Assembly: GCA_964645605.1 (NCBI GenBank)
Contig: CAZYCE010000001.1
Location: 64,063-128,062, forward strand
Source of the DNA: an uncultured Gammaproteobacteria bacterium
Lineage (GTDB): Bacteria > Patescibacteriota > Microgenomatia > UBA8517
Direction of reading: 5' to 3'
DNA: 64,000 nt
Shown: positions 1 through 64,000 of the stretch, piece after piece
How positions within the stretch are numbered: position 1 is the first letter of the stretch
How the letters are laid out: every line of letters begins with the position of its first letter
Program-made: the position numbers and the translations under genes
Notes under the pieces: model-generated
Databases searched by the model: none
Told to the model about the DNA's origin: nothing
Seen by the model: the letters and a program-made list of their open reading frames with translations, nothing else

Positions 1-1
1 C

Positions 2-640
2 GCCAGTTACAAAAAAAGGCCTTATGAGGTAAAAGACATCTTGGATAATTTAAGCCGTAGGCAAAAGCATTTAATTGATTTGATAGTTGATGCAGGAAAG
101 CTTCCTGTAAGGGATCCTTCCACTGTAATTGATACAACTTTGGACGAGCCGGTAACGCTAAGACAGGGTGAAATTAAATTTTCTGACAAGAATGAGGTAT
201 TAAGTACCAGCGAAGAGGCAACACAAAACTTGGCCAAAGAAATTTGGCAAAAAAATGAACCATACTCCGGCAAACGTTCTATCATTTTTGCACTTCAGGG
301 AGAAATGGGCGCAGGAAAAACCCAGTTCACAAAGGGTCTGGCGCGAGCAATGGGAATTACTGAGCTTGTCACCTCCCCAACCTTTGCCATTGAGAACGAA
401 TACAAAACCGGACCAAAGAAGCTGTATCATTTTGACGCTTGGAGATTGGAAAACTCAAATGAGTTGTCTTCTTTGGGAATTGAAGATCTTATTGAACAAA
501 AGTCTGTTATTTCTGTAGAATGGGCAGAGAAAGTTGCCGATATTATTCGTGGGTTTGATGATGAAGCAATAATAATCTGGGTTAAGATAGGCTTTGGAAA
601 TAAGGATAATGAAAGAAAGATCATCTGGGGAAACTTATAG
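2..640 (+). CDS. tsaE: 5'-partial ORF open to the window edge. N-terminal part resembles the C-terminal domain of TsaC/YrdC/Sua5 (…PSTVIDTT…TLRQGEI), fused in frame to a TsaE (YjeE) P-loop domain (GEMGAGKT). TsaC-TsaE fusion protein.
   Basis: No stop codon between position 2 and 640 in this frame. Walker A motif GEMGAGKTQF. YrdC-like C-terminal STVID…LRQG motif upstream of the TsaE domain. The ORF-track start at 41 is only the first internal Met. Confidence 0.6.
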   Translation, partial: ASYKKRPYEVKDILDNLSRRQKHLIDLIVDAGKLPVRDPSTVIDTTLDEPVTLRQGEIKFSDKNEVLSTSEEATQNLAKEIWQKNEPYSGKRSIIFALQGEMGAGKTQFTKGLARAMGITELVTSPTFAIENEYKTGPKKLYHFDAWRLENSNELSSLGIEDLIEQKSVISVEWAEKVADIIRGFDDEAIIIWVKIGFGNKDNERKIIWGNL

Positions 641-1142
641 CAAATCGTATATCGCAATTCCTATCTTGGAAAGTCCTCTGTTCAAATGGGTACAGAGCAT
701 TAACGGAAATAAAAAGTTTTACCATATTACTATACTTTTTCTAGGAGCTTTAAACGACAAAACACTTCCGGAAGTAAAAGATATAATGTCTTATCTTCCG
801 AAAACAGAAAACCACCTGCCAATCATTCCCGAGAAACTTGATTTTATAGGAGCAAATAGAGATACTTTTGTGTTAAAAATTAGAAATACTGATGAGCTCT
901 CAGAAATAAGGGAAATGCTTGAAGAAAGATTGCCAAAAAATGAGTTTAGCGGCCAGCCTTTTGTGCCTCATATAACTATTAAGGCTGCCAAAAGAGGCGA
1001 CTTTTGCAAGTATGAGAGAGATAAACTTTTGGATATAAATGACAGAAGTAAAACCCTGGAATCATTTACGGCGAATACGATTGGTCTTTATTATCGAACT
1101 GAAGAAGGAGCGACTGCCCTCCTTTTTTCGAAAAAAATATGA
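594..1142 (+). CDS. 2H phosphoesterase superfamily protein (LigT/ThpR-like RNA 2',3'-cyclic phosphodiesterase). True start is probably downstream of 594.
   Basis: Two H-x-T-x motifs (HITILFLG and HITIKAAK) spaced as in 2H phosphoesterases. Overlaps the tsaE 3' end, so the start codon is uncertain. Confidence 0.5.
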   Translation: MEIRIMKERSSGETYSKSYIAIPILESPLFKWVQSINGNKKFYHITILFLGALNDKTLPEVKDIMSYLPKTENHLPIIPEKLDFIGANRDTFVLKIRNTDELSEIREMLEERLPKNEFSGQPFVPHITIKAAKRGDFCKYERDKLLDINDRSKTLESFTANTIGLYYRTEEGATALLFSKKI

Positions 1143-2164
1143 AAATACTTGCAATAGATACCAGTTGTGATGAAACCTCGGCAGCAGTAACTGAAGGGGC
1201 GTCTGTCCTTTCCAACATTATCTGGTCTCAGGCTGCCTCTCATGCAAAATTCGGCGGGGTTATGCCCTCATTGGCACGGCGAATGCATGAAGAAAGAATA
1301 GACTGGGTAATTAAGAAAGCAATTAACAATTCACAATTAACAATTAACAATTTGGACGCAATTGCGGTCACGGTAGGACCCGGGCTTTCGATAGCCTTGG
1401 GTGTTGGAATTGATCGGGCCAAGAAATTGTCAATCAGACATAAAAAGCCGTTAATTGCCGTTAACCACCTCGAGGGACACATCTTGAGTTCACTTGTGAA
1501 CTCAGGAATTTCCAATTTCCAATTTTCGAGTCTCAAATTCCCAAGTTTGGGATTGGTGATTTCCGGAGGTAATACCGTGCTCGTTAAGATAAACGGAATT
1601 GGTTCATACGAAACGCTTGCCCAAACAACCGATGACGCTCTTGGGGAGGCACTTGACAAATCAGCCAGAATGCTTGGACTTGGTTATCCTGGCGGGGCAG
1701 TTTTGGAAAAAATGGCCAGGCTCGGAGACGATACCAAATTCACTCTCCCAGTACCCATTGCCGGACAGGAAAAAAGACAAATATTTACCTATTCCGGTTT
1801 AAAAACTGCGATGATGAGAGAAATTGGCAAAGAGGGAAAGCTAACAAGGGAAAATATTTATGATCTTTCCGCAACTTTCCAAAATGTGGCATTTAGGCAC
1901 ATTGAAAGAATTTTGGATTACATTTTCAGGAAATATGATTTTAGAAATACTGTCCTACTTGTCGGGGGCGGTGTTTCCGCAAACGTTGAGATACGAAAAA
2001 GATTGAGAAAAGTTTGCAAAAAATATTCGATTGAACCACTCTTCCCAGGATCCAAGAAACTATATGGGGACAACGCCGCGATGATAGGAGTCGCAGCATA
2101 TCTAAATCAAGATTTTGTAGATCCGACTAAGATAGATCGGGAACCAAACTTAAAACTGGCCTAA
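1139..2164 (+). CDS. tsaD: tRNA N6-adenosine threonylcarbamoyltransferase TsaD (Kae1/Gcp family).
   Basis: N-terminal MKILAIDTSCDETSAAV, VGPGLSIALGVG, NHLEGH and GGGVSAN motifs typical of TsaD. Adjacent to tsaE. Confidence 0.85.
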   Translation: MKILAIDTSCDETSAAVTEGASVLSNIIWSQAASHAKFGGVMPSLARRMHEERIDWVIKKAINNSQLTINNLDAIAVTVGPGLSIALGVGIDRAKKLSIRHKKPLIAVNHLEGHILSSLVNSGISNFQFSSLKFPSLGLVISGGNTVLVKINGIGSYETLAQTTDDALGEALDKSARMLGLGYPGGAVLEKMARLGDDTKFTLPVPIAGQEKRQIFTYSGLKTAMMREIGKEGKLTRENIYDLSATFQNVAFRHIERILDYIFRKYDFRNTVLLVGGGVSANVEIRKRLRKVCKKYSIEPLFPGSKKLYGDNAAMIGVAAYLNQDFVDPTKIDREPNLKLA

Positions 2165-2175
2165 TTCGTGCTACA

Positions 2176-4233
2176 ATGTTAGCCATGGAACCTACTTACG
2201 ATCACAAAAAATTTGAGTCTGCCATTTACCACAAATGGGAAAAATCGGCAGCATTTACCCCCAAGCCCGATAAAAACAAAAAACCTTTTTCTATTCTCAT
2301 GCCTCCCCCAAATGCAAGCGACCCCCTTCATATAGGACATGCCAGATTTGTCGCCATTGAAGACGTTTTGATCCGCTATCACAGAATGAAAGGAGATGCT
2401 ACTCTTTGGTTGCCCGGTGCAGATCATGCCGGAGTAGAAACCCAGTTTGTGTTTGAACGTAAACTTCGTGAAAAAGGCCAGTCCCGCTTTGATTTTGATC
2501 GTGAGACTCTTTACAGGATGATTCGGGAGGATGTCCAAAAAAATAAAGGTATCATGGAGGCTCAAATGCGTAAACTTGGCGCGTCTTGCGATTGGACAAG
2601 GTTCAAATTTACACTAGATGCCGATATTGTAAAAGAGGTCTATTCGACCTTTAAAAAACTTTACGACGAAGGTCTTGTTTACCGAGGCGAAAGAATTGTC
2701 AATTATTGCCCAAGGTGCGGAACCGCATATTCGCAACTTGAAGTGGATTACGTCGAGCGAGATGATAAATTTTATTACCTTGACTATGGAAGCATAACCA
2801 TAGCCACTACCCGCCCGGAAACGATATTTGCCGATGTTGCCGTGGCCGTCAACTCCAAAGACGAAAGATTTAAAAAATTGGTAGGATTAACCGCAAAAAT
2901 ACCGCTCATTAACCGCGAAGTTCCGATTATTGCCGACGGTCTTGTTGATATTGCAACGGGAACTGGAGCTTTAAAAATCACGCCTGCTCATGACCCAGCC
3001 GACTTTGAGATCGGACAAAGGCATAAACTTCCCGCAATATCCGTAATTGATGGGTCAGGCAGAATGATTGGCACTCCGGAGAAATATGTCGGAATGAAGG
3101 TAGAGTCAGCTCGCGAAGAGGTTGTAAAAGACTTGATGAAAGCCGGAAAAATATTAAAAGTTGAGGTAATCCACCATACGGTTGGTACCTGCTATAGGGA
3201 CCATAGCACGATAGAGCCGACAATTTCAAAACAGTGGTTTTTGGAGGTTAAACCGTTAGTCAAAAAGTCTATGGAAGCCGTCAAAAAAGGCGAAGTGAAG
3301 TTTGCAGCCAAAAGATATGAGAAAATTGCCAAAAATTGGTATAAAAATCTTAAAGACTGGAATATAAGCCGACAGATTGTTTGGGGTATTCAAATTCCGG
3401 CGTGGAGGTGCGAGAGGTGTCTTGAATGGACCATCACTGACGGCCAGGTCCCAACCACGTGCGATAATTGTAGGCACAATAAATTAGTTCGGGATACGGA
3501 CACTTTTGATACATGGTTTTCCTCAGGACAATGGCCTTTCGCAACCCTTAAAACAACCAAACCGGGAGATTTCGAATATTTTTATCCCACATCCGTTATG
3601 GAAACCGCTTATGACATTCTCCCCTTCTGGATAATTAGAATGATAATGCTGGGCATCTACGTTACAGGTGAAGTTCCTTTCAAGGTAGTTTTGATACATG
3701 GACTGATACGCGATAAACAGGGTCAAAAGATCAGTAAATCAAAAGGTAATGTAATTGACCCGATCGAAATGGCCGACAAATACGGCGCTGATGCTCTCCG
3801 GATGGGTATTCTTTGGGGAGCCTTGGTGGAAAACGATGTTTCCTTATCAGAGGAAAACATCAATGCCCAAAGAAAATTCTGTAATAAGCTTTGGAACGCT
3901 TCCCGTTTTATTTCGGGATTTTCGGCCAAATCAAAAACGAACGAACCCTTTGATAAACATCTACATGAAGTCGTCAAAGAAACTACAAAATATCTTGAAA
4001 AATACAAATTGAATCAGGCTGCGGAGCTTTTATACTCGGAATTTTGGCACTGGTTTTGCGATGAATGCATCGAAAACTCAAAGAAGGGAGAGATCGGAGC
4101 AAAACAGATGAAAAAAGGTTTAGTAACCTTTCTGAAACTGCTTCATCCTTTCATGCCTTTTATCACAGAGCAAATTTGGGATCAGATTGGGGAAAAAGAA
4201 CTTCTGGTTACCTCCTCCTGGCCTACCCCGTAA
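2176..4233 (+). CDS. valS: Valine--tRNA ligase (class I), C-terminally short at 685 aa. It ends near the start of the usual C-terminal tRNA-binding/coiled-coil extension.
   Basis: PPPNASDPLHIGH (HIGH motif), WLPGADHAGVETQ, KISKSKGN (KMSKS motif), and a CP1-region NYCPRCGTAY zinc knuckle. Overall collinearity with ValRS rather than IleRS/LeuRS. Confidence 0.8.
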   Translation: MLAMEPTYDHKKFESAIYHKWEKSAAFTPKPDKNKKPFSILMPPPNASDPLHIGHARFVAIEDVLIRYHRMKGDATLWLPGADHAGVETQFVFERKLREKGQSRFDFDRETLYRMIREDVQKNKGIMEAQMRKLGASCDWTRFKFTLDADIVKEVYSTFKKLYDEGLVYRGERIVNYCPRCGTAYSQLEVDYVERDDKFYYLDYGSITIATTRPETIFADVAVAVNSKDERFKKLVGLTAKIPLINREVPIIADGLVDIATGTGALKITPAHDPADFEIGQRHKLPAISVIDGSGRMIGTPEKYVGMKVESAREEVVKDLMKAGKILKVEVIHHTVGTCYRDHSTIEPTISKQWFLEVKPLVKKSMEAVKKGEVKFAAKRYEKIAKNWYKNLKDWNISRQIVWGIQIPAWRCERCLEWTITDGQVPTTCDNCRHNKLVRDTDTFDTWFSSGQWPFATLKTTKPGDFEYFYPTSVMETAYDILPFWIIRMIMLGIYVTGEVPFKVVLIHGLIRDKQGQKISKSKGNVIDPIEMADKYGADALRMGILWGALVENDVSLSEENINAQRKFCNKLWNASRFISGFSAKSKTNEPFDKHLHEVVKETTKYLEKYKLNQAAELLYSEFWHWFCDECIENSKKGEIGAKQMKKGLVTFLKLLHPFMPFITEQIWDQIGEKELLVTSSWPTP

Positions 4234-4302
4234 AATCGCTCCTTAAACCGTATTTGAGTAACACTGGAAAAGCGAAAGGAAAGGTTTATCGGGTCCGAAA
4301 AT

Positions 4303-5220
4303 TTAAGGTTTAATTGTTGCAGATGGAGAGCTTGTGGGGCTTGCCTTTGGAATCGCCGTAGATGTAGCCTCAGGAAATTTAAATGTGGAGAGAACCTGAT
4401 CAAATTCGGTTTCTATCTGTAACACTTGCTGATTGTCGTACGAATCAGGATAACTTAATGTCAGCGAATAGGTTTTACCGGAGACCTCGAAAACTCCTAA
4501 GCTATTTTCTAGGGAATTTGTAATTCCGACTATTGTCATTTTAGTGACCGGGTCTTCGGATTTAAATTTATAAAGTTGATAACCATCAACTGTCACTTCT
4601 GTACCTTCATAATCTTTGCCCAGTCCTCCTATTCCAACCATGTTCGCATAAAATGATAAATTCGCTTTGTCTTTATTTAATTTGATTTGGATGTTTTCCT
4701 TCCGGTCGTCGCCGTTCTCGTTGGTCAAATCGATTGTCCATGTGGGGGGGTATTTAAAACTGAATTTTTCTGTGGGATTGGTATATATTTCCCAATTTAC
4801 AGTTGGATTCGGGGTGGTTGTTGGAATTACCTCTGTCACAGGCGTAGGCTCAGGGGTTGGCGATTCCACATTAAAGAATTTTGTCCAAAGTAGATAACCA
4901 CCTGCCACAAGAATGGCAAGAAGCATAAGAATTACCGCTATCATTAAAATCGGCGAATTCTTTTTTGTAGGAGGCTCGACCGGCGTTTGGCTTACGAGAG
5001 GTTCCGGTGGCTGGTCAACGGGAGGATTTGTTATGGTGGGTGGTGTTACAGGCTCAGGTGTGATAGGGGTAGTGGGCTCGACAACTGGCTGCACGGGAGT
5101 TGCCGGTGGAGCCGTAACGGTGGGTGTTTCTTCCAAAGGGGGCGGAATCTGTACCTCAGGTTGCACCGGTTCCACAGGAGTGTAATTTTCCCCTTGCGGG
5201 ACAGTTGCGTTTGGGTCCAT
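4303..5220 (-). CDS. Pro/Thr-rich membrane-anchored (type II) extracellular protein.
   Basis: Long P/T/E/V-rich N-terminal region, then one hydrophobic helix (SPILMIAVILMLLAILVAGGYLLW), then a globular C-terminal domain. Confidence 0.45.
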   Translation of the reverse strand: MDPNATVPQGENYTPVEPVQPEVQIPPPLEETPTVTAPPATPVQPVVEPTTPITPEPVTPPTITNPPVDQPPEPLVSQTPVEPPTKKNSPILMIAVILMLLAILVAGGYLLWTKFFNVESPTPEPTPVTEVIPTTTPNPTVNWEIYTNPTEKFSFKYPPTWTIDLTNENGDDRKENIQIKLNKDKANLSFYANMVGIGGLGKDYEGTEVTVDGYQLYKFKSEDPVTKMTIVGITNSLENSLGVFEVSGKTYSLTLSYPDSYDNQQVLQIETEFDQVLSTFKFPEATSTAIPKASPTSSPSATIKP

Positions 5221-5518
5221 ACTCTAGACTAACACATGTCAACGCCCGAGGTCAATAATAACAATAAACTTCTTCTTTTCGTGATCACTTGCTTCGTCTT
5301 GCTAATGTTGAGTTTTATTAACATTAAAAATTATATGTCGCCAAAGTTTGTTCCGGAAAAGGTATTGGGCGCCGATATACACATTAGTGCAACTGAAGAG
5401 TTCTGGGATAAATTCTTAAGTGAAAATCCCAACTATCTTCCCGGATGGATTGAAATCGGAAGAGAAGACAAGGCCTACGCCCTTGATCCAAACTTCCAGC
5501 CATAATCTCCGATGGGCT

Positions 5519-6214
5519 TTATTTCTGAGGTTCTTCTTTAGGAGTCTCCCCTGAGCCTGCGGGTTGACCTTCGGTCGGGACCTCACCTTCTGCAAGCGTT
5601 TCTCCTTCAGCAGGAGCCTCACCTTCAACCGGCGCCGGAGTCTCAATAACCTCTTCCTTTTGAGGAGGTTCAACTTTAGCAACAATTGCCTCAAGGTCAC
5701 TTTTAATTTCTACTTTCGACTTTTCATATTTAAGATCTTTGACCAAGATAGACTGGTCAACCTCCGTAAGAGTACTTATATCAACCTCAAATCTTTCAGG
5801 TAGATCTGCCGGCAAGGCTTCAACCTTAATCTCGTTAACATATTGGACTACGGTTCCGAATGCTTGTTTTTCTGCAGGAGATTCTCCAGAAAGTTCAACC
5901 GGGATATCGGCCTCGACCTTTTCCTTAAGATCAACCTGCAAAAAGTCTACATGAATAATCTCATCTGTAATTGGGTGGTATTGAAGATTGTGAATTAAGA
6001 CGGGCTTTTCGTCGCTTCCCACGGAAAGCATCAGAAGACCTGTTTCTCCTGTTTCTCTAAATGTCTTTTCGAAATCTTTAAGGTTTACCTGAACCGATTG
6101 AGATTTTATTTTTTTGCCATAAACATTCCCAGGCAAAATTCCTTCTTTTCTGAGATTTTTTACCTTACGGCCCTCAACTGTTCTTTTTTCTGCTTTGAGT
6201 ACCATTTTTGCCAT
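5519..6214 (-). CDS. rplY: Ribosomal protein L25 / general stress protein Ctc, with an acidic Glu/Pro-rich C-terminal extension.
   Basis: N-terminal L25 fold signature (AEKRTVEGRKVKNLRKEGILPGNVYG…). C-terminal 60 aa are E/P/A/G-rich. Confidence 0.7.
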   Translation of the reverse strand: MAKMVLKAEKRTVEGRKVKNLRKEGILPGNVYGKKIKSQSVQVNLKDFEKTFRETGETGLLMLSVGSDEKPVLIHNLQYHPITDEIIHVDFLQVDLKEKVEADIPVELSGESPAEKQAFGTVVQYVNEIKVEALPADLPERFEVDISTLTEVDQSILVKDLKYEKSKVEIKSDLEAIVAKVEPPQKEEVIETPAPVEGEAPAEGETLAEGEVPTEGQPAGSGETPKEEPQK

Positions 6215-8854
6215 TTATAAAGAAAGTTTCGCAAAGAGATCACGAACCAGTGTTGTATTATATAGGTAACCGCCGCCATCGGTCAAGGTAAAAGTTGGGT
6301 TGCTGGCCAAAATCTTTGTTGAAGGGTATAAAGTGATACTTACCGGGTAGCCATCAACTCCCGCCTGCTTTCTAAAATAGAGATTGTATTGCGCTATAGA
6401 CTTGTCGATCTTTCCACTCCAACTAAAAGATATTTTTTTTGTCTCCCCAGCCAACACTTCGATAAGTATTCCTATTTCTTTTCGTCCTTTGGCATCCGTT
6501 ACTTCGGGCGTCAATATTTGCGTATTCTGACCGATACTGCTTTCGACTTCAATGTCGGTAACATCCTGAGGAACAAGTAGTCTGATATAAGATTTATACC
6601 TCCCTGAAATACCAAGCTCTGTGTTTGCGGAATTTTGCAAAGTTAAAATTATATTCCTATTTGCTTGCCCATCTTCAATTTTTACAACTATATCTGCCGA
6701 TCTTTTTATAAAATAATTAGATTTATTACAACCAACGTTTGCCTCCACAATACCCAACAAGTCTGAATAGCATGCCCCGCTGCAAACGGGAATAAATACC
6801 GACCCGTCCCAACCAAGGTTGTTTATGGATCTCTGGAAATCCGAATCGTGCAAAAATATTTGTATATGTCTTTCATTTAAACTTTCGTATGCCAGTCTCA
6901 TTGCAGAAAATTTTTGCGGAGATGACAAGCCTCCAATTTTTTCAAGTGATCCCCTTGAGAGAGCCGTTAAAAAACTTGCCTTTTTGTGGGTACCGGGGAA
7001 AAAACCATCCTGTACTTCAGATTGGACACGTTCATATAAATTGCTTGAGTTAATTTCCATATTATAGTCAGACAAAAATACCGGACCGGAAATATCCAAA
7101 AAATTTTTAATTGGGTAAAGATCTATCGAGACAACTCCATCTACTTCTTTATCCATCTCCTTATTTAAAAACCATTCTGCGCGCTTGGCGGATGTTGGAA
7201 AATCGGGGTCCCAATTTGAATCTCGAAACCACCAGTTTGCTTCATTTAAATAGTTTTTTATGGGTGCCGGTGGTTCCACATGGCCATTAAGTTGGCCGTC
7301 TGCCGAATAGATGTCACTAATTGTAAAATCTGAAAGTCTTCCCTTATCAAAAGTCAGAAGACCATATGAACCAATAAAACCTCCGGTTGGACGAAGCTCC
7401 ATATTGTTTTCAAAAAGAATTAAATATGTTTTACTTTTTTCCTCACCCAAAACCTCCGGAAGCTTCCCTGTCATGACAACCATTTGTGAGGTGAGCTGTC
7501 TATAGGTCCCAATATTGATTTTTGATAAAACAAGTCCCGCTAAAAGCGAGCCTTTGTTTTTACTTTTAATACTTCTCTCTTCAAAATCAGATAGTTCGTT
7601 ATAGATCCTTTGCGTCCCCTCCTGAAAACCAGCTAGGACGGTTGAAACCGAGTATGGGTTTTTACTCAAAACGTTGCTAATTAACTCCTCGCCGGTCCTA
7701 ATAAGCGGAATGCTATTTGCGCCGATAACGGAAACTTTACTAAAAGTATCGGAGGCATATTCTGTCTCCTTGTATACCTGCCCAATAAGCGGAACGTGTT
7801 TTAGATAACTGCTTTCAAGTCGCGAGGGCGCTGAGATAGCTTTTACGATATATAGTAAAGCGTGAGCAACTTGGTCGTGTCCTGATCGAAATTGAAGAAA
7901 AGATAAATAAGATAAGCCGGCCGAGACGATCCCGGCAAAAAGAGGAAATAATAATATTATAAGAATGGTTGTCCACAATATTCTTAACTTACGCCGTGGT
8001 GCTTTGTTTGTGTTTACAAGTTTTTTTGTTTCAACGGTAATCTTTTTGGAGACAACCTTTTGGGTTTCCTGATAATGGCTGGGGTTCTTGCTGATCCATT
8101 TATATGTTTCCGTCAGTAGAAATCCAAGATCCCTATTAATGCGATAATTTTCTATACTTTCCGGTAGTTCAATTTCGGCACAGGAATTAATCGATTTTAT
8201 TTTGATATCACCGATGAGTTTAGCGTTGGCTTGCCAAAATACATTGGCTGATGTGTCAGGTCCTATTAAGGATACTTCCCTTCCATACGGTCCAAATGCA
8301 AAAAGCCACTTCACTATTTGTCGAGCCGCGTCATTAACAAAAATCGGATAAAGTAAGTCCCCCACGGGAACGGTATATGTTCTATTATTTATAATTTCAT
8401 TTAAATAATTGCTTATCTTTAAGTTGCTGTCCAAATCTAGGCGGGGCCCCAATAAATCTCCTACATATATTGTTCCAATGTTGTCTGTTAAATTTAAGCG
8501 TCTACTCGAGAGCGCGCCGTAAGCTTCCCTGGGTACTATCAATAATGTTTTTTTGCCATAGGTGTTTGTATTTTTTAAAAATTTCTCAATGTCAATCCAT
8601 GACTTTGTTTTATCTATAAATCCTGCGCAAGAGATAATATAGTTGCAGGCAATATCTTTTCTTAAAGTCCCGTAAGCGATAATACTAAATCTACTTGTTG
8701 CTGCAATGTTTTTCGTCTTATCCCTCCAACCTTTTATATTTTCAGTGATTACATTGACAAAACAGTTATTAGACAGGAGATTTTCCAAAATGTTCACGGC
8801 AAGAAAGTTTGGATCTGAGTATAGACAGACGAGGGATCTTTCGATTGAATTCAT
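6215..8854 (-). CDS. Large (879 aa) membrane protein. N-terminal Rossmann-like (epimerase-like) cytoplasmic domain, one TM segment, and a large extracytoplasmic domain (DUF4012-like, by recollection of similar Patescibacteria proteins).
   Basis: Single long ORF. Hydrophobic segment ILWTTILIILLFPLFAGIVSAGLSYL near residue 290. No recognisable catalytic motif. Confidence 0.4.
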   Translation of the reverse strand: MNSIERSLVCLYSDPNFLAVNILENLLSNNCFVNVITENIKGWRDKTKNIAATSRFSIIAYGTLRKDIACNYIISCAGFIDKTKSWIDIEKFLKNTNTYGKKTLLIVPREAYGALSSRRLNLTDNIGTIYVGDLLGPRLDLDSNLKISNYLNEIINNRTYTVPVGDLLYPIFVNDAARQIVKWLFAFGPYGREVSLIGPDTSANVFWQANAKLIGDIKIKSINSCAEIELPESIENYRINRDLGFLLTETYKWISKNPSHYQETQKVVSKKITVETKKLVNTNKAPRRKLRILWTTILIILLFPLFAGIVSAGLSYLSFLQFRSGHDQVAHALLYIVKAISAPSRLESSYLKHVPLIGQVYKETEYASDTFSKVSVIGANSIPLIRTGEELISNVLSKNPYSVSTVLAGFQEGTQRIYNELSDFEERSIKSKNKGSLLAGLVLSKINIGTYRQLTSQMVVMTGKLPEVLGEEKSKTYLILFENNMELRPTGGFIGSYGLLTFDKGRLSDFTISDIYSADGQLNGHVEPPAPIKNYLNEANWWFRDSNWDPDFPTSAKRAEWFLNKEMDKEVDGVVSIDLYPIKNFLDISGPVFLSDYNMEINSSNLYERVQSEVQDGFFPGTHKKASFLTALSRGSLEKIGGLSSPQKFSAMRLAYESLNERHIQIFLHDSDFQRSINNLGWDGSVFIPVCSGACYSDLLGIVEANVGCNKSNYFIKRSADIVVKIEDGQANRNIILTLQNSANTELGISGRYKSYIRLLVPQDVTDIEVESSIGQNTQILTPEVTDAKGRKEIGILIEVLAGETKKISFSWSGKIDKSIAQYNLYFRKQAGVDGYPVSITLYPSTKILASNPTFTLTDGGGYLYNTTLVRDLFAKLSL

Positions 8855-8999
8855 GTTACCTAATATTTTACCGCAAGTAATAAATTTTTATTTAATTAAA
8901 ATTTTGCAGGAAAAATAGTTTTCAGGTTGGGTAAATATATACTTAATTTCCGGCGCTACAGGGAACGTGAAATTTTCACAGAATGTTTCCCGAAATTTA

Positions 9000-9419
9000 T
9001 TAATGCCGATCAAGTTCGTTATTAAGCAGAAGGTCGGCAACTATATTTTCCTCTCTGGGGATATTTTTAAAGCTAACTATTTTTCCAATTTCACCTATAA
9101 TTTTTTTAATTAGACAACTTCTCGTATAAAGTTCAACATTTTTAATTTTATAAATTCCGTTTAGCTGCTTTACAACCAACTCAGAGTCTAAAAAAAAATC
9201 GACACTGTCCGTTTCTAAATCCTTAATTTTCTTATATAGCCAATTAAGGGCAAGGATTACTCCTTCGTATTCTGCTATGTTATTGGTAGTTTTACCCAAA
9301 TATTTCGATTGCTTTTTTAAAATTCTATCGCCCTGTTCTGCTATAAAAGCGCACGCCGCCGGTCCTGGGTTCCCTCTAGACCCACCGTCGGTGTGAATTG
9401 TCAAAACATTCTTTTGCAT
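9000..9419 (-). CDS. rnhA: Ribonuclease HI.
   Basis: TDGGSRGNPGPAACAFI…EYEGVILAL motif pattern of the RNase H fold (DEDD catalytic residues context). Confidence 0.8.
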   Translation of the reverse strand: MQKNVLTIHTDGGSRGNPGPAACAFIAEQGDRILKKQSKYLGKTTNNIAEYEGVILALNWLYKKIKDLETDSVDFFLDSELVVKQLNGIYKIKNVELYTRSCLIKKIIGEIGKIVSFKNIPREENIVADLLLNNELDRH

Positions 9420-9443
9420 GCAACTAGTGTAACAGAAAAATTG

Positions 9444-10697
9444 CTATTTTTCTCTAAAGGATAGGCCAGTAATTAATGCCAGAAGAAGCAGGTTTTGTTG
9501 TATTGTAAACCAATAGTGATCAAAAAGACTTGTTACCAAAACAAAAATCATTATTAAAATCCCCCACTTGTTTTTTGTTTTTATGCATCGAATAAATACC
9601 GACATCACCAATAAACATACCAGTGCTATCCCCAACACGCCCGACTCACTGAAAATTAGCAAGTATAAATTGTGGACCGGTTGTAAAAGCCATACTCCAT
9701 TTTCCCTTCCCGAAAAAGCTGTGCCGGTTATGATAAACGTGTTTAATCCACTCCCGGTTATCCAATTCCGGGAAAATATTCTTCCCGAAATATTTGCCAG
9801 TTCCAGCCTTTGAGAAAAACTTTGAGAAAAGCTCACCCGACTTGAAAGAAGCGGTCGGGCGAAAAGCGAAAGACCCAAACTTGCCAAGAACAGCAGTAAT
9901 AATAATAGACTAAATATTTTTTTACGATAAATATTTTTTCTAAGTAAAAAATAAAACGGCAGGCAGATTGAAAGACCGATGTGTGCCGACAAAGAAAAAG
10001 TAAACATAAAGGTTAGGAAAATGATTGTCAAACCAAAAAATTTTATCAACTTATTTTTGAGATTTAAATTAAATAGAAAATAAATTATCGAAGCTCCCAA
10101 AAAACCCGCCAAGGAGTTCGGATGAGGAAATGTTGAATAAACTCTTAGTAAATTTCTGCCGAACATGTTCACAAGTGCAATTCCCGGCGTATAAATTGAG
10201 AAAGACCTTTCTCCAATCAGGTAAAATATATTTCCCGAGGTTCTCCCATTGAAGAGCTGGAGCAGACCAACAAAACAAAAAAATAACAACGAGAAAAATA
10301 TTGTCTTTGCTACGTCTTTAACAGTAAAAACGTCTTTTCTTTCCGCAACATAATAGCCGAAGACAAGTAGTTCGAATACTTTTACCCATTTAATGGCCGA
10401 TACATAAAACGATTGAGAAAAAATCAAATTAATGAAACAAATCATCAAGAGTAAGGCCAAAAGGTATTTATGTTTACCAAAATCCTTTGCTATTTTGCGT
10501 CTTAACTTAAACGCCCACGGGATAACGAGCAGCAAAAACAAAATATCGGTTAAATAAATAGCCGGAGCCAGATAATCAATTCTTATTCCGAAAATAAAAG
10601 CAAAGCTCGGCCAAAAATGTAATGCTAGCTGTGTCGGTATAAGAAAAATAAGAAGAAAGTTTAAAATTCTTTCGAAGATTTTTAGTTTAGAGATCAC
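9444..10697 (-). CDS. Polytopic membrane protein, O-antigen ligase / Wzy-like family.
   Basis: About 10-12 predicted TM helices with a central larger loop. Composition typical of the Wzy_C/O-antigen ligase family. Assignment by architecture only. Confidence 0.4.
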   Translation of the reverse strand: MISKLKIFERILNFLLIFLIPTQLALHFWPSFAFIFGIRIDYLAPAIYLTDILFLLLVIPWAFKLRRKIAKDFGKHKYLLALLLMICFINLIFSQSFYVSAIKWVKVFELLVFGYYVAERKDVFTVKDVAKTIFFSLLFFCFVGLLQLFNGRTSGNIFYLIGERSFSIYTPGIALVNMFGRNLLRVYSTFPHPNSLAGFLGASIIYFLFNLNLKNKLIKFFGLTIIFLTFMFTFSLSAHIGLSICLPFYFLLRKNIYRKKIFSLLLLLLFLASLGLSLFARPLLSSRVSFSQSFSQRLELANISGRIFSRNWITGSGLNTFIITGTAFSGRENGVWLLQPVHNLYLLIFSESGVLGIALVCLLVMSVFIRCIKTKNKWGILIMIFVLVTSLFDHYWFTIQQNLLLLALITGLSFREK

Positions 10698-11155
10698 TTC
10701 TTGGGACTGATTATTAGGTATCTATCCTCCCCTTCTCCTTCGGAGGTTGTGGTTACGTCTTTGTTGTCTGCCAAAAATAAATGAATCACTCGTCTTTGCC
10801 AAGCTTTAAGGCTGTAAAGGTTCTGGGGGCTACCCGTTTCTACTGCCCTCTGGGCGGTATTATCCGCCAAGTTTTTTAAATACTCTTCTTCCTTCTGTCT
10901 ATAATCTCCAACATTAACAATGATTTTTTCCCACTCACCGGTTTTCTGTTTAAAAAGAATCGCCAATACGTTTTGTATGCTTAGAAGTGTTTCACCTCTC
11001 TTACCAATCAATAAGCCCGTAGCATCTCCGGCATCGATATCCACCACAAAGACACCTTCGTCTTCATCATAAGAAGTATTTATTTTGACATCGGTTGTCA
11101 TTAGAGCAAACAGTTTCTCCGCGACTTCTTTGAGTATGTTTATCTTATCTTTCAT
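10694..11155 (-). CDS. jag: Jag/SpoIIIJ-associated KH + R3H domain RNA-binding protein.
   Basis: KH-like LLIGKRGETLLSIQNVL motif. Conserved position immediately downstream of yidC. Confidence 0.7.
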   Translation of the reverse strand: MKDKINILKEVAEKLFALMTTDVKINTSYDEDEGVFVVDIDAGDATGLLIGKRGETLLSIQNVLAILFKQKTGEWEKIIVNVGDYRQKEEEYLKNLADNTAQRAVETGSPQNLYSLKAWQRRVIHLFLADNKDVTTTSEGEGEDRYLIISPKK

Positions 11156-11161
11156 GGTCTG

Positions 11162-11989
11162 CTATTGTGTTTTTAAACCGAGTCTGGATTTTATCAGATT
11201 AACGCCGGGCGTCAAACTTCCCCATCCTGACATCTGAATTTGTTGCCAAACATTAACAATTGAATAAACAAGCCAGTATAGAGCCAGACCGGAGGGAAGC
11301 CGAAGACCAAATATTAAAGTCATCAAAGGCATCATATATGTCATTGATTTTTGCATGGCTACCTGTGTGTTATCGAGATCGCTTTTGGTCTTTTTGGCAA
11401 TCTTTTGTTCTTCCTTTATATACGGACTTGTTATTTTCACGGACAAAAACTGCGCAAGAGTTGCAAGAATTAGGAATAATCCGGGAAGGCCGAATGAAAT
11501 TCCGGGAATCTTGAACGTGTCCGGTTTGGTTATGTCCATGTAGAAAAATTTGGTATTCAGGCTTTGCCCGTCAGTAAACTTAAGGGGAGGGTAAAGAAGT
11601 TGATTCAGTTTTCCCGAAGCCATATCCTGACCCGACAGAGCGGTTGTGAAAACCTGAAAAAGGGCAATTATAACAATAAATTGTAAAATATAGGGAAGGC
11701 ATCCCGCCATTGGATTAATTTTGTTTTGCTTGTAAAGCTCGGCCTGCGCTTGAGACATTTTCAGTTTGTCGCTTCCGAATTTTTTTCTCAGTTTGGCAAG
11801 CTGCGGTTCCATTTCACGAATCTTTTTCATTGACTTTAAATATGGTTGTGTCAAAGGTCTCAAAATAAAAATTAGGAAAATGCTAAAAAGGATAATCGCA
11901 ACTCCCAAATTTTGCCCAAGATATTTATAAAATAAGATAAGACCGTTGGTTAACGGCTGGACTAAAATTGTTGTAAATATGTTTCCCAT
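11162..11989 (-). CDS. yidC: Membrane protein insertase YidC (short Gram-positive/CPR-type).
   Basis: Five TM helices. Conserved rnpA-yidD-yidC-jag gene order. Confidence 0.75.
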   Translation of the reverse strand: MGNIFTTILVQPLTNGLILFYKYLGQNLGVAIILFSIFLIFILRPLTQPYLKSMKKIREMEPQLAKLRKKFGSDKLKMSQAQAELYKQNKINPMAGCLPYILQFIVIIALFQVFTTALSGQDMASGKLNQLLYPPLKFTDGQSLNTKFFYMDITKPDTFKIPGISFGLPGLFLILATLAQFLSVKITSPYIKEEQKIAKKTKSDLDNTQVAMQKSMTYMMPLMTLIFGLRLPSGLALYWLVYSIVNVWQQIQMSGWGSLTPGVNLIKSRLGLKTQ

Positions 11990-12042
11990 AAGTTCCCTTA
12001 ATTTATCTAAAATTGTAATGCACGAGCTCTGCCTATAATATT

Positions 12043-12264
12043 TTATTTGACCGGATCAAATCCGCAACCACCCCAGGGATGGCAATTTCCTACTCTCTTG
12101 ATACCCATTTTTAAGCCTTTCGGAAATCCGTATTTCTTGAGAGCTTCTATTGTATACTCCGAACACGTTGGAGTAAAACGGCAAGCACTTCCGAATATCC
12201 CGGCAAGGGGGACGGAAAAATAATTTTTATAAAGACTTAGGACTGAAATTAAAATGTTTTTCAT
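12043..12264 (-). CDS. yidD: Membrane protein insertion efficiency factor YidD.
   Basis: CRFTPTCSEY…HPWGGCGFDPV matches the YidD/haemolytic-domain signature. Confidence 0.8.
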   Translation of the reverse strand: MKNILISVLSLYKNYFSVPLAGIFGSACRFTPTCSEYTIEALKKYGFPKGLKMGIKRVGNCHPWGGCGFDPVK

Positions 12265-12605
12265 TTTGTGAGGCCTGCGCTTTTAAGTGAACCTCTAACT
12301 TCTTTCATTATGTCCGCCGTGGAAACTCTGGCTATACTTGTTTTTGCCAAAAAAACAACATCGTATCCGGGAAGCAAATTTATGCTATCTATCCTGACTG
12401 CTTCACTCATGGCTCTTTTAAACCTGTTCCTGTCAACGGCATCCTTGGCTATTTTTGTGGAAACAACGAAACCGAACCTGCTTGGATTTTGATCCCCTCT
12501 ATCTATATAGGCAATTCCAAAATTGTCGGACTGAAAAACCTTTCCATTATTTTGAACATTGGAATAATCTTTTGTCCCGGTAAGTTTAAATTTTTTTGCC
12601 AGCAT
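12261..12605 (-). CDS. rnpA: Ribonuclease P protein component.
   Basis: RNR motif region (FGFVVSTKIAKDAVDRNRFKRAMSEAVR). Position between rpmH and yidD. Confidence 0.8.
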   Translation of the reverse strand: MLAKKFKLTGTKDYSNVQNNGKVFQSDNFGIAYIDRGDQNPSRFGFVVSTKIAKDAVDRNRFKRAMSEAVRIDSINLLPGYDVVFLAKTSIARVSTADIMKEVRGSLKSAGLTK

Positions 12606-12614
12606 GTTTGAAGT

Positions 12615-12755
12615 CTAAACAGAAAGGTTCTTTCTACCCTTCATTCTCCTTCTTTTTAAAATGTTTCTACCTGACTTAGTTTTCATTCTGGACATAAAAC
12701 CATGGGTTCTGACCCTTTTTATCTTGCTTGGTTGGTAAGTTCTTTTGGTTGCCAT
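12615..12755 (-). CDS. rpmH: 50S ribosomal protein L34 (46 aa). The ORF-track start at 12803 is an upstream in-frame Met; the true start is [10 protein letters not shown].
   Basis: [46 protein letters not shown] is near-identical to bacterial L34. Confidence 0.85.
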
Positions 12756-12820
12756 GAGGATTATTATACCAGAGAAATCTTTAATTGGTAACCCGAAACA
12801 CAAAATGGGGCTTGACGAAT

Positions 12821-12829
12821 TGTGGATAA
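12821..12829 (-). promoter_or_regulatory. Perfect DnaA box (TTATCCACA on the minus strand) in the rpmH-dnaA intergenic region, overlapping a TTGACG -35-like element upstream of dnaA.
   Basis: The plus-strand sequence tgtggataa is the reverse complement of the consensus DnaA box TTATCCACA. cttgacg is immediately 5'. Confidence 0.6.
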
Positions 12830-12951
12830 CTCATTAAAAGTACATAGTGCAGAGTATCTAGTACTTAGAAAATAAAACTTCCGTTCCTGCCTCAAATTTA
12901 TCTATGTATTGCGTACTCGGTACCAATTCCTATCCCTACGGGTAACATATT

Positions 12952-14313
12952 ATGAATAATGAACAAGTTTGGAAAGATTCTTTAGAAATTATTAAGGTCA
13001 CGGTTTCTCCGGCTATTTTTTCGACGTGGTTTTCCCAAACACACCTTGTTTCGTTAGAGGACTTTCCTGATAAATCAAGTATCGAGGTGGGTTGTCCGAC
13101 TTCGTTTGCAAAAAACACAATTGAAGCCAGGTATTTTGGGTTGGTACAGGATTCCTTGTCAAAAGTATTAGGTAAAAAATGCGATCTAACTTTCATCGTC
13201 AAATCTAATCCTAAAACAATAAAGGGTAGCCAAGTTCCGTCTTCCCCTCTTTTCTCTATCGAAAAAGACGAGAAGAGCTCGCTTGAGGTTTTACAAAAGG
13301 CGAGGATCAGGCCCAGTTTTACTTTTGAAAATTTTGCGGTTTCATCGTCTAACCAAATGGCACATGCGGCTGCAGAAGCAGTATCAAGAGATTTGGGGTC
13401 TGCATATAATCCGCTATTTATTTGGGGTGGGGTGGGGGTTGGTAAAACACATCTTATGGTTTCTGTCGGAAATTACGTATTGAAGAACAGCTCCGACAAA
13501 AAGGTGTTGTTTTGTACTGGAGAGGACTTTACCAACGATATAGTTGAGGGAATCAGAAATAAAACAACGCAGGCATTCAGAAACAAATACAGGAAACTGG
13601 ATTTACTGTTAATAGACGACATTCAATTCATTGCCGGAAAAGACACTGTCCAGGAAGAGTTTTTCCACACATTTAATGCGGTGACCTCGGTAGGGGGACA
13701 GATTATCTTGACATCGGACAGGCCTCCCTCGGAAATATCAAGACTTGAAGAGCGCCTAAGAAGCCGTTTCGAGGCGGGCTTGATTGTAGATATTGCGCCA
13801 CCGGATTTTGAGCTAAGATGTGCCATTACACAAATAAAGGCTAAGGAAAAGGGAATTGACCTAAGTTCCGAGCAAGTCCAGATGATTGCCGCAAATTCGG
13901 AGTCGGCCAGAAAAATCGAGGGGATTTTAACGAAAATTTTGACCGAAATTCATATCAAAAACATCGTAGTCACAAACGAGTTAATTGAAAGCATGTTCTC
14001 AAGAAGCTTAGAAAATATGGGCAATGTAACGAGAAGCACTCCGGATGAAGTGATCGACGCTGTTTCAAAATATTTCCAAATAGGAAAAAGGTTGCTTTTG
14101 GGAGAATCCCGTGCCAGATCAATTGCCAGACCAAGGCAGATATTAATGTATCTTCTAAGAACACATCTTGGGGAACCTCTTGAGGAAGTGGGAAGAGTAA
14201 CCGGGGGAAGAGATCATACGACTGTTATGCACGCTGTGGAAAAGATAACCCAACTAGCCACAAACGATGTGCAAATCCGTGAGGATATTTTGAAGATAAA
14301 ACAAGTCATTTGA
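12952..14313 (+). CDS. dnaA: Chromosomal replication initiator protein DnaA.
   Basis: AAA+ Walker A GGVGVGKTHLM, Walker B LLLIDDIQF, and a C-terminal DNA-binding helix-turn-helix region. Flanked by rpmH and dnaN. Confidence 0.95.
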   Translation: MNNEQVWKDSLEIIKVTVSPAIFSTWFSQTHLVSLEDFPDKSSIEVGCPTSFAKNTIEARYFGLVQDSLSKVLGKKCDLTFIVKSNPKTIKGSQVPSSPLFSIEKDEKSSLEVLQKARIRPSFTFENFAVSSSNQMAHAAAEAVSRDLGSAYNPLFIWGGVGVGKTHLMVSVGNYVLKNSSDKKVLFCTGEDFTNDIVEGIRNKTTQAFRNKYRKLDLLLIDDIQFIAGKDTVQEEFFHTFNAVTSVGGQIILTSDRPPSEISRLEERLRSRFEAGLIVDIAPPDFELRCAITQIKAKEKGIDLSSEQVQMIAANSESARKIEGILTKILTEIHIKNIVVTNELIESMFSRSLENMGNVTRSTPDEVIDAVSKYFQIGKRLLLGESRARSIARPRQILMYLLRTHLGEPLEEVGRVTGGRDHTTVMHAVEKITQLATNDVQIREDILKIKQVI

Positions 14314-14329
14314 GGATTGTTTTTAGGTT

Positions 14330-14460
14330 TAGCGAATTTATCAACAACAAGATTACACTTATCCACAAAACTGTACACAAATATCTATGCGTATCATCAA
14401 CACAAACACATCCCGAAAAGTAAATTTATTTTTAAAAAGTTTTCAACTTATCAACCCTTA
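14330..14460. promoter_or_regulatory. Probable oriC. AT-rich dnaA-dnaN intergenic region with clustered DnaA boxes.
   Basis: Perfect TTATCCACA at 14359-14367. One-mismatch TTATCAACA at 14334-14342. Two-mismatch TTATCAACC near 14446-14454. A/T-rich stretch (aaatttatttttaaaaagtttt) suitable as a DNA unwinding element. Confidence 0.65.
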
Positions 14461-14527
14461 CTACTACTAGAACTACTAGTTAATATATGATATTAACAAA
14501 GAAAGGAAAAATCACTTAAAACAATAA

Positions 14528-15640
14528 ATGAAACTACAAATTCTTCAGGAAAATCTAGAAAAAGCGGTTAATATAACCACAAGGTTTGCAAGCACCAGAG
14601 CACAACTTCCGATACTTGGGAACATACTTATTTCGGCCAGAAAAAATAAAATTTACGTCTCCTCAACTAATTTGGAAATTTCTGCAAGTGTTCAGGTTGG
14701 GGCAAAAGTAGAAAGAGAAGGGGAAATAAGTATTCCGGCCAAGGTCATAACGGATTTGATTTCCAATCTACCCAAGGAAACAATAAATCTTGAGGCGGAA
14801 AAAGAACAGTTAAAAATTACAACAAGTGGTTTTTCTTCGATGGTTTTGGGAATGAATTCGAGTGATTTTCCCAAAGTTCCCAATTCATTATCCGAGAAAA
14901 ATACAATCACCTTTTTGAGAACAGAAATTTCGGAGAGTTTGAATAAGGTCATCTTTTCAACCTCGACAGATGAGACAAGACCTGTACTAACAGGTGTTTT
15001 ATTTATTTTATCGGGTAAATTCTTGTCTTTAGTATCTACGGATGGCTTTAGACTTTCCAGAAAGACAATCCTCTTAAAATACAATGTAAAAGAAAAGAAA
15101 TCGGTTGTTATTCCAAAGGGCGTACTGGCGGAAATCGGCAGGGGAGTTTTTGATGTGGATGAAATCCTTTTTGATCTCGATGAGTCGGAAAAACAAGTAA
15201 TTTTCGGGCTGGGGGACACTGTTTTGACGTCACGGCTTTTGGAAGGGGAGTATCCCGATTTTGAAAAAATTATTCCTAAAAGTTCATTTGTTAAAATTAC
15301 TTTAGATAAAGAAGAATTTTTGAGAGCTGTAAAGCTGGCATCTATTTTTGCGAGAGAATCCGCAAATATAGTAAAAATAAAGGTACTAAAAGATTTGATT
15401 AAGGTATCTGCGGAAAGCGGGGCAGCGGGAAGTCAGGAAACAAAAGTTGATGCTAAAGTTGAAAAAGAGGGTGGTGACGAATTCGAAATCGCCTTTAACT
15501 ATAGATTTTTGGAGGACTTCCTGCATTCGGTGGCAGGGGAGGAAATTCGAATGGAGTTTACCAACCCTACTTCGGCGGGTGTTTTTAGAGACACCGGTGA
15601 TCCCGAATATCTTCATTTAATCATGCCGGTTAAATTATAA
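14528..15640 (+). CDS. dnaN: DNA polymerase III beta sliding clamp.
   Basis: 370 aa, three-domain clamp length. Position immediately after dnaA/oriC. Typical N-terminal MKLQILQENL…. Confidence 0.85.
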   Translation: MKLQILQENLEKAVNITTRFASTRAQLPILGNILISARKNKIYVSSTNLEISASVQVGAKVEREGEISIPAKVITDLISNLPKETINLEAEKEQLKITTSGFSSMVLGMNSSDFPKVPNSLSEKNTITFLRTEISESLNKVIFSTSTDETRPVLTGVLFILSGKFLSLVSTDGFRLSRKTILLKYNVKEKKSVVIPKGVLAEIGRGVFDVDEILFDLDESEKQVIFGLGDTVLTSRLLEGEYPDFEKIIPKSSFVKITLDKEEFLRAVKLASIFARESANIVKIKVLKDLIKVSAESGAAGSQETKVDAKVEKEGGDEFEIAFNYRFLEDFLHSVAGEEIRMEFTNPTSAGVFRDTGDPEYLHLIMPVKL

Positions 15641-15645
15641 AAGAA

Positions 15646-16677
15646 TTAGTTTTTAAAGGCGGGCAAATACATCAGAATATTGACAGAATTGCCGATGTTA
15701 TTAACTGAAGCGGTTCCTTCACTAAGGAAAACCGGTTGAAGGTTTGCCCCACTCTGATTGTCTAAAAGATATACAACCGAAACTTTATTAATCTTTATGT
15801 TGGAGACATCACCTATTTTTAAATCCGGTAAGTTAACGTTGTTGTTATTTAAACTTACAATTATGCTTTGAGGGACCATTTGCAGGAACTCCTCATAATT
15901 CAAAATTGGATATCTTTCAGTTGACTCCTGAAAAACGTATCCGATATTACCTTTAAAGTTAAAAGGGGTACCGTCTTTTAACATCTGTACATACAACTGT
16001 GGCTCATCGGGGTTAACAGTAAATATTGGATAAACGGAAGGGCTTTGAGAATAATTTACCTGCACGATATCAGCATTTTCTTTTGTTGTTTTTAAAAGAT
16101 TCTCGATATTATCCGAAACTTTGTAATAGGTAAAATTGATAAATTTTAAATTGGTGTTATCAAGCCCAACCTTGTTTACCAGAAATTGTGACGCTATTGC
16201 CCGGTATTCGTTTTCGGTTACTTGCTTGTTAACAGTGTTTTTAATAAGTGTGCGAATACCCTTATTCGAAGAATAAAAAATATTGTTTGTTTTTAATATA
16301 ATTGTTAATGAATAATTATCATTATTCCATATCATTATTGTTCCGCTTTGTGCATCGTTCGCCACTATTGGTTTTAATGTAAAACCCATTCTCGCAGCAA
16401 TTTCGTTTGCCATAGATTCGCTAATAACACCGGGCGATATTGGTTTTAGAAAAGGCAGGTTTGGAGGAAAGCTAAAGTCTGATTTATTAATGTGACTTTC
16501 TATTGACAAACTACCTTCTTTAAAATAGTTTGTGATATTTAAAGGTTGACGAACGCCGTTTTGGTTTTCTTCCGTGTTGTTTTTTGCTTTTTTTAACGCC
16601 AAAAATATAAACAACAAAGACGCCACAGACATTATTGCTAAAATTAATATAATTAGCTTTTTATTTATTTTAAACAT
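15646..16677 (-). CDS. Secreted/membrane-anchored hypothetical protein (343 aa), first gene of the accessory island downstream of dnaN.
   Basis: N-terminal signal/anchor KLIILILAIMSVASLLFIFLAL. No known motif. Confidence 0.4.
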   Translation of the reverse strand: MFKINKKLIILILAIMSVASLLFIFLALKKAKNNTEENQNGVRQPLNITNYFKEGSLSIESHINKSDFSFPPNLPFLKPISPGVISESMANEIAARMGFTLKPIVANDAQSGTIMIWNNDNYSLTIILKTNNIFYSSNKGIRTLIKNTVNKQVTENEYRAIASQFLVNKVGLDNTNLKFINFTYYKVSDNIENLLKTTKENADIVQVNYSQSPSVYPIFTVNPDEPQLYVQMLKDGTPFNFKGNIGYVFQESTERYPILNYEEFLQMVPQSIIVSLNNNNVNLPDLKIGDVSNIKINKVSVVYLLDNQSGANLQPVFLSEGTASVNNIGNSVNILMYLPAFKN

Positions 16678-16682
16678 CTTTT

Positions 16683-19427
16683 TTACGGTATGTAACCACA
16701 GTAATTGAATTCATCTGAACAGTTTCTTTTAATATTTTTAGGTATATACGGTGGCTCCATGATTATTCCTCCTATAAATTCATAATGCAAATGAGGTCCC
16801 GTTCCTTGGGTTCCTGAAAGTCCTATTGGTTGTCCAAAGCCGATTTCTCCGTCTTTGGCGAAAACAACAGAAAGATGTGCATACCTTACGGTTACCTGTT
16901 TTCCTCCACAATCGGAAGAAACGTCAACATAATTTGGCCCGTAGGCGGCAACTCCCCTAACAACATTTGCTACGCCGGTAGAAGTTGATTGGACGTGTGT
17001 TCCTACGGGTACGGCAATATCAATAGCCTCATATCCTCGATGACTATAACCACCGTTTGGTGTCTGTGTAATCGGATAACTACCCAATATCGGCCAACCG
17101 GCAGGACACGTATCTGGGGGGTTTCCGATTTTGATTGATGTCGTTGCGGCCGTTTCCTGTTGACCACCATCGGCCGTGTTGGCGCTCACAGTGACAGTAT
17201 TTATTACAAGAGAGTCTTTATACTCACCGCCTGAATAATTTGACTCGTATGAGTAGGAGTATGGACCACTGGTTACAATTTCACCGGGAATATCTGAGGC
17301 AGACGGGGTGTTTGAAGGACATTTCTTGTTTCCCGCAGCAGAAATTATTTGACAATCATCTTTTATTGAGATGTTTGTCAAAGTGCTCTTTTTTGCATTG
17401 ACGGTAACATTATAGGAAACTTTAAGAGGGAGACTTGAATTTTGAAACGGTCCGGAAGGACTGACGTCTTTTTGTACATGTATATAAGGATTCGTGCTCG
17501 TTCCCGCGGTGGCAGTAGGTGGTACTATGTACGCTCCTGAGTTGATAATAAAAAGTATAAAAGCCACAAGAATTGGAGTAACCAATACAGTGATAAATAT
17601 AGGCATAAAGATGGGTGCGATAGCCAATTTACCCAAGGTAACAAAGAAACCTCCAATGCTTGTGCCAACAGCCCCTAAACTAACACTTCCTGCTGACACA
17701 GCAGCAGAAACTCCAAAAGCCCCAAGTCCGGCAATAATTCCCACAACAGGCCCTGCAATCAAAAAGGCTCCAAGACCTATGACGGCACCAATTATGTAGT
17801 CTGCATTCTTTTTAATCCATGGCCCCACCTTTTCCAGAATTTTTCCAAAAACTGCTCCGATAATTAATCCCGCAATTGTGCCGATAACGGGAATTATTCC
17901 AGTTCCAACCGTTGCCCCAACTTTTGCGGCCGCCGCTTGCATACCAAGTTTACTAAGTAAAGAAGACGCACCTCTAGCGATAGCGTTTCCCAGTGTGATA
18001 TTCAAACTTTTTCCTGCGACTGCTTTGGCAACGGCCCCTTCAGTTATTCCCTCCGCAACAACGGCACTCTCGGCAACAATCGCACCTTCCGTGGCAATCA
18101 TCTCGGTTGCAACCGGGGCGACAGCCTGAATGCCTACATTTATACCTAATCGCCCGGCGATATTTGTTATTAATGGGGCATAACCAGGGAAAGCTGTGGT
18201 GATAAGTTTTCCAAAAGAACTGGTACCAACATATTCAAAGTTGGTTTGTAAACCCAAAAACGGGGCTATGCTGTCAAATGCTTGAGAATTGGCAAAACCG
18301 GAGATTTTTCCAAGTGATCCAGTTGTAGTCAAAGATTTTGTTTTTGACAATGCCAACACCTTAAGCTTTGATTCGGCAATCCCCTTTACACTCTCAGTTA
18401 CCGGAGAATTAAAACCGTCGGAGATATCTCCTTCCTGGAAAGAAAAGGAATTATTCTGAAGTTGACCCAGTTTAATTGTAAAAGCTCCGTCAGATTTTTC
18501 AGTGGATAAAATATACTGCTGCTCGACCGGACCCAACACCGTGTTTGTAATATTTTCGCCGAGGGTTCTTAGGAGAACTGTTCTGTAAAGGTTGTCATTA
18601 CTTTCTGAAAACACCGTGAGCATGGATGTTGTTTTTACCAACTCTCTTTGTGCTACGGAACTTAGATCGGGTATCAGTTCAGGAGCCTTTGCGGTCGCAG
18701 CAAAAACTCCCACGGGGACAGGTTTTTGGGCCGGATTAATAAGAGCTTGGGTAGTATCTACCGCAATAATTTGGGACAAGGGTTCTAATATTTCTTTCGG
18801 AATATCCGGATTTTTCTGAGATATGAGTTGCGAAAGTTTTTGAGAAAAGAGCTGAGAATCATTCTTGGCAATATCCACTAGTTTTTGTTCGTTTTCAGAA
18901 AAAATAATATCCGGAACTTTTGTAGCGGGTACAGCATACAAGGTTTTGTCGCCAATCTCTGTCAATACATTCTTTTGGATATCTTTGGGGGCGGCTTGAA
19001 TAATTTTGGCGCGCGATTCATATATCTCCTGCTGTTTATTTATAGATTTTCTTACAGCTTCTTCAGCTTTTGTTTTTGTTTCAAGACTTTCTGTCTCACG
19101 TTTCCGTCTTTCGAGTTCCTGCAACGCGCGTGCTTCCTTGTCCGGCACGTTTGCTTCAACCGGCTTTTCCTCGTTTTCGGATTCTCCCACAAGTTTCTCT
19201 ACAGCAAGTTCTGCCTTTTTAATATTTTCAATATCTTTATCGGACTTTATGCGGATGCCGGTTAGCCTGTAAACAAAATCTATGAAATCGCTTCTGTTTT
19301 TCCAATTAAATTCTCCAGAAACATATGGCTTATCAGAAGAATATATAGCGTCTTCAGGGAAGAAATGGGCAAAGGCAAACCTTAGATAATTTACATTTTC
19401 GGAGGTCAAGCTGATCTTATTTGCCAT
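16683..19427 (-). CDS. Giant (914 aa) membrane protein. Cytoplasmic coiled-coil N-terminus, Gly/Ala-rich multi-helix membrane region, and a C-terminal extracellular M23 (LytM-type) metallopeptidase domain. Candidate cell-wall-remodelling component of the secretion/pilus apparatus.
   Basis: C-terminal GYSHRGYEAIDIAVPVGT… and GPHLHYEF (HxH) motifs are characteristic of M23 peptidases. A glycine-zipper-like hydrophobic block spans residues ~430-620. Directly adjacent to the VirB4-like ATPase. Confidence 0.6.
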   Translation of the reverse strand: MANKISLTSENVNYLRFAFAHFFPEDAIYSSDKPYVSGEFNWKNRSDFIDFVYRLTGIRIKSDKDIENIKKAELAVEKLVGESENEEKPVEANVPDKEARALQELERRKRETESLETKTKAEEAVRKSINKQQEIYESRAKIIQAAPKDIQKNVLTEIGDKTLYAVPATKVPDIIFSENEQKLVDIAKNDSQLFSQKLSQLISQKNPDIPKEILEPLSQIIAVDTTQALINPAQKPVPVGVFAATAKAPELIPDLSSVAQRELVKTTSMLTVFSESNDNLYRTVLLRTLGENITNTVLGPVEQQYILSTEKSDGAFTIKLGQLQNNSFSFQEGDISDGFNSPVTESVKGIAESKLKVLALSKTKSLTTTGSLGKISGFANSQAFDSIAPFLGLQTNFEYVGTSSFGKLITTAFPGYAPLITNIAGRLGINVGIQAVAPVATEMIATEGAIVAESAVVAEGITEGAVAKAVAGKSLNITLGNAIARGASSLLSKLGMQAAAAKVGATVGTGIIPVIGTIAGLIIGAVFGKILEKVGPWIKKNADYIIGAVIGLGAFLIAGPVVGIIAGLGAFGVSAAVSAGSVSLGAVGTSIGGFFVTLGKLAIAPIFMPIFITVLVTPILVAFILFIINSGAYIVPPTATAGTSTNPYIHVQKDVSPSGPFQNSSLPLKVSYNVTVNAKKSTLTNISIKDDCQIISAAGNKKCPSNTPSASDIPGEIVTSGPYSYSYESNYSGGEYKDSLVINTVTVSANTADGGQQETAATTSIKIGNPPDTCPAGWPILGSYPITQTPNGGYSHRGYEAIDIAVPVGTHVQSTSTGVANVVRGVAAYGPNYVDVSSDCGGKQVTVRYAHLSVVFAKDGEIGFGQPIGLSGTQGTGPHLHYEFIGGIIMEPPYIPKNIKRNCSDEFNYCGYIP

Positions 19428-19429
19428 CT

Positions 19430-21295
19430 TTATTTATCTCTATATGGACTGGTATTGATTTTTACTACATCTTGTGGTTTGGTAGTAATTAATTTGTTTT
19501 CGCTTTCTGAGGCAACAACCCTGATTGGGGCATGGTGGGGGCCTGCAAAAAAGATTCCCTCTCCCACATTGGCTGCCAAAAGAAGGCGCTTTTCGCCCTG
19601 GGACAAATAAAACACTTCTCCTATTTTGTCGATTGCTGCCGGAGATTGTTTAAAAAGTACCTGCATGGAGCTATTTGTAACGATCGCCTTACCTATATCC
19701 TGTCCCAAAAAGTCCTCGACGTCCTGAGTGATAGTGGTAAGGCCAAGATAATATTTTCGGGCTCTTTTTACAACACTCCACAAAAACTGGGCAGTATCGG
19801 GATATTTCATCATTTGCCAGGCCTCATCAACAAGCAAGACCCTCTTTTTTAAATCCTTTTTGATTCTGTTCCAAATGTAGTCAAGGATGACAAACATGGC
19901 AATCGGCCGAAGGACGTCTTGAAGGTCTTTGACGGAGAATACCGTGAAGGGGTTTACAATATTTATATTAGTTTGTTGGTCGAAAATTCCGACAAAGCTT
20001 CCTTTAACGAATTTTTCTATACGTGCGGCCAAATCAAGAGCATCGGCAACCTCCATGCCAATCAGGGTTTTATAAAGATCTTCCATTAAAGGGGGTTCTT
20101 TTCCCTGAGTATCGGGATCCATTGTTATTCCTTTTGCCCGGTAGGTCATAATTAGAGCTCTATCAAGAAGTGCCTCCTGGGTTGGAGTAATGGCTCCCAT
20201 GATCACTTTCATTAACGAGTGCAGAGACAAGATCTTAAGACCCAATTGGTTTTCCCCCTCCTCTCTTATTTGGGACAGATCAAATGGGTTAATTTTCGCG
20301 CTGGAATTAAACGAAAAAGCTATATACTCTCCGCCCACAGCTTCAGCTATGCTTTTATATTCACTTTCGGGATCGATAACTATAGTCTCTATCCCAACCA
20401 TAAGAGATCTTAATGCCTCTAATTTTACAAAATATGATTTTCCTGCTCCGGATGTTGCAAAAATTGTCATGTTGGCATTGGGAAGGGTGAATCTATCGAA
20501 AATAATAAAAGATTCGTTTTGGGAATTCATGCCGTACAAAACCCCCCTATCGCTTGAAAGCTCTGTTGAAGTTAGGGGAAATGTGGTGGCAACGGACGTA
20601 GTATCCATGTTCCTGGTTATATTAAGCCTATCTATTCCAAAAGGAGCGGTTGCCAAAAACCCTTCAGCCATATCAAGCGTTGCGTGTTTGCTGAGAACCA
20701 TTAAGGAACCAAGCTGAGATTCAACTTGTTTAGTTACTTGGTTAAGTTCTTCTACGGAGTTGGCGGGAATAGTTATGTAAAAAGCGAATTCATAAAATCT
20801 CTCAATTCCTTTTACAAGTTGTTCTTGAAGGGCCTGTGCATCTTCGAGTTTTGCTTGAGTAACAGGGTCCACTATCTTTCCGCGTTCGATGTCGGTATTC
20901 ATTTCCGCTTCCATTTCAGCAATTTTGCGCCTGAGATCGTCAAGTACGGTTTTACCGTCAACTGGATAAATGTAAAAAGATATATCAAGAGATGTGTCAA
21001 TATTAACAACCGGTTCAAGCCAGCCCGGGGTAACAAACCTTGGGTATCCTCCCACAAAAATTGTCCTGAAATAGACGTCGTTAACTTTTATATAATCAAA
21101 ATCAACCTCGACTGATTGTGGCGAGATGACATCAAGCAAATTATTTTTCTGGGCAATTACAGAATATGCGGGCGAGAGAACAGGAGGCTTTATCTCCGGT
21201 TTGGGGACGGCTGTTTGAGGGCTATTGGTTCTTGTTTGAGTTTCTTGTTTTTTGTCCATATTTTTAAACTTTGGGTGCAACTTCTCTATCTTCAA
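19430..21295 (-). CDS. virB4: VirB4/TraE/TrbE-family conjugative type IV secretion ATPase (Gram-positive PrgJ/TcpF-like).
   Basis: Walker A FATSGAGKSYFVK and Walker B VLLVDEAWQMM. N-terminal FRT…GYP…WL region typical of VirB4/TraE. Length 621 aa. Confidence 0.85.
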   Translation of the reverse strand: MKIEKLHPKFKNMDKKQETQTRTNSPQTAVPKPEIKPPVLSPAYSVIAQKNNLLDVISPQSVEVDFDYIKVNDVYFRTIFVGGYPRFVTPGWLEPVVNIDTSLDISFYIYPVDGKTVLDDLRRKIAEMEAEMNTDIERGKIVDPVTQAKLEDAQALQEQLVKGIERFYEFAFYITIPANSVEELNQVTKQVESQLGSLMVLSKHATLDMAEGFLATAPFGIDRLNITRNMDTTSVATTFPLTSTELSSDRGVLYGMNSQNESFIIFDRFTLPNANMTIFATSGAGKSYFVKLEALRSLMVGIETIVIDPESEYKSIAEAVGGEYIAFSFNSSAKINPFDLSQIREEGENQLGLKILSLHSLMKVIMGAITPTQEALLDRALIMTYRAKGITMDPDTQGKEPPLMEDLYKTLIGMEVADALDLAARIEKFVKGSFVGIFDQQTNINIVNPFTVFSVKDLQDVLRPIAMFVILDYIWNRIKKDLKKRVLLVDEAWQMMKYPDTAQFLWSVVKRARKYYLGLTTITQDVEDFLGQDIGKAIVTNSSMQVLFKQSPAAIDKIGEVFYLSQGEKRLLLAANVGEGIFFAGPHHAPIRVVASESENKLITTKPQDVVKINTSPYRDK

Positions 21296-21980
21296 TTACC
21301 TCTGGTTCCTTTTTGACTGTAGGTTTCTCGGGATTATAAATTGAGTAAAAAAGATTAATAAGCTCGGGGGTTGTAAGTTGTTTAAATTTAATTCCAAGCC
21401 GGCCGGCCTGGCGAATTAGATGATCGCGTCTTGGATAAAGAACAATTTTGGCTTTTTTAATGACATACGATTCCGAAAAAGGAAGGGTTTCTCCCCGTTT
21501 TGTCAAAGCCGCAACAGATTTAGCCACCCCCAGTTCAAGGGGGGAAAGATAAAGAACTACGAAAAACCTTTTGCCCAAAACATTTTTCTTCTTAACGGAT
21601 TCAGAAATGAAGTTTTGATAATCTTGCATAAGTTTGGAAAGAAGGGGTTGCGTAATCTTTTGAGACTGGTCTTTTAGAAAATTTAAATACGACGAGATAT
21701 CCTTCTTCTGAGTTAGAACGACAATCTGTATTGAAAAACTGAGGGAATTTATCATTGCGGCATAGGCTGCGATGACCGCTTCTTGTTCCTTTTCGGATAA
21801 AAGACCGAAGTTAAGGGATGTTGATTCCATAACAAGTGCGGCTCCACCATCTTTGTAAAGAGCCATATCATTTGTGATGTCCGCCACAGGTACAAAATTT
21901 TGTGTAGTTGAATTAAGAGGAGCATCGGGTAATGTTAAAAAAGGAACCCTTAACTTTAATTTTGGTATTATTTTTGCCAT
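21264..21980 (-). CDS. Hypothetical cytoplasmic protein (238 aa) within the T4SS-like island.
   Basis: ORF only. Its 3' end overlaps the virB4 start, suggesting translational coupling. Confidence 0.35.
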   Translation of the reverse strand: MAKIIPKLKLRVPFLTLPDAPLNSTTQNFVPVADITNDMALYKDGGAALVMESTSLNFGLLSEKEQEAVIAAYAAMINSLSFSIQIVVLTQKKDISSYLNFLKDQSQKITQPLLSKLMQDYQNFISESVKKKNVLGKRFFVVLYLSPLELGVAKSVAALTKRGETLPFSESYVIKKAKIVLYPRRDHLIRQAGRLGIKFKQLTTPELINLFYSIYNPEKPTVKKEPEVIEDREVAPKV

Positions 21981-23048
21981 TTAATTATAAATTGTCTGAC
22001 CATTTACGTTTACAGGAACTTGCTGTGTTGTTGATTGTATAAGCCTTCGACCCTCGACAAGTATGGGAGGAACAATTTCTCCCTTGGCCTCAAAATTTAC
22101 AGGCATGAACTGATAACCCTCCTTATCGCTGATGATGCTGTATTTTCCATTATCAAGTGGGGTAACGGCAATAAAATGCCCTAGCTTATTACTTCTGAGG
22201 GCTCTTATCGGACGGCCATATTCATCTCTAATTTCAATGATTGCTCCTTCGACAATTCTTCTTGCCTCATCAACTACTTGGCCAACAATTACGTTTGGAT
22301 TTGTGGGGGGGTTTGGGGGGGCAGCGTCAATCGAGAAAATGGCTTCCTTGGTGGAAACAATTTCTTCGCCGACAATAGTCGGATTAACATTCTGCGTTTT
22401 AATTTGTACTGTCTGGGAAACCGGTTGGGGTTTTTCTTCAACCACCAGGTGTGTCGGTTGTTGTGGCTGGCTGATTTTAACAGGCATGGTAGTTGGAATT
22501 TCCAGCTTTTTGGGTTGGGGAGGGGTGGTTGGGGCAGTTGCCACCTGAGGGGCTGCCGGCGTTGCCGCAATCCTTATCCCTGTAAGCATGTCGGATAGTT
22601 TTGTCAAGAAACCCTGTTCAGCTCCCTCCAGCTTTGCAAGAGGCCCTGGAGGGGCTTTAGTGGCGTTAAGGTAACTTTTGAGAGCCGCTTCCTGACTCTG
22701 TGTCTGTGTGTTTGGTATATTGGTGGTTGGTGTATCATCTGCAAAAAATTTGGGAACTTCTGTAGTTTTTTTCCATCGGAAAATGGTGGGGGAATATATT
22801 GCTCCGAAAAATGCCAAGATCCATTGTTCGAGAGGACGTTCTTGAAGTGGAACAAAAGCCATGGCAGCTCCCAAAATTACAGATACGATTACAAATGGCC
22901 ATTTTATTATTCCGATAAGGGGGGAGGAGTAAAAAACAAGTCCCACCAATACCCCTCCGGCAAGTTCAAAAAATTGCTTCAGGGTCATGTCTCCCACAAG
23001 TTTGAACTGGTATGAACTAACGTTTTGCGGTATCGGATGTTGTTCCAT
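21981..23048 (-). CDS. Membrane protein (355 aa) with two N-terminal TM helices, a Pro/Thr-rich linker and a C-terminal extracytoplasmic domain. Possible VirB3/VirB8-like scaffold of the island.
   Basis: Hydrophobic helices at residues ~30-50 and ~52-72. PTTPPQP-type linker. Functional call is inference from position only. Confidence 0.35.
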   Translation of the reverse strand: MEQHPIPQNVSSYQFKLVGDMTLKQFFELAGGVLVGLVFYSSPLIGIIKWPFVIVSVILGAAMAFVPLQERPLEQWILAFFGAIYSPTIFRWKKTTEVPKFFADDTPTTNIPNTQTQSQEAALKSYLNATKAPPGPLAKLEGAEQGFLTKLSDMLTGIRIAATPAAPQVATAPTTPPQPKKLEIPTTMPVKISQPQQPTHLVVEEKPQPVSQTVQIKTQNVNPTIVGEEIVSTKEAIFSIDAAPPNPPTNPNVIVGQVVDEARRIVEGAIIEIRDEYGRPIRALRSNKLGHFIAVTPLDNGKYSIISDKEGYQFMPVNFEAKGEIVPPILVEGRRLIQSTTQQVPVNVNGQTIYN

Positions 23049-23192
23049 AAAGACAGTAAAAGCAGAAAGCTCTACTCTAGGTTAAGATTAGCGCGTGAAG
23101 TATTCTGTGCAAGAAGTATCGTTTTTCACAGTTTTAATTTTCTTTTATCTCTTGCCTTTCATCTTTTATCTGTGATGTTATATAATTTGCAT

Positions 23193-25817
23193 ATGCCCGA
23201 CAGTATGTCATCAGAGAATAGACCAATTACACCAGATTTTCATATAGGAGCTCCGGCAAAACTTCCGGCGAATGAGACTTCGATGCAGGCTGCACAAAAC
23301 GAGTTTAAACCTGAGTGGAAATCTAGCATGTCTGATATAAGGATGCAGCTTGGAAATGGAGGAAAGGATGATGGGGAAGGGCTTAATATTATGGATTTGA
23401 TTAGGGCAATGTCTGGTAGGGCGGCTACTTCTGGTTTGGAAAAGTTTAGTAATGGTTTGCAGGGCATAGCTGAGACAAAAGAGAGGATGGGTGATATAGA
23501 GAATGGATTGGGGAGCAATAAATATATCGGGGACGAAAAAGATAAAAAAGAAGAGGAGCAATTGATGCTCAAGGAAAAACTAGAAAACTTGCATAATTCG
23601 CTTAAGAAAAAATACAGCACCATGCAAGAACAGTCCATTTCTGTAGTAAACGATTTATTTGTTGTCTCTGTTGACCAAAAAAAGAATGCCTATCCTTATG
23701 ACCACAGAACAGCTGAACTGACAATCAAAACAATATTGGAGACGGCACAAACCCTACAAGAAGAAGAATGGGCTGACGATCCGGAACTTTCTCTTTGGTT
23801 GAAGAGAATGGAAAGAGATGCTACATGGATGGCGGGACTTTTGCAGGTTTCTGTTGGGCAATCCGCCTCAGCACCATATTTTTTTGATGTCGTGATGCAG
23901 ATGCAAGTATTAAAGGAAAGATATAAAGCTTTTATAACTTCGGAAGATTTAAAAAATATGCACGCAAAAGAACTTCCTGGTTTGGAATTCAGTAGTGACG
24001 AAAAAGCCAAAATGGATGAAAAGGGCATTGGTCTAAAAGTTGATGATGAATATAGAACTTTAGTAGAAAATACCCCTCCGGAAAAAAGATTATTGTTCAA
24101 TAAAGAGGAAAGTGTTGGTCTAAGAGAATTGGGGGTTAAAATGATTGATTCTAGCTTTGCTATGAGAATGCGAATTGCTGCTGTCTCGCAGTCCGATTTG
24201 GCAGCACCAAACGGAGACAAAAATACTTTTATGGGTGATTATTTAAAACCTGAAGAGATTGCTTTTTTTAGAGACCTTTTATTAAGAAGAAACCCAAAGG
24301 GAGAATATTACATATTGTCTCCCCACATGGCCTCAATGGATAAAGACAAAAGAGACGCGACAGCTTATCTAGAGGCCTTACTTTTGACCAACGCGGAAGA
24401 AAGACTAAATAGCATCATTGCTAATGACTCGGTGAACAAGGAGAACTTGATTTCTGAATTAGTCGAAGATGTTAAAGAGAAAGCTACCTATAGAATTACG
24501 AACTGGAAATCAAGAGACAATGGAGATATTGTTTCTCAACTGGCCTCTTTAGTAACAAAACAGGGTTTATATGAAGATTACGCATTTTTAAACGCCTATA
24601 AATATTGTTGGGAATATACTTGGGCGATCGGCTCGGACGGCAAGTTTAAGAAAGTTGGGGTTGAGACAGCAGGCATTTATTCATATTCAGGAGATATTTA
24701 CAGTTTGTATTACATGAGAAGGGCAGCTCAGTACGATAGAAGTTCGAATTCTAGGACTCAGCTTCTTCTTCCGACGAGCAAAGCAGGCAGAAAAGAACTG
24801 GACCTAATGCCCTATGACAAAATGCCTGAATATAAACCAGGCATGCCTGGTGACCAAGATCGTTTTTTGGCCGACCAGTGGGATTTTGTTTTTGGTACTG
24901 ACCCTAAATCTAAAAAGGCTAGAGAAACCATGGGATACGTCGATATTCCGCAGCAGGTTGCTGATAAGCTTAAAAGTTGGGCCGTGTCTTGGAAAACTCC
25001 ATACAATAGTAAATATGTGGAGAATGACACTAGTTACGAATTGGTTGTTCCACATTTAATGCCACCAGGGCTAGATATAGCCTGCTTTTTAGATGCGATA
25101 CCTAGCAGTGAAACAAAATTAAACGCAGGGGGAAAGAGTGTTTGGCAGAGCATGGTTGAAGGAAAAAGGTTCTCAGAAGTAAATTGGGATATACAGGAAA
25201 ATTTACCAGTAGACAGGTGGTATGTTGATTTGGATATGGCCTCAAGGTATATGAATGTTCTGATCGGAGTTTTTGACAAAGAGAAGGATCCAATAATGGG
25301 TCTTATCAACGAAGGTCCGTCTACTCTTGCACCCAAAGAGTTTGCTAAAAGGTTAAGGCTGTCCTTCCGCGATAGCCCGAAGGGGTACCCAGAGGAATAT
25401 GAAGTTGCTTTTATCCCATTTATAGTTACACTTTCTAGTATTCAAAAATATGACCTCACCTCTGCTAGCGCGTGGCATGATGTTGATAAAAGCAATATGA
25501 CCTCCGTAGAACACTTTCTTTTGGAAATTTCTAAGTGGCAGAGAGCATTCAAATGGTTACCTTCTGATAGACCAAATCCCGCACTACTCTCACGTGATTC
25601 TGAAGGTAACGTCTTGGAATGGGATTACGGAAACACAATGGCTCTTTTGATGGAATTTTATACAGGGGTGCTTCTTCGTGTAGCTAAAAGCTCTGCCGAA
25701 GAGTCTGCCCGTATGGCATCTAAGAATTATCAAAACACCATTAGTCGTCTGAACGAAATGCCCTTCATTGGAAACGGTCTTTTGGATAGAAAGCCAAGCA
25801 AGAATTTGATACCGTAA
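23193..25817 (+). CDS. Large (~874 aa) soluble hypothetical protein, the only plus-strand gene inside the island. Possible secreted substrate/effector or regulator. The ORF-track start at 23025 is probably an upstream extension.
   Basis: Long uninterrupted ORF with normal composition. TATAAT at 23181-23186 sits 6 nt before the in-frame ATG at 23193, suggesting a leaderless transcript. No TM segments. Confidence 0.45.
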   Translation: MPDSMSSENRPITPDFHIGAPAKLPANETSMQAAQNEFKPEWKSSMSDIRMQLGNGGKDDGEGLNIMDLIRAMSGRAATSGLEKFSNGLQGIAETKERMGDIENGLGSNKYIGDEKDKKEEEQLMLKEKLENLHNSLKKKYSTMQEQSISVVNDLFVVSVDQKKNAYPYDHRTAELTIKTILETAQTLQEEEWADDPELSLWLKRMERDATWMAGLLQVSVGQSASAPYFFDVVMQMQVLKERYKAFITSEDLKNMHAKELPGLEFSSDEKAKMDEKGIGLKVDDEYRTLVENTPPEKRLLFNKEESVGLRELGVKMIDSSFAMRMRIAAVSQSDLAAPNGDKNTFMGDYLKPEEIAFFRDLLLRRNPKGEYYILSPHMASMDKDKRDATAYLEALLLTNAEERLNSIIANDSVNKENLISELVEDVKEKATYRITNWKSRDNGDIVSQLASLVTKQGLYEDYAFLNAYKYCWEYTWAIGSDGKFKKVGVETAGIYSYSGDIYSLYYMRRAAQYDRSSNSRTQLLLPTSKAGRKELDLMPYDKMPEYKPGMPGDQDRFLADQWDFVFGTDPKSKKARETMGYVDIPQQVADKLKSWAVSWKTPYNSKYVENDTSYELVVPHLMPPGLDIACFLDAIPSSETKLNAGGKSVWQSMVEGKRFSEVNWDIQENLPVDRWYVDLDMASRYMNVLIGVFDKEKDPIMGLINEGPSTLAPKEFAKRLRLSFRDSPKGYPEEYEVAFIPFIVTLSSIQKYDLTSASAWHDVDKSNMTSVEHFLLEISKWQRAFKWLPSDRPNPALLSRDSEGNVLEWDYGNTMALLMEFYTGVLLRVAKSSAEESARMASKNYQNTISRLNEMPFIGNGLLDRKPSKNLIP

Positions 25818-26068
25818 CTTTCAACCGAACAGCTTCCTTCAGAGGAGATTTTGGACAATCACAATTTACTTTTTATTTAAACGACCGTCCTTGCTCATTT
25901 GCGAAATGTAATCTTTTATCCAGTTTGGTAATACCCTCGAGACCCAAACTCGATTAGCACTCTCGGGTGACAATTTTTTATTCAGACCAGTGTAAACTTT
26001 TCTGCTTACGATTTCGTTGAGATCGGTTTTTATATTTTCTACCCCCATTTTTGTTATTATGATATTTA

Positions 26069-27685
26069 TTATTTGGGATTAGTCCTATTGGGATTAGCCC
26101 TATTATTTACATAATCTTTAAACCATTGCGGAGCCTTTGAGGATTTGCCACTGATCGCTTCCGGATTTATCCTTTTATTTAAGTTTCTATAGAAATTCTG
26201 AGCGCCAACTTCTCCTCCATATTTTCTAATTGCCGCGATCTGAGGACCCATTGTTTGCCCATAGACCCCCTTAATGGTTCCTGTGGCTTCACCAATTGCA
26301 CTTCCATAGTCAAACGGTTTGCCGGAGAAGAATGATTGGACAATCTCGGCAGCTTTTGTGATCTGACTGAATATGAAAAAACTTACAAACACCCATATCA
26401 ATTGACCCCCATTATGCTCCGCATTGGTACCTACCCCAAATGGGGGATTCCATGTGTCGGAGCCAATCATGTTAACAACCGGCCTGAAAGGAGTGGAATA
26501 GGCTTCCCTTTCGGCTTCGATGGTCATACCTTGTTTCAGGAAGAAAAAAGAAAAGAAAATCATCACAACCATGACCGGGTATATAGCCAGGTAGGACGCA
26601 ATTCGTTTTAGCCAGCTTCCAAAACCGATTTTGGAAGACACCGCACCCATCATTATTTCAAGAGGTCCTGTTGCAATGGAAATCATAAGCATGGCGAAGT
26701 TTTTGATCATCACAAATATGATTTTTAGTGACCACCAGAGTATTGGAAAGATAGAAAAAACTGAAACAAGCAGAAGCAAAATACCAGCCCACCACATGTT
26801 TCCGCTGTTGACAATTGCAAGAAACGAATTCATTACAAAGTGAACCCAGTAAGTGTACATAAGACCAAACCCGTCAAATGTATAAAGAAACTCATCAAAT
26901 AATTTTGAAGGGGCAAGAGCGCTCAGTCCGCCGGTACTGATAATGGTTGAGATAAGTCCAATAACCAAGTACATCAAATCAATTAAAAATCCGGCGATAG
27001 CATAAGAAAAGGTGATCAGAACCATAGACACGATCAATTTCGGAAGGGCAGACTGGACAGTAATTACAGTTTGAGGGTTAATTTTTACTCTAAACATAAT
27101 CATAAAAGCGATGACAATGACGGCAACCACAAGGAGACTGAAACTCAAATTTCTAAATACTCTCCAAAGGCCAACCATGGATTGTCCTACGTTAAAACCA
27201 ATTCCATTATCGGCCGCTTTGACGCTTGAGACGGGTGAAAGTTTTTGGAATAAATTATTAAAGTATCCGACACCGGAAAGCGGGCTTTTAGAAACAGTTT
27301 CTAAATAGCTTGAAGCTAAACTTTGGTTGTCGTTTGCCGTGGCTTGGGAATTAACAATTTCATCAAATTTACCCAAACAATTGTCAAAATTTATACTGCC
27401 TCCGACCATACACAAAAATAAGTCCGGATTTCCCGGGAGAAGATTGAGAAGTGTTGACGGCAAACTATAAAGAATCCATTGAACTTGGGCTGCGGTATAG
27501 CGCTCTCCAAAAATTTCACTTGATGGAGAAACGGATTCGTCATAGACTTTTCCATACCAGTCAAGAAAATTCTGGTTGTACCATGTGTTTTGTTCGGCTT
27601 TAGCTTGGAAAAGGGTAGCGGATGAAAAAAGGAGAACAATACCGATAAATGTTGAAAAAACTATTTTTTTGAGCAGGGTAGACAT
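26069..27685 (-). CDS. Polytopic membrane protein (538 aa). N-terminal signal peptide and large extracytoplasmic loop followed by ≥6 TM helices. VirB6/TrbL-like channel candidate.
   Basis: Signal-like N-terminus (IVFSTFIGIVLLFSSATLFQAKA). Multiple long hydrophobic helices in the C-terminal two thirds. VirB6 assignment is by architecture and context only. Confidence 0.45.
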   Translation of the reverse strand: MSTLLKKIVFSTFIGIVLLFSSATLFQAKAEQNTWYNQNFLDWYGKVYDESVSPSSEIFGERYTAAQVQWILYSLPSTLLNLLPGNPDLFLCMVGGSINFDNCLGKFDEIVNSQATANDNQSLASSYLETVSKSPLSGVGYFNNLFQKLSPVSSVKAADNGIGFNVGQSMVGLWRVFRNLSFSLLVVAVIVIAFMIMFRVKINPQTVITVQSALPKLIVSMVLITFSYAIAGFLIDLMYLVIGLISTIISTGGLSALAPSKLFDEFLYTFDGFGLMYTYWVHFVMNSFLAIVNSGNMWWAGILLLLVSVFSIFPILWWSLKIIFVMIKNFAMLMISIATGPLEIMMGAVSSKIGFGSWLKRIASYLAIYPVMVVMIFFSFFFLKQGMTIEAEREAYSTPFRPVVNMIGSDTWNPPFGVGTNAEHNGGQLIWVFVSFFIFSQITKAAEIVQSFFSGKPFDYGSAIGEATGTIKGVYGQTMGPQIAAIRKYGGEVGAQNFYRNLNKRINPEAISGKSSKAPQWFKDYVNNRANPNRTNPK

Positions 27686-27725
27686 ATATTTATTCTAGAC
27701 TGTTATATTAAAAAATCAAAGAGTC

Positions 27726-28334
27726 CTAAAGTAAACCATAGGTTCTTATCCAAAGGTCAGCTGTTTCTTGAATGAAAGTTCTTTGACCAAAGATAAAATA
27801 AATATTATGTATATCCACCCCTTTTGTGGCAAGCAATTTTTTAATCTGTTCAAACGAATCAATAAAAGCGACAACATTTGGATTGGTTTCTTTCGATGGA
27901 TCCTGGTTCCTAAAATTAATTCCATAAATTTCTACATGGACAAGATACTCCGGGTCGCTTGGAATGGTATAGACATTTAAGGTGGTTAACATTCCGTTAG
28001 AGTTTTTAAAACTTTCAATGTAAATTGGCAGGCTGCCTTTTAACTTATTTTTGCTTTCAATGGCGGTAATTACTTTGTCGGATGTCATATCAACCTGCCC
28101 CGCGATATTTTCGGGAGGTTTTGAGTATGAAGGTTCTACAAAATTACCGGAAACAGGAGTTGCGGAAATTGATATTGAATTTTGTTCAGCTTGACCGGCG
28201 GGCTGTGCTGAAGATTGGAGGGCTTCCCCGCTCTGATTTTTGGTGGATAATTGAATAAAGACGAGTATCAAAATTGCCACAATGGATAGAATTATGTAAA
28301 TTTTGTATTTTGAAATAAAATTTCTCATTCTCAA
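27726..28334 (-). CDS. Membrane-anchored hypothetical protein (202 aa).
   Basis: Single N-terminal TM (IYIILSIVAILILVFIQL) followed by an extracytoplasmic domain. Confidence 0.35.
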   Translation of the reverse strand: MRMRNFISKYKIYIILSIVAILILVFIQLSTKNQSGEALQSSAQPAGQAEQNSISISATPVSGNFVEPSYSKPPENIAGQVDMTSDKVITAIESKNKLKGSLPIYIESFKNSNGMLTTLNVYTIPSDPEYLVHVEIYGINFRNQDPSKETNPNVVAFIDSFEQIKKLLATKGVDIHNIYFIFGQRTFIQETADLWIRTYGLL

Positions 28335-30920
28335 TTAATGATTATATAACTCTGTTGCCACAGTTAAGGCCCCCGGTCTACCGTCGATTGGGTAAGGCAG
28401 GGGACATTTTGTGTAATCCCAGCAATAGATGATATTCATCTTAAGGTGGCTGTAGTCTATCCAGTTTACGGTATAATTATGGTCAATGCCCTCCGGCGGA
28501 GGGCAGGGACCAGAGTAAATTGAGTTAGTATCAGAACAATTACTGTTACCAGGCCCATTGTACCGCATAAGCGCTGTAATAAGCTCATTCCAAGAGTCAA
28601 TGGTACCTCCAACGGCACCCGCAAGCTGCCATCCTGCCGTTTCCGCCGATTCCAAAAGACAACCCTGTATTGGACCTCCGTTCTGAAGAGACTGGTTGGG
28701 GTTATTGCTTCCTTCGCGAAAATGGATTCCGGCCAAGACTTCGCAGGGAACACCGGTTCTTCTCTCAGCCTCTTTATAAACAGCTAAAAGATCGGAAGAA
28801 AGATAGGGAAAAATATATGTTTCAAAATAATTTTTACCCGATGCGGTTGTTTTTGGCGGCGGATTATATTTACTAAACACGCTTCCGTCGCACGTTCCGG
28901 GTGGAACTTCTTCATTAGAGCACTCCGTCGGTAGGCCTATTTCTGGAAGAGATGAAGAATTAGCAAAAGCGATAGGATCTCCATACCCTTTTGGCCTTAA
29001 GGCGGTTTGAATGCCCTTTAAAAAATACTCGGAAATTCCACCCAGGTGGGGAAGCTTTAAATCTGTATTGGCGCTTGATACGTCTATATTGGTTCCAGAA
29101 TAGGTAACGTTTATGGACCCGGGAATGTCCATTATTTGCCCGACGCTTCCTTCTGTGTTGGTTTTGGGAAAAATTCTTTTAAATATTGACATGGGGCCTG
29201 CCACCAAACGTGACCATATATTATCAACCAAAGGAATTTTGGTTTGTGTGGACATTCCGATATAAATATCTTTAGTACATTTTTGGATTTGAGAAACACA
29301 ATTATTGCCGCAAGTTGTTCCGGTTGGACAATCTTGTTGACCAAATGTGTTGGCACAAATCCAACCGGTTGGGGCACACCTTCCGCCAACAGCGTAACAA
29401 GCATTAGAAGTAGATGTGGCAGGAGATGCTTCGTATTCGCAGGTAAACTGGGCGGTATAACCTAAATTTCCTCTTATCTGACTGGCAAAAAGGTCGTCTC
29501 CGGGGTTTGAACGGACTTCTACCGAAGAGCAGGCTGAGCTTTTTGCCACTTGAGTAGGATCCCCCAATTTTCCTTCGCTCGTTGCAACAAAAGTGCTTTG
29601 GAGTAGACCACCAAGTTGATCTACCTCTCCCATGTGAGATAGGTATATTTTAGATGTTGATGAAGATTCAAAAGTTATGTCTTTAACAACGGTTCCGTTC
29701 GAGGAAGGAATTAAGGTCAAAGATTGATTGTCCATCTTAATTTCTCCCTCGACATCCTCCGTGGTGGAAAGAGGCACATAGGGAAAAAGATCCGAATACA
29801 TATTGGGAATTATTAAGTTCTCAACACATACAAGATGTTTCACTAAGGGGACAATTACACAAGTTTTACCGTGCCATTCATAATAAGCCTTGCGGTAAAG
29901 AAGTTCGCTGGCAAAAGGCTTCGCTGGCTCCCCTGGATCTGCTGTGCCATCATCCCATGGAAGTGGGGGGGTGGCCTTGTTCCATGCGGAAGATAAAGAT
30001 GTATCAATATTCCCTTGAATCATCTCCGTTACCATAGATTCGGGGAACAACTTAAGCAAACTTTCTAGGACAAATTTTATTCCGTCGGGGAAAGCGTTTG
30101 CTATAGATCTGGCCCAAGAGATCTTGTCGTCCCAGCCGTAAGCGTTACGATCAATTGATTCTGCTTTTAATCTAAAAATTTCGCCTTGCGTCTCAGCTCC
30201 ACCTCCTTTATAGCATTCAATTGGCTTAACGTATCCAACATTCAAGAGATTTCTGATTGGACCGCCGCGTGTGGCACAGGCAACAATTTGATTGTGATTT
30301 GTTTCTCTGGCATTTTCGATTGTCTTAATTCTTTGGGCGTTTAGAATGGCATCGGGCAGGAGTTTTTGCAGAGGTCCCGAAAGATTAACTGTACTATAGT
30401 CATCACTTTTTGAGCTGCCATATTCGGCTTGATTTATAACCCCATTTAAATACCAACTGGCATAGCTATTCATTTTTTCCTGATCACTAAGATTATCTGC
30501 CGCGTTTGTTGAATTCGTCACATCTTCGGTATTGCCCATAATTGGAAGTTCTGCACCGTTTAAATTAATACCAATAGGTTTATTAACCTCTACAGTGTAA
30601 TCACAATATATTTTGTTGCCGGTGGTTGTGCAGCTGTCGGTCTGGTCTCCCGGATATTGAACTTCGACAGTGTCTTTTATTGTTAGGTCGTTTCCGCAAA
30701 AGGTAGCCGTGTTTGTATCATATGTTACGCAAGGTCTTGCCCTGTATGGTCTTAAAGAGTTAAATTCAGGATTTATTACCTCGTTACAGCTGACTATAGC
30801 TGGTAGAGGAGTTTGTGCGCAGATATTCCTTGGGGATATGAGATTATAACCAAGAACCGAAAATACGAATAAACAAGAAATAAGTAAAGTACTTTTTCTC
30901 GGACAGTGCATAATAATCAC
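28335..30920 (-). CDS. Large (861 aa) secreted Cys-rich protein. Possible cell-wall hydrolase or adhesin associated with the secretion/pilus apparatus.
   Basis: N-terminal signal peptide (LLISCLFVFSVLGYNLISP). Many Cys residues in CxxC/CxC clusters. The C-terminal region (…GVPCEVLAGIHFREGSNNPNQ…) is globular. No confident family match from memory. Confidence 0.4.
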   Translation of the reverse strand: MIIMHCPRKSTLLISCLFVFSVLGYNLISPRNICAQTPLPAIVSCNEVINPEFNSLRPYRARPCVTYDTNTATFCGNDLTIKDTVEVQYPGDQTDSCTTTGNKIYCDYTVEVNKPIGINLNGAELPIMGNTEDVTNSTNAADNLSDQEKMNSYASWYLNGVINQAEYGSSKSDDYSTVNLSGPLQKLLPDAILNAQRIKTIENARETNHNQIVACATRGGPIRNLLNVGYVKPIECYKGGGAETQGEIFRLKAESIDRNAYGWDDKISWARSIANAFPDGIKFVLESLLKLFPESMVTEMIQGNIDTSLSSAWNKATPPLPWDDGTADPGEPAKPFASELLYRKAYYEWHGKTCVIVPLVKHLVCVENLIIPNMYSDLFPYVPLSTTEDVEGEIKMDNQSLTLIPSSNGTVVKDITFESSSTSKIYLSHMGEVDQLGGLLQSTFVATSEGKLGDPTQVAKSSACSSVEVRSNPGDDLFASQIRGNLGYTAQFTCEYEASPATSTSNACYAVGGRCAPTGWICANTFGQQDCPTGTTCGNNCVSQIQKCTKDIYIGMSTQTKIPLVDNIWSRLVAGPMSIFKRIFPKTNTEGSVGQIMDIPGSINVTYSGTNIDVSSANTDLKLPHLGGISEYFLKGIQTALRPKGYGDPIAFANSSSLPEIGLPTECSNEEVPPGTCDGSVFSKYNPPPKTTASGKNYFETYIFPYLSSDLLAVYKEAERRTGVPCEVLAGIHFREGSNNPNQSLQNGGPIQGCLLESAETAGWQLAGAVGGTIDSWNELITALMRYNGPGNSNCSDTNSIYSGPCPPPEGIDHNYTVNWIDYSHLKMNIIYCWDYTKCPLPYPIDGRPGALTVATELYNH

Positions 30921-30937
30921 ATTATATCAGCTTGGAC

Positions 30938-31222
30938 TTATGGAGAAATCATTAGATTAAACTGTGTGACATCAACACCTGTAATGTTACTTATAATTAC
31001 AAGGATTATATAAGAAACCAAAATTACAATAAGGCCTATTACCGCGGAAGTAATTGTTTTTTTTGCTCCCTCTGCCGCTTTTGGATCGCCACCCGAAGTG
31101 ATAAACCCGAAACCTCCTATTAAAAGAAGGATGAAGAAAACTATTCCGGCAAGTCCTAATGCATAACCAATCACTCTTTGTAGGATACCGCCCAAATCAG
31201 ATATTTTTGCTACATCATCCAC
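30938..31222 (-). CDS. Pilin-like two-TM small protein (TrbC/VirB2-like, T4SS pilin family), paralog 8 of the tandem array.
   Basis: 94 aa. Helix, then loop ITSGGDPKAAEGAKKTITSAVIGLIVIL, then a second helix. The motif is shared with seven neighbouring genes. Confidence 0.55.
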   Translation of the reverse strand: MDDVAKISDLGGILQRVIGYALGLAGIVFFILLLIGGFGFITSGGDPKAAEGAKKTITSAVIGLIVILVSYIILVIISNITGVDVTQFNLMISP

Positions 31223-31260
31223 GAAAACATTCTAACCTAAACAATTATTTTGAGCAATTA

Positions 31261-31602
31261 TCAAAGATTAATAGTCGGGATCGCGAGGTTGAAGATGTCT
31301 ACGTGGAAGATAGTGTTTATAAGGGCAACTATGGCCCAAGCCGCAAAGACTATAACAAGGCCAACCAAAGCCGCCGTAATCTGATTCCTAGCAGCCTCTG
31401 TTTTGGCCTTATCACCGCCGGAGGCGATCCAGCGAATCCCACCGATAACCAAAATAAAGAAAAATATTATAGCGGCAACAATCACAACAAGCCTTATCCC
31501 TACAGAGATAATGCTTGGAATAGTTAAATTGCCCAATGCGCTAAACTGAGAATCGGAAGACGGTTGAAGGTTGATAGTGTCCTCCGCAAGTAATTTCAAC
31601 AT
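31261..31602 (-). CDS. Pilin-like two-TM small protein (TrbC/VirB2-like), paralog 7.
   Basis: 113 aa. IASGGDKAKTEAARNQITAALVGLVIVF motif between two hydrophobic helices. Confidence 0.55.
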   Translation of the reverse strand: MLKLLAEDTINLQPSSDSQFSALGNLTIPSIISVGIRLVVIVAAIIFFFILVIGGIRWIASGGDKAKTEAARNQITAALVGLVIVFAAWAIVALINTIFHVDIFNLAIPTINL

Positions 31603-31623
31603 ATTTATATTATATACGTATTA

Positions 31624-31983
31624 TTAAATAATTAGCTTACCGATGTCAATACTCAGAATGGAAACGTGGAAAATGTCTTGTATAAGTCCGATTATTGCAA
31701 AAACAGCAAAGAGAATAACAAGACCCACCAACGCGCTGGTAATCCTACTCCTTGCTTTTCCGACTGCCTCTTTATCTCCTCCTGAGGAAATCCACTGAAT
31801 TGCCCCCACCACTAAGTTGAAAAAGAAAACAATCGCACCGACTATCAAAATCAAGGTAACTGCCATCGGAAGAAATTTCTGAAGGAAGCCAATAGAGTTG
31901 GGGTCTTGTCCCAAGGTTGACGGAAGCACGGGGTTTACAATTGAACCCTGAGCCAAATTTTGAGCGATTAAATTATTTAACAT
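31624..31983 (-). CDS. Pilin-like two-TM small protein (TrbC/VirB2-like), paralog 6.
   Basis: 119 aa. ISSGGDKEAVGKARSRITSALVGLVILF motif. Confidence 0.55.
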   Translation of the reverse strand: MLNNLIAQNLAQGSIVNPVLPSTLGQDPNSIGFLQKFLPMAVTLILIVGAIVFFFNLVVGAIQWISSGGDKEAVGKARSRITSALVGLVILFAVFAIIGLIQDIFHVSILSIDIGKLII

Positions 31984-32357
31984 TATTGGCTGTTCGTGAT
32001 TACCCCGAAAAGTGCACCGATATTAAGAATATTTGGAATCCCGATAATTTTGCCTATTAAGTTGATTATAACCAGGGCCAAAATTACAACAATCAAACCG
32101 ATGGCCCCCGTTGTGATTTTTTTCCTGGCGCTTTCCAAGGCTTGCTTATCTCCTCCGGAACCAATGATACTTATCGCCCCGGTTATAAAAGTGAACACAA
32201 ACCAAATAATTGCAACAATTGTCATAACTCCGATTGCCATAGAAATTATTGAAGAAAGTTTTGAGACACCTTGCCCTTCTTCCGTTATGTTGCCAAGCGG
32301 ACCAAGACCTTTAAAGCCTCCCTCGGGTGCAATTGAAATGTCGGTTAGTAATCTCAT
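31983..32357 (-). CDS. Pilin-like two-TM small protein (TrbC/VirB2-like), paralog 5.
   Basis: 124 aa. IGSGGDKQALESARKKITTGAIGLIVVIL motif. The overlapping plus-strand ORF 31996-32376 is judged spurious. Confidence 0.55.
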   Translation of the reverse strand: MRLLTDISIAPEGGFKGLGPLGNITEEGQGVSKLSSIISMAIGVMTIVAIIWFVFTFITGAISIIGSGGDKQALESARKKITTGAIGLIVVILALVIINLIGKIIGIPNILNIGALFGVITNSQ

Positions 32358-32370
32358 GCTTTCAATTTCA

Positions 32371-32883
32371 TTATAAAGTCGGAATCGTCGGGTTGAGTAT
32401 AAAGTCCCACCTTCCGAATATCAACTGTCCGAAAATAGCTGCTAGAACAAATGCCGCCGCTGCAACCACAAGCCCGAGAGCCGTTTGCCAAATTTTGGCC
32501 CACGCACCGGCAACCTTTTTAGGGTCGTCTCCGGCAGAAAGAAAGGCATACCCGGCAAGAATAAAATTGAAAAGGGCATAGATGCCCGCCCCAATAATTA
32601 AAACCCAGATTATTCTTTGAATTAAATTCCCTATCCCAGTTCCCGGGTCTCCCGAAACTGCCACAGGGGGATTAATAGTTCCGAAAGGGTTATTGTTGGG
32701 CGCCGCATTCGAACCCGGTTTACAACAGTGTGCCACACAACGTTCCCCCATGCCGCACTCGGTATCAAGGGTGCATTCAGGAGGATCACACGCAGCAATT
32801 ACACTATTGACATGTAATATCAAACCGATAAAAACCCCTAAGGAAATGTAGAATATTTTCCTAATTTGCATTTTTTTAGACAA
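32371..32883 (-). CDS. Pilin-like module fused to an N-terminal secreted Cys-rich domain (170 aa), paralog 4.
   Basis: Signal peptide, then CDPPECTLDTECGMGERCVAHCCKPG, then C-terminal LSAGDDPKKVAGAWAKIWQTALGLVVAAAAFVL two-helix pilin module. Confidence 0.5.
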   Translation of the reverse strand: MSKKMQIRKIFYISLGVFIGLILHVNSVIAACDPPECTLDTECGMGERCVAHCCKPGSNAAPNNNPFGTINPPVAVSGDPGTGIGNLIQRIIWVLIIGAGIYALFNFILAGYAFLSAGDDPKKVAGAWAKIWQTALGLVVAAAAFVLAAIFGQLIFGRWDFILNPTIPTL

Positions 32884-33196
32884 CCCCAGGAATCCCCAGC
32901 AATTGTCCTATTAATTTTACTATCCAATAGGATGCAAATACAATAACAAAACCAACTACGGCTGATGTAATGGTTTTTTTGGACTTCTCTGCACTTTGAG
33001 GATCGTTTTTGCCGGCCGAACTAATGAGTCCAATTCCTCCCAGAATAAAAAAGAAAAGAAGGGTAATTCCTGCAAGGACAAAGGCGGCATTTAAGAAAAC
33101 TGAAACAATACTGCTTATTCCGGTGGGGCTTTGTAAAGCGCCGGGTCCCGAATTGCCAAAAAAAGCTTCGCCTATAGAAAAAGCAAGTTCATTCAC
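32876..33196 (-). CDS. Pilin-like two-TM small protein (TrbC/VirB2-like), paralog 3.
   Basis: 106 aa. ISSAGKNDPQSAEKSKKTITSAVVGFVIVF motif. Confidence 0.55.
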   Translation of the reverse strand: MNELAFSIGEAFFGNSGPGALQSPTGISSIVSVFLNAAFVLAGITLLFFFILGGIGLISSAGKNDPQSAEKSKKTITSAVVGFVIVFASYWIVKLIGQLLGIPGVV

Positions 33197-33242
33197 AACA
33201 CCATTTTAGTATAGAGTTTTACTTAAGACAAGTGAGTGGATT

Positions 33243-33575
33243 TTATTTTACACCGAAGATTTGACCAAAAAGTGTGGATTCGAGGCCAAAAAGCTGTCCG
33301 AATAGCTGGACAATTGTGAAAGCCACTATTACGATAACAAATCCTATTACCGCATTAGTAATTTTTGCTTGTGCTGCCTGAGCAGCTTTAGGATCCCCTC
33401 TGGAAAGCATAAATTGGAAACCTCCAATAATGAGGTAAATTAAAAGAGCGATTCCGGCAGCACCGAAAATATAGGGCAATACAGTTCCGATTATTTCCCC
33501 AAGAGTAGTATTTGTTCCAAAATTTGCATTTGGGAATGCTCCTTTTTGTATGGATTCAAGATTTTGCGCAAGCAT
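33243..33575 (-). CDS. Pilin-like two-TM small protein (TrbC/VirB2-like), paralog 2.
   Basis: 110 aa. LSRGDPKAAQAAQAKITNAVIGFVIVIV motif. Confidence 0.55.
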   Translation of the reverse strand: MLAQNLESIQKGAFPNANFGTNTTLGEIIGTVLPYIFGAAGIALLIYLIIGGFQFMLSRGDPKAAQAAQAKITNAVIGFVIVIVAFTIVQLFGQLFGLESTLFGQIFGVK

Positions 33576-33577
33576 TT

Positions 33578-34423
33578 TTATTTATTGAAACCAAATTGGT
33601 CTAATCCAAGTATATCAACTCCGATAAAGTTAAGTATAAATATTGAGAATATAAGAAGTATTAACCCTGCAATCGCTGATGTTAAGAGTTCTTGTCCGGC
33701 CTTCATTCGTTCCGGATTGCCGGATGCCGTCATAATCATAAATCCTGCATAAAGCATCAAAGCGAATGCAATACCACTCCCGATACCGACGGCCCACTTG
33801 AGAAGTGCGCCTAAAAAATCATTTGTGGAGCCAAAAACAGGGAAACAGCCAATTGCAGTTTTTATTCCTTGTCCGGAAGTGCCACATGTAATATCGAGTT
33901 TATTTTTTAAATCTACACAAATACCCTCGTCGTTTAGCGAGGAACCGGCACAACAAGTTTGACCAGGACCTGGCTTACCTTTCGATACACAGTTGTGATA
34001 TGGGTCAGTGCCATTCTTTATACACATCAGACCTGATCCGTAATTAAACTCAAAAGTTCCGGTACAACACGGTTTACTTGATGTTGGAACACCACCCTCT
34101 TTTGTGCATCCTCCGGAATTTGATTCTATGCAGTCACAAGTTACAGAAAGATCATAAAGAGAACTACCAGACACGTGACATACGGGTGTAAAGTCTTCGG
34201 AAGGGCAATTGTCAGAGATAACTATTGGATCCGGGTTGGTAAAGCTTCGAATAGTACAAACACATTCAGGGTCCTCGGCAAGTATGGGTTTCGGAGTTAA
34301 GAACAAAAAACTAAAAACAAAAGCACAAACAATAGAAACGGCCTGCAAATATTTTCTCATTCCATTTATTCTAAAACAAAAGGGGTAAAAGTAAAAGAAC
34401 AGTGCTGGTATAATAAATGGCAA
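33578..34423 (-). CDS. Secreted Cys-rich extracellular domain (about 20 Cys) fused to a C-terminal pilin-like two-helix module (281 aa). Candidate pilus tip/adhesin subunit. First gene of the pilin array.
   Basis: N-terminal signal. CVCTIRSF…CPSEDFTPVCHV…CDCIESNSGGCTKEGG…CCTG…CIKNG…CVSKG…CCAG…CVD…CGTSGQG. C-terminus …GSGIAFALMLYAGFMIMTASGNPERMKAGQELLTSAIAGLILLIFSIFIL matches the array motif. Confidence 0.5.
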   Translation of the reverse strand: MPFIIPALFFYFYPFCFRINGMRKYLQAVSIVCAFVFSFLFLTPKPILAEDPECVCTIRSFTNPDPIVISDNCPSEDFTPVCHVSGSSLYDLSVTCDCIESNSGGCTKEGGVPTSSKPCCTGTFEFNYGSGLMCIKNGTDPYHNCVSKGKPGPGQTCCAGSSLNDEGICVDLKNKLDITCGTSGQGIKTAIGCFPVFGSTNDFLGALLKWAVGIGSGIAFALMLYAGFMIMTASGNPERMKAGQELLTSAIAGLILLIFSIFILNFIGVDILGLDQFGFNK

Positions 34424-36102
34424 TGGTCATAAAATTCAATATTTGCCAATTCGGCCTGCGGCTTAGTCTTTCGATGGTTCTTCTGGCTATCGTGTTTTCT
34501 TTTTTAACCTTCACTACGATCAACGCGCAAGATTGCGGAACGGATCTTGATTGTCAGATAGCCCAAATTCAAAGGGATATTGATGCACTTTCTCCGGCTC
34601 AAGAAAAAAACAAACAGGATTTGGCGTCTCTTAACAAGCAAATAGCCGATTTGAATTTTAAAATTGCAAAACTTTCCTCACAACTTAAAACCCTTGAAGA
34701 CCAGATTTCTGCCCGAGAAGAAGACTTATCCTACACAAGGGCAATATTTGAAGAAAAAGCCAGTAGTCACTATACGTTTTTACGACTTTACGATCCGATT
34801 ACTCCGTTTATTTTTTCGGATAGTGCTTCTCAGGCATTCCAGGAGATTATTCTGAGACAAAAAGCGGCTGATGCCGACAGAAATACAATGGAGAAGTACG
34901 CTTCTGATTTGATATCACTTAACGAAGATAAAGTAAATCTAGTTAAAAACAAAGCAAGTATTTCGTCTTTGCAGTCTCAGCTTGCGGAAAAACAGAAATT
35001 TTTAGTGGCAGAAGTGGCAAAAGTAGATACATATCTTTCCTCACTTTCCGCAAAGCAACAAGAACTTTTAGCTGCCAAAAGCGGCAATTTTATCGCAAGT
35101 GTAGGTGACAGCGAGCTTGCAGATGATTATAAGGCTTCAATAAAAGGATTCAGAGAAGCTGCTCCGTCCGGCTCATTCGCTGTTTTTTCTTTTGGTGCCT
35201 ATACCCACAGGAAAGGAATGAGTCAATATGGTGCAAGAGGCAGGGCTCAAAACGGAAAAAAATATGAAGAGATACTAAAGGCATATTACGGAAAGGAAAC
35301 CGTGAAAAAGGATACTGGTGGAACGATTAGTGTTGCAGGATTGGGAAATGTAAATTTTGAAGATTACTATTTGATGGGTATTGCGGAGATGCCGTCAAGC
35401 TGGCACCCGGAAGCATTAAAAGCTCAGGCTGTGGCCGCCCGAACATATGCTTATAGATATAAAATAGCGGGCACACAAATTTGTACAACGGAGGCTTGTC
35501 AGGTATTTAGAAAATCGAAAGCGGACAACCCCCCAGCCGAATGGAAAAAGGCCGTAGAAGATACCCGCGGCCAAGTTTTAGAAGATGTTGTGACATATTA
35601 CTCATCGACGTCGGGTGGGTATTTGACCACTTCAGGTTGGGATACAACCGATGGGGGTGGAGGTGCAAATTTCTTTGACAAAAGTTATGAAAAAATCGGG
35701 GGTTCGCCTTGGGCATATAAGGCCTGGTACAGGCAAGGCTATACTGCGAGCGGAGCAACCTGTGGACAAGATGACCCATGGCTTAATAATGAAGAGTTTA
35801 CTGACATTGTAAACGCAGCGATTGTTCTTAAAAATGGTTCCGACGACAGGGTAACTTCCACATCTACTTCGTGTTGGGGTGGCAATCCATATAGCTATGC
35901 AGAGCTTAGGTCAAAAGGCGGAGTTGGTACAGTAACTAGCGTCTCGGTAATTCAGGGGAATGGTACAACCAATGAAGTTGTAATTAATGGTTCAATTCAC
36001 TTAACAGGGGCGGAATTCAAACAAGCATTTAATTTAAGAGCTCCAGGCTACATTATGATTCCTCAAAAAGGCTTCGCGTTTTTTAATATCGAGAAGAAAT
36101 AG
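34417..36102 (+). CDS. Secreted SpoIID/LytB-domain peptidoglycan-remodelling protein with an N-terminal coiled-coil region (561 aa).
   Basis: GMSQYGARGRAQNGKKYEEILKAYYG matches the SpoIID/LytB signature (GMSQ.GA). N-terminal signal/TM, then a heptad-rich Q/L/K region. Confidence 0.6.
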   Translation: MAMVIKFNICQFGLRLSLSMVLLAIVFSFLTFTTINAQDCGTDLDCQIAQIQRDIDALSPAQEKNKQDLASLNKQIADLNFKIAKLSSQLKTLEDQISAREEDLSYTRAIFEEKASSHYTFLRLYDPITPFIFSDSASQAFQEIILRQKAADADRNTMEKYASDLISLNEDKVNLVKNKASISSLQSQLAEKQKFLVAEVAKVDTYLSSLSAKQQELLAAKSGNFIASVGDSELADDYKASIKGFREAAPSGSFAVFSFGAYTHRKGMSQYGARGRAQNGKKYEEILKAYYGKETVKKDTGGTISVAGLGNVNFEDYYLMGIAEMPSSWHPEALKAQAVAARTYAYRYKIAGTQICTTEACQVFRKSKADNPPAEWKKAVEDTRGQVLEDVVTYYSSTSGGYLTTSGWDTTDGGGGANFFDKSYEKIGGSPWAYKAWYRQGYTASGATCGQDDPWLNNEEFTDIVNAAIVLKNGSDDRVTSTSTSCWGGNPYSYAELRSKGGVGTVTSVSVIQGNGTTNEVVINGSIHLTGAEFKQAFNLRAPGYIMIPQKGFAFFNIEKK

Positions 36103-36117
36103 TATAATTAGTTTAGG

Positions 36118-36729
36118 ATGCCGGATGTATTTGTTTCATCAAAGCACAACAATCAAAACTCCAAGAAGAGAATCAAAGGCTTTTCCGAAAGCGAAAGAAG
36201 GGGGCTTTTTTCTGCTTTTAACCCTTACCCTCAAAATATAAATTTTGAAACAAGAGAAAGCGATGAAAAAATAGTTTTAATGCTTCGACAGCACCCAATA
36301 CTGAACGTCAAATGGATTTTTATAGGGATAATTCTTTTCCTTTTACCGTTTTTTATTGGCAAAACCGGAATCTTAGATCTTCTTCCCAAGGGATACCCGT
36401 TAGTTGTTGTTATGACATGGTATTTGGTCTCTTTTGCATACGTCATTGAGGGGTTTTTCAAGTGGTATTTTAACGTGTTTTTTATAACCACAAGGAGAGT
36501 TATAGATGTAGACTTTTTTAATTTAATTGACAGGAGGGTATCCGATGCCGAAATAGAAAAAATTCAGGATGTTACCTATTCGACAGGTGGAGCCATCGGG
36601 ACAACCTTGAATTACGGAGACGTTTTGATTCAAACAGCTAGCGAAATCCAGCAAATTAGCTTTGAGAAGGTTCCCAATCCCGAAAAAGTTGCCGATATAT
36701 TGGATGATTTAAGAATTGCTGCTCATTAG
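36118..36729 (+). CDS. Membrane protein with two TM helices and a bacterial PH (bPH_2/YdbS-like) domain.
   Basis: TM hairpin (WIFIGIILFLLPFFIGKTGIL…VVVMTWYLVSFAYVIEGFF) followed by a …DVDFFNLIDRRVS…IQDVTYSTGGAIGTTLNYGDVLIQTAS β-rich domain typical of bPH_2. Confidence 0.45.
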   Translation: MPDVFVSSKHNNQNSKKRIKGFSESERRGLFSAFNPYPQNINFETRESDEKIVLMLRQHPILNVKWIFIGIILFLLPFFIGKTGILDLLPKGYPLVVVMTWYLVSFAYVIEGFFKWYFNVFFITTRRVIDVDFFNLIDRRVSDAEIEKIQDVTYSTGGAIGTTLNYGDVLIQTASEIQQISFEKVPNPEKVADILDDLRIAAH

Positions 36730-36739
36730 ATTTTGAAAG

Positions 36740-36961
36740 ATGGAAACTATAATAACCGATTTTAATATTTGGATAATAGTCAAGATTTTGCTAGCCATCG
36801 TCTTGGGGATGTATGTATTTTTTGCTTTTGTAATCACAAGACAGGTAAGAGTCATGACAAATACCTTGACTTTGGGTTTTGAATCAGTGGCTAAATTCTT
36901 GGCATTTATACATTTGTTGTTTGCAATTTTCGTTTTTATAACGGCAATAACAGTTCTTTAG
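36740..36961 (+). CDS. Small (73 aa) two-TM membrane protein.
   Basis: Two hydrophobic helices. Tightly packed between neighbouring genes on the same strand. Confidence 0.3.
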   Translation: METIITDFNIWIIVKILLAIVLGMYVFFAFVITRQVRVMTNTLTLGFESVAKFLAFIHLLFAIFVFITAITVL

Positions 36962-36962
36962 G

Positions 36963-38834
36963 ATGCTAAGAATACAAAGTGCCAAAGTTACGGCTTCCCC
37001 CGGAGGTACCGGTTGGGTGCAAATTCACGGATTTTCGCCTGCAGAATCTGATCAGGTAAAAACCAGAGGACAGCTTTTTATTGTGATTGCCTCTCGAAAC
37101 GGAAACGAGGGTATTGAAGCCATTTCTTTTGAAAGGAAAATTGTCGGAGAAATAAGAGAGAGTTATTATAATTCAGGCGATGCGAAGGCTTTTGATGCTC
37201 TTTCGGGAGCCGTCCGAAAGGTAGCCGTAGAGACTAAAACTGCAGGGGAGGATGTTGAAATTGCCGGCTGCGCTTTTGCCGACGGAGTTTTATATTCCTC
37301 GGCTTTTGGCGGCAGTAGTGTGATTGTCAGTCGGGACGGATCTTTTGCATCAATTTTGGAAAGTGAATCGGATGTTATTGCCGCATCGGGTTTCCCGAAA
37401 GAGGGAGATGTGGTTATTGTTGGGACAAAGGCTTTTTTTGAAAAAGTAACGCTCGGGGATCTTAAAAAAGCCCTGATAAGTAAAAATCCGGAAGCGGCTG
37501 TTGAGGAGCTGACACCGCTTGTTTACGGCGGGGTTGAAATAGGAACTTCAGGGGCGGTAATTATTAAGTTCGAAGAAACTCCGGAAATTCGTCAACCAGC
37601 GCAAGTTACCATTCCGGCAGAGAAAGTTGCGGAACCGAAAATCGATTTGGCAAAAAAGTTTTCCGGTTTTTGGAGCGGAATAGTAAAAAAAGTTCCCAGG
37701 AGAAATATATATATAAAACCGGAAATGGAGGATCAGGCGACTTCCCAAAGCAAAAAACTAACTCTTTCTGTGGGAGTTATCCTCCTTCTCATATTGGCGG
37801 TAAGCGTAGGCTTTGGTATCAGACAAAAAAGATTAAATGATGTTAAAAAAGAATATCAGGGACTATTAACTCAAGCCACAAACGAAGTGGATCAAGCAAT
37901 TAGTCTGGCCAGCTCGAACCCCGAGGAGTCAAGGCAACTTTTTCTAGACAGTGAACAAAAGTTGGTACAAATACAAGCCTTGAAAGTCAAGGATGTAAAA
38001 ATTGAAGAACTACAGAAAAAAATTGAGGACAGTCGGGCTGCGGTTTTGGGTGAATATAGCGTGAATCCTGAGCTTTTCTTGGATCTTGGCCTCCTTTCCT
38101 CAGGATTTAAAGGTGATGCGATCTCTTCATCGGGCGGAAGCCTTTACGTTCTTGATAAAACCGGATCCAGGGTTGTTGGTATCGCCCTTGATACCAAAAA
38201 GAGCAAGGTGGTTTCCGGCCCCACAGTGATCGATAGCCCTCAGGATCTGGCATCATATGAAGACAGCGTTTTTGTTCTGCTATCCGACGGAATTTATTTG
38301 ACAGAGTCCACCAAAACGAAAGTTATCGATAAAACTTGGGGCGGGGAAGCTTTGATATGCGCTTTTGGAGGAAACCTTTACGTTCTTGATAAAACCGGAA
38401 ATGCCATTTATAGATACGCGGGGAGCTCCGGAAACACTTTTGGGACTCAGCAACCCTGGCTTTCAAGCTCGACTCAGGCGAATTTCTCAAACGCAGTTTC
38501 CTGGGGAATAAATGGGGCAGTATATGTTCTTTATCCCAACTCCAAAATCTTGAAATACAGTCTCGGTTCTCCTCAAAGTTTCTCTTTGTCGGGGGTAACG
38601 CCGGAAATAGGAAACGTAGACGCAATCTATGCGGATCCTGATAATACCTACGTTTATTTACTTGATAAAGCAGGTAATCGTATAGTGGTGATTGACAAAA
38701 ACGGAAAATATAGGGCTCAATACATCAGTGACCAGATTTCATCCGCTACTAGGATAGTTGCCTCCGAAGCTGAAAAGAAAATTATTTTTCTCACAGGGGA
38801 GAAGCTTCTTTCAATCGAGATAAAACATCTTTAA
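36963..38834 (+). CDS. Bitopic membrane protein (623 aa). Cytoplasmic N-domain, central TM helix, and C-terminal extracytoplasmic β-propeller-like repeats.
   Basis: TM LTLSVGVILLLILAVSVGFGI near residue 265. Repeated …G(G/N)SLYVLDKTGxxVxxI… units in the C-terminal half. Confidence 0.45.
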   Translation: MLRIQSAKVTASPGGTGWVQIHGFSPAESDQVKTRGQLFIVIASRNGNEGIEAISFERKIVGEIRESYYNSGDAKAFDALSGAVRKVAVETKTAGEDVEIAGCAFADGVLYSSAFGGSSVIVSRDGSFASILESESDVIAASGFPKEGDVVIVGTKAFFEKVTLGDLKKALISKNPEAAVEELTPLVYGGVEIGTSGAVIIKFEETPEIRQPAQVTIPAEKVAEPKIDLAKKFSGFWSGIVKKVPRRNIYIKPEMEDQATSQSKKLTLSVGVILLLILAVSVGFGIRQKRLNDVKKEYQGLLTQATNEVDQAISLASSNPEESRQLFLDSEQKLVQIQALKVKDVKIEELQKKIEDSRAAVLGEYSVNPELFLDLGLLSSGFKGDAISSSGGSLYVLDKTGSRVVGIALDTKKSKVVSGPTVIDSPQDLASYEDSVFVLLSDGIYLTESTKTKVIDKTWGGEALICAFGGNLYVLDKTGNAIYRYAGSSGNTFGTQQPWLSSSTQANFSNAVSWGINGAVYVLYPNSKILKYSLGSPQSFSLSGVTPEIGNVDAIYADPDNTYVYLLDKAGNRIVVIDKNGKYRAQYISDQISSATRIVASEAEKKIIFLTGEKLLSIEIKHL

Positions 38835-38870
38835 AAAAGACGTCCGGTCTTCATGTTAAAATAGGCTGAT

Positions 38871-39305
38871 ATGAATATCGCGAATAAAAGAGCCAGGTTT
38901 GAATATGAATTAACGGGCGAGGGGGTCGAAGCCGGAATCTCTCTTTTGGGGGCTGAGGCCAAATCGGTACGGGAGGGAAGGGTCGATATAAGTCAAGCCG
39001 CAGTCAGGATTTTGAACGACGAAATGTATCTGATCAATGCCAATATTCCCGTTTCTGGCATGCAAAAATACAGTTCGACCAGAATAAGAAAACTCCTTCT
39101 CCATAGGGGGGAAATTTTGTCGCTTATTACAAAAATGAAGCAAAAAAGATTGCAAATTGTGCCTATCAGGGTGTATAATAAAGGCCGCTTAATTAAGATT
39201 TACCTTGAGCTTGGTAAGAGCAAGCATAGGTTTGAGAAAAAGGAGGCAATTAAGCGCCACGACATAAACCGAGACATCGAGAAGGAATTTAAAGGTTCGA
39301 TTTAA
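38871..39305 (+). CDS. smpB: SsrA-binding protein SmpB.
   Basis: MNIANKRARFEY…GAEAKSVREGRVDISQA…LLLHRGEI motifs. Followed immediately by tmRNA. Confidence 0.85.
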   Translation: MNIANKRARFEYELTGEGVEAGISLLGAEAKSVREGRVDISQAAVRILNDEMYLINANIPVSGMQKYSSTRIRKLLLHRGEILSLITKMKQKRLQIVPIRVYNKGRLIKIYLELGKSKHRFEKKEAIKRHDINRDIEKEFKGSI

Positions 39306-39308
39306 GTC

Positions 39309-39675
39309 GGGGACGATCGGTCTCGACGGAATGCTCTTTACAATACTGCAAGCCAAGTTTGATCGACACTTGTCAAAAGAGATCAAAAAATAAAAGCTAG
39401 GAATTCATTCCAAGCCCAACCTAACTACGCAGTAGCGTACGCTTAAGTTGCATCCTTAGATTTGATTCTCGGTTGAATCAAAAGGGTGTAAACCAATCCG
39501 AGATGCTTTTTAAAACTTAATGATTTAGAGTTTTGAAATTAAGCCTAAATAAATCTTACGTTCAGCAGCTGTAAGTTTGCTTAAACTGAACGAAAATTTA
39601 AAAAATTTACTAAGCTTGTAGAGGTTTTGTAGAAAGTTTTTTCGGACGCGGGTTCGATTCCCGCCGTCTCCACAG
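39309..39675 (+). ncRNA. ssrA: Transfer-messenger RNA (tmRNA, ssrA). Predicted tag reading frame ends …AQPNYAVAYA-stop.
   Basis: 5' GGGGACGATCGGTCTCGACGG matches the tmRNA acceptor/D-analog consensus. 3' GGACGCGGGTTCGATTCCCGCCGTCTCCA is the tRNA-like T-arm/acceptor. The internal ORF GCC CAA CCT AAC TAC GCA GTA GCG TAC GCT TAA (39414-39446) resembles ANDENYALAA-type tags. Location just after smpB. Confidence 0.8.
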
Positions 39676-39676
39676 A

Positions 39677-39706
39677 CAAAAAACCGCTATGCCGGCGGGT
39701 TTTTTG
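39677..39706 (+). terminator. Rho-independent terminator after tmRNA (A-tract / stem / T-tract, potentially bidirectional).
   Basis: AAAAAACCGCtatgccGGCGGGTTTTTT. Confidence 0.5.
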
Positions 39707-39720
39707 GTGGAAAAATATGA

Positions 39721-40395
39721 TTGATGGGCATTCTTGACCTTGTTTTTCCGAAAACGTGTCTTGGGTGCGGACGCGGCGGAAGATACTTATGCCAAGCCTG
39801 TATCGATAAAACTCCGAAGGCTGATGCAATCCGCCCGTATTGTAAACACCCCTCCATTGACTGAACTACACACGTAAATTGTCAAAAGAAGTTCGGGATA
39901 GACGGCTTGACCACAATCTGGGGTTATGAGGGAGTTATCAGGAAGGCGATACTGTCGTTAAAATATAAATATGCCACGGAAGTGGCGAATGAAATTTCTG
40001 ATTACTTAATTATTTCACTGGTGAGCAGGGTGATGCCTTCTGTTCAATGTTTAGCTCCGGTTCCGATCCATTGGCATAGACAAAATACAAGGGGATTTAA
40101 TCAATCGGCTGAAATCGGTAAGCTCGTAGTAGCCTCAATAGGGTGTAAATTTACTCAGGATTTATTGATAAAAACCGTTTCAACGGCTTCTCAAACCGAA
40201 CTGGGCAGAAAAGACCGCCGCCGAATTTACGGGGTGTTTTTTCCGTTAATTCCATATATAAATCATCTTTGGTAAATCTGAAATCCGTTATTATTTTTGA
40301 TGATGTTTTACTATCGGTTCAACACTAATGGAGGTGGAAAAAGTTTTAAAAAGAGGGGGCGTGGAAAAAGTTTGGGGACTGACGATTGCAAGATA
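39721..40395 (+). pseudogene. comFC: comFC (ComF family phosphoribosyltransferase-like competence protein) disrupted by one in-frame TGA and two frameshifts.
   Basis: Frame 1, 39721-39861: LMGILDLVFPKTCLGCG…YLCQACID (ComF zinc-finger N-terminus), then TGA at 39862-39864. Same frame resumes at 39907-40275: IWGYEGVIRKAILSLKYKY…LAPVPIHWHRQNTRGFNQSAEI… -1 frame, ~40224-40325: NLRGVF…KSVIIFDDVL. Third frame to 40395: TIGSTLMEVEKVLKRGGVEKVWGLTIAR-stop. The shifts coincide with a CCGCCGCCG repeat and a T-homopolymer. Confidence 0.6.
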
Positions 40396-40401
40396 ACCGT
40401 G

Positions 40402-40483
40402 CGGTAGGTACAGGGGTCGAACCTGTTAGAGCTTGCGCTCACGAGTTTTCAAGACTCGCGCGTTACCGTCCCGCCCACCTACC
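40402..40483 (-). tRNA. tRNA-Ser (anticodon TGA, reads UCA/UCN), long variable arm.
   Basis: Minus-strand sequence GGTAGGTGG…CGAGT-CTTGAAA-ACTCG…long extra arm…ACAGGTTCGACCCCTGT-ACCTACC-G. Anticodon loop CT-TGA-AA. Confidence 0.8.
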
Positions 40484-40489
40484 ACTGAG

Positions 40490-40575
40490 CGGAGGGGGTG
40501 AGATTTGAACTCACGCGAGCCTTGCGGCTCAGAGGTTTAGCGAACCTCCGCAATGGACCGCTATGCGACCCCTCC
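40490..40575 (-). tRNA. tRNA-Ser (anticodon GCT, reads AGY), long variable arm. Only 6 nt from the preceding tRNA-Ser.
   Basis: Minus-strand GGAGGGGTCGCATAGCGGTCCATTGCG-GAGGT-TCGCTAA-ACCTC-TGAGCCGCAAGGCTCGC-GTGAGTTCAAATCTCAC-CCCCTCC-G. Anticodon GCT. Confidence 0.75.
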
Positions 40576-41562
40576 ATATTTGTATTTATTTAGCCTCTGA
40601 TTACTACTACCAACAATATTGAGATATTTTTCTATCTCATGGCTATTATACAGCCAAACCTTCTTATTCACTACGTTCTTGATAATTTTCGGGTGAAACT
40701 TTAATTCTTTGAGTGTTTCGTAAACAAAGGTCAAAAGAGGAACGGAATAGTTGGTGAAGTTGGCTTTTGGGTATATGTATATTTTCCCATTTACTTTATA
40801 CCTGTGGATGAAGATTCCACCATCAGTATCCATCAAACCACGCAAACAGCGAATTTTATATTTTTGGTTCGATTTTATCCAATCTGGTACGTCCACTTGG
40901 TTTTTAACCTTATTACCCGGGACTAATCCAAGTTTTGTTAGAAGTTTGGTTAAGTTGGCTCCGTTATAATAAATTTCCAATGCATTGGCATTATTTCTTT
41001 TCCTGACTTTGGGCTCGTGTCCAAACAAAGATTTGCATAGTTTTACTACATAGTGCGAATAATCCAAATCCTTAATACTGTTTAATGTTATGCGTATTTG
41101 TAATCTTCCCATGCTCCCATCACCAAGCATAATCCCCATGAACTCAGCAAGGTTCGAAGAGCGTTTCGGTGTGTAAAATGTAGCGATTGGTGATATTGAC
41201 CCTGATTTTCTGAGGATTTCTAGAGTTTTTAATCCTCCTTTTTGTCTACCTTCTTTTGTACCTGGATTTCCATATTTTTGTTTGTAGGCAATCCCACCTC
41301 GTTTTCCAATCCGCGATCTATTCGTTTTCCATCTGTTTTCCAATACCCCAACCTTTTCAGGTAAAATGACATTAAACTTGCTGCCTAATATAAGTACGGC
41401 ATTTTTTGAAATTGACATCTTTTCATTTTTCCAATCAGTAAAACTTCTAGGGGAAACACTTACCAAATTAGCCAATTTATTGGTGCCTAAACCGCTTTTT
41501 TGAATCACTGTTTTGAGGAATATCTTTTGATGGTTGGGCAAGAATTTTAGGTGATTTTCCAT
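40561..41562 (-). CDS. Free-standing LAGLIDADG-family homing endonuclease (two LAGLIDADG-like motifs) with an N-terminal HTH-like region. Its 3' end overlaps tRNA-Ser(GCT) by ~15 nt.
   Basis: FMGIMLGDGSMGRLQIRITL and LRGLMDTDGGIFIH motifs are separated by ~100 aa, as in double-motif LAGLIDADG enzymes. The TAG stop lies inside the tRNA 5' end. Confidence 0.65.
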   Translation of the reverse strand: MENHLKFLPNHQKIFLKTVIQKSGLGTNKLANLVSVSPRSFTDWKNEKMSISKNAVLILGSKFNVILPEKVGVLENRWKTNRSRIGKRGGIAYKQKYGNPGTKEGRQKGGLKTLEILRKSGSISPIATFYTPKRSSNLAEFMGIMLGDGSMGRLQIRITLNSIKDLDYSHYVVKLCKSLFGHEPKVRKRNNANALEIYYNGANLTKLLTKLGLVPGNKVKNQVDVPDWIKSNQKYKIRCLRGLMDTDGGIFIHRYKVNGKIYIYPKANFTNYSVPLLTFVYETLKELKFHPKIIKNVVNKKVWLYNSHEIEKYLNIVGSSNQRLNKYKYGGVA

Positions 41563-41623
41563 ATCCGCTAGACGACACCTCCATGATATACTTTTCCAGA
41601 TATAAAATGTATACTACGCATGT

Positions 41624-42160
41624 ATGGAATCTGCCAATAGCACATTAAATGTTGAGCCACAGGCGGTGGTTGTCAGGCGTGAACCTGAACGCGATTTGGT
41701 TACCTGGACGGCGCCAGCGCGGCCATTTAAAAGGTACGGCAGAAAGTTTTATGTAACTATTTTTTCATTTGTAGGAATAATCAGCATAATTCTTTTTATA
41801 GCCGAAGGTGCCATACCGGTAGTGCTCTTAGTTTCACTTATCTTTTTGTTTTATGTTCTTTCTACGGTTTCACCGGAGAATATTGAGTATAAAATAACCA
41901 ATAAGGGAGTCAAAATCGCAGGCAAGGAAACACCCTGGCAAAATATAATCAGGTTTTGTTTTTTGTCAAAAACAGGAGGCGAAGTTTTGGTTTTTGATGC
42001 GGCAACGTTTCCCGGAAGAATAGAGCTTGTCATAAATCCCGAGGACAAAGATAGATTGAAAAAAGAAATTTCTGCATACACTCCTTATGAAGAAATTAAG
42101 CCTTCTTTTTTGGATAAGATTGTGGACTGGGTTGTTAAAAAGCTGCCGGAGAGTGAGTAG
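41624..42160 (+). CDS. Membrane hypothetical protein (178 aa, two TM helices).
   Basis: Hydrophobic hairpin FYVTIFSFVGIISIILFIAEGAIPVVLLVSLIFLFYVL. Confidence 0.4.
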   Translation: MESANSTLNVEPQAVVVRREPERDLVTWTAPARPFKRYGRKFYVTIFSFVGIISIILFIAEGAIPVVLLVSLIFLFYVLSTVSPENIEYKITNKGVKIAGKETPWQNIIRFCFLSKTGGEVLVFDAATFPGRIELVINPEDKDRLKKEISAYTPYEEIKPSFLDKIVDWVVKKLPESE

Positions 42161-42182
42161 GCACAACTCCGAATAAGCATCT

Positions 42183-42255
42183 GCACCCGTAGCTTAACGG
42201 ATAGAGTAGGAGCTTGCGGAGCTCTTGGTCCCAGTCCGATTCTGGGCGGGTGCAC
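42183..42255 (+). tRNA. tRNA-like gene, best read as tRNA-Arg (anticodon GCG). The T-loop (TCCGATT) is non-canonical.
   Basis: GCACCCG-TA-GCTT-AACGGATA-GAGT-A-GGAGC-TTGCGGA-GCTCT-TGGT-CCCAG-TCCGATT-CTGGG-CGGGTGC-A-CC. Seven-bp acceptor, anticodon loop TT-GCG-GA. Confidence 0.45.
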
Positions 42256-42259
42256 CTAA

Positions 42260-42341
42260 GGAGGATGGGCAGGACGGTAATGCGTTGGTTTCGAAAACCA
42301 ATTCTCGTAAGGGATAGCAGGTTCGACTCCTGCATCCTCCG
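42260..42341 (+). tRNA. tRNA-Ser (anticodon CGA, reads UCG), long variable arm.
   Basis: GGAGGAT…TTGGT-TTCGAAA-ACCAA…GCAGGTTCGACTCCTGC-ATCCTCC-G. Anticodon loop TT-CGA-AA. Confidence 0.75.
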
Positions 42342-42461
42342 CTCGTCGGAACTAAACATTGCTGGTCGTTTTTCAAAACTGAGAGTTTTGAAAAAGATTG
42401 CAAGTTTGTTCCTTCTCTCGGAATTGTTGTACAATTTCGGTTGGAAACATAGATACAAGAG

Positions 42462-42908
42462 ATGGATACAAAAATAAATCAACAAATATTTATAGGAGGC
42501 GCAGTGGTTTTCAAAGATAACCGTGGCAAGCGCCAGTATTTGCTGGTTAAAACGAAAATAGATAGTAACTGGGAAATTCCCAAAGTAACGGTGAGAAGGG
42601 GAGAATCCTCTGTGCGTGCCGTGATTAGACTTACGGGAGAGCAGGGGGGGATTACGGCCAGAATTTTGGAAGAAGCGGGTAGATATTCGGTAACCACGAT
42701 AATAAACGGCAATACCATTCCCCAGAAATATTATTATTACTTGATGCTTCAAAAAGGAGGCCCTGGAGAAATGATCGGATTTCAAGATTACAAATGGATG
42801 GAATTTCCAAATGCCTTGAAAAAGATTGATTCCGAGAAAGAGAAAGAGATGCTCAAAAGTGCAAAAAAGGTATTGAAGGAGTGGGAATCCACACATAGGG
42901 TTAAATAA
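42462..42908 (+). CDS. Nudix hydrolase family protein.
   Basis: Nudix-box-like RGESSVRAVIRLTGEQGGI (GX5EX7REUXEEXGU pattern). Confidence 0.55.
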   Translation: MDTKINQQIFIGGAVVFKDNRGKRQYLLVKTKIDSNWEIPKVTVRRGESSVRAVIRLTGEQGGITARILEEAGRYSVTTIINGNTIPQKYYYYLMLQKGGPGEMIGFQDYKWMEFPNALKKIDSEKEKEMLKSAKKVLKEWESTHRVK

Positions 42909-42913
42909 AGCCA

Positions 42914-43390
42914 ATGTTGCGCGAGTTTTCTTCTGGCGGAGTAGTCTACAAGAAAGAAAAAGGAGAGGTTCTGTGGGTAGTAAGGATGACTGCTGCCAGT
43001 AAACTTTTTCCCAAAACACACTGGATGCTTCCAAAGGGTTGGTTGGATGATGCGGGAGATGGTGTCCCCGGGCCAATGGCCTCGGGCACGTTAAAGGCTG
43101 ACGAAAAAACGCTTCAGGCAACTGCGGTCCGTGAAGTTGTGGAAGAAACGGGAGTTAAGGCTGAAATTATTAAAAAAATTGGGACGCTTAAATATGTTTA
43201 TACCCATCCTGAAAGGGGTAAAACTTTAAAATTTGTCACTTACTTCCTAATGGAGTGGAAATCCGACCTACCAGGAGGTTTTGACGGAGAAACCTCAGAA
43301 ATTGCCTGGCTTCCGTATGGGGAAGCTTATAAAAGACTTTCTTTTGGTAAAGAGAAGGAAGTGCTGAAAAAAGCAAACGCTCTTCTTTGA
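42914..43390 (+). CDS. Nudix hydrolase family protein (second, tandem).
   Basis: Nudix box …EKTLQATAVREVVEETGV…. Confidence 0.6.
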   Translation: MLREFSSGGVVYKKEKGEVLWVVRMTAASKLFPKTHWMLPKGWLDDAGDGVPGPMASGTLKADEKTLQATAVREVVEETGVKAEIIKKIGTLKYVYTHPERGKTLKFVTYFLMEWKSDLPGGFDGETSEIAWLPYGEAYKRLSFGKEKEVLKKANALL

Positions 43391-43407
43391 TATAATACAA
43401 GTTCAAT

Positions 43408-43492
43408 GGAGGAGTCGCCTAGTGGCCTATGGCACGGGTTTGGAAAACCCGGACCCGAAAGGGTCTCGTGAGTTCGAATCTCACCTCCTCCG
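43408..43492 (+). tRNA. tRNA-Ser (anticodon GGA, reads UCC/UCU), long variable arm.
   Basis: GGAGGAGTCGCCTAGTGGCCTATGGCA-CGGGT-TTGGAAA-ACCCG-GACCCGAAAGGGTCTC-GTGAGTTCGAATCTCAC-CTCCTCC-G. Confidence 0.8.
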
Positions 43493-43533
43493 CATTTTGT
43501 AATGATGACAATATATAAATGATATAATCGCCT

Positions 43534-45048
43534 ATGTCTATTAAAAAAATTTCTCCAATCGCAATTGCCACCCTGGTCGTAATTTTGGTTGTCGGTTTTT
43601 TATTTTTGAAAAGAGAAAAAAACTCCTCTTTTGATCAGGTGGTTTACGAAGAAGCACTGTCTATTTCCAAAAAATATGCCTTGCTTAGATACCAAACTGA
43701 GAATGTTTTGGAAAAAGCTAAAGAATATGGAGACTATGACAAGTGGAATCAGGAAATGACACTAATTATTGAAGGTTGGAAAAGTATGGAAAGTGAAGCC
43801 TTAATGCTCGAAGAAAAGGCCGATAATCTAGCCAGTGAAAAAACAGCACCTAATTTAGTTAAAGATGTTTATGCTTATGACTCAGTTGAAGTTCAACAAG
43901 TCATTAAAAATGCCCCTGCGGGTAAACAAATTAGAACTTTAGCTAAACATCTCGGAGTTGATGCCAAAACGGCTCAACTGATTTTAAATCAAACCCAAGA
44001 TCAGATTACCCGAGAAGCCTATGGAGAAGAAGGAGATGTGTTTGAAACCTGTGAACAAAATTCCATGAGAATTAAAAATGGAGCCAAAGTAACGATGTTT
44101 GTTGGAGGAATAGCACTGACAGGGGGCGCTTCGGCGGTCGCTACCAGTGGAGTGGTAGCAAAAACAGCCTTGGTTGTTGGAGGAGCCGATTTAGTGCTCG
44201 AAGTAACCGATGATGAGGCTAAAATTGCCTTGGGAGATAGAAATAAAGTGTCAGAAATGGTGGGCAAAGTCAGAACGGTGACGGAACCAACGGCTAGTAT
44301 TTTAACTATAGTTAATATTCCGGGAAATATAACTAAAGCTATGGATAAAATAAGTGCCCTTTCTTTTACTGGAGATCAGATTAGATCAGTAGCCCAAGAT
44401 GAAAAAATCTTGGGAATTAGTATTAAAACTAATGAAAAAGGTGAAGTAAAAGCCGTCGTCAGCGGTCTAACTGAAATTGAATTAACTGAGTGGAAAAAAG
44501 AAAATAATATCGTCACTTCGATTCAGTCGATTGAAGAGATGATAAAGCAAATTGAAGAAGAAAGTGCAAAAGAAAAAGAAATTGTCCAAGAAAAACAGAA
44601 TAGGGTTGAAGAAAAAAAAGAGACATCTGCATCTGAAATTAATTTAGAAAATATTCCAAATCAGATCTACGAAGTGAAAAATGTAAGTGGATCGTCTTTT
44701 ATGATGGATGTCTGTCTTAATCCAACTTGTTGGGATGATCTAGCGGCTAACCCAGCAGAAGATAGGGATGTGGGTGGCATTTATACGATGGGAAAAGTTT
44801 ACGGTCCTGGAGAAAGTTTTAAAAGTGGTTTTCGTCCATCAGATCTAAAAAGCAACAGCCAAATAGCGGAGATGTTACCAGATGGTTATAGAATAACGGT
44901 TTATTTCGCCATAGCTCCTTTTGAAGGCCCCAAACATAAAACAATTGATTATGGAACTTGGCAAAACCATTCTGTGGAAATACAAGCGAAATATGGCGAT
45001 GAACCGGTGATCGAATGGGACGGAGGTAGCTTAAAACAAGTTAAGTAA
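43534..45048 (+). CDS. Membrane-anchored hypothetical protein (504 aa) with a coiled-coil/acidic middle region.
   Basis: N-terminal TM ISPIAIATLVVILVVGFLFL. No known motif. Confidence 0.4.
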   Translation: MSIKKISPIAIATLVVILVVGFLFLKREKNSSFDQVVYEEALSISKKYALLRYQTENVLEKAKEYGDYDKWNQEMTLIIEGWKSMESEALMLEEKADNLASEKTAPNLVKDVYAYDSVEVQQVIKNAPAGKQIRTLAKHLGVDAKTAQLILNQTQDQITREAYGEEGDVFETCEQNSMRIKNGAKVTMFVGGIALTGGASAVATSGVVAKTALVVGGADLVLEVTDDEAKIALGDRNKVSEMVGKVRTVTEPTASILTIVNIPGNITKAMDKISALSFTGDQIRSVAQDEKILGISIKTNEKGEVKAVVSGLTEIELTEWKKENNIVTSIQSIEEMIKQIEEESAKEKEIVQEKQNRVEEKKETSASEINLENIPNQIYEVKNVSGSSFMMDVCLNPTCWDDLAANPAEDRDVGGIYTMGKVYGPGESFKSGFRPSDLKSNSQIAEMLPDGYRITVYFAIAPFEGPKHKTIDYGTWQNHSVEIQAKYGDEPVIEWDGGSLKQVK

Positions 45049-45198
45049 ATAAAGCTTGGACAAATAAGCGATATTACCATTACCTAATTTAGATACGATG
45101 GTTGGGAGAATAAGATAAGGGTTGGTACTTAGGGGTTCCAGACCCTCTAGTTCCGCTTGCATGTGTTCGTGTAGGAGTTTGCGATTCGGTACCACTCG

Positions 45199-45993
45199 AT
45201 GGTTATGTACGGCGAATCTCGCCTCCCCCGCACGGCGGAACAAAACGTCTTTATGAGAATAATATTCTTTAACATCTGGCATGGACAAGCCTGGAACGGC
45301 TTAAAAAGTTTTTTGCAGGAGAATATCGCAAGAACAGATATTTTTTGTTTATTGGAGGTAGACCCGGATGTGCAAAATAAACTCGAGAAATTGTTTAACA
45401 ATTTTGATGCTATTTACGACTGGGGAATCGCAACTGAGTATATGGGCGGAATAACCGAAGGGAGGAGTATTTTTGTCAATAAGAACCTAAAAATTGTAAA
45501 TAGAGGCAAATTGCAGCCTTTCAAAGTTACCCCGAAAGATGCGGGCGGTTTTCAATATATAAGGTTGGAGATTGAAGGTAAAAAACTTTTTGTTGGTGAA
45601 GTTCACGGAAAGACGCACCCTGGAAACAAACTGGATACGCCGGAGCGTTTAGGTCAGTCGGAAATGATAATAAATTTTTTGAAAAATATACAAGGGGCAA
45701 AGATTGTGGGAGGGGATTTCAATTTGATGCCCGAAACTGAAAGTATTAGACTCCTTGAGTCGGCCGGTTATAAAAATCTAATTAAAGAGTTTGATATTAA
45801 ATCGACCAGAAATAAAGTGAGTTGGGAAGAGTTCAAAAACCAACCCGGATTTGTTAAACAGCGTTTTGCCGATTACGTTTTTGTTTCTCCTGAGGTAAAG
45901 GTGAAAAGTTTTGAAGTGCCCTATTTAGAAGTTTCGGATCACTTGCCGTTGATTTTAGAATTTGATCTGCCTGCCGGTGGGGCAAGAATCTAA
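45199..45993 (+). CDS. Endonuclease/exonuclease/phosphatase (EEP) family protein. True start is probably the internal Met at 45253 (MRIIFFNIWHG…).
   Basis: N-terminal …NIWHG… and C-terminal SDHLPLILEFDL motifs of the EEP fold. Confidence 0.55.
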   Translation: MVMYGESRLPRTAEQNVFMRIIFFNIWHGQAWNGLKSFLQENIARTDIFCLLEVDPDVQNKLEKLFNNFDAIYDWGIATEYMGGITEGRSIFVNKNLKIVNRGKLQPFKVTPKDAGGFQYIRLEIEGKKLFVGEVHGKTHPGNKLDTPERLGQSEMIINFLKNIQGAKIVGGDFNLMPETESIRLLESAGYKNLIKEFDIKSTRNKVSWEEFKNQPGFVKQRFADYVFVSPEVKVKSFEVPYLEVSDHLPLILEFDLPAGGARI

Positions 45994-46034
45994 TTTCATG
46001 TTATTTTCGGGTTATATGCTACAATCGGAATAAG

Positions 46035-47834
46035 ATGCCTGAAAATCAAATTGAAGAGGTAAAATCAAGAACTGATATGGTCTCCATCATCGGGGAAAGG
46101 ATCGAGCTTAAAAAAGCAGGCAGAAATTATAAAGCGCTTTGTCCGTTCCACGGTGAAAAAACACCTTCTTTTATGGTTTCCCCCGAACTTCAAATTTTTA
46201 AATGTTTTGGTTGCGGAGAAGCGGGGGATATATTTGCGTTCCTGGAAAAATACGAGGGTATGGAGTTTGCCGAAGCTATGAAATATCTTGCCGACAGAGC
46301 CGGAGTCAAATTGCAAAAATTTCAGGGAGGTGCCTCATCCGAAAAAGAAAGGCTTATGGAGGTAAATAGACAGGCCATGCGGTTTTATAACTATCTTTTA
46401 TTGGAACACCCTATCGGTAGGAAAGCATTGGGTTACCTGATTGAAAACCGGGGACTTACAACCGCGACAATTAAGGAATTTCAGCTTGGATATTCTCCGG
46501 AAAGTTCTTATTCCCTCAAGAAATACCTGATTGATAAAAGCAAGTTTACTTTAACCGAAATAGAACGTGCAGGTATTGGGATAGTAAGAGGGCAAAGTCT
46601 TTATGATAGGTTCAACGGAAGGATTATTTTTCCTCTTTTTGACCATCGAGGTAATCCGATCGGCTTTTCAGGCAGGATTTTGCCTTGGGATAAGCGTGAA
46701 ACCGGAAAATATATCAACTCTCCCGAGACGCCCCTTTATCATAAAAGCAATGTCCTTTTCGGTTTGAATTTGACCAGAAGCTTTATCAAGAAGAAAAAAA
46801 CCGCAATTGTTGTTGAGGGTGAACTGGATCTCATTTCCTCGTGGCAGGCAGGAATTAAAAATGTTGTAGCCATAAAAGGTTCAGCACTTACCGAAGAGCA
46901 GGTTAGGCTTTTGTCCCGTTTTGCCCAGAAGTTTATATTGGCACTGGATAGTGATATGGCCGGGGATGCTGCCACCAGGCGTGGAATAAAAGTGGCCAGC
47001 GATATGGGAGTCGAAATTAAAGTTGCTGAAATTACGGGAGGCTACAAAGACCCTGACGAGGCAGCCAGGGGAAATATTGAAAGTTATAAAAAGAATCTTA
47101 TCGGTGCAAAAGTAATTTGGGACTTTCTGATAGATTCAGTTTTTGCGCGCAATAATGCCGAAACGGGATCGGGAAAAGCAAAGATCTCAAAAGAAATCAT
47201 CCCTATTCTTTCAGAAATAAGCGATAATATTGTTCGGGCTCATTATGTGAATGTTGTTGCAAAAAAACTCGGAGTTCCCCTGGACGCCGTAACCGAGGAA
47301 ATTTCAAAAGTTGAAAAGGGAGGGGTCACACATGCTGTCCCAGAAGAGAAGCGGGAGGAAAGAACAAAAAGAGAAATACTTGAAGAAAACTTTTTAAAGC
47401 TGGCATTTACGGGGAATCCTAAGGCCCTTCTTATGAATGACGTTTCCAAGCTTGTGAAGTTGCCGCTTAATGTCAAATTGATTGAGGAGTACAAAAAAAA
47501 GCCTCAGGGTAAGACTTTTGAAATATCCGAATTTGGGAAAAATTTGCCCAAAGAGCTATTTGAAGGATTTTCAAAAATGGTTCTTGGTGAGGAGCGTAAT
47601 TTAGATGAGAACGCCGAGGAGTTGCAAAAGGAGTTGGAATTAGTTAAAAAAGAGCTTAAAATACTAGCTGTAAAAGAAAAGTTAGAAATTTTACAATCTC
47701 AAATACGTGAGATGGAAGATAAGGGCGATAAGAAAAAGCTTCTTGAAGCTCAAAACAAATTCAATAGACTCGCCAAAATACGCTCCACTTACGAAAAAGA
47801 TGAAGTAAGCGGTATAATACTAAATGAACCCTAG
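46035..47834 (+). CDS. dnaG: DNA primase DnaG.
   Basis: Zinc-binding CPFHGEKTPSFMV…FKCFGCGEAGD. TOPRIM region VVEGELDLIS…LDSDMAGDAA. Followed by rpoD. Confidence 0.85.
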   Translation: MPENQIEEVKSRTDMVSIIGERIELKKAGRNYKALCPFHGEKTPSFMVSPELQIFKCFGCGEAGDIFAFLEKYEGMEFAEAMKYLADRAGVKLQKFQGGASSEKERLMEVNRQAMRFYNYLLLEHPIGRKALGYLIENRGLTTATIKEFQLGYSPESSYSLKKYLIDKSKFTLTEIERAGIGIVRGQSLYDRFNGRIIFPLFDHRGNPIGFSGRILPWDKRETGKYINSPETPLYHKSNVLFGLNLTRSFIKKKKTAIVVEGELDLISSWQAGIKNVVAIKGSALTEEQVRLLSRFAQKFILALDSDMAGDAATRRGIKVASDMGVEIKVAEITGGYKDPDEAARGNIESYKKNLIGAKVIWDFLIDSVFARNNAETGSGKAKISKEIIPILSEISDNIVRAHYVNVVAKKLGVPLDAVTEEISKVEKGGVTHAVPEEKREERTKREILEENFLKLAFTGNPKALLMNDVSKLVKLPLNVKLIEEYKKKPQGKTFEISEFGKNLPKELFEGFSKMVLGEERNLDENAEELQKELELVKKELKILAVKEKLEILQSQIREMEDKGDKKKLLEAQNKFNRLAKIRSTYEKDEVSGIILNEP

Positions 47835-47944
47835 CGATAGGGTATTGTTGTGTTCAAGTGTGTGATTGTTGACTCATATCTCGCCGACACTCTTCGCAGT
47901 GTCAATTCATGAGGTTATGACGAAAACAGTCGTTTGCAAAGCAA

Positions 47945-49024
47945 ATGATACGAAAACCAGTACTCGATTTAATTAAAAAAGGACGTGATCAGGGGTTTGT
48001 GACCCAGGAAGAGATCATGGACGTCTTTCCTGACGCGGAAGAAAGAGTGGTGGAACTTGATGATCTGTATGAGAAACTTCTTGCGGAAGGAATTGATGTT
48101 TTTGAGTCTGTTACTCCGGGTGAGATTGAATCCGATGAAAAAGCTAAAGAAAAGCTAGACCGTGAAATTGAGCTTCTTACAAAACTTGAGGGGATTGAGT
48201 CGACAGATCCCGTCAGACAATATTTAAGGGAAATCGGCAGGGTCCCTCTTCTTTTGGCAGAGGATGAAGTTGAGCTTGCGAAAAGATATGAAAAAGCCGA
48301 CAAAAGGGCTAAGGACAAACTTACGGAGAGTAACCTCAGGCTTGTTGTATCAATTGCCAAAAAGTACATAGGACGCGGGCTTTCACTATTGGATCTTATC
48401 CAGGAAGGAAACCAGGGACTTATCCGCGCTGTCGAAAAATATGATTGGAGAAAGGGTTTTAAGTTCTCAACTTACGCAACCTGGTGGATAAGACAGGCCA
48501 TTACTCGCGCAATTGCCGACCAGGCCAGAACCATCAGAATTCCTGTCCACATGGTTGAAACAATAAATAAAATTTATAGAACCAGCAGGAGGCTCATGCA
48601 GGAACTTGGCCGTGAGCCTACTCCTGAGGAAATCGGGGAAGAGCTGGAAATGGAGGGAGATCGCATCCGCGAGATATTCAAAATTGCCCAGGAAACGACC
48701 TCATTAGAGGCTCCCGTGGGTGAGGATCAGGAAAGCTTCCTCGGAGATTTTATTCCCGATGAAACAACCCTTTCCCCGGTTGACCAGGCCAGCAAGCAGC
48801 TTTTGAAAGATCATCTTGAAGAAGTTTTAGGCACTCTTTCGGAAAGAGAGGCAAAAGTACTAAAACTGAGATTTGGTCTTGAGGGCAGCAAAGCCATGAC
48901 TCTTGAGGAAGTCGGAAAAGTTTTCGGAGTTACCCGTGAGCGTATCCGTCAGATTGAGGCCAAGGCATTAAGAAAATTGAAGCACCCTTCAAGGAGAAAG
49001 AAATTGCAGGATTATCTCGACTAA
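47945..49024 (+). CDS. rpoD: RNA polymerase sigma-70 factor RpoD.
   Basis: Region 2 (…[41 protein letters not shown]) and region 4 ([15 protein letters not shown]…[27 protein letters not shown]) signatures. Confidence 0.9.
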
Positions 49025-49034
49025 TTCTCAATTT

Positions 49035-49988
49035 CTAATTACTAATTCCTAATTTTTTCTTTAATCCCTCAATCATTACCTCGGTCATTTTTGTTAGATC
49101 AAATGAAGGTTCCCATCCCCAATCACGCCTTGCATCGGAGTCGTCAATTGATTCAGGCCAGGATTCGGCAATGGCCTGTTTGGTGGGGTCAGGATTGTAA
49201 GTACAGACAAAACTTGGATAAAGTTTTTTGATTTCGGCCACCAATTCTTCGGGGGTAAAGTTAATTGCGCCAAAATTATAACTTGTTCTAACACTTATTT
49301 TTTCGGCAGGAGCTTCCATAAGATCAATTGTTCCCTTTACCGCGTCGTCAATGTACATCATGGGAAGCCTGGTGCCTTCTTTTAGAAAACAGCTATATTT
49401 ACCCTCATTTAAAAGGCCGTAAAAAATGTGGACCGAGTATTCGGTCGTTCCGTCGCCCGGTGGTGCTTTGTAGCCGGTTAAACCAGGGTATCTTAGGCTT
49501 CTGGCATCAACTCCCCAGCGTTTCCAGTAGTATTGACATATGAGCTCCCCGGCAACCTTCCCGACTCCGTATATAGTTGTCGGTTCAAGGCTGGTGTGTT
49601 GAGGTGTGTTTTTCCTGGGAGTGGTGGGGCCAAAAGCCGCGATAGAACTCGGGAAAAACACTTTAAATTTGTAAGTTTTTGCCAAATCCAATACATTTTT
49701 TAACCCCCCAAAGTTTACTTTCCAGGCTAGGTCCGGATCCTTTTCACTTCCTACGGACAAGATTCCGGCTAGATGATAGACCTCGGTAACTCCGTTTTCT
49801 TTGATGATGTTTTCGAGCGAAGAAATGTCCGTTACGTCCCCTCTGACCAAGTTTCCGTCAAAATCAGGAGGAATTGTTTTATTGCCCATGGCAAAAATGT
49901 TTTCCTTACCGAATTGTGTCTGAAGTTCAGGTACAAGATCGCTTCCCACAAGTCCGAATGCGCCCGTAACAAGAATTTTCTTTATCAT
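49035..49988 (-). CDS. tdh: NAD-dependent epimerase/dehydratase-fold enzyme, most likely the short-chain (UDP-galactose-4-epimerase-like) L-threonine 3-dehydrogenase.
   Basis: N-terminal [14 protein letters not shown] Rossmann motif. The catalytic Tyr-x3-Lys region is present, read as YGVGK-type spacing. Co-directional and overlapping by 4 nt with the KBL gene. Confidence 0.55.
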
Positions 49989-51157
49989 ATAACGGCCATT
50001 TTTTTGCCAACCTTCTCAAAAATTTGAAGCGCTCCATCCAATTGCCCCTTTGAATGTCCGGCGGAGTTCATAATTCTAATTCTGGCTTTTCCCTGAGGAA
50101 CTGTAGGGTAGACTATTGCTTTGGCAAAAAGACCCTCGTTGAAAAGTTCCCTGCTCATGTCCTGAGCGAGCTTGGCGTCCCCAAGCATCAGGGGAATAAT
50201 GGGAGAGATGGAGGTCCCGGTATCAAATCCGAGCTTTTTTAAACCGGCTCTAAGGTAATCTGCGTTTTCCCAAAGTTTTTTAACCAAATCTCCCGATTTT
50301 TCCAAAAGTTCCACGGCTGCAATACAGGCTGCAACATCGGGAATGGTCATCGCCGAGCTAAACAGGAACGGTCGGCCGCGCTGTGAAAGCCATTCAATTA
50401 TTTCCTTTTTCCCTGCAACAATTCCGCCGACAACTCCGAAGGCTTTGCTCATAGTTCCTACCTCAATATCTACTTTTCCGTGGAGATGAAAATGGTCAAC
50501 TATGCCCCTGCCCGATTCTCCCAAAACTCCCTCTCCGTGGGCATCATCAACCATAAGCATTGCGTCATATTTCGAGGTAATTTCATACAGTTTGTCCAAA
50601 GGTGCAATGTCACCATCCATAGAGAATACGCCGTCGGTTATAACCAGCTTTTTAGCCTCTTTGGGTGCGGCTTTCAGTTTTTCTTCCAAATCGGCAGGGT
50701 TTGCATGGGCAAACCGGATTACCTCCGCTTTACTCAGACGGCAGCCATCAATAATACTGGCATGGTTAAGCTCGTCTGAAAAAATGAGATCTCCCTCACC
50801 GGTGAGAGCGGGGATAACCGCCAGATTTGCGATAAAGCCCGATTGAAATGTGATTACAGCTTCTGCTTTTTTAAACTCGGCAAGTTTTTCCTCAAGTTTT
50901 TTATGGAGTGTTGTGGTTCCTGCTATTGTTCTTACGGCAGCCGGGCCAATCCCGTATTTATCAATCGCGGCTTTTGCAGCCTCCTTCATTTCAGGATTGT
51001 TGGCCAATCCCAAATAGTTATTGGAACAGAAGTTTAGAAGCTTTTTGCCGTTAATTTGAATTTCGGGCCCGATTGCGCTTTCTATTGTCAGGATGTTGTT
51101 GTAGAGATTTTGCTCCTTGAGATCACTAACCTGTTTTTTGATCCAGTCCGTGGCCAT
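49985..51157 (-). CDS. kbl: 2-amino-3-ketobutyrate CoA ligase (glycine C-acetyltransferase), PLP-dependent AONS family.
   Basis: AONS-family fold length (390 aa). PLP-lysine region …[12 protein letters not shown]…. [12 protein letters not shown] motif. Coupled to the tdh-like gene. Confidence 0.65.
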
Positions 51158-51311
51158 GAGAAGAGTATACCACTAAAGTAATTAATAATTAATAATTTAT
51201 AATTTACAACTTATAAGTTTTAAAAGCGCGAAAACTAGGTTATAATAGCTTCAGAGAATAGTAATTATTACTTGTAAATTATTGATTATAAATTCTCTTG
51301 TTCTTTTATAT

Positions 51312-51578
51312 TCCCCTGTAGCTCAATGGTAGAGCGAGATCCTGTCTGGTTTGGCAGCTCTTGACAGTAATGTCGGGATGAAAATCAGGCTAATTCGGGG
51401 AACCCCTCCTTCGTATAAAACTACGGAAGGGTAATCCCGAGCTAAATCACAAAAGTGTAAATGTGTAGAGACTATATACCTGACACCCTTTGGGGTGATA
51501 AGATAGTCCGATCCTTTTGGTAACAGAAGGGCTATTGTAAGATCGAGGTTGGAGGTTCGAGTCCTCCCGGGGGAGCCA
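51312..51578 (+). tRNA. tRNA-Asn (anticodon GTT) interrupted in the anticodon loop by a ~192-nt group I intron. Exons are 51312-51345 and 51538-51575(+CCA to 51578).
   Basis: 5' exon TCCCCTG-TA-GCTC-AATGGTA-GAGC-G-AGATC-CTGT. 3' exon TAA-GATCG-AGGTT-GGAGG-TTCGAGT-CCTCC-CGGGGGA-G-CCA. Reconstituted loop CTGTTAA matches the E. coli tRNA-Asn loop. G73 discriminator and acceptor resemble bacterial tRNA-Asn. Confidence 0.7.
51346..51537 (+). ncRNA. Group I self-splicing intron (catalytic core R/S elements present) inserted between anticodon positions 35 and 36 of tRNA-Asn.
   Basis: GTGTAGAGACTATA (R-like, cf. UCAGAGACUA) and AAGATAGTCCG (S-like, cf. AAGAUAUAGUCC) form P7 (GACTA/TAGTC). The intron ends with G (omega-G) right before exon TAA. 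The 5' exon ends in T (U•G in P1). Confidence 0.7.
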
Positions 51579-51948
51579 AGATTGACGAGAGGCGTAAAAA
51601 GCTATCTTGTCAAAGGGATTTGTCCAGTCGTATCGGGCTTTTTTGCCATTTAGTTCTAAGTTCTGAAGTGTCATCTTCAAAAGTAGCCGTTTTTCGTGAA
51701 CTTCAGAACTTTCAAACAGTTTGCCTGCGTTAAAAGCCAGTTTTAGCGGGTATCCTGTTGGAATTCTTATTAATTCCAACAGGAAAGTTGGGTATTCCTG
51801 CCAATAAGTGCCATGGTGCATTAAGTTAAAATCCAAAGGATTTTGGATTTGCCATTTTGGCCTATCCAACAATTCTTTGGGTTCTTTTATTGGAAAAATG
51901 CCTTAAATGGATGTTTAAGCCGAAATTTTGTAGAATGGCGGAAACAAT

Positions 51949-52494
51949 ATGTATAACCAACTGTTTTCAAACCAATGGGTTTTTGATAGATGTGTGGAAG
52001 GCGAAGGTGTTTTCATCCCCTTGGTTGTTGCCGTTTCGATACCGGTTCTGGTTTTTCTTTATCGTTACTTGGGAGTGCGAAAAGTTCTCTTTGTAATTAC
52101 CCTCTTTTTAATCCCTCCGCTAGTGTTTATTAGTGGCTCGCTTTTGGGATTTTCCGCTTGCAGCGCGGGCTTATTTTGGAAAGGAATAAGACCAGCACTT
52201 GAACTTAACAATGAAGTGAAAAGAATGTGCGCGGATAATGAGTGCCCTAAGTCAGAAGATGAATTATCCAGGCTAGATACCGATCTTTATCATCAGATAT
52301 CTTCCAATGCAAAGACTAAATATAATTATAGTCAGTCTACCGGAGAATATGTTTGGTACGTTCGGCCAAGTAGATATTATGTAGGCATATTTCAAGAGGG
52401 TACGTTCAGTCTTTATAAAATTCCTTCATTCTTACTGATAAGACACTGGAACAATGTTCCCGTCTATAATGGCAAGATTGAGACGCTTCCTTAG
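51949..52494 (+). CDS. Membrane hypothetical protein (181 aa).
   Basis: Two N-terminal TM helices followed by a Cys-containing soluble domain. Confidence 0.3.
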   Translation: MYNQLFSNQWVFDRCVEGEGVFIPLVVAVSIPVLVFLYRYLGVRKVLFVITLFLIPPLVFISGSLLGFSACSAGLFWKGIRPALELNNEVKRMCADNECPKSEDELSRLDTDLYHQISSNAKTKYNYSQSTGEYVWYVRPSRYYVGIFQEGTFSLYKIPSFLLIRHWNNVPVYNGKIETLP

Positions 52495-52638
52495 TTCCGG
52501 TAGTGTTTATTAAACTAGAATTATTTATAATACTGTTTGAGATATATCTCATAGCGTAGTTATTAGAGGAAACTTTCACTTAAAAAACAACACCACTGTG
52601 CCATCCAAAGTGGTAAGTTAGTATAATATAATTATCAG

Positions 52639-52944
52639 ATGTCTAAAAATCCTATCATTAATGCTCTTAGCACTTTAGCGTACATCATCCTTGTCGTCAC
52701 TGTTATGAACTTTGTTACGCAACCTTTAAAGAATAAGCCTGATACTTTTTTCGCTCCAGTCACATTTTTATCAGTACTTACTCTTTCTGTTGCCGTAATG
52801 GCCTTCTTGTTTTTTTATCAACCACTCCAGCTTTTTATTGAAGGAGAGAAAAAAGAGGCGGTAAATTTATTTACCAAAACCGTTAGTATATTCAGCGTCA
52901 TAACGATCGTGGCCTTAATACTTCTTTCTTCGGGTTTGATTTAA
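52639..52944 (+). CDS. Small (101 aa) three-TM membrane protein.
   Basis: ORF with three hydrophobic helices. Standalone with its own upstream spacer. Confidence 0.3.
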   Translation: MSKNPIINALSTLAYIILVVTVMNFVTQPLKNKPDTFFAPVTFLSVLTLSVAVMAFLFFYQPLQLFIEGEKKEAVNLFTKTVSIFSVITIVALILLSSGLI

Positions 52945-53244
52945 ATTTTGACTGTTTCAGCGATGTGGTGGGGACACTTGGAGATGGTAGGGCTTTGCCG
53001 ATTTTAAAGTCTTACTATGCAGGGAATATTCCGGAAAAAGAACTCTTCAATGAAGTTTTTGGTCAGTGCAAATTCTAAAAAGCCATTAATTTAACAAGTG
53101 GGGGAATTAGTCTAACGGCTGTCTTTCGGTGTTATGGCTTAAAATAAACATAGTTGCTATAATGGGGCAATGCTAACCAAACATCATGTTTTGGTGAAGC
53201 AGTTTTTTACAATTGCGTTTGTTTTGGGTATACTCATATAGATT

Positions 53245-53769
53245 ATGTCTAAACCAAAATCTAAAAAAGTAATAGTTAAAAGGAAAGAATCCGAGCAGAC
53301 TTTGGGGGGAAAAATTGGAAAAGCATTATTAACTTACCTAACTACCCAGTTTGTTTTAATGATCTTGGTTGGGCTTGCTACTTGGGGTATTTTATCTTTA
53401 CTTCATGTTGGATATCCGATTCTTCTGGCAGTCATGACAGGAGTTTTGTCCGGAGTTCCGGGCTTTGGAATGACTGTTTCAACAATTATTATCGCCCTGG
53501 TTGCAATTTTGGACAATACTAATATGTGGACGAACTCTCCGTCATGGCTTGAAGCATTAATAATTTTAGTTTTGTTTTTTGTATTCAATAAATTTATTGA
53601 TCTGATCATTGGTCCGATTTTCTTAGGCAAAACCAATAAAGTAAATCCTTTTGTTGTTGTTATTTTGGTAGTCTTAGGAACCGTCTTTATGGGGATTCCT
53701 GGGGCAATTTTGGCCATGCCGATTTATTTGGTTATTAAAACAACACTTGAACACTTCGAAGGGAAATAA
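53245..53769 (+). CDS. Short (174 aa) membrane protein resembling the C-terminal half of AI-2E/UPF0118 family transporters. Possibly truncated.
   Basis: Four TM helices. …LLAVMTGVLSGVPGFGMTVSTIIIALVAIL… resembles the conserved AI-2E C-terminal region. Confidence 0.35.
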   Translation: MSKPKSKKVIVKRKESEQTLGGKIGKALLTYLTTQFVLMILVGLATWGILSLLHVGYPILLAVMTGVLSGVPGFGMTVSTIIIALVAILDNTNMWTNSPSWLEALIILVLFFVFNKFIDLIIGPIFLGKTNKVNPFVVVILVVLGTVFMGIPGAILAMPIYLVIKTTLEHFEGK

Positions 53770-53772
53770 AAA

Positions 53773-53808
53773 CCCCGCCGTTTGAGGCGGGGAAAAGTCT
53801 TTTTTTAA
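53773..53808. terminator. Bidirectional rho-independent terminator between convergent genes.
   Basis: CCCCGCC-gtttga-GGCGGGG followed by aaaagtcTTTTTTT, and preceded by AAAAA on the other strand. Confidence 0.65.
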
Positions 53809-53814
53809 AACTTT

Positions 53815-54255
53815 TTATTTAATTTGCTTTGCTTTAACAGCAATTTTCTTGGGCTTTGCGGTTTCCGCAATAGGAGCTTTTATAGTAACCACTCCGTCAT
53901 TCACCTCAGCTGAAATTTTGGACCCGTCAACTGCCCTTGGCAGATTAGTAGTGTAATCAAAATAGCTCACCTTTTGCTGTTTATAGACCACTTTCTTTTT
54001 CTTTTTTTCCTCCTCTGTCTCGGTAGTCTCAGCCTTGATTCTCAGTACCCCATCCTCAAAAGTAACGTCGACTTTATCGGCGGGAATTCCAGGAACAGCC
54101 GCTTTAACAACAACATCTGTGTCCGTTTCATACACATCAAGGCCTTCGGTTACTTTAATCATCGGCCAGTTTTCGTCTTCCTCAAAAGGGGTTAAGAAAC
54201 GATCACTTAGCCACGGCGCAAAAGGATTGAATTTAACAATTGCCATATATTTCAC
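53815..54255 (-). CDS. Hsp20/alpha-crystallin family small heat-shock protein. Start is likely at MAIVKF (54246).
   Basis: …VYETDTDVVVKAAVPGIPADKVDVTFEDGVLRIKAE… and C-terminal …DGVVTIKAPI match the ACD fold plus I-x-I/V-like tail. Confidence 0.8.
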   Translation of the reverse strand: MKYMAIVKFNPFAPWLSDRFLTPFEEDENWPMIKVTEGLDVYETDTDVVVKAAVPGIPADKVDVTFEDGVLRIKAETTETEEEKKKKKVVYKQQKVSYFDYTTNLPRAVDGSKISAEVNDGVVTIKAPIAETAKPKKIAVKAKQIK

Positions 54256-54322
54256 CTCCTTTCAAATCAGTTAGCAGTCTAATACACTGAGTGCTAGTTT
54301 GTCAAGAGGGTTTTTACGGGGG

Positions 54323-54811
54323 TTATTTTGTCTTTTTTGAAGATGCCTTCTTGATTACCTTCTTTGCTTTCTCAGGTTTAATTTCCTTTGTCTCGCCGGA
54401 GTCTTTAACGGAGGCAGGCTCAATCTTTTCCTCGACAACTGTCGGGGTAGGAGTTGGGGCTAAAATATTAAGAATTCTATCAAGTTTGGTATCCATTGCA
54501 TCAAACCGAGCTTTATTTTGATCAAAAGAGGGAACCTGGGGCTTAGATTCAGATCTTCGGGAGTCTCTTCCGCCGTTCATTTTTTCAAAACACTCACTGC
54601 AATAAACCGGTTTTCCATTTGAAGGCTTAAAAGGTACCTGACAATCTTTTCCGCAGTTGCTGCAGACGGCGCTGAACATCTCGCGGTGTCCGGCGTCTCT
54701 GTCAAAACCTCCACCAAAACCACCACGTCCGCCTCGGTTGCCGCCGAAATCGCGCCTACCGAAGTCTCTACCTCCACCGCCACCTCTCCTGTCTCTTCCA
54801 AAATTTCCCAT
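54323..54811 (-). CDS. RGG/Gly-Arg-rich protein with a C4 zinc-ribbon (CxxC-x16-CxxC) and a lysine-rich C-terminal tail. Putative nucleic-acid-binding protein.
   Basis: N-terminal MGNFGRDRRGGGGGRDFGRRDFGGNRGGRGGFGGGFDRD. CSNCGKDC…CSECF. C-terminal KPEKAKKVIKKASSKKTK. Confidence 0.45.
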   Translation of the reverse strand: MGNFGRDRRGGGGGRDFGRRDFGGNRGGRGGFGGGFDRDAGHREMFSAVCSNCGKDCQVPFKPSNGKPVYCSECFEKMNGGRDSRRSESKPQVPSFDQNKARFDAMDTKLDRILNILAPTPTPTVVEEKIEPASVKDSGETKEIKPEKAKKVIKKASSKKTK

Positions 54812-54868
54812 AGAGTGTCATTGTATCATGCTTATCTAAATTAACCTAATGAATGTATAATATCTACC

Positions 54869-55849
54869 ATGAAAACCTGGCAGAAAATCAAAATCGACCC
54901 GGCACTTTTGGAAAAATTTTTGGTCAGAGAGAAAGTAGTAGATTCGATCAGATTCTTTCTTAAAGATCGAGGTTTCCGTGAAGTTTTTACACCAATTCTT
55001 GTTCCTGTTCCGTCAATTGAGCCTAATTTGGAGGTTTTTGAGACAGAACTCAGGACCTCGAAGGGTGTAAAAAGAGACGGATATTTGATAATGAGCCCCG
55101 AATTTTCGATTAAAAAACTTCTTGCGGCAGGAGTCGGAAATTGTTTTGAAATTACCAGGTGCTTCAGAAATGAGGAAGAGGTAAGTACACTTCACAATCC
55201 GGAATTTACAATGCTTGAATGGTATAGGGTGGGGGCAAACTATTTTGATGTGATGGACGATTTTGAAAATTTATTTATCGAGATAGTCAAAAAAATAAAT
55301 CCCAAAACAGATCTCAAAAAATGGGAATATCAGGAAAAATCATTTGATTTAACCGTGCCTTGGCCGAGGGTGAGAATTCCCGATGCCTTCAAAAAATATG
55401 CCAAAAAAGATGTTCTGAAAATAACCGACGCGGATTTTTACAAGATTTATTTTAATGAAATTGAGCCAGAGCTTAAGAAGCTCGGCAAGCCTTATTTTAT
55501 TTATGATTATCCGATTTCTCAGGCATCACTCTCAAAACCTACCCCTGACCCGCGTTTTGCGGAAAGATTTGAAGTATTTTTGGATGGGATTGAACTCGGA
55601 AACTGCTTTTCGGAATTGATTGATGCTAAGGAGCAGAAAAAGAGATTTGAAGCAGAAAAAGTTCTTCGGCAAGCTCAGGGTAAAACAAAATATCCCATCG
55701 ATGAAGATCTGATAAAGGCTTTAGAGGTGGGGTTGCCTGAAGTTTCAGGGATTGCGGTTGGTGTAGATCGTTTAGTTATGCTTGCCGCAAATACTTCTTC
55801 AATTTCTGAAACGCTCTTTTTCCCCGGAAAAGAGTTATTTGACCTCTAA
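54869..55849 (+). CDS. epmA: Elongation factor P--(R)-beta-lysine ligase EpmA (PoxA/GenX), a truncated class II LysRS paralog.
   Basis: Class II aaRS motifs (…FREVFTPILVP… motif 1, FEITRCFRNEE motif 2, GIAVGVDRLVML motif 3). 326 aa with no anticodon-binding domain. Adjacent to efp. Confidence 0.75.
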   Translation: MKTWQKIKIDPALLEKFLVREKVVDSIRFFLKDRGFREVFTPILVPVPSIEPNLEVFETELRTSKGVKRDGYLIMSPEFSIKKLLAAGVGNCFEITRCFRNEEEVSTLHNPEFTMLEWYRVGANYFDVMDDFENLFIEIVKKINPKTDLKKWEYQEKSFDLTVPWPRVRIPDAFKKYAKKDVLKITDADFYKIYFNEIEPELKKLGKPYFIYDYPISQASLSKPTPDPRFAERFEVFLDGIELGNCFSELIDAKEQKKRFEAEKVLRQAQGKTKYPIDEDLIKALEVGLPEVSGIAVGVDRLVMLAANTSSISETLFFPGKELFDL

Positions 55850-55875
55850 CTAGCTTCGGGATTACAATACACGGT

Positions 55876-56445
55876 ATGGCAAATACAATTAATGCCGGTA
55901 ACATTACCAAAGGCAGCTTCATTATTTTCAAGGGAGCGCCTGTTTTTATAACAAAAGCGGAGTTTATGTCTCCGGGAAAAGGGTCTCCCGTAATGAGAAT
56001 TAAGTTTAGAAACGTACAGACGGGAACCGCAGGGGAGTTTACTTATAAAACCGGCGAAAGTGTTGAGACCGCCGAAATTGAAAAGAAAGAAATGGAATAT
56101 CTTTACCGCGACGGAGACGAACTTGTTTTTATGGATCCCAAAAGCTATGACCAGGTAAATATTCCTCTTGCTCTCATTGATGAACAGTTTGGGTATCTCA
56201 CACCGAATCTTAGGTGCTGGATCGTCTGGTACAAGGGAAATCCTATAGGAGTCAATTTGCCCTCTCACGTGACATTGCGAGTAACCGACTCTCCGGATGA
56301 AGTCGCCGGCAATAGGATTAATGCTCCCAAAAAAACCGTTAAACTTGAAACCGGAATCGAAGCTCAGGTCCCTTTGTTTATTAAGGTTGGAGAAAAAGTG
56401 CAGCTCGATACGGGAACAGGAGAATACCTAGGGAGAGTCAAGTAA
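55876..56445 (+). CDS. efp: Translation elongation factor P, with the conserved modifiable Lys in the SPGKGS loop.
   Basis: MANTINAGNITKGSFIIFKGAPVFITKAEFMSPGKGSPVMRIKFRN… KOW/OB-domain pattern, 189 aa. Confidence 0.9.
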   Translation: MANTINAGNITKGSFIIFKGAPVFITKAEFMSPGKGSPVMRIKFRNVQTGTAGEFTYKTGESVETAEIEKKEMEYLYRDGDELVFMDPKSYDQVNIPLALIDEQFGYLTPNLRCWIVWYKGNPIGVNLPSHVTLRVTDSPDEVAGNRINAPKKTVKLETGIEAQVPLFIKVGEKVQLDTGTGEYLGRVK

Positions 56446-56490
56446 ACCTGGTCTTCAGGCGGACCTCATTTTGAGTTATTATTATTTCTA

Positions 56491-57990
56491 ATGACTCTTT
56501 TGTCTACTTTTCTTGCAACTGCTCCCTTTTTATTGTTTTTGATACTTCTCATTTGGAAAAAATTACCTCTTATTTGGATTTCTTTGATTACCTTGGTCTT
56601 GGTAACGCTACTGGCGGCTCTTTTTTGGCAGGTTTATCCCGCATATATTGTGGGCTCTGTTGCAAAAGGCTTTTTTGTGGCCCTTGACATATTTTTCATT
56701 ATTTTCGGGGCAATATTTTTCCTGGAAATTATGAAGGAGATTAAAATAATTGAAAATATCGGCTACTATCTGGAATCCGTTTCCAAAGATCTTCGGGTTC
56801 AGGTAATATTTTTAGCTTGGTTTTTTGAGAATTTTTTGGAGGGAACTGCAGGATTCGGAACTCCGGCGGCGGTTGTCGCCCCGCTCCTGGTAGGCCTGGG
56901 AATTACCCCGATCAATGCCGTGATAATTGCCCTTTTAGGCAACAGTGCCTCGGGAGTTTTTGGTGCCGCGGGAACCCCGATCAAAATTGGATTTGGCTCT
57001 CTTGCCGGGGCGGGTGTTCCTCTTACAGCCTCAATTATAAATTTAATCGGGATCTTAGTACCTGTCTTTATGCTTTGGTTTTTAACTAAGGGTAAAGAAA
57101 ACGGAAGGAAAGAATTTACCGAGGCTCTGCCTTTTGCACTTTGGGCAGGAGCTGCTTTTGCTATTTCCTCGATATTAACTGTATTTTTAGGTCAAGAGTT
57201 TCCGTCGATCTTAGGATCGGTAATCGGTCTTTTGCTGGTACTTATTACCACTAAACTCGGAATTTTTATCCCAAAAAAGGAAAAGGAACTCATAGACAGG
57301 CCTCACCCGGCCAGGCTTCCATTGGTCGAGGTACTCACTCCTTATTTACTGTTGATCATAATTCTGGTTGCGGGAAAGTTCCTGCTCGGATCATCCGGTA
57401 TTCAAATTCCGATTTTTATTAAACACACGTTTGCATTCTTTAACCCCGGTTTCGTTTTCATAATTGCCGGAACAATAACGTTATTACTGCACAAAAAGGG
57501 TACAAAATTTTTTGCCAATTCCGCAAAAACTGCATTAAAGGGATCCTTGATACCTTTTTTAGTAATTGTTTTTATGTCTTCAGTTGCACAAATTATGGTT
57601 AATTCCGTACATAATGCAATCTCACTGCCATCGATGATAGATTTATTGGCAACCAATGTTAAAAATGTTCTCCTTCCGCTGTGGGCACCTTTCGTGGGCG
57701 CATTCGGAAGTTTTCTTACAGGGAGTGTTACAATTTCGAATTTAATGTTTGGAAATTTTTTGGCAGTCGCTGCGAAAGATCTGGGCTTTGCTGTTGATAA
57801 AATACTGGCACTTGCACTCGTCGGGGGAGCGGCGGGGAACATGATTGCACTAGCGGATATAATGGCTGCGGAAGCCGTGGTGGGACTAAAAAATGAGGAG
57901 AGAAAAGTAATAAGAGGAGTTATAATTCCCTGTATAATTTATATCGGTTTGGCAGGTTTGATTGGAATGTTTGTTCTACGGCCTTTGTAG
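56491..57990 (+). CDS. Polytopic permease (499 aa, ≥12 TM), possibly LctP (lactate permease)-like. Family uncertain.
   Basis: Hydropathy only: dense Gly/Ala-rich TM helices throughout. Confidence 0.35.
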   Translation: MTLLSTFLATAPFLLFLILLIWKKLPLIWISLITLVLVTLLAALFWQVYPAYIVGSVAKGFFVALDIFFIIFGAIFFLEIMKEIKIIENIGYYLESVSKDLRVQVIFLAWFFENFLEGTAGFGTPAAVVAPLLVGLGITPINAVIIALLGNSASGVFGAAGTPIKIGFGSLAGAGVPLTASIINLIGILVPVFMLWFLTKGKENGRKEFTEALPFALWAGAAFAISSILTVFLGQEFPSILGSVIGLLLVLITTKLGIFIPKKEKELIDRPHPARLPLVEVLTPYLLLIIILVAGKFLLGSSGIQIPIFIKHTFAFFNPGFVFIIAGTITLLLHKKGTKFFANSAKTALKGSLIPFLVIVFMSSVAQIMVNSVHNAISLPSMIDLLATNVKNVLLPLWAPFVGAFGSFLTGSVTISNLMFGNFLAVAAKDLGFAVDKILALALVGGAAGNMIALADIMAAEAVVGLKNEERKVIRGVIIPCIIYIGLAGLIGMFVLRPL

Positions 57991-58128
57991 AGTAATATAT
58001 CCAGTATGTCGCTGCATAATACGGAAACTGACTTTTTTGGTAAGCAGGATGGAGAAAAAATTCTTTATGTAATTAAACCCCACCCTCTTTCGCTCTCATT
58101 TAAGATTGTCAAAATATAGGTAATTTCA

Positions 58129-58620
58129 TTGGCGGTATTTTTTGCATTCACAATGCTTGGATCCCAGTTGGTTCTTCATACGGCGTTTGTGATGGCGGGA
58201 CTTATTGTGGCGATTTTGATCGCACTGGTCGGAACAAAAATAGTTACTGATTGTCAAAAAAGAGAGATAGCGTATATCACAGATAGACGCCTGATCCGTT
58301 TTGAGCCGACGACTCTCTTTGCTACAAATCCGAGGTCTTTAAGCTGGGACGAAGTTGTTAAGGTTAAAACTTACCCCAAAAACGCTCTCTGGAAACAAAT
58401 GGCTATAGGAAATGTTGTGGTTCATGCCAGAACTCCGGCAAGATCTAAAGAAAATACCCCCGGAATGGTGGACGCCGATGATATTGAATTAAAAGATGTT
58501 TATTATTACAAAGATTTAGGAAATTACATCGATAAAATTCTTTTTACATACAAACAGAGGCCGAAAGAAATGGATGAAATAAGGCCTTTTATCCTAAAAC
58601 CAAAATGGGAAAGATACTGA
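58129..58620 (+). CDS. Membrane protein with TM hairpin + bacterial PH (bPH_2) domain.
   Basis: TM hairpin, then ITDRRLIRFEPTTLFATNPRSLSWDEVVKVKTYPKNALWKQMAIGNVVVHA… as in YdbS/YdbT-like bPH_2 proteins. Same architecture as 36118-36729. Confidence 0.4.
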   Translation: MAVFFAFTMLGSQLVLHTAFVMAGLIVAILIALVGTKIVTDCQKREIAYITDRRLIRFEPTTLFATNPRSLSWDEVVKVKTYPKNALWKQMAIGNVVVHARTPARSKENTPGMVDADDIELKDVYYYKDLGNYIDKILFTYKQRPKEMDEIRPFILKPKWERY

Positions 58621-58639
58621 TCAATTAACAATTGGCAAT

Positions 58640-59191
58640 TTACAATTCACGGTTGAGGCGGATTGCAGGGGATAGGATAAACCTTTTGGCCAGTTCGTAA
58701 GCTCCGAAGAATACTCCTGTATAGAAAAAGTCTCCCAAAATAGTGTTGCGGAAAAATGGTATGGCCAAGGTAAAACACTCAACAAGCCCGAAAATGTTTT
58801 TGGCATACATCGTCCCGAAGGCCCAGACGGCAAAATTGGTAATGATAAAAAATAGAACCGAAGACGCGATTGGGGCAAGCAAAATATTTTTAAGGTCTTT
58901 ATGCTTTTTGAGCCGGAAACCGATCAAGACGGTTATTAAAAAGCTTCCGTAAACAGCAATTCTTACAGGTATGTTGTCGAAACCGATCAGAAAATCCGAG
59001 ACTATCATTGCCAAAAGCGGGATAATGAGAGCTTGTTTTTTTGACATATACACCCCCCCGAAGAGGGCCATTGCGGCAATCGGTGCAAAATTGGCCGGAT
59101 GCGGAATAATCCGCGAAAAGGCCCCGATGACAATAAAGGCGGTGGGCTGGGATATCTTAGTAATTAGCGACTTTCCATTTAATTTCATCAT
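58640..59191 (-). CDS. Six-TM small membrane protein resembling an ECF-transporter substrate-specific (S) component.
   Basis: 183 aa, six hydrophobic helices. Architecture only. Confidence 0.35.
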   Translation of the reverse strand: MMKLNGKSLITKISQPTAFIVIGAFSRIIPHPANFAPIAAMALFGGVYMSKKQALIIPLLAMIVSDFLIGFDNIPVRIAVYGSFLITVLIGFRLKKHKDLKNILLAPIASSVLFFIITNFAVWAFGTMYAKNIFGLVECFTLAIPFFRNTILGDFFYTGVFFGAYELAKRFILSPAIRLNREL

Positions 59192-59546
59192 GGTTTTTGA
59201 TTATATAGCTTCCTGCGCCGATCGGTGCCTCGACTCCGTTGACATCAAATTCCCAAAACTCACGCTTAAGAGTATTTGCCGATCGCCCTCCGATTGATGT
59301 TATAAAAGCATTGGCTCCGGTTCCGTTTGTTGTAATGCTAATTTTAGCCTCCGTTGCCTCCAGAGCAGTTTTGCCGACATAGTCGGAAATATCATAGGCC
59401 TGACCCTCGATTTTTAGAGTAGCGTAGTTTGTTTCCCGGGAAACTGCAGGCAAAGTACGGGGTGATTTAAATTTAAATATAAGAAAACCCGCTACCACTA
59501 CGAGGATCAAAACTGCCGGAAGTAATAATTTTTTAAAGTTTTTCAT
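59157..59546 (-). CDS. Secreted/anchored small protein (129 aa), DUF4430-like by recollection. Overlaps the downstream S-component-like gene, suggesting co-translation.
   Basis: Signal/anchor LLLPAVLILVVVAGFLIF. Domain …FITSIGGRSANTLKREFWEFDVNGVEAPIGAGSYIIKNHDEIKWKV. Confidence 0.3.
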   Translation of the reverse strand: MKNFKKLLLPAVLILVVVAGFLIFKFKSPRTLPAVSRETNYATLKIEGQAYDISDYVGKTALEATEAKISITTNGTGANAFITSIGGRSANTLKREFWEFDVNGVEAPIGAGSYIIKNHDEIKWKVANY

Positions 59547-59961
59547 TTCCTACTCGGGTTTTAATTTGTCCTTCGATTTATCTCAGGACTTCGGCTTTTA
59601 GCCTCAGGGTTCCGGGTATACGGTAGCGGTACTCCCACAGACTTACACTGTGATTCACCAACAATCACAATGTAGTTTGAAAAATTATATTGGTCAAGTG
59701 GTATATTTATATTGGAAGGGGGTGAGTCGGGTGAAAATTATCGGCAAAAACAAAAAGTTAGCCTCCAGGGTTTTGTTTTATGGATCAGTTGTCGCGGTTT
59801 TATTTTCAGTTTTTAGCTGGATAGGGGTTGATATTTGGCTTGCATCAACCCAGTGGCTTCTGGTGGCTGCAGTTTTGGCACTTTTCAGTATTTATTTGAA
59901 ATAAACTGAGCCCTGCGGTAATAGCGCGTTAAATTTGCGGAAATTATGAAATCCCTTTTGC

Positions 59962-59990
59962 TTGACTTTATAGAGAAGTAGTGCTAAGTT
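59962..59990 (+). promoter_or_regulatory. Sigma-70-like promoter candidate (TTGACT -17 nt- TAAGTT) upstream of the 60000 gene.
   Basis: cTTGACTttatagagaagtagtgcTAAGTTtcg with 17-nt spacing. Confidence 0.35.
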
Positions 59991-59999
59991 TCGCTCAGA

Positions 60000-60440
60000 A
60001 TGAACACAAAGAAAGTTATACTCATCTTTGTAGCCTTAATTGCATTAATTGTTGTCTTCTTTTTTGTTTTTCCAAAGTTTAATAAAAAGCCCTCAACAAC
60101 TCTTCCCGTCGGTACCCCCTCGGTAGAACAACAGTTGGAGCAAAAACTCAACGGCCTCACAATACCCAACGATGTGGAGAAGATTGAGCTTAAAAATGTA
60201 TCGGGCGGGGAGGAAATGGGGATTGCCACGAGAACAGAAGTTGTGGCGGATTTACCGGAGCCGCCCGCAGGGAAAAGTTATCAGGTATACCTGGGTAACG
60301 GAACAAAAACGGTTCTTTTGGGGACGATGCATCAGGCGAAGGGCGGATGGATTCTCGAGTATAATTCTTCGAAATATCCGGGATATGACCAAATTACGGT
60401 CGTAAGAGGATCGGAACATATACTCGAGGGCTCATTTTAA
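60000..60440 (+). CDS. Membrane-anchored extracytoplasmic hypothetical protein (146 aa).
   Basis: N-terminal anchor KVILIFVALIALIVVFFFVF. Confidence 0.35.
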   Translation: MNTKKVILIFVALIALIVVFFFVFPKFNKKPSTTLPVGTPSVEQQLEQKLNGLTIPNDVEKIELKNVSGGEEMGIATRTEVVADLPEPPAGKSYQVYLGNGTKTVLLGTMHQAKGGWILEYNSSKYPGYDQITVVRGSEHILEGSF

Positions 60441-60490
60441 CATCTTAAGTAGACTAAGCGCTGCCTTTTGAGCTAATATAAGGTTAGCGT

Positions 60491-60745
60491 ATGCAATTTA
60501 CAATTTACTCCACATCGGCCTGTCCTTATTGCAAAATGCTTAAGGATTATTTGGAAGAGAAGGGGGTTGCTTATACTGAAAAAATGGTGGATTTGGATGA
60601 GGCGGCGAAGGCGGAGATGTCGGAACTTTCCGGTGGCTTTTTCGGAGTACCTTTTACGCTGGCAACTTTTGATGATGGGAGGCGTGAAACGGTAATAGGT
60701 TTTGATAGAGGAAAGATCGATTCACTTTTAAATTCTCAAGGATGA
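60491..60745 (+). CDS. Glutaredoxin-like protein (NrdH/Grx fold).
   Basis: CPYC active site in MQFTIYSTSACPYCKMLKDYLEEKGV… and a GVPFT-type cis-Pro loop region. Confidence 0.65.
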   Translation: MQFTIYSTSACPYCKMLKDYLEEKGVAYTEKMVDLDEAAKAEMSELSGGFFGVPFTLATFDDGRRETVIGFDRGKIDSLLNSQG

Positions 60746-61401
60746 TATTTGTAAACTACAAAACTTTTGAAGAAGGCTCGGGTGAGGCTGCAATATCCCT
60801 GACAAATGCTCTGGAAGAAGCGGCTCGCAAATCGCAAGTAAAAATAATCCCGGTGGTTCAGGTAATTGATGCTGAGAAAATTATTGCCTCAACTACTCTG
60901 GAGGTTTGGATACAGCATGTTGACCCGGTAAGCTACGGGCCGCACACGGGTTGGATCCTGCCCGAAGAAGCGGCAAGTATAGGAGTTTCGGGGGTATTTT
61001 TAAACCACTCGGAGCACAAATTTAACGATTTTGAAGCTCTTCGTATGGCAAACGAGAAAGCCCTTGAGGTTAATCTCAAAACCCTGATTTTTGCAGGGAG
61101 TCTTGAGGAACTTAAAAACATTGTTACACTCAAACCCACATATGTTTCCTATGAACCTGTAGCCCTAATCGGTTCTACTACAAATTCGGTTGCTAGGGCG
61201 CAACCGGAAATTATTTCTCAGGCGTATGATATTGCCCGGGAGGGTGGAGAACCTTTAATAGTGGGAGCAGGGGTAAATTCGATGGAAGATATCAAAAAAA
61301 GTTTGGAGCTGGGAGCCACCGGGGTTGCTATTGCGACTGCCGTTGTCAAGGCTCCGGACCCAAAAGCAAAACTGTTAGAATTAACGGAGGGATTTAAATG
61401 A
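60742..61401 (+). CDS. tpiA: Triosephosphate isomerase, short archaeal-type (219 aa).
   Basis: …LNHSEHK… (catalytic His region) and …VSYEPVALIGS… (catalytic Glu, E-P-V-W-A-I-G-like) in a ~220-aa protein. Confidence 0.65.
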   Translation: MIFVNYKTFEEGSGEAAISLTNALEEAARKSQVKIIPVVQVIDAEKIIASTTLEVWIQHVDPVSYGPHTGWILPEEAASIGVSGVFLNHSEHKFNDFEALRMANEKALEVNLKTLIFAGSLEELKNIVTLKPTYVSYEPVALIGSTTNSVARAQPEIISQAYDIAREGGEPLIVGAGVNSMEDIKKSLELGATGVAIATAVVKAPDPKAKLLELTEGFK

Positions 61402-61847
61402 AAATTTTTCTCGGCGCTGATCATAGAGGCTATGAATTAAAGGAAAAAATTGCCAAGTGGCTTTTTGAAATGGAGTACCCGTATCAGGATTTGGGTGCAT
61501 ATCACTTTAATCCTCACGATGACTATACAAAATATGCCGAACAAGTTGCCTCTCTTGTTGCCACTACCGAAAACGCACGCGGGGTACTTCTTTGCGGAAG
61601 CGGAGTAGGTGTGGACGTGATGGCTAATAAATTCGACGGGATTAGGGCATCAATAGGAAAGGACGTTTTTCAAGTTGAAGCGGGAAGAAATGATGATGAT
61701 ATGAACGTATTGGTAATTGCGGCAGACTTTACAGAAGAAAAAGACGCCAAAGCGATGCTTATTGCCTTCCTGGAAACAAAATACTCAGGTAAGGCCAAGT
61801 ATGAACGAAGGCTTCAGGAAATTGCTGAGATAGAGGCCAATAACTGA
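61398..61847 (+). CDS. rpiB: Ribose-5-phosphate isomerase B (RpiB/LacAB family).
   Basis: MKIFLGADHRGYELK… and …LLCGSGVGVDVMANKF… signatures. Confidence 0.8.
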   Translation: MKIFLGADHRGYELKEKIAKWLFEMEYPYQDLGAYHFNPHDDYTKYAEQVASLVATTENARGVLLCGSGVGVDVMANKFDGIRASIGKDVFQVEAGRNDDDMNVLVIAADFTEEKDAKAMLIAFLETKYSGKAKYERRLQEIAEIEANN

Positions 61848-61850
61848 CTT

Positions 61851-62813
61851 ATGAACTTGCCCAAACCGATTGACTTTGATGTTGCCGGAAAAAGAGTGCT
61901 TTTAAGGTTGGATCTTGATACAAACCCCGATAAGGATGATTTAAGAATCAAGGCCTCAGAAGAGTCACTGAACTTTTTAAAAGAAAAAGGTGCTTCGAAA
62001 ATTGTAATTATTGGTCACAAAGGCAGACCCAATGGCAAACCGGATGAAACTCTGAGTTTGAAGCCTTTTGAACAGATTTTTTCATATTGGGGAGCTGAAG
62101 TTAAGGAAAATTTGCGTTTTGACAAGGGTGAGGAAACAAATGACGAATTGTTCGTAAAAGAAATTGCCTCTTGGGGAGATGTTTACATCAACGATGCTTT
62201 TGCCTCAAGCCATAGAGCACATGCCTCAATTGTAGGCTTGCCAAAACTTTTGCCCCACGCGGCTGGATTCAGATTTGAAAAAGAGGTAGAAAACTTAAGT
62301 AAAGTTCTCGAAAATCCCCAAAGACCCCTGGTTTTTATGATTAGCGGAGTGAAGGAAGACAAACTTTCCTATATTTCCGAATTTGAAAAAAATGCCGACA
62401 AAGTTTTGGTGGGGGGAAGGCTCCCGTATTTTTTGGGTGATAAAAGGCTTGAGAGCGTGAGAACCCAAAACGGGAAAGTAGTGATTGGGAATTTAGTTAT
62501 GGATAAAGAGGATATAACACTAAATACAATTCAGAGATTTGAGAAGGAAATTAGGGAAGCAAAGACGATCATAGTTTCGGGTCCTCTGGGAAGATTCGAA
62601 GATGCAGGTCATAGACAGGGAACGGAGAGAGTCCTGAGGTCTGTGACAGAGAATAAAAATGCTTACAAAATTGCAGGTGGTGGAGATACCGAGGCGGCGA
62701 TAAGTCTTTTTAGTCTTTCGGATAAATTTGATTGGATTTCGGTTGGGGGTGGAGCAATGCTTGAATTTTTATCTAAAAAGACTCTTCCAGGAATTGAGGC
62801 TCTTCTTAAATAA
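61851..62813 (+). CDS. pgk: Phosphoglycerate kinase-like protein, unusually short (320 aa).
   Basis: N-terminal …DVAGKRVLLRLDLD… (cf. PGK L-x-GKRVL-x-RVDFNVP) and C-terminal …KIAGGGDTEAAISLF… (cf. GGGDTAAA). About 70 aa shorter than typical PGK. Confidence 0.55.
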   Translation: MNLPKPIDFDVAGKRVLLRLDLDTNPDKDDLRIKASEESLNFLKEKGASKIVIIGHKGRPNGKPDETLSLKPFEQIFSYWGAEVKENLRFDKGEETNDELFVKEIASWGDVYINDAFASSHRAHASIVGLPKLLPHAAGFRFEKEVENLSKVLENPQRPLVFMISGVKEDKLSYISEFEKNADKVLVGGRLPYFLGDKRLESVRTQNGKVVIGNLVMDKEDITLNTIQRFEKEIREAKTIIVSGPLGRFEDAGHRQGTERVLRSVTENKNAYKIAGGGDTEAAISLFSLSDKFDWISVGGGAMLEFLSKKTLPGIEALLK

Positions 62814-63632
62814 TTTCATTGATTTACTATCAACTGTGTTGCCTTGGAATAAGATCGAAATGAAATTTCTCAACTTAATATTTCTTTTATCACCCCTTTT
62901 GTAAAAAGAACCGCCTTTCATTGGGTAAAGAAGTAATGTATCTTTTTTGGTTAGTTTGCCGCCCTTAAGCATTTTTAGAATTTCCATTTGAGACATTTCT
63001 TGCAGCATTTTAAATGTACCTATTTTTTTAAGTCTTCTGAATGAATATGTATATTTAGGGGTTTTAACAAACTCAAACTTCATACTTAATTTGCGTGCTC
63101 TTTTAAGAAGATCTTCGCCTTCACGCCAATTTATATCTACATCAAATCCTTTCAGGATATCGAAGGATTTTTTCTTAATGACCATCATAGATTCCATAAC
63201 GTAAGGAGTGGAAGAATTTTTATTTATATCCATAAAAACATTCATAACTGTGGCTGTAAATTTATCCTGCTTATTGTCCGTATCGGGTTTGAGCCATGTG
63301 GACAGAATATCGGGGTTAAGTGTTTCTATTTGGTGTTTTAAGCCAGTGAGAAAATTTTTGGGAATTCTATTATCTGCATCCATGAACACAATCCAGGGAG
63401 AATTACTGCTTTTTGCTCCGAGATTTCTCTGGTATGAAACATTTTTCTCGCTGCTGCTAATGATTTTAGCTTTGTATTTTTTGGCAATTACAGTGGTTTT
63501 ATCTTTTGAATTTGCGTCAACTACAATTACTTTAAAATCCTTGAATGTTTGTTTTGAAAGGTCATCAAGGAGATTAGGGAGGTGTTTTTCCTCGTTTAGG
63601 GTAGGAATGACAATTGTAAAATACACATTCAT
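62769..63632 (-). CDS. Family 2 glycosyltransferase.
   Basis: N-terminal FTIVIPTLNEEKHLPNLLDDLSKQTFKDFKVIVVDANSKDKT, and a DAD-like (MDAD) motif. Confidence 0.65.
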   Translation of the reverse strand: MNVYFTIVIPTLNEEKHLPNLLDDLSKQTFKDFKVIVVDANSKDKTTVIAKKYKAKIISSSEKNVSYQRNLGAKSSNSPWIVFMDADNRIPKNFLTGLKHQIETLNPDILSTWLKPDTDNKQDKFTATVMNVFMDINKNSSTPYVMESMMVIKKKSFDILKGFDVDINWREGEDLLKRARKLSMKFEFVKTPKYTYSFRRLKKIGTFKMLQEMSQMEILKMLKGGKLTKKDTLLLYPMKGGSFYKRGDKRNIKLRNFISILFQGNTVDSKSMKLFKKSLNSWKSLFR

Positions 63633-63701
63633 TCTTGTAATTATATCTCAAGATTTAGGGTATGGCTTGTTCTTCAGGGATGTTATAATTAGTATACTGT
63701 C

Positions 63702-64000
63702 ATGGTCAAAGTAGGAATAAACGGGTTCGGAAGAATAGGAAGAATTGCCTTCAGAATAGGTGTATTAAAACATCTTGATGAAATTGAATTTGCTGCAATA
63801 AATACCTCAGGGAGTATGCCGGTGTCTGGTTGGGCCCACCTCACAAACTATGACACGATGTATCGGGCTTTTCAGTACAAAGTTCTGGGACGTGATTTAA
63901 AGGACCCGAAGGACGCAACCGATGAAGACTCGCTGATAGGGGAGATTGCAATTCCTGAAAGAAATGTTAAAGTTCCGATTCTTGCTCAGAAAGACCCTGC
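63702..64000 (+). CDS. gap: Glyceraldehyde-3-phosphate dehydrogenase, 3'-partial (runs off the window).
   Basis: MVKVGINGFGRIGRIAFR NAD-binding N-terminus. The ORF-track entry 63208-63714 is in a different frame and judged spurious. Confidence 0.8.
   Translation, partial: MVKVGINGFGRIGRIAFRIGVLKHLDEIEFAAINTSGSMPVSGWAHLTNYDTMYRAFQYKVLGRDLKDPKDATDEDSLIGEIAIPERNVKVPILAQKDP

Follow-up and report, generated by a model that had tools for sequence, protein, structure and literature searches.

Do eight related genes for small membrane proteins, set one behind another beside a type IV secretion system (T4SS), encode the parts of one structure or a stock of alternative subunits? The question is raised by a stretch of DNA of 64,000 nucleotides (the window), in which a preliminary description had noticed eight consecutive minus-strand genes at 30938-34423 with the layout of TrbC/VirB2-type pilins. 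Eight ORFs were found at exactly these positions and are called g1 to g8 here (Table 1). All eight are intact, neither truncated nor promoterless cassettes were seen in the array, and no further pilin-like copy was present elsewhere in the 64-kb window. The longest ORFs of g5 (32371-32883, 170 aa) and g8 (33578-34423, 281 aa) begin with TTG codons at 32883 and 34423, respectively; the ATG codons at 32871 (166 aa) and 34360 (260 aa) are likelier starts. On an identical contig (L001), genes called independently gave 260 aa for g8 and 150 aa for g5, with g6 skipped. The genes are spaced by 2-46 nt rather than the 3-40 nt first reported, while the single 1-nt overlap holds, between the stop of g4 and the start of g3. 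No intergenic terminators were found in the array, which is consistent with the proposal that the genes form one operon.

Table 1. Positions of the array genes and of neighbouring features in the window
Feature	Position	Strand	Description
dnaA	12952-14313		Adjacent to T4SS cluster
dnaN	14528-15640		Adjacent to T4SS cluster
M23 membrane protein	16683-19427	minus	914 aa; four TM segments; C-terminal M23 peptidoglycan endopeptidase domain (PF01551)
VirB4-like ATPase	19430-21295	minus	NF045971 364.5 bits (cut-off 325); PF19044; PDB 4ag5 E 4e-44
TrsD/TraD-like	21264-21980	minus	NF041427 TrsD E 3.2e-7; VirB4_plasma E 4.5e-11; resembles N-terminal part of VirB4
PrgI/VirB3-like	21981-23048	minus	PF12666 PrgI 29 bits (cut-off 27); additional C-terminal domain
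d538	26069-27685	minus	Polytopic, about 8 TM (TM scan); syntenic in 44 loci
d202	27726-28334	minus	Bitopic membrane protein, one N-terminal TM
d861	28335-30920	minus	Secreted, 861 aa, 29 Cys; follows g1 downstream after a 17-nt gap
g1	30938-31222	minus	94 aa, GTG start; last and shortest copy; PF18895 38.1 bits
g2	31261-31602	minus	113 aa; PF18895 34.7 bits; ortholog identity 74%, best-kept position across species
g3	31624-31983	minus	119 aa; PF18895 26.0 bits; nearest sibling g2 (51% identity)
g4	31983-32357	minus	124 aa; PF18895 23.2 bits; leave-one-out profile 67.8 bits
g5	32371-32871	minus	166 aa from ATG; PF18895 19.7 bits; leave-one-out 46.2 bits (shuffles <=5.4)
g6	32876-33196	minus	106 aa; PF18895 37.8 bits; positional orthologs in 29 genomes
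g7	33243-33575	minus	110 aa; SRGDPK loop; most canonical pilin-like copy; PF18895 44.7 bits
g8	33578-34360	minus	260 aa from ATG; first gene of array; PF18895 32.6 bits; N to C: Sec signal peptide, 17-Cys ectodomain, C-x(n)-TAIGC loop, PF18895 two-TM module
SpoIID-domain protein	34417-36102	plus	PF08486 73 bits; divergent from g8

Two Pfam pilin families had been named as possible matches. PF18895 (T4SS_pilin) was the top Pfam match of all eight copies, with E-values from 1.4e-11 to 9.4e-4; g1, g2, g6, g7 and g8 exceeded its gathering cut-off of 26.6 bits, and g3, g4 and g5 fell just under it. PF04956 (TrbC/VirB2) gave no match to any of the eight at E<=1. The two-TM hairpin of about 70 residues that makes up the PF18895 module was seen in the hydropathy scan and in the AF2 model of g7, and the 218 homologs of g7 were all PF18895 proteins. 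Pairwise identities among the eight paralogs were 22-51% by BLASTP, whose E-values are inflated by the tiny database. Each copy was also scored against a profile of its seven siblings, with 200 composition-matched shuffles as a control. Scores ranged from 35.6 to 87.6 bits, and the best shuffle reached no more than 10.8 bits; the three copies below the PF18895 cut-off scored 46-75 bits against their siblings. Relatedness therefore exceeds hydrophobic composition, and the eight genes are confirmed as genuine PF18895 paralogs.

The relationship to classical pilins is a different matter. Comparison by hhalign with five aligned, genuine members of VirB2/TrbC gave probabilities of 0.2-1% (E 0.06-0.3, not significant), profile searches of PDB sequences returned no pilin, and fold searches yielded only generic helical hairpins. 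The NCBIfam model NF045849 (Mbov_0395 pilin-like conjugal transfer) was matched by g7 with 48.6 bits (cut-off 40), the other seven copies scoring 17.6-31.5 bits, under the cut-off. Given the missing PF04956 match and the non-significant profile-profile comparison, 'VirB2-type' describes layout: the layout and the T4SS setting of the original claim stand, but do not amount to demonstrated homology to classical VirB2/TrbC.

The hydropathy scan placed two TM segments in each of the eight modules, so that the predicted architecture, two hydrophobic helices flanking a short basic loop, was seen in every copy. The loop contains 3-4 K/R residues in seven copies and 2 in g8. The AF2 model of g7 shows a short N-terminal helix followed by a hairpin of two helices, 25-57 and 62-95, with pLDDT >90 within the hairpin. 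The SGGD motif thought to be common to the array proved exact in only four copies (g1-g4), the remaining four having SAGDD, SSAGKND, SRGD and ASGN, and the only residues invariant across all eight modules are the initial Met and one Gly in the second motif. N-terminal signal peptides occur in g5 and g8 only, followed by Cys-rich ectodomains with 6 and 17 Cys, respectively, and Cys is confined to these N-domains. The other six products (g1-g4, g6 and g7) have a polar N-tail of 16-43 aa with neither signal peptide nor Cys, and their ORFs are closed upstream by stop codons. Direct reading of the sequences revealed no class III (prepilin peptidase) leader in any of the eight. From the positive-inside rule, each product would be a helical hairpin inserted in the cytoplasmic membrane, its N- and C-termini outside and the basic GD(P/K)...K/R loop on the cytoplasmic side. 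This termini-outward topology is supported by the restriction of Sec signal peptides to the copies with long N-domains.

The array belongs to a chromosomal, origin-proximal cluster encoding a monoderm-type T4SS. The genes for the PrgI, TrsD, VirB4, M23 and 8-TM proteins lie on the same strand as the array, all within 15 kb, and six genes separate g1 from virB4, whose product also scores 255 bits on VirB4_plasma. The C-terminal domain of d861 is lysozyme-like or lytic-transglycosylase-like and its N-terminal ~650 aa match no known fold; we regard it as a candidate VirB1 analogue. Neither Pfam nor NCBIfam yielded a match for d202, a candidate VirB8-like protein by position, and d538, for which no family or PDB match was obtained, is a candidate divergent VirB6. 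The SpoIID gene is a conserved neighbour: of 79 related loci searched, 64 have it next to the pilin genes. Relaxase and coupling protein (T4CP) domains were absent from all scanned ORFs of the window, and no VirB5-type tip protein was recognised. The surroundings consist of chromosomal housekeeping and T4SS genes and are not those of a prophage. The closest relatives are Woesebacteria/Microgenomates MAGs, and the organism would be a Woesebacteria-like (Microgenomatia) Patescibacterium.

The complete g8-to-g1 order was found, collinear and with one-to-one orthologs, in 29 species-level genomes, and synteny of the array with T4SS genes is kept in dozens of genomes. Across the 29, orthologs are 54-74% identical, compared with 16-47% for paralogs within a genome, and 239 of the 240 sequences have their nearest neighbour at the same array position. 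Since neighbours group by position and not by genome, there has been no concerted evolution or gene conversion. Each position also has its own conserved N-terminal signature; the signal peptide and 6-Cys N-domain of g5 are lineage-specific, being common to L004 only and absent from the other 28 orthologs. The pilins have median identities of 49-71% to the window, against 68% for SmpB, 49% for SpoIID, 35% for d861 and 36% for d538, so that their rate of evolution is about as low as that of SmpB. This pattern argues that the eight copies are an old, fixed set. Strict one-to-one orthology and slow evolution in 29 species contradict the suggestion of a reservoir of variable major subunits, and favour the other suggestion made at the outset, a multi-subunit assembly, which would comprise eight non-redundant members.

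Within the array only g8 diversifies, combining a conserved pilin module and a signal peptide with a hypervariable Cys-rich ectodomain. The module is 71% identical among orthologs, a signal-peptide-like N-terminus is present in 30 of 30, and a C-x(3,14)-[TS]A[IV]GC loop is kept in 28 of 30. Across the same 30 orthologs, insert size varies from 32 to 188 aa and Cys content from 2 to 20, and only 6 of 136 pairs of long N-domains could be aligned. Expansion in copy number is likewise restricted to the g8 position (L032, L043, L044, L037 and L055).

Tandem pilin arrays of this kind have already been published (PMC12102498, PMC10633639, PMC12857230). One study describes 441 arrays, each with 2-11 genes for VirB2-like pilins, in 383 Patescibacteria assemblies, most abundantly in Microgenomatia and Saccharimonadia, with a mean identity of 25% between copies and a maximum of 54% (PMC12102498). 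Its definition of an array is at least two tandem pilin genes, no more than 20 CDS from a Patescibacteria-type virB4, with low inter-copy identity. The eight copies of the window, six genes from virB4 and 22-51% identical, agree with this definition, and they share with the published arrays PF18895, tandem layout, VirB4, TrsD, PrgI and a chromosomal dnaA/dnaN-proximal site lacking a relaxase, with no relaxase or coupling protein in the scanned ORFs. The window differs in being a Woesebacteria-type locus with eight copies; its SpoIID and lysozyme-like neighbours do not appear in the main text of PMC12102498, which stresses variability and suggests versatility in host range, whereas g1-g7 are here conserved and collinear. 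What is added to the published arrays is that positions g1-g7 form a conserved ortholog set, with variability confined to g8. In Southlakia epibionticum the pilin series SEML1_0006-0019 is essential by Tn-seq (PMC10633639).

VirB2, TrbC and TraA resemble the window copies in small size, in two helices with a short basic loop, in T4SS location and in the short N-terminal helix before the hairpin of the predicted model, but neither sequence nor profile comparison detected any similarity; those systems have one major pilin, whereas the window has eight conserved paralogs in a monoderm with no recognised VirB5-type tip protein. The long, cleaved Sec signal peptide typical of VirB2/TrbC/TraA is missing in six of the eight copies, an observation that speaks against the explanation favoured below. 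Mycoplasma ICEs (Mbov_0395/MMCAP2_0565, NF045849) likewise have an MPF-FATA-like monoderm-type T4SS with a related VirB4, but there the gene is single copy and part of a conjugating mobile element, in contrast to eight chromosomal copies with no relaxase or coupling protein. PMC12102498 cites the VirB2 paralogs of Bartonella and Anaplasma/Rickettsiales, which are also tandem and belong to host-interaction T4SSs; antigenic variation is their presumed function, whereas in the window each copy is conserved from species to species, with no sign of turnover. As a functional analogy only, the pilin sets of type IV pili and of type II secretion pseudopili likewise consist of small, divergent subunits, fixed in number and order and encoded together, of which one has an extra domain, but their family and assembly machinery are unrelated and the window copies have no class III leader.

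We favour, with moderate confidence, the explanation that the array is a fixed, ancient PF18895 set of a Patescibacterium T4SS, whose members are non-redundant subunits of one heteromeric structure. The analysis shows that the copies belong to the family, lie in a T4SS context, carry topology signals, are collinear orthologs that evolve slowly, and include a g8 with a variable head; it is conservation that suggests heteromeric assembly. The paralogs would not be interchangeable alternatives but parts that the PrgI-TrsD-VirB4-VirB6-like machinery assembles into a single pilus or conduit, either at the surface or spanning the envelope, and the opening for it in the peptidoglycan would be made by d861, the M23 protein and SpoIID. 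In such a structure g1-g7 would make the shaft or base, and g8 would be a specialised surface-exposed subunit whose pilin anchor is constant and whose disulfide-rich head is hypervariable and probably touches the host cell; both an extracellular filament and contact with a host are inferred. The set may be likened, by analogy, to the combinations of major and minor pilins in other filament systems. A stronger version, in which the T4SS filament or conduit is obligatorily heteromeric, with g1-g7 as shaft or base, and a swappable g8 head sets which host cell is tapped, is a tentative and doubtful extension. If true, this 'conjugative-type' pilus would be the first made of several kinds of subunit, and in a single-membrane bacterium; a T4SS-made pilus has been observed in no Patescibacterium or other monoderm (PMC12857230). 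That observation, the undetectable homology to structurally characterised conjugative pilins and the generic hairpins from the fold searches weigh against the favoured explanation. As an alternative to heteromeric assembly, the eight conserved paralogs could act at different times or places.

The hairpins might instead stay in the membrane, forming or lining a translocation channel or chaperoning its assembly, with no pilus, after the model of the small two-TM proteins of wall-less or monoderm conjugation; g8 would then display its surface domain from the membrane. Every copy matches the Mycoplasma ICE 'Mbov_0395' family (only g7 over the cut-off), TM proteins of these elements are read as a conjugative channel module (PMC6030558) with no pilus known there (PMC12857230), and pili are generally absent from Gram-positive T4SSs (PMC10633639); the lack of detectable similarity to solved pilins and of signal peptides in six copies points the same way. 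We nevertheless consider this rather unlikely. The roles of small membrane components are already taken by the PrgI/VirB3-like protein and the polytopic VirB6 candidate, eight extra conserved hairpins beside three neighbouring peptidoglycan hydrolases better suit a wall-crossing structure, and specialists annotate such proteins as VirB2-like on structural grounds (PMC10633639, PMC12857230).

A reservoir of antigenically or functionally variable major subunits, swapped or differentially expressed according to host, is improbable and, for g1-g7, already largely refuted. It was also raised in PMC12102498 by analogy with the Bartonella and Anaplasma VirB2 paralogs, and would agree with the great divergence of the paralogs and with the strongly variable, at times multiplied, g8 position. 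The slow, collinear one-to-one orthology of g1-g7, the grouping by position, the signature at each position and the intactness of all copies speak against it, and variation is limited to the ectodomain of one gene. Short two-TM proteins do acquire spurious similarity easily, the more so with inflated BLAST E-values, and unrelated small membrane proteins such as holins, or chance hydrophobic resemblance, were considered for this reason. The shuffle control is decisive here: together with the PF18895 matches, the absence of any PHROG match (holin and phage families) at E<=0.01, T4SS synteny in dozens of genomes and housekeeping and T4SS neighbours, it has already refuted this reading, which we regard as extremely improbable.

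To return to the stronger version of the heteromeric reading, the array is repeatedly interrupted at two junctions, between g7 and g6 and between g2 and g1. On that reading these breaks would imply three assembly sub-modules, consisting of g8 and g7, of g6 to g2, and of g1 with d861.

Eight adjoining minus-strand ORFs of 94, 113, 119, 124, 170, 106, 110 and 281 aa were confirmed in the pilin-like array and are designated g1 to g8, g8 being transcribed first and g1 last. For g5 and g8, translation probably begins at the ATG codons at 32871 and 34360, giving proteins of 166 and 260 aa. An independent annotation of an identical contig agreed on 260 aa for g8, gave 150 aa for g5 and skipped g6. 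In a MAFFT alignment the last ~90 residues of all eight proteins fell into one module, bearing out the shared architecture proposed in the preliminary description. The module consists of a hydrophobic helix, a loop around (S/A)GGD(P/K), a basic stretch, and a (K/R)x-I-T-x-A-x-x-G sequence leading into a second hydrophobic helix. By hydropathy, every module has two TM segments, with 2-4 Lys/Arg residues in the inter-helix loop (3-4 in seven copies, 2 in g8). AlphaFold2, supplied with 22 homologs, modelled g7 as a short helix followed by a helical hairpin (residues 25-57 and 62-95, pLDDT >90 in the hairpin). The SGGD motif ascribed to all copies was exact in four only, the other four deviating from it; likewise, the 1-nt overlap is real and occurs once, but the gaps span 2-46 nt and not 3-40 nt.

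Pairwise BLAST E-values among the eight were discounted (tiny database, composition correction off), and a shuffle test was used instead. Each copy scored 35.6-87.6 bits against an HMM of the other seven, and the best of 200 shuffles reached at most 10.8 bits. As these scores far exceed those of same-residue shuffles, the relationship is not an artefact of composition. A search of the 64-kb window with the module HMM gave no ninth copy. For all eight the top Pfam match was PF18895, 'Type IV secretion system pilin', five being above the gathering cut-off and three slightly under it, which supports the earlier assignment to T4SS pilin-type proteins. All eight further matched the NCBIfam model of the 'pilin-like conjugal transfer protein' from Mycoplasma ICE, g7 alone above cut-off. 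A holin or phage origin was ruled out by a PHROG search that gave no match. A link to solved conjugative pilins could not be shown: profile searches of PDB sequences (A1, A2) returned only GPCRs and designed proteins, and hhalign comparison with genuine VirB2 of Ti and other plasmids was non-significant. The best such alignment, at E 0.056, paired topologically equivalent regions and was not counted as evidence.

Features of the window (coordinates are window positions)
Feature	Position	Strand	Remarks
yidC, dnaA, dnaN	11162-15640
T4SS and pilin cluster	15646-34423	minus	right of origin
Membrane protein with M23 endopeptidase domain		minus	downstream of g1
VirB4 ATPase		minus	downstream of g1; 364 bits, CD1110-type model; PDB 4ag5, 4e-44
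TrsD-like protein		minus	downstream of g1
PrgI/VirB3-like protein		minus	downstream of g1
930-aa gene	23025-25817	plus	interrupts T4SS run; one N-terminal TM; no family match
d538	26069-27685	minus	downstream of g1; ~8 TM
d202	27726-28334	minus	downstream of g1; bitopic protein
d861	28335-30920	minus	downstream of g1; lysozyme-like; secreted, 861 aa, 29 Cys
g1-g8	30938-34423	minus	pilin-like array
g2-g7	31222-33575	minus	N-termini without signal peptide, g5 excepted
SpoIID-domain gene	34417-36102	plus	divergent from g8
tRNA cluster	40401-43493		four tRNA-Ser and one tRNA-Arg within 3 kb
LAGLIDADG-type endonuclease ORF	40561-41562	minus	adjoins tRNA-Ser(gct)
Group I intron (Rfam)	51232-51530	plus	66 bits, above gathering score
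ORF overlapping the intron	51447-51872	minus

Identification of d538 as VirB6 and of d202 as VirB8 is a guess from position, and sequence searches gave it no support. Neither a relaxase nor a coupling protein was detected among the scanned ORFs of the window. The T4SS run directly adjoins dnaN and dnaA, and the remaining genes of the window are housekeeping genes (tsaD/E, leuS-like, yidC, smpB/tmRNA, dnaG, rpoD, pgk, tpi, efp). The nearest relatives of g7 and d861 were found in Woesebacteria/Microgenomates MAGs. These relatives, together with the housekeeping and dnaA-dnaN setting, therefore indicate that the window is origin-adjacent chromosomal DNA of a Microgenomatia-class Patescibacterium. 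The yidC, dnaA and dnaN genes and a cumulative GC-skew minimum at ~10-12 kb put the origin of replication at ~12-13 kb; the T4SS and pilin cluster is therefore transcribed head-on to replication.

The 930-aa protein is encoded by the sole plus-strand gene in the T4SS cluster; 9 related genomes have a weakly conserved counterpart (23-52% identity) at the corresponding position. The SpoIID-domain gene begins only 56 nt from the g8 ATG, and 64 of the 79 related loci, in several Patescibacteria classes, have it in divergent orientation to g8. With the M23 protein and the lysozyme-like d861, it makes three peptidoglycan-remodelling enzymes around the array. The main text of a 2025 T4SS survey (PMC12102498) contains 0 occurrences of the SpoIID neighbour.

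The eight copies were then compared between species. Patescibacteria account for much of bacterial diversity and spend their lives attached to other microorganisms. In the only species in which this has been tested, the T4SS, its pilins included, is essential for the attached way of life (PMC10633639), and the Southlakia pilin series was found by Wang et al. to be essential for epibiotic growth (PMC10633639). A search of 3,035 Patescibacteria genomes by Quinonero-Coronel et al. (PMC12102498), using PF18895 and PF04956, yielded 441 'VirB2 arrays', each with 2-11 pilin genes; these came from 383 assemblies, notably of Microgenomatia and Saccharimonadia, and had a mean identity inside arrays of 25%. 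Those arrays adjoin a monoderm-type (MPF-FATA-like) T4SS, often near dnaA and usually with no relaxase (PMC12102498), and the present locus is a further example of them. The arrays themselves are thus already published; what is added here is a conserved, collinear eight-part set with a single hypervariable subunit.

Species-representative loci around relatives of g7 were fetched (79 in all), and 474 pilin-like ORFs from these loci and two contigs (L001, L002) were classified with the module HMM and by BLAST against the eight window copies. The complete g8-to-g1 order was present in 29 genomes, and further genomes had partial arrays at contig ends. Over 87 module columns, orthologs at the same position were 54-74% identical between species, and paralogs within a genome 16-47%; 239 of 240 sequences had their nearest neighbour at the same position in another genome. 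The median identity of the pilins to the window copy was 49-71%, and that of flanking genes in the same genomes was 68% (SmpB), 49% (SpoIID), 35% (d861) and 36% (d538). Each position also retained its own N-terminal signature: IQxxAFP in g7, NPFGxIxPP in g5, APxGGFKGFGxLG in g4, I(T/K)NPxLG in g3 and INLQP in g2. Ordered one-to-one orthology, positional nearest neighbours and slow change therefore indicate old duplications in the absence of concerted evolution, and every copy is judged from these comparisons to be under purifying selection. These results contradict the suggestion that the array is a reservoir of variable major subunits, and the conserved positional orthologs run against the published analogy with antigenic variation. 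Cross-species conservation instead favours the other reading offered at the outset, a multi-subunit assembly in which the eight copies would be non-redundant parts.

Variability is concentrated ahead of the g8 module, which is itself one of the most conserved modules (71%). Each of the 30 g8 orthologs began with a signal peptide, and 28 of 30 kept a C-x(3,14)-[TS]A[IV]GC loop directly before the module. The insert between these two elements ranged from almost nil to ~130 aa, and 2-20 Cys preceded the module; among the long forms (n=17), only 6 of 136 pairs could be aligned at E<1e-3. Where copy number had increased, the gain was at the g8 position (L032, L043, L044, L037 and the Saccharibacteria locus L055), and in WWE3 and Saccharibacteria loci, too, long ectodomain-bearing pilins lead and short copies follow. 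Within the window, signal peptides were found on g5 and g8 only, each leading into a Cys-rich ectodomain (6 Cys in g5, 17 in g8); the other copies (g1-g4, g6, g7) have a short polar N-tail free of Cys. The signal peptide and 6-Cys domain of g5 were gained in the window lineage and L004 only. Every copy with a long N-domain had a signal peptide, and no copy without such a domain did. Because signal peptides track long N-domains in this way, there is internal support for a topology in which both termini face outward (N-out/C-out) and the basic loop is cytoplasmic.

From the observed family membership, T4SS context, hairpin topology signals, fixed and slowly changing ortholog set and single variable head, we infer that the VirB4/TrsD/PrgI/VirB6-like machinery would extract the eight hairpins from the membrane, and that these would be built into one heteromeric wall-crossing structure. 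In VirB2-like helical filaments, as known from F- and T-pilus structures, a ~150-aa head on every subunit would be hard to pack. For this reason g8 would be a sparse or terminal subunit, making contact with the host. The main rival is that all eight proteins stay in the membrane as channel components, which fits the relationship to the Mycoplasma ICE protein, the lack of signal peptides on six of the eight, and the unsuccessful attempts to link PF18895-type copies to VirB2. For Woesebacteria, hypotheses are narrowed to a conserved eight-part kit of pilin copies with a variable surface head on one part; such a kit points toward a composite machine, one subunit of which is dedicated to host recognition, and away from immune-evasion-style variation.

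Promoters, terminators and attenuators were scanned for possible control of stoichiometry within the array. No intergenic terminators were found, intergenic RNAs folded no better than shuffles, and internal promoter-like sites were not in excess (21 versus 16.1 +/- 3.8 in shuffles). The widest gaps in the window array are g7|g6 (46 nt) and g2|g1 (38 nt). Insertions of 1-8 kb split related arrays at g7|g6 (L014, L029, L045, L062, L070, L077), and others lie at g2|g1 (L010, L036, L039, L043). These recurrent breakpoints suggest three sub-modules, namely g8 with g7, g6 to g2, and g1 with the downstream genes.

Among g2-g7 and their orthologs, N-termini without a signal peptide have a common M-x(0-3)-L-(L/I/T)-A-(Q/E/D) motif similar to the cleavage-site end of g8 signal peptides (...LA|Q/E). 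The motif could be what remains of a signal peptide since lost, or could serve as a site for processing or recognition. Around the group I intron, no rRNA or tRNA gene was called. Many related MAGs (L003-L005, L015, L019, L026, L027 and others) carry the record titles 'uncultured Gammaproteobacteria' or 'Pseudomonadales'; since they contain the Patescibacteria-type locus in full synteny, these titles look like mislabels.

Follow-up and report, generated by a model that had tools for sequence, protein, structure and literature searches.

Tandem arrays of VirB2-like pilin genes (PF18895) have already been published for Patescibacteria (Quiñonero-Coronel et al. 2025, PMC12102498; Wang et al. 2023, PMC10633639). 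In the accessible parts of these reports, the arrays are chromosomal, lie close to dnaA and near a gene for a VirB4-type ATPase, comprise 2-11 genes, and are abundant in Microgenomatia. They are presented there as short, divergent paralogues possibly involved in antigenic or host variation, and the T4SS and its array were essential in Southlakia epibionticum, the one species tested (PMC10633639, PMC12102498). No PrgB-type adhesins were detected in the Patescibacteria survey (PMC12102498), and reviews speak of only "potential" pilus formation by patescibacterial PF18895 proteins.

The array of eight genes studied here lies within the published size range. Like the published arrays, it is a chromosomal PF18895 tandem array close to dnaA, with a VirB4-type ATPase gene nearby in the window, by which we mean the whole 64-kb stretch of DNA that was analysed. 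In contrast, the parts of the array literature cited above describe neither a fusion of a pilin with a signal peptide and a Cys-rich ectodomain nor, unlike what was found for the eight positions of this array, a fixed position with a hypervariable cassette among conserved orthogroups. A sequence-only reading had singled out two of the eight genes as encoding pilin modules fused to Cys-rich extracellular domains and proposed them as candidate tip adhesins.

Results

The two genes, encoding subunits 1 and 4, belong to a minus-strand operon of eight pilin paralogues. Beyond subunit 1, the rest of the array extends from position 30938 to 33575 on the minus strand, a span that includes subunit 4, and matches to PF18895 and NF045849, some of them below threshold, were obtained in all eight array genes. 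Subunits 2 (33243-33575), 3 (32876-33196), 5 (31983-32357), 6 (31624-31983), 7 (31261-31602), and 8 (30938-31222), all encoded on the minus strand, contain no Cys, lack an N-terminal signal peptide, and consist of two hydrophobic helices each. The inter-helix loops carry 2-4 Lys/Arg residues in all eight subunits. Operon spacing was tight and gave no clue to major versus minor stoichiometry.

The left-hand neighbor of the array is a divergent gene with a SpoIID domain (PF08486; 34417-36102, plus strand), found at the same position in 51 of 55 related loci. In 55 species-level genomes, the genes keep the order SpoIID, pilins 1 to 8, large Cys-rich protein; the genome titles, where they name a lineage, give Woesebacteria, Microgenomates, or Patescibacteria; in 55 genomes, subunit 1 is the first gene after SpoIID. 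The array is orthologous position by position with those of loci L001 and L003 and with 55 genomes, and pilin identity is 55-85% between species versus 24-52% between paralogues. Judged by these comparisons, the eight positions of the array are occupied by subunits that are not equivalent and were fixed anciently, which argues against simple antigenic-variation readings of the whole array.

The rest of the T4SS locus (15646-28334, mixed strands) was delineated by Pfam matches (PF12666, PF19044/PF12846, and PF01551) and hydropathy. It encodes a 202-aa protein with a single transmembrane segment (27726-28334), a polytopic 538-aa protein that is VirB6-like by inference only (26069-27685), a 930-aa protein (23025-25817, plus strand), a PrgI/VirB3-like protein (21981-23048), a VirB4-type ATPase (19430-21295), an M23-peptidase protein (16683-19427), and a 343-aa protein (15646-16677). 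Downstream of the array, at a distance of 9-18 kb, the same strand carries the genes for the ATPase, the PrgI/VirB3-like protein, and the M23 hydrolase. PADLOC returned nothing for those locus proteins without an assigned family, and no gene for a Dsb or VKOR oxidoreductase was found within the 64-kb window.

The longest frame of subunit 1 in the ORF list encodes 281 aa (33578-34423, minus strand) from a TTG at 34423. Since this TTG overlaps the start of the divergent SpoIID gene at 34417 and the aligned homologues begin with M-K/R-K, the true start is probably the ATG at 34360, with the TTG lying ∼21 codons too far upstream. The resulting gene (33578-34360, minus strand) encodes 260 aa, has 435 homologues, and matches PF18895 (T4SS_pilin) over residues 202-267 with 32.6 bits, above the gathering threshold of 26.6. 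In the AlphaFold2 (AF2) model (mean pLDDT of 79), a helix for the signal peptide precedes a beta-rich ectodomain, which is followed by a helical hairpin.

From the N to the C terminus, subunit 1 consists of a signal peptide, a variable Cys-rich ectodomain, an invariant Cys loop, and a two-helix pilin module. The predicted Sec signal peptide (34277-34360; residues 1-28, MRKYLQAV…PILA↓EDP, with the arrow marking cleavage) has a positive n-region, a hydrophobic core, and an I-L-A cleavage motif that can be read directly from the sequence; it aligns with the signal peptides of homologues and is modeled as a helix over residues 3-19. The ectodomain (33887-34276, residues 29-158, 14 Cys) is modeled as beta-rich (mean pLDDT of 75) and contains a module A with the pattern CxC…C…C…CxC and a module B formed by the tandem pair C-x12-CC-x13-C / C-x11-CC-x10-C. 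Directly before helix 1, the alignment revealed a probable disulfide loop, C159…GIxTAIGC172 (33827-33886), in which C159, T168, A169, G171, and C172 were invariant in 40 sequences. This loop defines the subunit-1 orthogroup and is found even in its minimal, 2-Cys members; all members carry both the predicted signal peptide and the loop. The pilin module itself (33626-33826) is a hairpin of two AF2 helices (residues 179-211 and 216-245) with an invariant loop, NPERxKAGQE, including invariant R218 and K220.

Subunit 4 is encoded by positions 32371-32871 on the minus strand (166 aa from the ATG at 32871); the longest frame in the ORF list, 170 aa (32371-32883), uses an alternative TTG start at 32883. 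A predicted signal peptide (32794-32871) is followed, right after an A-x-A type site (VIA↓AC), by a 6-Cys module (32710-32793, minus strand; ACDPPECTLDTECGMGERCVAHCCKPGS) with exactly six Cys in the pattern C-x4-C-x5-C-x5-C-x3-CC. The more general form C-x(2,4)-C-x5-C-x5-C-x3-CC is common to subunit 4, proteins P0123 and P0172, and the orthologue in loci L001/L007. The sequence IAAC resembles a lipobox; a lipoprotein signal was rejected because the corresponding sites of three homologues (VQA↓GC, IKA↓GC, and IRA↓AC) suit signal peptidase I and not a lipobox. Against PF18895, subunit 4 scored 19.7 bits (E = 9e-4), below the 26.6 cutoff, and we place it in the wider pilin family on the grounds that it can be aligned to the seven remaining pilins and is a member of a conserved pilin orthogroup. 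Proteins of this orthogroup are usually ∼115 aa long and have neither a signal peptide nor Cys: of 120 matches, 116 contained no Cys, and the 6-Cys module was present in only 3. The subunit-4 fusion is thus rare (∼2%; 1 of 47 species genomes).

Both ORFs are therefore real and lie on the minus strand as given in the ORF list, with intact frames and hundreds of homologues of the same architecture, and both proteins carry a predicted signal peptide, in line with the earlier reading. Their pilin modules are of the same two-helix type as claimed, but they are not the same module: the two are paralogues with 25% identity over 85 aa. Similarly, the count of 6 Cys for the smaller protein was correct, whereas "about 20" for the larger was too high; its 281-aa ORF contains 18, one before the likely start, one in the signal peptide, and 16 in the mature protein. 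That the fusion is unusual holds in comparison with classical VirB2 and for the rare subunit-4 fusion, but not for subunit 1 of this lineage, which carries it in most species (33 of 54).

Against a mean background of 0.74% Cys in the ORFs of the window, the probability of at least 16 Cys in 144 aa (subunit 1) is 2e-14, and that of at least 6 in 27 aa (subunit 4) is 4e-8. The number of mature Cys was even in 96 of 97 signal-peptide-bearing homologues (p = 1e-27), which points to disulfides, and the commonest counts of extra Cys among homologues were 6 and 12. Together with the predicted signal peptides and the recurring architecture, this even number bears out the earlier view of Cys-rich exported ectodomains on a pilin-type two-helix scaffold. 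An assignment of the Cys clusters to cytoplasmic metal sites was rejected, given the predicted signal peptide ahead of the Cys region, the even Cys numbers, the presence of only 2 His in the 144 aa of subunit 1, and the lack of a match to any Pfam or metal-binding family. Along with the intact frames and the hundreds of homologues, these observations dismiss the idea that the long ORFs are annotation artefacts due to missed stops or that the Cys clusters are metal sites, the only point in its favor being the improbable TTG start of the 281-aa gene.

The search for EGF-, defensin-, or knottin-like folds that had been suggested yielded no more than a sub-threshold resemblance to inhibitor cystine knot (ICK) toxins. 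Searched at E up to 1, Pfam gave no family for the ectodomain of subunit 1 or for the B units within it, and no EGF, defensin, hydrophobin, or other Cys-rich Pfam domain reached threshold in either Cys-rich protein; for subunit 4, the matches were sub-threshold only (AtDEF-like, 18 bits versus 25; Dumpy DPY, 15 bits versus 27). In Foldseek, the subunit-1 ectodomain had no significant match (E of 0.37 or worse), the top neighbors being DkTx (E = 0.4-0.9), protoxin-1 (TM of 0.69), and J-atracotoxin (TM of 0.74). A knottin would have six Cys in a C-C-CC-C-C framework, a knotted connectivity, and a significant fold match, whereas the repeat unit here is a 4-Cys C-CC-C. The pattern C-CC-C-C-CC-C of module B also resembles, superficially, the 8-Cys signature of hydrophobins; this candidate was dismissed because no Pfam or fold match was found and because module B is a C-CC-C element duplicated internally, one half of which close homologues lack.

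Homologous fusions recur, with the same architecture in hundreds of proteins, and the Cys pattern of the subunit-1 ectodomain is kept in 13 close homologues, among which unit B2 is either present or missing as a block. A homologue search with only the ectodomain as query retrieved nothing, its known relatives included, probably owing to a filter or word-index effect on so Cys-rich a sequence. In contrast to the pilin-1 modules, whose median pairwise identity was 75% (120 cluster representatives), the ectodomains attached to them fell into 32 unrelated clusters, and even when pilin modules were at least 95% identical, only 35% of pairs had a detectable ectodomain in common. The ectodomain is absent in 21 of 54 species (39%) and therefore unneeded for core function; the largest comprises 417 aa with 32 Cys. 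Within one ectodomain type, the module is nearly unchanged (e.g., P0018, P0020, and P0021), indicating change by replacement and not by point hypermutation. When the rest of the 64-kb window was scanned for repeats of the DNA that encodes the ectodomain and for silent cassettes of it, only chance matches of up to 21 nt turned up; these 64 kb thus give no hint of a donor for cassette conversion or of the DGR type. A Cys module and a signal peptide were gained together in several orthogroups normally without a signal peptide, namely, subunit 4 (window and L007), subunit 2 (L044), and subunit 6/7 (L043). A cassette-like ectodomain that is hypervariable, joined to so conserved a scaffold, is what one would expect of a determinant of recognition or adhesion.

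The gene following the array (28335-30920, minus strand) encodes a large, secreted Cys-rich protein of 861 aa, recognized by its 29 Cys and N-terminal hydrophobic segment; a PDB sequence search with it found nothing meaningful. In 44 of 55 loci, the array is followed by a homologue of this protein, whose Cys number is never below 5 and reaches 52. Residues 490-549 of the 861-aa protein match the ectodomains of P0045, P0037, and P0055. Conversely, subunit-1 ectodomain modules recur in the N-terminal parts of the large Cys-rich proteins of other genomes (57% identity over 60 aa, E = 1e-19), and the B1 unit of subunit 1 from the window does so as well (47% identity over 49 aa, E = 1e-9). By these matches, subunit-1 ectodomains and the large secreted protein draw on one pool of Cys-rich modules.

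Discussion

For the gene structure, export signals, disulfide-type Cys parity, scaffold conservation, module hypervariability and shuffling, and synteny reported above, we favor, with modest confidence, an explanation in which subunits 1 and 4 are part of a fixed eight-member VirB2-like (PF18895) set in a chromosomal T4SS of a Woesebacteria/Microgenomates-type Patescibacterium, and the ectodomain is a swappable recognition or adhesion cassette. The Cys-rich domains are most likely outward-facing recognition/adhesion domains on a pilin scaffold. The Sec signal peptide would export the N-terminal region of subunits 1 and 4, which would then fold extracellularly as small beta-rich modules stabilized by 8 disulfides in subunit 1 and by 3 in subunit 4; the helical hairpin would remain membrane bound with its positively charged loop inside. 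In some species, Cys pairs occur in the N-terminal tails of subunit 8 and in the C-terminal tails of subunits 4 and 5, which fits both termini being outside the cell. In VirB2, the inter-helix loop bears positive charge and faces the lumen (bioRxiv 10.1101/2022.09.25.509369). Should the subunits form a conjugative-type filament, their loop would line its lumen, the N terminus and ectodomain would point outward, and the subunits could be placed at its tip or along its shaft. As an optional, exchangeable cassette from a pool that also decorates the large secreted protein after the array, the ectodomain most likely serves to recognize a surface or to attach to it, the target probably being the host or a partner cell.

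The larger domain, which is swapped between species like a cassette, is a candidate determinant of what the cell attaches to. An always-first subunit with an exchangeable, exported, disulfide-rich cassette on a very conserved scaffold makes it a concrete one, and should it determine specificity, it would offer a concrete candidate for how ultra-small Patescibacteria recognize and hold their hosts. More tentatively, subunit 1 may be a scaffold that displays disulfide-rich mini-domains from a library shuffled horizontally; this library, shared with the adjacent large secreted protein, would set the host or partner specificity of an epibiont. Such an arrangement might represent, on a monoderm conjugative-type pilus, a bacterial counterpart of phage receptor-binding-protein cassettes, a parallel we draw with equal reserve.

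The variable ectodomain could also be a coat. If subunit 1 were the major shaft pilin, turnover of its exposed part would reflect escape from phage, predators, or antibody-like recognition and not target binding, by analogy with flagellin D2/D3 or the type IV pilin variable region. Subunit 1 does join the most conserved helices with a hypervariable exposed part; it stands first in the operon, is the only subunit in which a predicted signal peptide is universal, like classical VirB2, and can dispense with the ectodomain, as in 21 of 54 species. However, domains of 130-390 aa may be sterically hard to fit on all subunits of a tightly packed VirB2-type helix, variation proceeds by replacement of whole modules that are conserved within a type, and the occurrence of the same modules on a second, non-pilin protein suits binding better than pure camouflage. 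We consider such a coat unlikely.

It is improbable, in our judgment, that no filament forms at all, with the hairpin being a membrane anchor or T4SS channel subunit and the ectodomain a surface receptor, cell wall adhesin, or structural element. Eight non-redundant, fixed paralogues, more similar between species than among themselves, do look like parts of one complex, and pili from these systems are only called "potential" in reviews. A PDB search with the family profile of the pilin modules matched no pilin, leaving them without a sequence link to solved VirB2/TraA pilins, and no match to PF04956 was obtained at E up to 0.1. Against this stand the VirB2-type features of the locus (hairpin, short positive loop, and T4SS linkage) and weak Foldseek matches of the hairpin, among them the conjugation pilus of A. 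pernix (TM of 0.51, E = 4).

We give little credence to the modules being knottin- or defensin-type toxins or effectors carried on the secretion apparatus and delivered to a host cell or released onto it, even though a conserved carrier with swappable disulfide-rich modules resembles polymorphic toxins. The matches that suggest it, i.e., the ICK toxins as best structural neighbors and the AtDEF-like family in subunit 4, are below significance, and the latter spans the signal peptide. Moreover, the downstream neighbor is always the conserved pilin 2 and not a variable immunity gene, and the stretch between module and hairpin shows no evident processing site.

Comparison with known systems

With classical conjugative pilins (VirB2/TrbC/TraA), the subunits have in common the two-helix hairpin (AF2 helices 179-211/216-245 in subunit 1), the short positive loop (2-4 Lys/Arg in all subunits), the co-encoded VirB4 and T4SS locus, and, for subunit 1, a predicted signal peptide. 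They differ in having no detectable sequence similarity to these pilins and in their folded N-terminal domain. Signal-peptide-like N termini with A-x-A type sites, as read from the sequence itself and not by a dedicated predictor, are present in subunits 1 and 4 and absent in the other six, and the host is a monoderm-type cell, unlike classical hosts. All eight pilins also match the pilin-like protein family of the Mycoplasma ICE (Mbov_0395 family, NF045849), another hairpin protein of a monoderm T4SS; subunit 2 exceeded the cutoff (48.6 versus 40 bits), whereas the two Cys-rich genes remained below it (20.7 and 17.7 bits). This model has 80 positions, i.e., the size of a hairpin, and the ectodomains lie outside it.

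The proposed role in target cell contact is that of VirB5, the tip protein of Gram-negative systems, and of PrgB-type surface adhesins of Gram-positive systems, for which the ectodomain may stand in. There is no homology to either, and the binding domain is a separate protein in those systems, whereas the putative one here is fused to the hairpin. ICK mini-proteins such as DkTx, protoxin-1, and J-atracotoxin are alike in consisting of small, disulfide-stapled beta-hairpin units in tandem, but have 6-Cys C-C-CC-C-C units in place of 4-Cys C-CC-C. A conserved, polymerizing core with a surface-exposed region that is rapidly replaced is also known from flagellin, with its conserved D0/D1 and hypervariable D2/D3 domains, and from type IV pilins with a disulfide-bonded variable region. 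Subunit 1 appears to follow the same logic with unrelated folds and machineries, and here it is whole Cys modules, N-terminal to the core, that are replaced.

Results

Eight consecutive ORFs of 94 to 281 aa were called on the minus strand at 30938-34423. All of them matched Pfam family PF18895 "T4SS_pilin", five exceeding the gathering threshold, and all matched NCBIfam NF045849 ("Mbov_0395 family pilin-like conjugal transfer protein"). Within the array, cysteine was confined to a 281-aa ORF (subunit 1, 33578-34423; 32.6 bits against PF18895, above threshold) and a 170-aa ORF (subunit 4, 32371-32883; 19.7 bits, under threshold), the other six ORFs containing none. The sequence-only reading had given both genes the same pilin module and about 20 and 6 Cys, respectively. 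Each does encode a two-helix hairpin, but the modules (25% identity over 85 aa) are paralogues, and the count of 6 was correct for the smaller ORF, while the larger has 18: 1 before the likely start, 1 in the signal peptide, and 16 in the mature part. Because the TTG at 34423 that opens the longest version of subunit 1 overlaps the start of a divergent SpoIID gene (34417), and because aligned homologues begin with M-K/R-K followed by a hydrophobic core, we take the ATG at 34360 as its probable start, giving 260 aa; the NCBI copy starts four codons further downstream. For subunit 4, ATG 32871 (166 aa) was as compatible as the 170-aa start, and the signal peptide is intact with either.

In 260-aa numbering, subunit 1 consists of a predicted signal peptide (residues 1-28, …PILA before EDP), module A (6 Cys, CxC…C…C…CxC), module B (8 Cys, two tandem C-CC-C units termed B1 and B2), a short linker, a Cys…Cys loop (C159…GIKTAIGC172), and two long hydrophobic helices joined via the loop NPERMKAGQE. 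An AlphaFold2 model from a 40-sequence alignment (mean pLDDT, 79) predicted a signal-peptide helix, a beta-rich ectodomain (the exported Cys-rich region ahead of the hairpin), the Cys loop as a beta-hairpin, and helices spanning 179-211 and 216-245. Subunit 4 has a predicted signal peptide (…VIA before AC) and a 27-residue Cys module (C-x4-C-x5-C-x5-C-x3-CC), then a Pro/Asn-rich linker and the hairpin.

Against a mean of 0.74% Cys for the ORFs of the window, the probability of the observed Cys content arising by chance was 2e-14 for the subunit-1 ectodomain and 4e-8 for the subunit-4 module. Together with an 861-aa secreted protein encoded directly after the array, the two subunits were the three most Cys-rich proteins of the window. 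The mature protein had an even Cys count in 96 of 97 homologues with a recognizable signal peptide (p = 1e-27), with 6 (47 proteins) and 12 (16 proteins) being the most frequent ectodomain counts; in this respect, the cysteines behave as disulfides would. No Dsb or VKOR gene was found within the 64-kb window. A cytoplasmic metal-binding region, the alternative raised in the sequence-only reading, is very unlikely for an ectodomain that has 2 His in 144 residues and matched no Pfam family, metal-binding ones included. Some species have additional Cys pairs in a terminal tail, at the C-terminus of subunits 1, 4, or 5 or at the N-terminus of subunit 8, as expected if the two ends of the hairpin are extracellular. 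Lone pairs without a signal peptide, seen in the short N-tail of subunit 8 (genomes L015, L021, L022, L035, and L054) and in the C-tails of subunit 5 (L015 and L018) and subunit 4 (L057), suggest small disulfide loops on the extracellular side at either end.

Modeled alone, the ectodomain reached a mean pLDDT of 75, and Foldseek returned nothing from the PDB at an E value of 0.001 or better. Its best, nonsignificant neighbors were inhibitor-cystine-knot toxins: the double-knot toxin DkTx (E = 0.37-0.85) and, as single-unit matches of ∼35 columns each, protoxin-1 (TM, 0.69) and J-atracotoxin (TM, 0.74). For the hairpin, the Aeropyrum pernix conjugation pilus was among the weak matches (E = 4; TM, 0.51). 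We regard the toxin and pilus matches of these models as leads, not assignments; with neither a Pfam assignment nor a significant Foldseek match, membership in the EGF, defensin, knottin, or hydrophobin folds was unsupported.

Among 90%-identity clusters, 435 homologues of the 260-aa subunit 1 were detected; at 50% identity, the number of representative clusters reaching an E value of at most 1e-30 was 1172. The fusion recurs in related genomes: 33 of 54 species representatives carried a subunit-1 ectodomain with at least 4 Cys (4-9 in 15 species, 10 or more in 18), and 21 had no ectodomain, the minimal subunit 1 being ∼125 aa with 2 Cys. The largest ectodomain spanned 417 aa with 32 Cys, two divergent members being bigger still. 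Over the last ∼105 residues, pairwise identity among 120 representatives had a median of 75% and a minimum of 60%, with the Cys pair, T168, A169, G171, P216, R218, K220, and others invariant. The hypervariable stretch lies between the signal peptide and the Cys loop. Here, the 109 ectodomains that were 20 aa or longer fell into 32 unrelated BLAST clusters, and among pairs with pilin modules at least 95% identical, just 35% had detectably similar ectodomains. Because a module is near-constant inside one ectodomain type (e.g., homologues P0018, P0020, P0021, and P0027) and unit B2 is gained or missing as a whole block within the window's own subfamily, ectodomain change is, judged from these alignments, one of module gain, loss, and replacement, not point hypermutation. 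The rest of the window contained neither a repeat nor a donor copy of ectodomain DNA.

Members of the subunit-4 orthogroup (1363 matches) are typically ∼115 aa long and start with MNKLL…NPFG, without signal peptide or Cys. Among the best 120 matches, 116 had no Cys and just three had a signal peptide plus a 6-Cys module, one being a 99% copy of the window protein; by species genome, the fusion was present in 1 of 47 (L007). Subunit 4 is thus best described as a rare instance of a module added to a conserved scaffold, as in subunit 1. A signal peptide with 6-8 Cys was also gained independently in subunit 2 (L044, 6392-6922) and subunit 6/7 (L043, 7729-8247); subunit 6 of L057 (7717-8157) has 4 Cys in its N-tail and no evident signal peptide. 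Wherever the case is clear, gain of a folded Cys-rich N-terminal module came with gain of a signal peptide, presumably as export of a larger N-terminal domain requires.

The 861-aa protein (28335-30920) contains 29 Cys and had no match in Pfam, the PDB, or PADLOC. In 44 of 55 loci, a Cys-rich homologue (at least 5 and up to 52 Cys) follows the array. Residues 490-549 of the window protein are similar to subunit-1 (pilin-1) ectodomains from other genomes (47% over 47 aa with P0045). Conversely, 8 of 29 pilin-1 ectodomains matched the large Cys-rich protein encoded in another genome; none of these eight matched that of its own locus. All three alignments inspected (L007 and window versus L010; L016 versus L023) lay in the N-terminal vicinity of the large protein, with 57% identity over 60 aa (E = 1e-19) for the L016 ectodomain against L023 and 47% over 49 aa (E = 1e-9) for window unit B1 against L010. 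These cross-matches imply that two distinct scaffolds encoded in one operon draw their decoration from a single module pool.

The array heads a tight operon (intergenic gaps of 0-46 nt) that continues with the 861-aa protein, a 202-aa single-TM protein, and a polytopic 538-aa protein. Further genes on the same strand encode a PrgI/VirB3-like protein, a VirB4-type ATPase (TraG P-loop/AAA_10), and an M23-peptidase protein. Inside this otherwise minus-strand cluster, the plus strand carries a 930-aa ORF (23025-25817) that has one N-terminal hydrophobic segment and matched neither Pfam nor PADLOC. Just past the T4SS genes lie dnaA and dnaN (12952-15640), which places the T4SS close to the origin, and YidC and KhpB/Jag-like genes follow at 10694-11989. 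The remaining window genes are housekeeping. SmpB, tmRNA (39309-39673), four tRNA-Ser genes, and one tRNA-Arg gene occupy 38871-43493, where a LAGLIDADG-type ORF (40561-41562) overlaps tRNA-Ser(gct) with its 3' end; the L003 counterpart also has a LAGLIDADG gene. A 174-aa ORF (53245-53769) matched only the C-terminal half of the AI-2E transporter profile (183-326 of 327) and is possibly truncated or part of a split gene.

The order SpoIID (opposite strand), subunits 1-8, and large Cys-rich protein was found in L001, L003, and 55 species-representative genomes. Since same-position orthologues were 55-85% identical across genomes, versus 24-52% for paralogues inside the window, and their order is fixed, the eight subunits are on this comparison ancient, non-equivalent components, not a recently diversifying family. 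Homologue records with a lineage mostly named Candidatus Woesebacteria, Microgenomates, or Patescibacteria. Many related MAG records with loci syntenic to Woesebacteria/Microgenomates genomes (L005, L007, L014, and others) are titled "uncultured Gammaproteobacteria bacterium," probably a placeholder or mislabeled taxonomy.

Discussion

In a VirB2-type filament whose inter-helix loop is luminal, the subunit termini face the filament exterior. For subunit 1, the N-terminal region would be exported through the signal peptide, the hairpin would lie in the membrane N-out, loop-in, and C-out, and a VirB2-type filament, if one forms, would present the ectodomain on its outer face. In VirB2 itself, the loop is luminal and bears conserved positive charge (bioRxiv 10.1101/2022.09.25.509369); all eight window subunits have 2-4 Lys/Arg there. 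We moderately favor a role for the ectodomain as a binding domain that a pilin-type subunit displays at the surface. A role in recognition or adhesion would be expected because a conserved scaffold carries a freely replaceable surface part whose modules are reused on a second secreted protein. Such a domain may sit at the tip or a minor position, as the sequence-only reading proposed, or equally decorate the whole shaft. A replaceable surface part could also serve evasion rather than binding, and the ectodomain could be effector-like.

If the ectodomain is a binding domain, it would give a testable candidate for the determinant of host specificity among these organisms; a published survey found no PrgB-type adhesin in Patescibacteria (PMC12102498). 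N-terminal Cys-rich ectodomains are unmentioned in the examined parts of PMC12102498, PMC10633639, PMC11665869, and PMC12857230, and a full-text literature search for Cys-rich pilins of Patescibacteria returned no paper, its coverage being incomplete and the result absence of evidence only. VirB2-like arrays of 2-11 genes are described for Patescibacteria, Microgenomatia above all (PMC12102498), the pilin array is essential in S. epibionticum (PMC10633639), and array function is given as unknown in reviews (PMC11665869, PMC12857230). The window locus matches the chromosomal, origin-near T4SS described there for some Patescibacteria (PMC12102498). Its eight fixed orthogroups argue against the published idea that divergence within such arrays serves mainly antigenic or host variation.

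Follow-up and report, generated by a model that had tools for sequence, protein, structure and literature searches.

Homing endonucleases usually spare their hosts by sitting in introns or inteins. The locus analyzed here raises the question of how a free-standing LAGLIDADG endonuclease gene came to lie among serine tRNA genes, overlapping one of them, and whether the gene had any part in forming the tRNA cluster around it.

The tRNA Gene Cluster

The features of the locus are given below by their positions in the window, which is the whole 64,000-nt stretch of DNA that was analyzed. All of the RNA genes were called by both ARAGORN and Rfam.

39309-39673 (+), tmRNA
39720-41830 (no strand), tract of 96-100% identity to locus L082, covering comFC, both minus-strand tRNA genes, the endonuclease gene and the 5' part of the 178-aa gene
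39724-40396 (+), comFC pseudogene, convergent with tRNA-Ser(UGA)
40401-40483 (-), tRNA-Ser(tga), anticodon UGA
40489-40575 (-), tRNA-Ser(gct), anticodon GCU, linked to the endonuclease gene
40561-41562 (-), free-standing HTH and double-LAGLIDADG endonuclease gene, 333 aa (Pfam, AlphaFold2, Foldseek, alignments)
41563-41582 (-), 20-nt tRNA-Ser 5' fragment, GGAGGTGTCGTCTAGCGGAT, abutting the ATG of the endonuclease ORF
41585-41590 (-), TATATC, a -10-like hexamer 2 nt upstream of the fragment (sequence comparison)
41624-42160 (+), conserved 178-aa membrane-protein gene, divergent from the endonuclease gene
42183-42256 (+), tRNA-Arg(gcg), half of a conserved Arg(GCG)-Ser(CGA) pair
42260-42342 (+), tRNA-Ser(cga)
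42462-42908 and 42914-43390, two NUDIX genes preceding tRNA-Ser(GGA)
43408-43493 (+), tRNA-Ser(gga), 3' of the two NUDIX genes

The four tRNA-Ser isoacceptors and the tRNA-Arg(GCG) named in the preliminary description were all recovered by the two programs. Rfam scores for the RNA genes of the cluster were 45-57 bits against a gathering score of 29, and the four tRNA-Ser genes (RF00005, 45-53 bits, ARAGORN in agreement) are class II tRNAs with serine anticodons. The genes for tRNA-Ser(UGA) and tRNA-Ser(GCU) are 5 nt apart, with the UGA gene downstream. Four tRNA-Ser genes and tRNA-Arg(gcg) lie together in the same arrangement, over 2.4-9.4 kb, at 18 of the 81 related loci and also in five relatives without the endonuclease. 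With this recurrence, the clustering in the window is not due to chance, and its presence where the endonuclease is missing marks it as ancestral in the Patescibacteria group. The element did not produce the cluster, nor is the cluster peculiar to this organism, since it is conserved across Patescibacteria. An intron-containing tRNA-Asn was also found, and default tRNA scans miss genes in these genomes.

The Endonuclease Gene and Its Product

The 333-aa ORF is intact and full length, and it encodes an N-terminal HTH domain (about residues 11-62) and both catalytic Asp residues, D148 in motif 1 (FMGIMLGDGS) and D247 in motif 2 (LRGLMDTDGG). Both residues were invariant in the 25 sequences of a first alignment and in all 81 of a wider set, although for motif 2 this is in part a product of the search, which had RGLMDTDG as a seed. 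Pfam gathering scores were passed marginally (LAGLIDADG_2, PF03161, 25.9 vs. 25; LAGLIDADG_3, PF14528, 25.9 vs. 22.5). The AlphaFold2 model (pLDDT 88.6) has a monomeric double-LAGLIDADG fold of tandem alpha-beta-beta-alpha-beta-beta-alpha units. Its best Foldseek match in the PDB was the LAGLIDADG enzyme I-Tsp061I (2dch; E 1e-10, target-normalized TM 0.76), and the best 50 of 122 PDB matches (E <= 0.001) were all LAGLIDADG enzymes, inteins, maturases or WhiA. In a profile search against the PDB, I-Tsp061I and the endonuclease domains of inteins (E 1e-6) were matched. Enzymes of the LAGLIDADG superfamily depend on Mg and cut DNA at specific sites to leave 3' overhangs of 4 nt. The enzyme of the window is predicted to be active from the invariance of D148 and D247 and from the modeled fold. 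The gene had been described as an endonuclease remnant, a label that does not suit a full-length ORF whose catalytic Asp residues are kept in 81 of 81 sequences and whose copy in a second genome is 98-99% identical.

As first reported, the double-motif ORF stops inside the 5' end of tRNA-Ser(GCU). Its TAG codon (40561-40563) forms nt 13-15 of the tRNA gene, and the last four codons plus the stop are the 5' 15 nt of the tRNA. Rfam detected no intron at 40400-41700, where tRNA-Ser(GCU) is contiguous, and the Pfam and NCBIfam matches of the ORF included no Hint or intein-splicing-domain family. With no intron, no intein domain and its own start and stop codons, the gene is not an intron- or intein-encoded endonuclease. 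The sole group I intron match of Rfam in the whole window was at 51232-51530. The protein resembles WhiA in combining a double-LAGLIDADG scaffold with an HTH domain, and 8dy9 and 3hyi were among the Foldseek matches. In WhiA, however, the HTH domain is C-terminal and the LAGLIDADG domains lack the catalytic acidic residues, whereas the HTH domain here is N-terminal and both Asp residues are invariant; with a score of 19.4 for the Pfam model of the WhiA LAGLIDADG domain (PF14527), below the cut-off of 23.2, membership in WhiA was ruled out.

Occupied and Empty Sites

The 178-aa gene served as the anchor in a search for empty sites. Six sister lineages (L084, L086, L088, L090, L108, and L109) share the order comFC, Ser(tga), Ser(gct), 178-aa gene, Arg(gcg), Ser(cga), two NUDIX genes and Ser(gga), and lack the endonuclease gene; the site is occupied in the window, L001, L082/L083, and L002. 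Because the same synteny exists without the ORF in these lineages, the LAGLIDADG gene is an insertion, which settles the question of its presence or absence in relatives that the preliminary description had raised. Presence/absence polymorphism at one locus among related genomes is a criterion for homing endonuclease genes. The gene was absent from six of nine sampled sister lineages, with no substitute except an unrelated ORF in one. In L111/L113, the same slot is filled by an unrelated 212-aa HTH ORF family that also ends inside the tRNA (GGVA*).

Mobile-element activity had been proposed from both the endonuclease and the decay of neighboring genes. The empty sites bear out the first part; the second does not stand. 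The comFC gene is indeed degraded, with a nonsense change (GGA to TGA, 39862-39864) and two 1-nt deletions (near 40224 and 40306) when scored against the intact, 96%-identical, 224-aa ortholog in L082, and only 5 nt separate its stop from tRNA-Ser(tga), at the 3' end of the latter. L082/L083, however, carry the same cassette beside an intact comFC, so the decay is not tied to the element and comFC is a bystander.

The high-identity tract shared with L082 is centered on the endonuclease gene, whose copy there has 98.3% nucleotide identity. Background identity to L082 is 88%, adjoining genes have 72-82%, and a recombination breakpoint lies near 41830-41870, within the 178-aa gene. We read the tract as a probable product of recent recombination or co-conversion. 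A mosaic tract of this kind and a replaced tRNA allele fit the co-conversion of flanking markers in homing, but the tract could also reflect ordinary homologous recombination at a conserved tRNA locus.

Linkage to tRNA-Ser and the 5' Fragment

Homologous loci numbering 81, with proteins of 32-68% identity, were compared from Patescibacteria, Omnitrophota, Nitrospirales and contigs labeled Planctomycetes. A same-strand tRNA-Ser gene starts -105 to +40 nt from the ORF stop in 68 of them. Contig ends cut four of the other 13 loci, and eight of the 13 have a tRNA-Ser gene on the opposite strand, about 130 nt away at most. Every adjacent tRNA is a tRNA-Ser, and the isoacceptor (gct, tga, cga, gga, or 'act') tracks the protein clade. 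The tie between the protein family and tRNA-Ser genes extends across phyla, and no published description of it was found.

The tRNA-Ser(GCU) of the window shares only 60-73% identity with the resident gene of the empty-site relatives, a gene that is identical in four of these genomes. The other serine tRNAs are of the resident type: CGA and GGA are identical to those of L090, and UGA is 98% identical to that of L084. From these comparisons, the cassette seems to have brought its own tRNA-Ser(GCU), replacing the resident allele. No family-wide D-arm type divides linked from free tRNA-Ser genes; the type GTCNNNTAG was present in 15 of 38 linked and 6 of 18 free gct genes, which counts against homing. 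The intact state of the linked tRNA also counts against it, where immunity of the cassette-bearing allele is concerned.

The 20-nt segment upstream of the ORF and the 5' end of the linked tRNA form a direct repeat (17/20; 40558-40577 and 41565-41584), the top direct repeat around the ORF. The segment contains GGAGG, which is Shine-Dalgarno-like. Of 80 upstream regions scored with a PWM of tRNA-Ser nt 1-20, 36 exceeded the 95th background percentile, where 4 would be expected, and 17 exceeded the 99th, where 0.8 would be; the best match was fixed at -20/-21 from codon 1 in about 30 loci. The L009 fragment, GGAGGTATTGCCGAGCGGAT, is similar to the resident tRNA, GGAGGATATGCCGAGCGGCT. We read the segment as the likely displaced 5' end of a former tRNA-Ser gene. 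The window fragment is slightly nearer to the linked tRNA (15/20) than to the resident type (13/20), which again counts against homing. The TATATC hexamer was not picked up by a consensus promoter scan; relatives have TATAAT or TATATA at its position, and we infer that it is a putative promoter inherited from the tRNA gene.

A Proposed Homing Cassette

We favor, with moderate confidence, the view that the locus contains a free-standing cassette of a homing endonuclease and a tRNA that is aimed at tRNA-Ser genes and invaded the tRNA-Ser(GCU) gene of the ancestral cluster. Its parts would be a promoter-proximal 20-nt tRNA-Ser 5' fragment, the 333-aa HTH-LAGLIDADG gene and its own complete tRNA-Ser(GCU), fused onto the last codons of the ORF. 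The enzyme would recognize the DNA of a cassette-free tRNA-Ser gene and may cut in the D-loop region near nt 20, a candidate target suggested solely by the boundary of the 5' fragment. Double-strand-break repair from the cassette-bearing allele would then copy the ORF and the linked tRNA into the broken gene, and because the tRNA is copied along with the ORF, the essential tRNA function would never be lost. The process would amount to intronless homing with a replacement for the target gene built in. The former tRNA promoter probably drives transcription of both the ORF and the tRNAs. When RNase P trims the 5' end of the tRNA, the ORF would lose its stop codon, which, speculatively, could limit its expression.

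A broader proposal, with a likelihood somewhat short of even, is that such cassettes form an unrecognized, phylum-spanning guild of small selfish elements on tRNA-Ser genes. In each, a free-standing endonuclease would cut the tRNA-Ser gene and be copied in along with a replacement tRNA, which would open an essential single-copy gene to invasion with no need of an intron. At least two unrelated families (333-aa HTH-LAGLIDADG and 212-aa HTH) would have converged on the slot. The two-type allelic mosaic of serine tRNAs in these reduced genomes would then stem from invasions and losses that recurred, and the protein may have been domesticated in lineages such as Nitrospirales.

Domestication is also the first alternative for the window itself. 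The protein would be a DNA-binding host factor for tRNA-Ser genes, WhiA-like, acting for example as a transcription regulator or as a replication/recombination guardian of the Ser tRNA operon, and held near its target by co-regulation. Across phyla, and at 32-68% identity, the ORFs have long stayed intact and constant in length, and the N-terminal HTH domain would suit such a role. Protein clades mostly track host phyla, which counts against homing, as does the finding of no close relatives in viral contigs as vectors. Seven Nitrospirota loci lack the fragment and look vertically inherited, and six of them are syntenic with a common upstream gene, a pattern that fits long-term residence or domestication. 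Moreover, the lack of space for a separate promoter makes it almost certain that the ORF and the tRNA are transcribed together. A host factor would nevertheless not be expected to be missing, almost always without substitute, from most sampled sister lineages, nor to keep both catalytic Asp residues invariant, unlike WhiA and the maturases, which have lost the catalytic acidic residues. The variation of the associated isoacceptor between clades, the replaced resident tRNA allele and the mosaic high-identity tract are further evidence against domestication, which we consider unlikely.

The gene may instead be a stranded passenger that arrived by past homing, is no longer mobile in this lineage, and is kept by its overlap and co-transcription with an essential tRNA, which make clean deletion difficult. 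The 15-nt overlap and common promoter would make precise loss improbable, and relatives that are truncated (L055, 240 aa), interrupted by an internal stop (L025) or without the HTH domain (one 260-aa clade) agree with this view. The identity of the L082 copy, set against the 88% background, places transfer later than the divergence of the window and L082 genomes, however, and the ORF has no disabling mutation while the neighboring comFC has three; we regard this explanation as likewise unlikely. Integration of a recombinase- or transposase-like kind, with the 20-nt repeats as target-site duplications or att-like sites and the LAGLIDADG protein as cargo or accessory, is highly improbable: direct repeats do flank a unit of ~1 kb, in a layout resembling the rebuilding of tRNA genes by integrative elements (at the 3' end in known cases), but no integrase or transposase lies within or beside the unit, the surrounding genes are conserved housekeeping genes, the entire downstream tRNA differs from the resident gene beyond its first 20 nt, and many clades lack the repeat.

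Comparison with Known Systems

The proposed homing cassette resembles tRNA-targeting prophages and genomic islands in that a carried replacement would make insertion harmless and a partial tRNA copy lies at the far end. The recombinases of those elements are of the tyrosine or serine type, the end of the tRNA gene that they rebuild is the 3' end, and their lengths range from kilobases to hundreds of kilobases. The unit in the window is about 1.1 kb, lies on the 5' side, lacks a recombinase and brings a whole tRNA with it.

A precedent for homing is T4 SegB, a free-standing GIY-YIG homing endonuclease in the T4 tRNA gene cluster (PMC2330249). Its site includes a conserved tRNA-gene motif, the generic T-psi-C, and its homing spreads the endonuclease gene with neighboring tRNA genes, displacing the tRNA markers of the recipient (PMC2330249). 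The window gene is likewise free-standing and embedded among tRNA genes. SegB, however, belongs to the GIY-YIG superfamily and is a phage gene, whereas the window gene is of the LAGLIDADG type and lies on a cellular chromosome; the SegB motif is generic, whereas the window family is associated with tRNA-Ser only. SegB has no ORF/tRNA overlap, and a displaced 5' fragment has not been described for it; the window has both, although cleavage by the window enzyme is, unlike that by SegB, inferred only.

The closest structural counterparts are the LAGLIDADG enzymes of CPR and archaeal rRNA introns (I-Tsp061I, 2dch; PMC11270868), which share its fold and its LAGLIDADG_3-type sequence family. As with the CPR rRNA insertions, the hosts are CPR bacteria and the targets are conserved structural-RNA genes; the paper describing those insertions makes no mention of tRNA (PMC11270868). 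Unlike the intron-encoded enzymes, the window gene lies outside any intron or insertion, next to a contiguous tRNA, and its product has an extra N-terminal HTH domain (about 120 aa). Target function is saved by splicing in the rRNA introns and would be saved here by a linked replacement copy.

A cassette that destroys a gene but supplies a spare of it would represent a third solution beside introns and inteins, and the target here is an essential tRNA in genomes that apparently have a single copy per serine isoacceptor. Such a cassette, once confirmed, would account for some of the tRNA allelic mosaicism in Patescibacteria, warn that tRNA-Ser genes of this group can move horizontally, and provide both a set of natural meganucleases whose targets could be guessed from the adjacent tRNA gene and a testable case of expression control linking an endonuclease, a tRNA and RNase P/tmRNA. 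The family-wide link to tRNA-Ser, the 20-nt 5' fragment and the replaced tRNA-Ser(GCU) allele were absent from the preliminary description; the ORF/tRNA overlap and the 5' fragment are useful annotation markers.

The serine and arginine tRNA cluster

ARAGORN detected six RNA genes in the 64-kb window, all located between 39.3 and 43.5 kb, and Rfam called each of them again with 45-57 bits against a gathering score of 29:

39309-39673, plus strand, tmRNA
40401-40483, minus strand, tRNA-Ser(tga)
40489-40575, minus strand, tRNA-Ser(gct)
42183-42256, plus strand, tRNA-Arg(gcg)
42260-42342, plus strand, tRNA-Ser(cga)
43408-43493, plus strand, tRNA-Ser(gga)

The feature list of the preliminary description, which comprised these tRNA genes, a LAGLIDADG endonuclease and a degraded comFC, was correct in every detail as judged by ARAGORN, Rfam, Pfam and comparison of comFC with an intact ortholog; both RNA searches called every tRNA gene listed.

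Orthologous loci were found using the neighboring 178-aa gene (41624-42160) as an anchor. Six related loci (L084, L086, L088, L090, L108, and L109), whose 178-aa proteins were 73-85% identical to that of the window, have the gene order of the window: smpB, tmRNA, comFC, Ser(tga), Ser(gct), the 178-aa gene, Arg(gcg), Ser(cga), two NUDIX genes and Ser(gga). No ORF was present between Ser(gct) and the 178-aa gene in any of the six, which shows that the endonuclease gene is an insertion and bears out the earlier suggestion of mobile-element activity at this locus.

The four Ser isoacceptors were found together within 2.4-9.4 kb in 18 of the 81 loci encoding endonuclease relatives, and 233 of the 259 tRNA genes in these 81 loci were tRNA-Ser or tRNA-Arg. 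The presence of the cluster in endonuclease-free relatives and across the 18 loci shows that it was not made by the element; it is ancestral, a conserved feature of Patescibacteria and some Omnitrophota. Contrary to the earlier supposition, the arrangement is not peculiar to this organism.

The larger Ser/Arg cluster (40401-43493 in the window; L002-L091 among related loci) consists of the four Ser isoacceptors and Arg(gcg), often with Arg(ccg), and in 22 of 34 cases no more than 200 nt separate Arg(gcg) from Ser(cga). A GCG anticodon is unusual in its own right because CGN codons are usually decoded by Arg(ACG) in bacteria. Relative to the window, the Ser(gct)-Ser(tga) pair is inverted in the empty-site relatives L086 (4791-4963) and L109 (868-1040); in L086 a non-coding stretch of about 360 nt with a T-arm-like remnant lies ahead of the pair. 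A typical Patescibacteria Ser/Arg cluster and close endonuclease relatives also occurred on MAG contigs labeled Gammaproteobacteria, Pseudomonadales, Nevskiaceae, Bathyarchaeia or Clostridia (L003, L004, L006, L007, L009, L017, L020 and others), and these labels are probably wrong.

An endonuclease family linked to tRNA-Ser genes

The endonuclease ORF (40561-41562, minus strand) encodes a 333-aa protein that narrowly passed the Pfam gathering scores for LAGLIDADG_2 and LAGLIDADG_3. Its AlphaFold2 model (pLDDT 88.6) has a helical HTH module at the N-terminus, which could widen DNA recognition, followed by a tandem LAGLIDADG core. The top PDB match was I-Tsp061I, an archaeal intron-encoded enzyme, with further matches to inteins, I-AniI, I-SceI, the I-OnuI family and WhiA. 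Both catalytic Asp residues were invariant in the alignment; motif 2 served as a search seed and motif 1 did not. The gene is a full-length ORF with both of these residues and not the endonuclease remnant it had been taken for. A phage vector for the gene was rejected, as IMG/VR contained only distant, partial LAGLIDADG relatives (25-33% identity) and PHROGs gave only a generic 'endonuclease' match.

The database contained 462 relatives, which vary little in length. A single scan of species-representative genomes yielded 225 relatives, and 80 loci were kept; these represent many Patescibacteria classes, Omnitrophota, Nitrospirales (including a complete chromosome) and contigs labeled Planctomycetes and Anaerolineae. 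Of 81 loci, 68 have a same-strand tRNA-Ser gene that starts -105 to +40 nt from the ORF stop. Among the remaining 13, four are cut at a contig edge, eight have a tRNA-Ser no more than about 130 nt away on the opposite strand and one has none nearby. The adjoining tRNA was always Ser and never another species. Adjacency of this kind would be expected by chance in less than 1 in 1000 genes, assuming four Ser genes in a genome of about 1 Mb, a size estimated as typical. The endonuclease family is thus linked to tRNA-Ser genes. Many homologs have C-termini (...GGVA or ...GG) that are a translated tRNA 5' end. The isoacceptor beside the ORF varies and tracks the protein clade.

Isoacceptor adjoining the endonuclease ORF in clades of the neighbor-joining tree
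gct: two Patescibacteria clades and one clade of Omnitrophota/Planctomycetia-labeled loci
gga: Microgenomates/Saccharibacteria clade
cga: clade of Omnitrophota and Planctomycetales-labeled loci
tga: Nitrospirales

The tRNA cluster itself is ordinary, and it is the family-level association that indicates a likely target gene. No published description of a bacterial LAGLIDADG/tRNA-Ser association was found in the open-access literature, where absence is not proof, and the association appears to be new. In function, the nearest counterpart is T4 SegB, a free-standing GIY-YIG endonuclease that sits in a tRNA cluster, recognizes a tRNA-gene motif and spreads with neighboring tRNA genes (PMC2330249). 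In structure, the nearest relatives are LAGLIDADG enzymes encoded by introns in archaeal and CPR rRNA genes, a recent CPR survey of which does not mention tRNA (PMC11270868). Unlike both systems, the unit in the window is chromosomal and tRNA-Ser-specific, lies on the 5' side of the tRNA with an ORF/tRNA overlap, and carries a replacement gene in place of an intron.

ARAGORN also called tRNA-Ser genes with the anticodon ACT, mostly adjoining Ser(gct), in nine loci (L008, L016, L017, L018, L021, L024, L025, L031, and L055), and in four loci such a gene lies directly downstream of the endonuclease ORF. These may be duplicated cassette tRNAs, genuine A34 tRNAs or copies in decay.

Replacement of the resident tRNA-Ser

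The tRNA-Ser(gct) gene is identical among the empty-site loci L088, L090, L108, and L109, with a close variant in L086, whereas the intact window gene that the endonuclease ORF overlaps is only 60-73% identical to these alleles. For Ser(cga) and Ser(gga), the window alleles match those of L090 exactly, and for Ser(tga) there is 98% identity to L084. Locus L002 encodes an endonuclease 68% identical to that of the window, with a tRNA-Ser(gct) of the window type (81% identical). The divergent linked tRNA and its counterpart in L002 indicate that the ORF and the overlapped tRNA travel together and that the resident gene was replaced; at most its first 20 nt appear to be left. The inserted gene therefore came with a replacement tRNA. 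No family-wide sequence signature separated 38 linked from 18 free gct genes. A general immunity rule based on a distinctive D-arm was rejected because the GTCNNNTAG type occurred in 15 of the 38 linked and 6 of the 18 free genes, and lineage-specific allele replacement is the only distinction that holds.

The related locus L082 bears the same cassette of tRNA 5' fragment, ORF and linked tRNA. Identity is 98.3% for the ORF, 100% for both adjacent tRNAs and the upstream spacer and 95.9% for comFC, compared with 88% for background DNA over 5.7 kb and only 72% for the NUDIX genes, a pattern that points to recent movement. Near 41830-41870, within the 178-aa gene, there is an abrupt fall in identity to 74-82%, and the Ser(cga) and Ser(gga) of L082 are of a different allelic type. 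The locus is a recombination mosaic with the cassette as its best-conserved piece. That the cassette is a stranded passenger, mobile no longer, is quite unlikely, since L082 has diverged from the window and yet its copy is almost identical.

When window 42260-42342 and 43408-43493 were set against L082, L084, L088, L108, L109, L111, and L113, two allelic types with about 65-69% identity were seen for Ser(cga) and likewise for Ser(gga). The types are spread incongruently among close relatives, and therefore the whole cluster is a recombination mosaic; the two types may have been left behind by earlier invasions of cassettes that have since disappeared. Synteny between the window and L082 breaks directly left of comFC (39309-39720), with tmRNA and smpB in the window and an Mrr-type restriction gene in L082, and again after the NUDIX genes (43534-45048), with a 504-aa ORF in the window and an F420-ligase-like gene in L082.

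The window comFC, described earlier as degraded, is broken by a GGA to TGA change at 39862-39864 and two single-base deletions when compared with a 96%-identical intact ortholog. Sequencing error was rejected, as one lesion is a substitution, one deletion lies outside a homopolymer and neighboring long ORFs are intact. The comFC of L082 is intact beside the same cassette, so its decay in the window was a separate event.

The 5' fragment and a proposed mechanism

Of the direct repeats around the ORF, the strongest is the 5' end of the tRNA (40558-40577 and 41565-41584; 17 of 20 nt identical). On the coding strand the layout is TATATC-at-GGAGGTGTCGTCTAGCGGAT-ATG...ORF...-GGAGGGGTCGCATAG(stop)CGG..., followed by the remaining tRNA-Ser(gct), and the TAG stop is nt 13-15 of the tRNA. 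A TATAAT-like box, a 20-nt tRNA-Ser 5' fragment and then at once the start codon is a layout widespread among relatives; in Parcubacteria and Omnitrophota, the start codon lies inside the fragment, at tRNA nt 7-9. A plain match of the upstream fragment to the downstream tRNA was significant in only about 10 loci, and this weakness made a position weight matrix and positional analysis necessary to reveal the fragment across the family. When a matrix of tRNA-Ser nt 1-20 was scored against background, 36 of 80 upstream regions passed the 95th background percentile, where 4 were expected, and 17 passed the 99th, where 0.8 were expected. In about 30 loci the top match was exactly -20/-21 relative to codon 1, and in the gga clade it was at -38 to -43. 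The fragments look like canonical, resident-type tRNA-Ser 5' ends (L009 GGAGGTATTGCCGAGCGGAT compared with the L088 tRNA GGAGGATATGCCGAGCGGCT). No recognizable fragment was found in Nitrospirota, 'act', L069/L070 and several other Omnitrophota/Planctomycetia-labeled loci.

The insertion point would be nt 20/21, where the fragment has its fixed end. We propose that the protein recognizes the DNA of unoccupied tRNA-Ser genes and would cut them in the D-loop region, with break repair copying the ORF and linked tRNA into the cut gene. Transcription is predicted to start, probably, at the old tRNA promoter, and GGAGG, 15 nt ahead of the ATG, is supplied by the fragment. A promoter consensus scan of 39600-43600 found no more sites than in shuffled sequence and none at the proposed promoter. 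Because the stop codon sits inside the tRNA, an mRNA processed by RNase P would be non-stop, and this could plausibly restrain expression.

A domesticated role for the protein, as a DNA-binding factor specific to tRNA-Ser, would fit the congruence of protein clades with hosts and the syntenic Nitrospirales copies without a fragment, but is unlikely because the gene is patchily distributed among sister genomes, the catalytic residues are retained and the tRNA allele has been replaced. Recombinase-type integration is highly improbable, as no recombinase is linked to the unit.

A second ORF family in the same position

Loci L111 and L113, whose 178-aa proteins are 77% identical to that of the window, have a different ORF in the same orientation in the slot 5' of tRNA-Ser(gct):

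L111 1953-2591, minus strand, 212-aa ORF
L113 128-766, minus strand, 212-aa ORF

An HTH at the N-terminus and an invariant Y-x-C-E-G-x-K-Y-P motif characterize the protein. Its C-terminus is GGVA, and the TAG stop falls in the D-loop of a further tRNA-Ser(gct) allele. The family comprises 63 relatives, several of which have C-termini that are translated tRNA-Ser 5' ends (e.g., GGVAEWSKAGVR and GEVAERLKASVC). A member in L115 overlaps tRNA-Ser(gct) by 46 nt, and one in L114 lies 4 nt downstream of a tRNA-Ser(gct). Foldseek gave no fold match in the PDB, and sub-threshold LAGLIDADG_3 matches were obtained for 4 of 26 members. Homology of the two families was rejected, as hhalign covered only the HTH region (probability 36%) and BLASTP was weak at the motif (E 0.005). 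Competition of different selfish-looking genes for a single conserved site is typical of homing sites.

A conserved promoter-like element, TTGACA...TTCGGGTTTTGTTAGTATTAA, ends 3-4 nt ahead of the ATG in L111 (2592-2640, minus strand) and also occurs upstream of ORFs in L016, L017, L021, L024, L025, L026, L031, L034, L062, and L011. It precedes ORFs of both families in clades without the tRNA 5' fragment, and its closeness to the ATG suggests that the mRNA would be leaderless.

A split tRNA-Asn gene

The anticodon loop of a tRNA-Asn(GUU) gene in the window (51312-51578, plus strand) is split by an intron of group I, about 193 nt long (Rfam RF00028, 51232-51530, 66 bits). Joined at CCTGT|TAAGATC, the exons form the loop CUGUUAA; a U precedes the 5' splice site, and the last intron base is G. 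Default ARAGORN missed the gene and intron mode miscalled it as Thr(tgt); the L082 ortholog (1164-1238) is a tRNA-Asn(gtt) without the intron.
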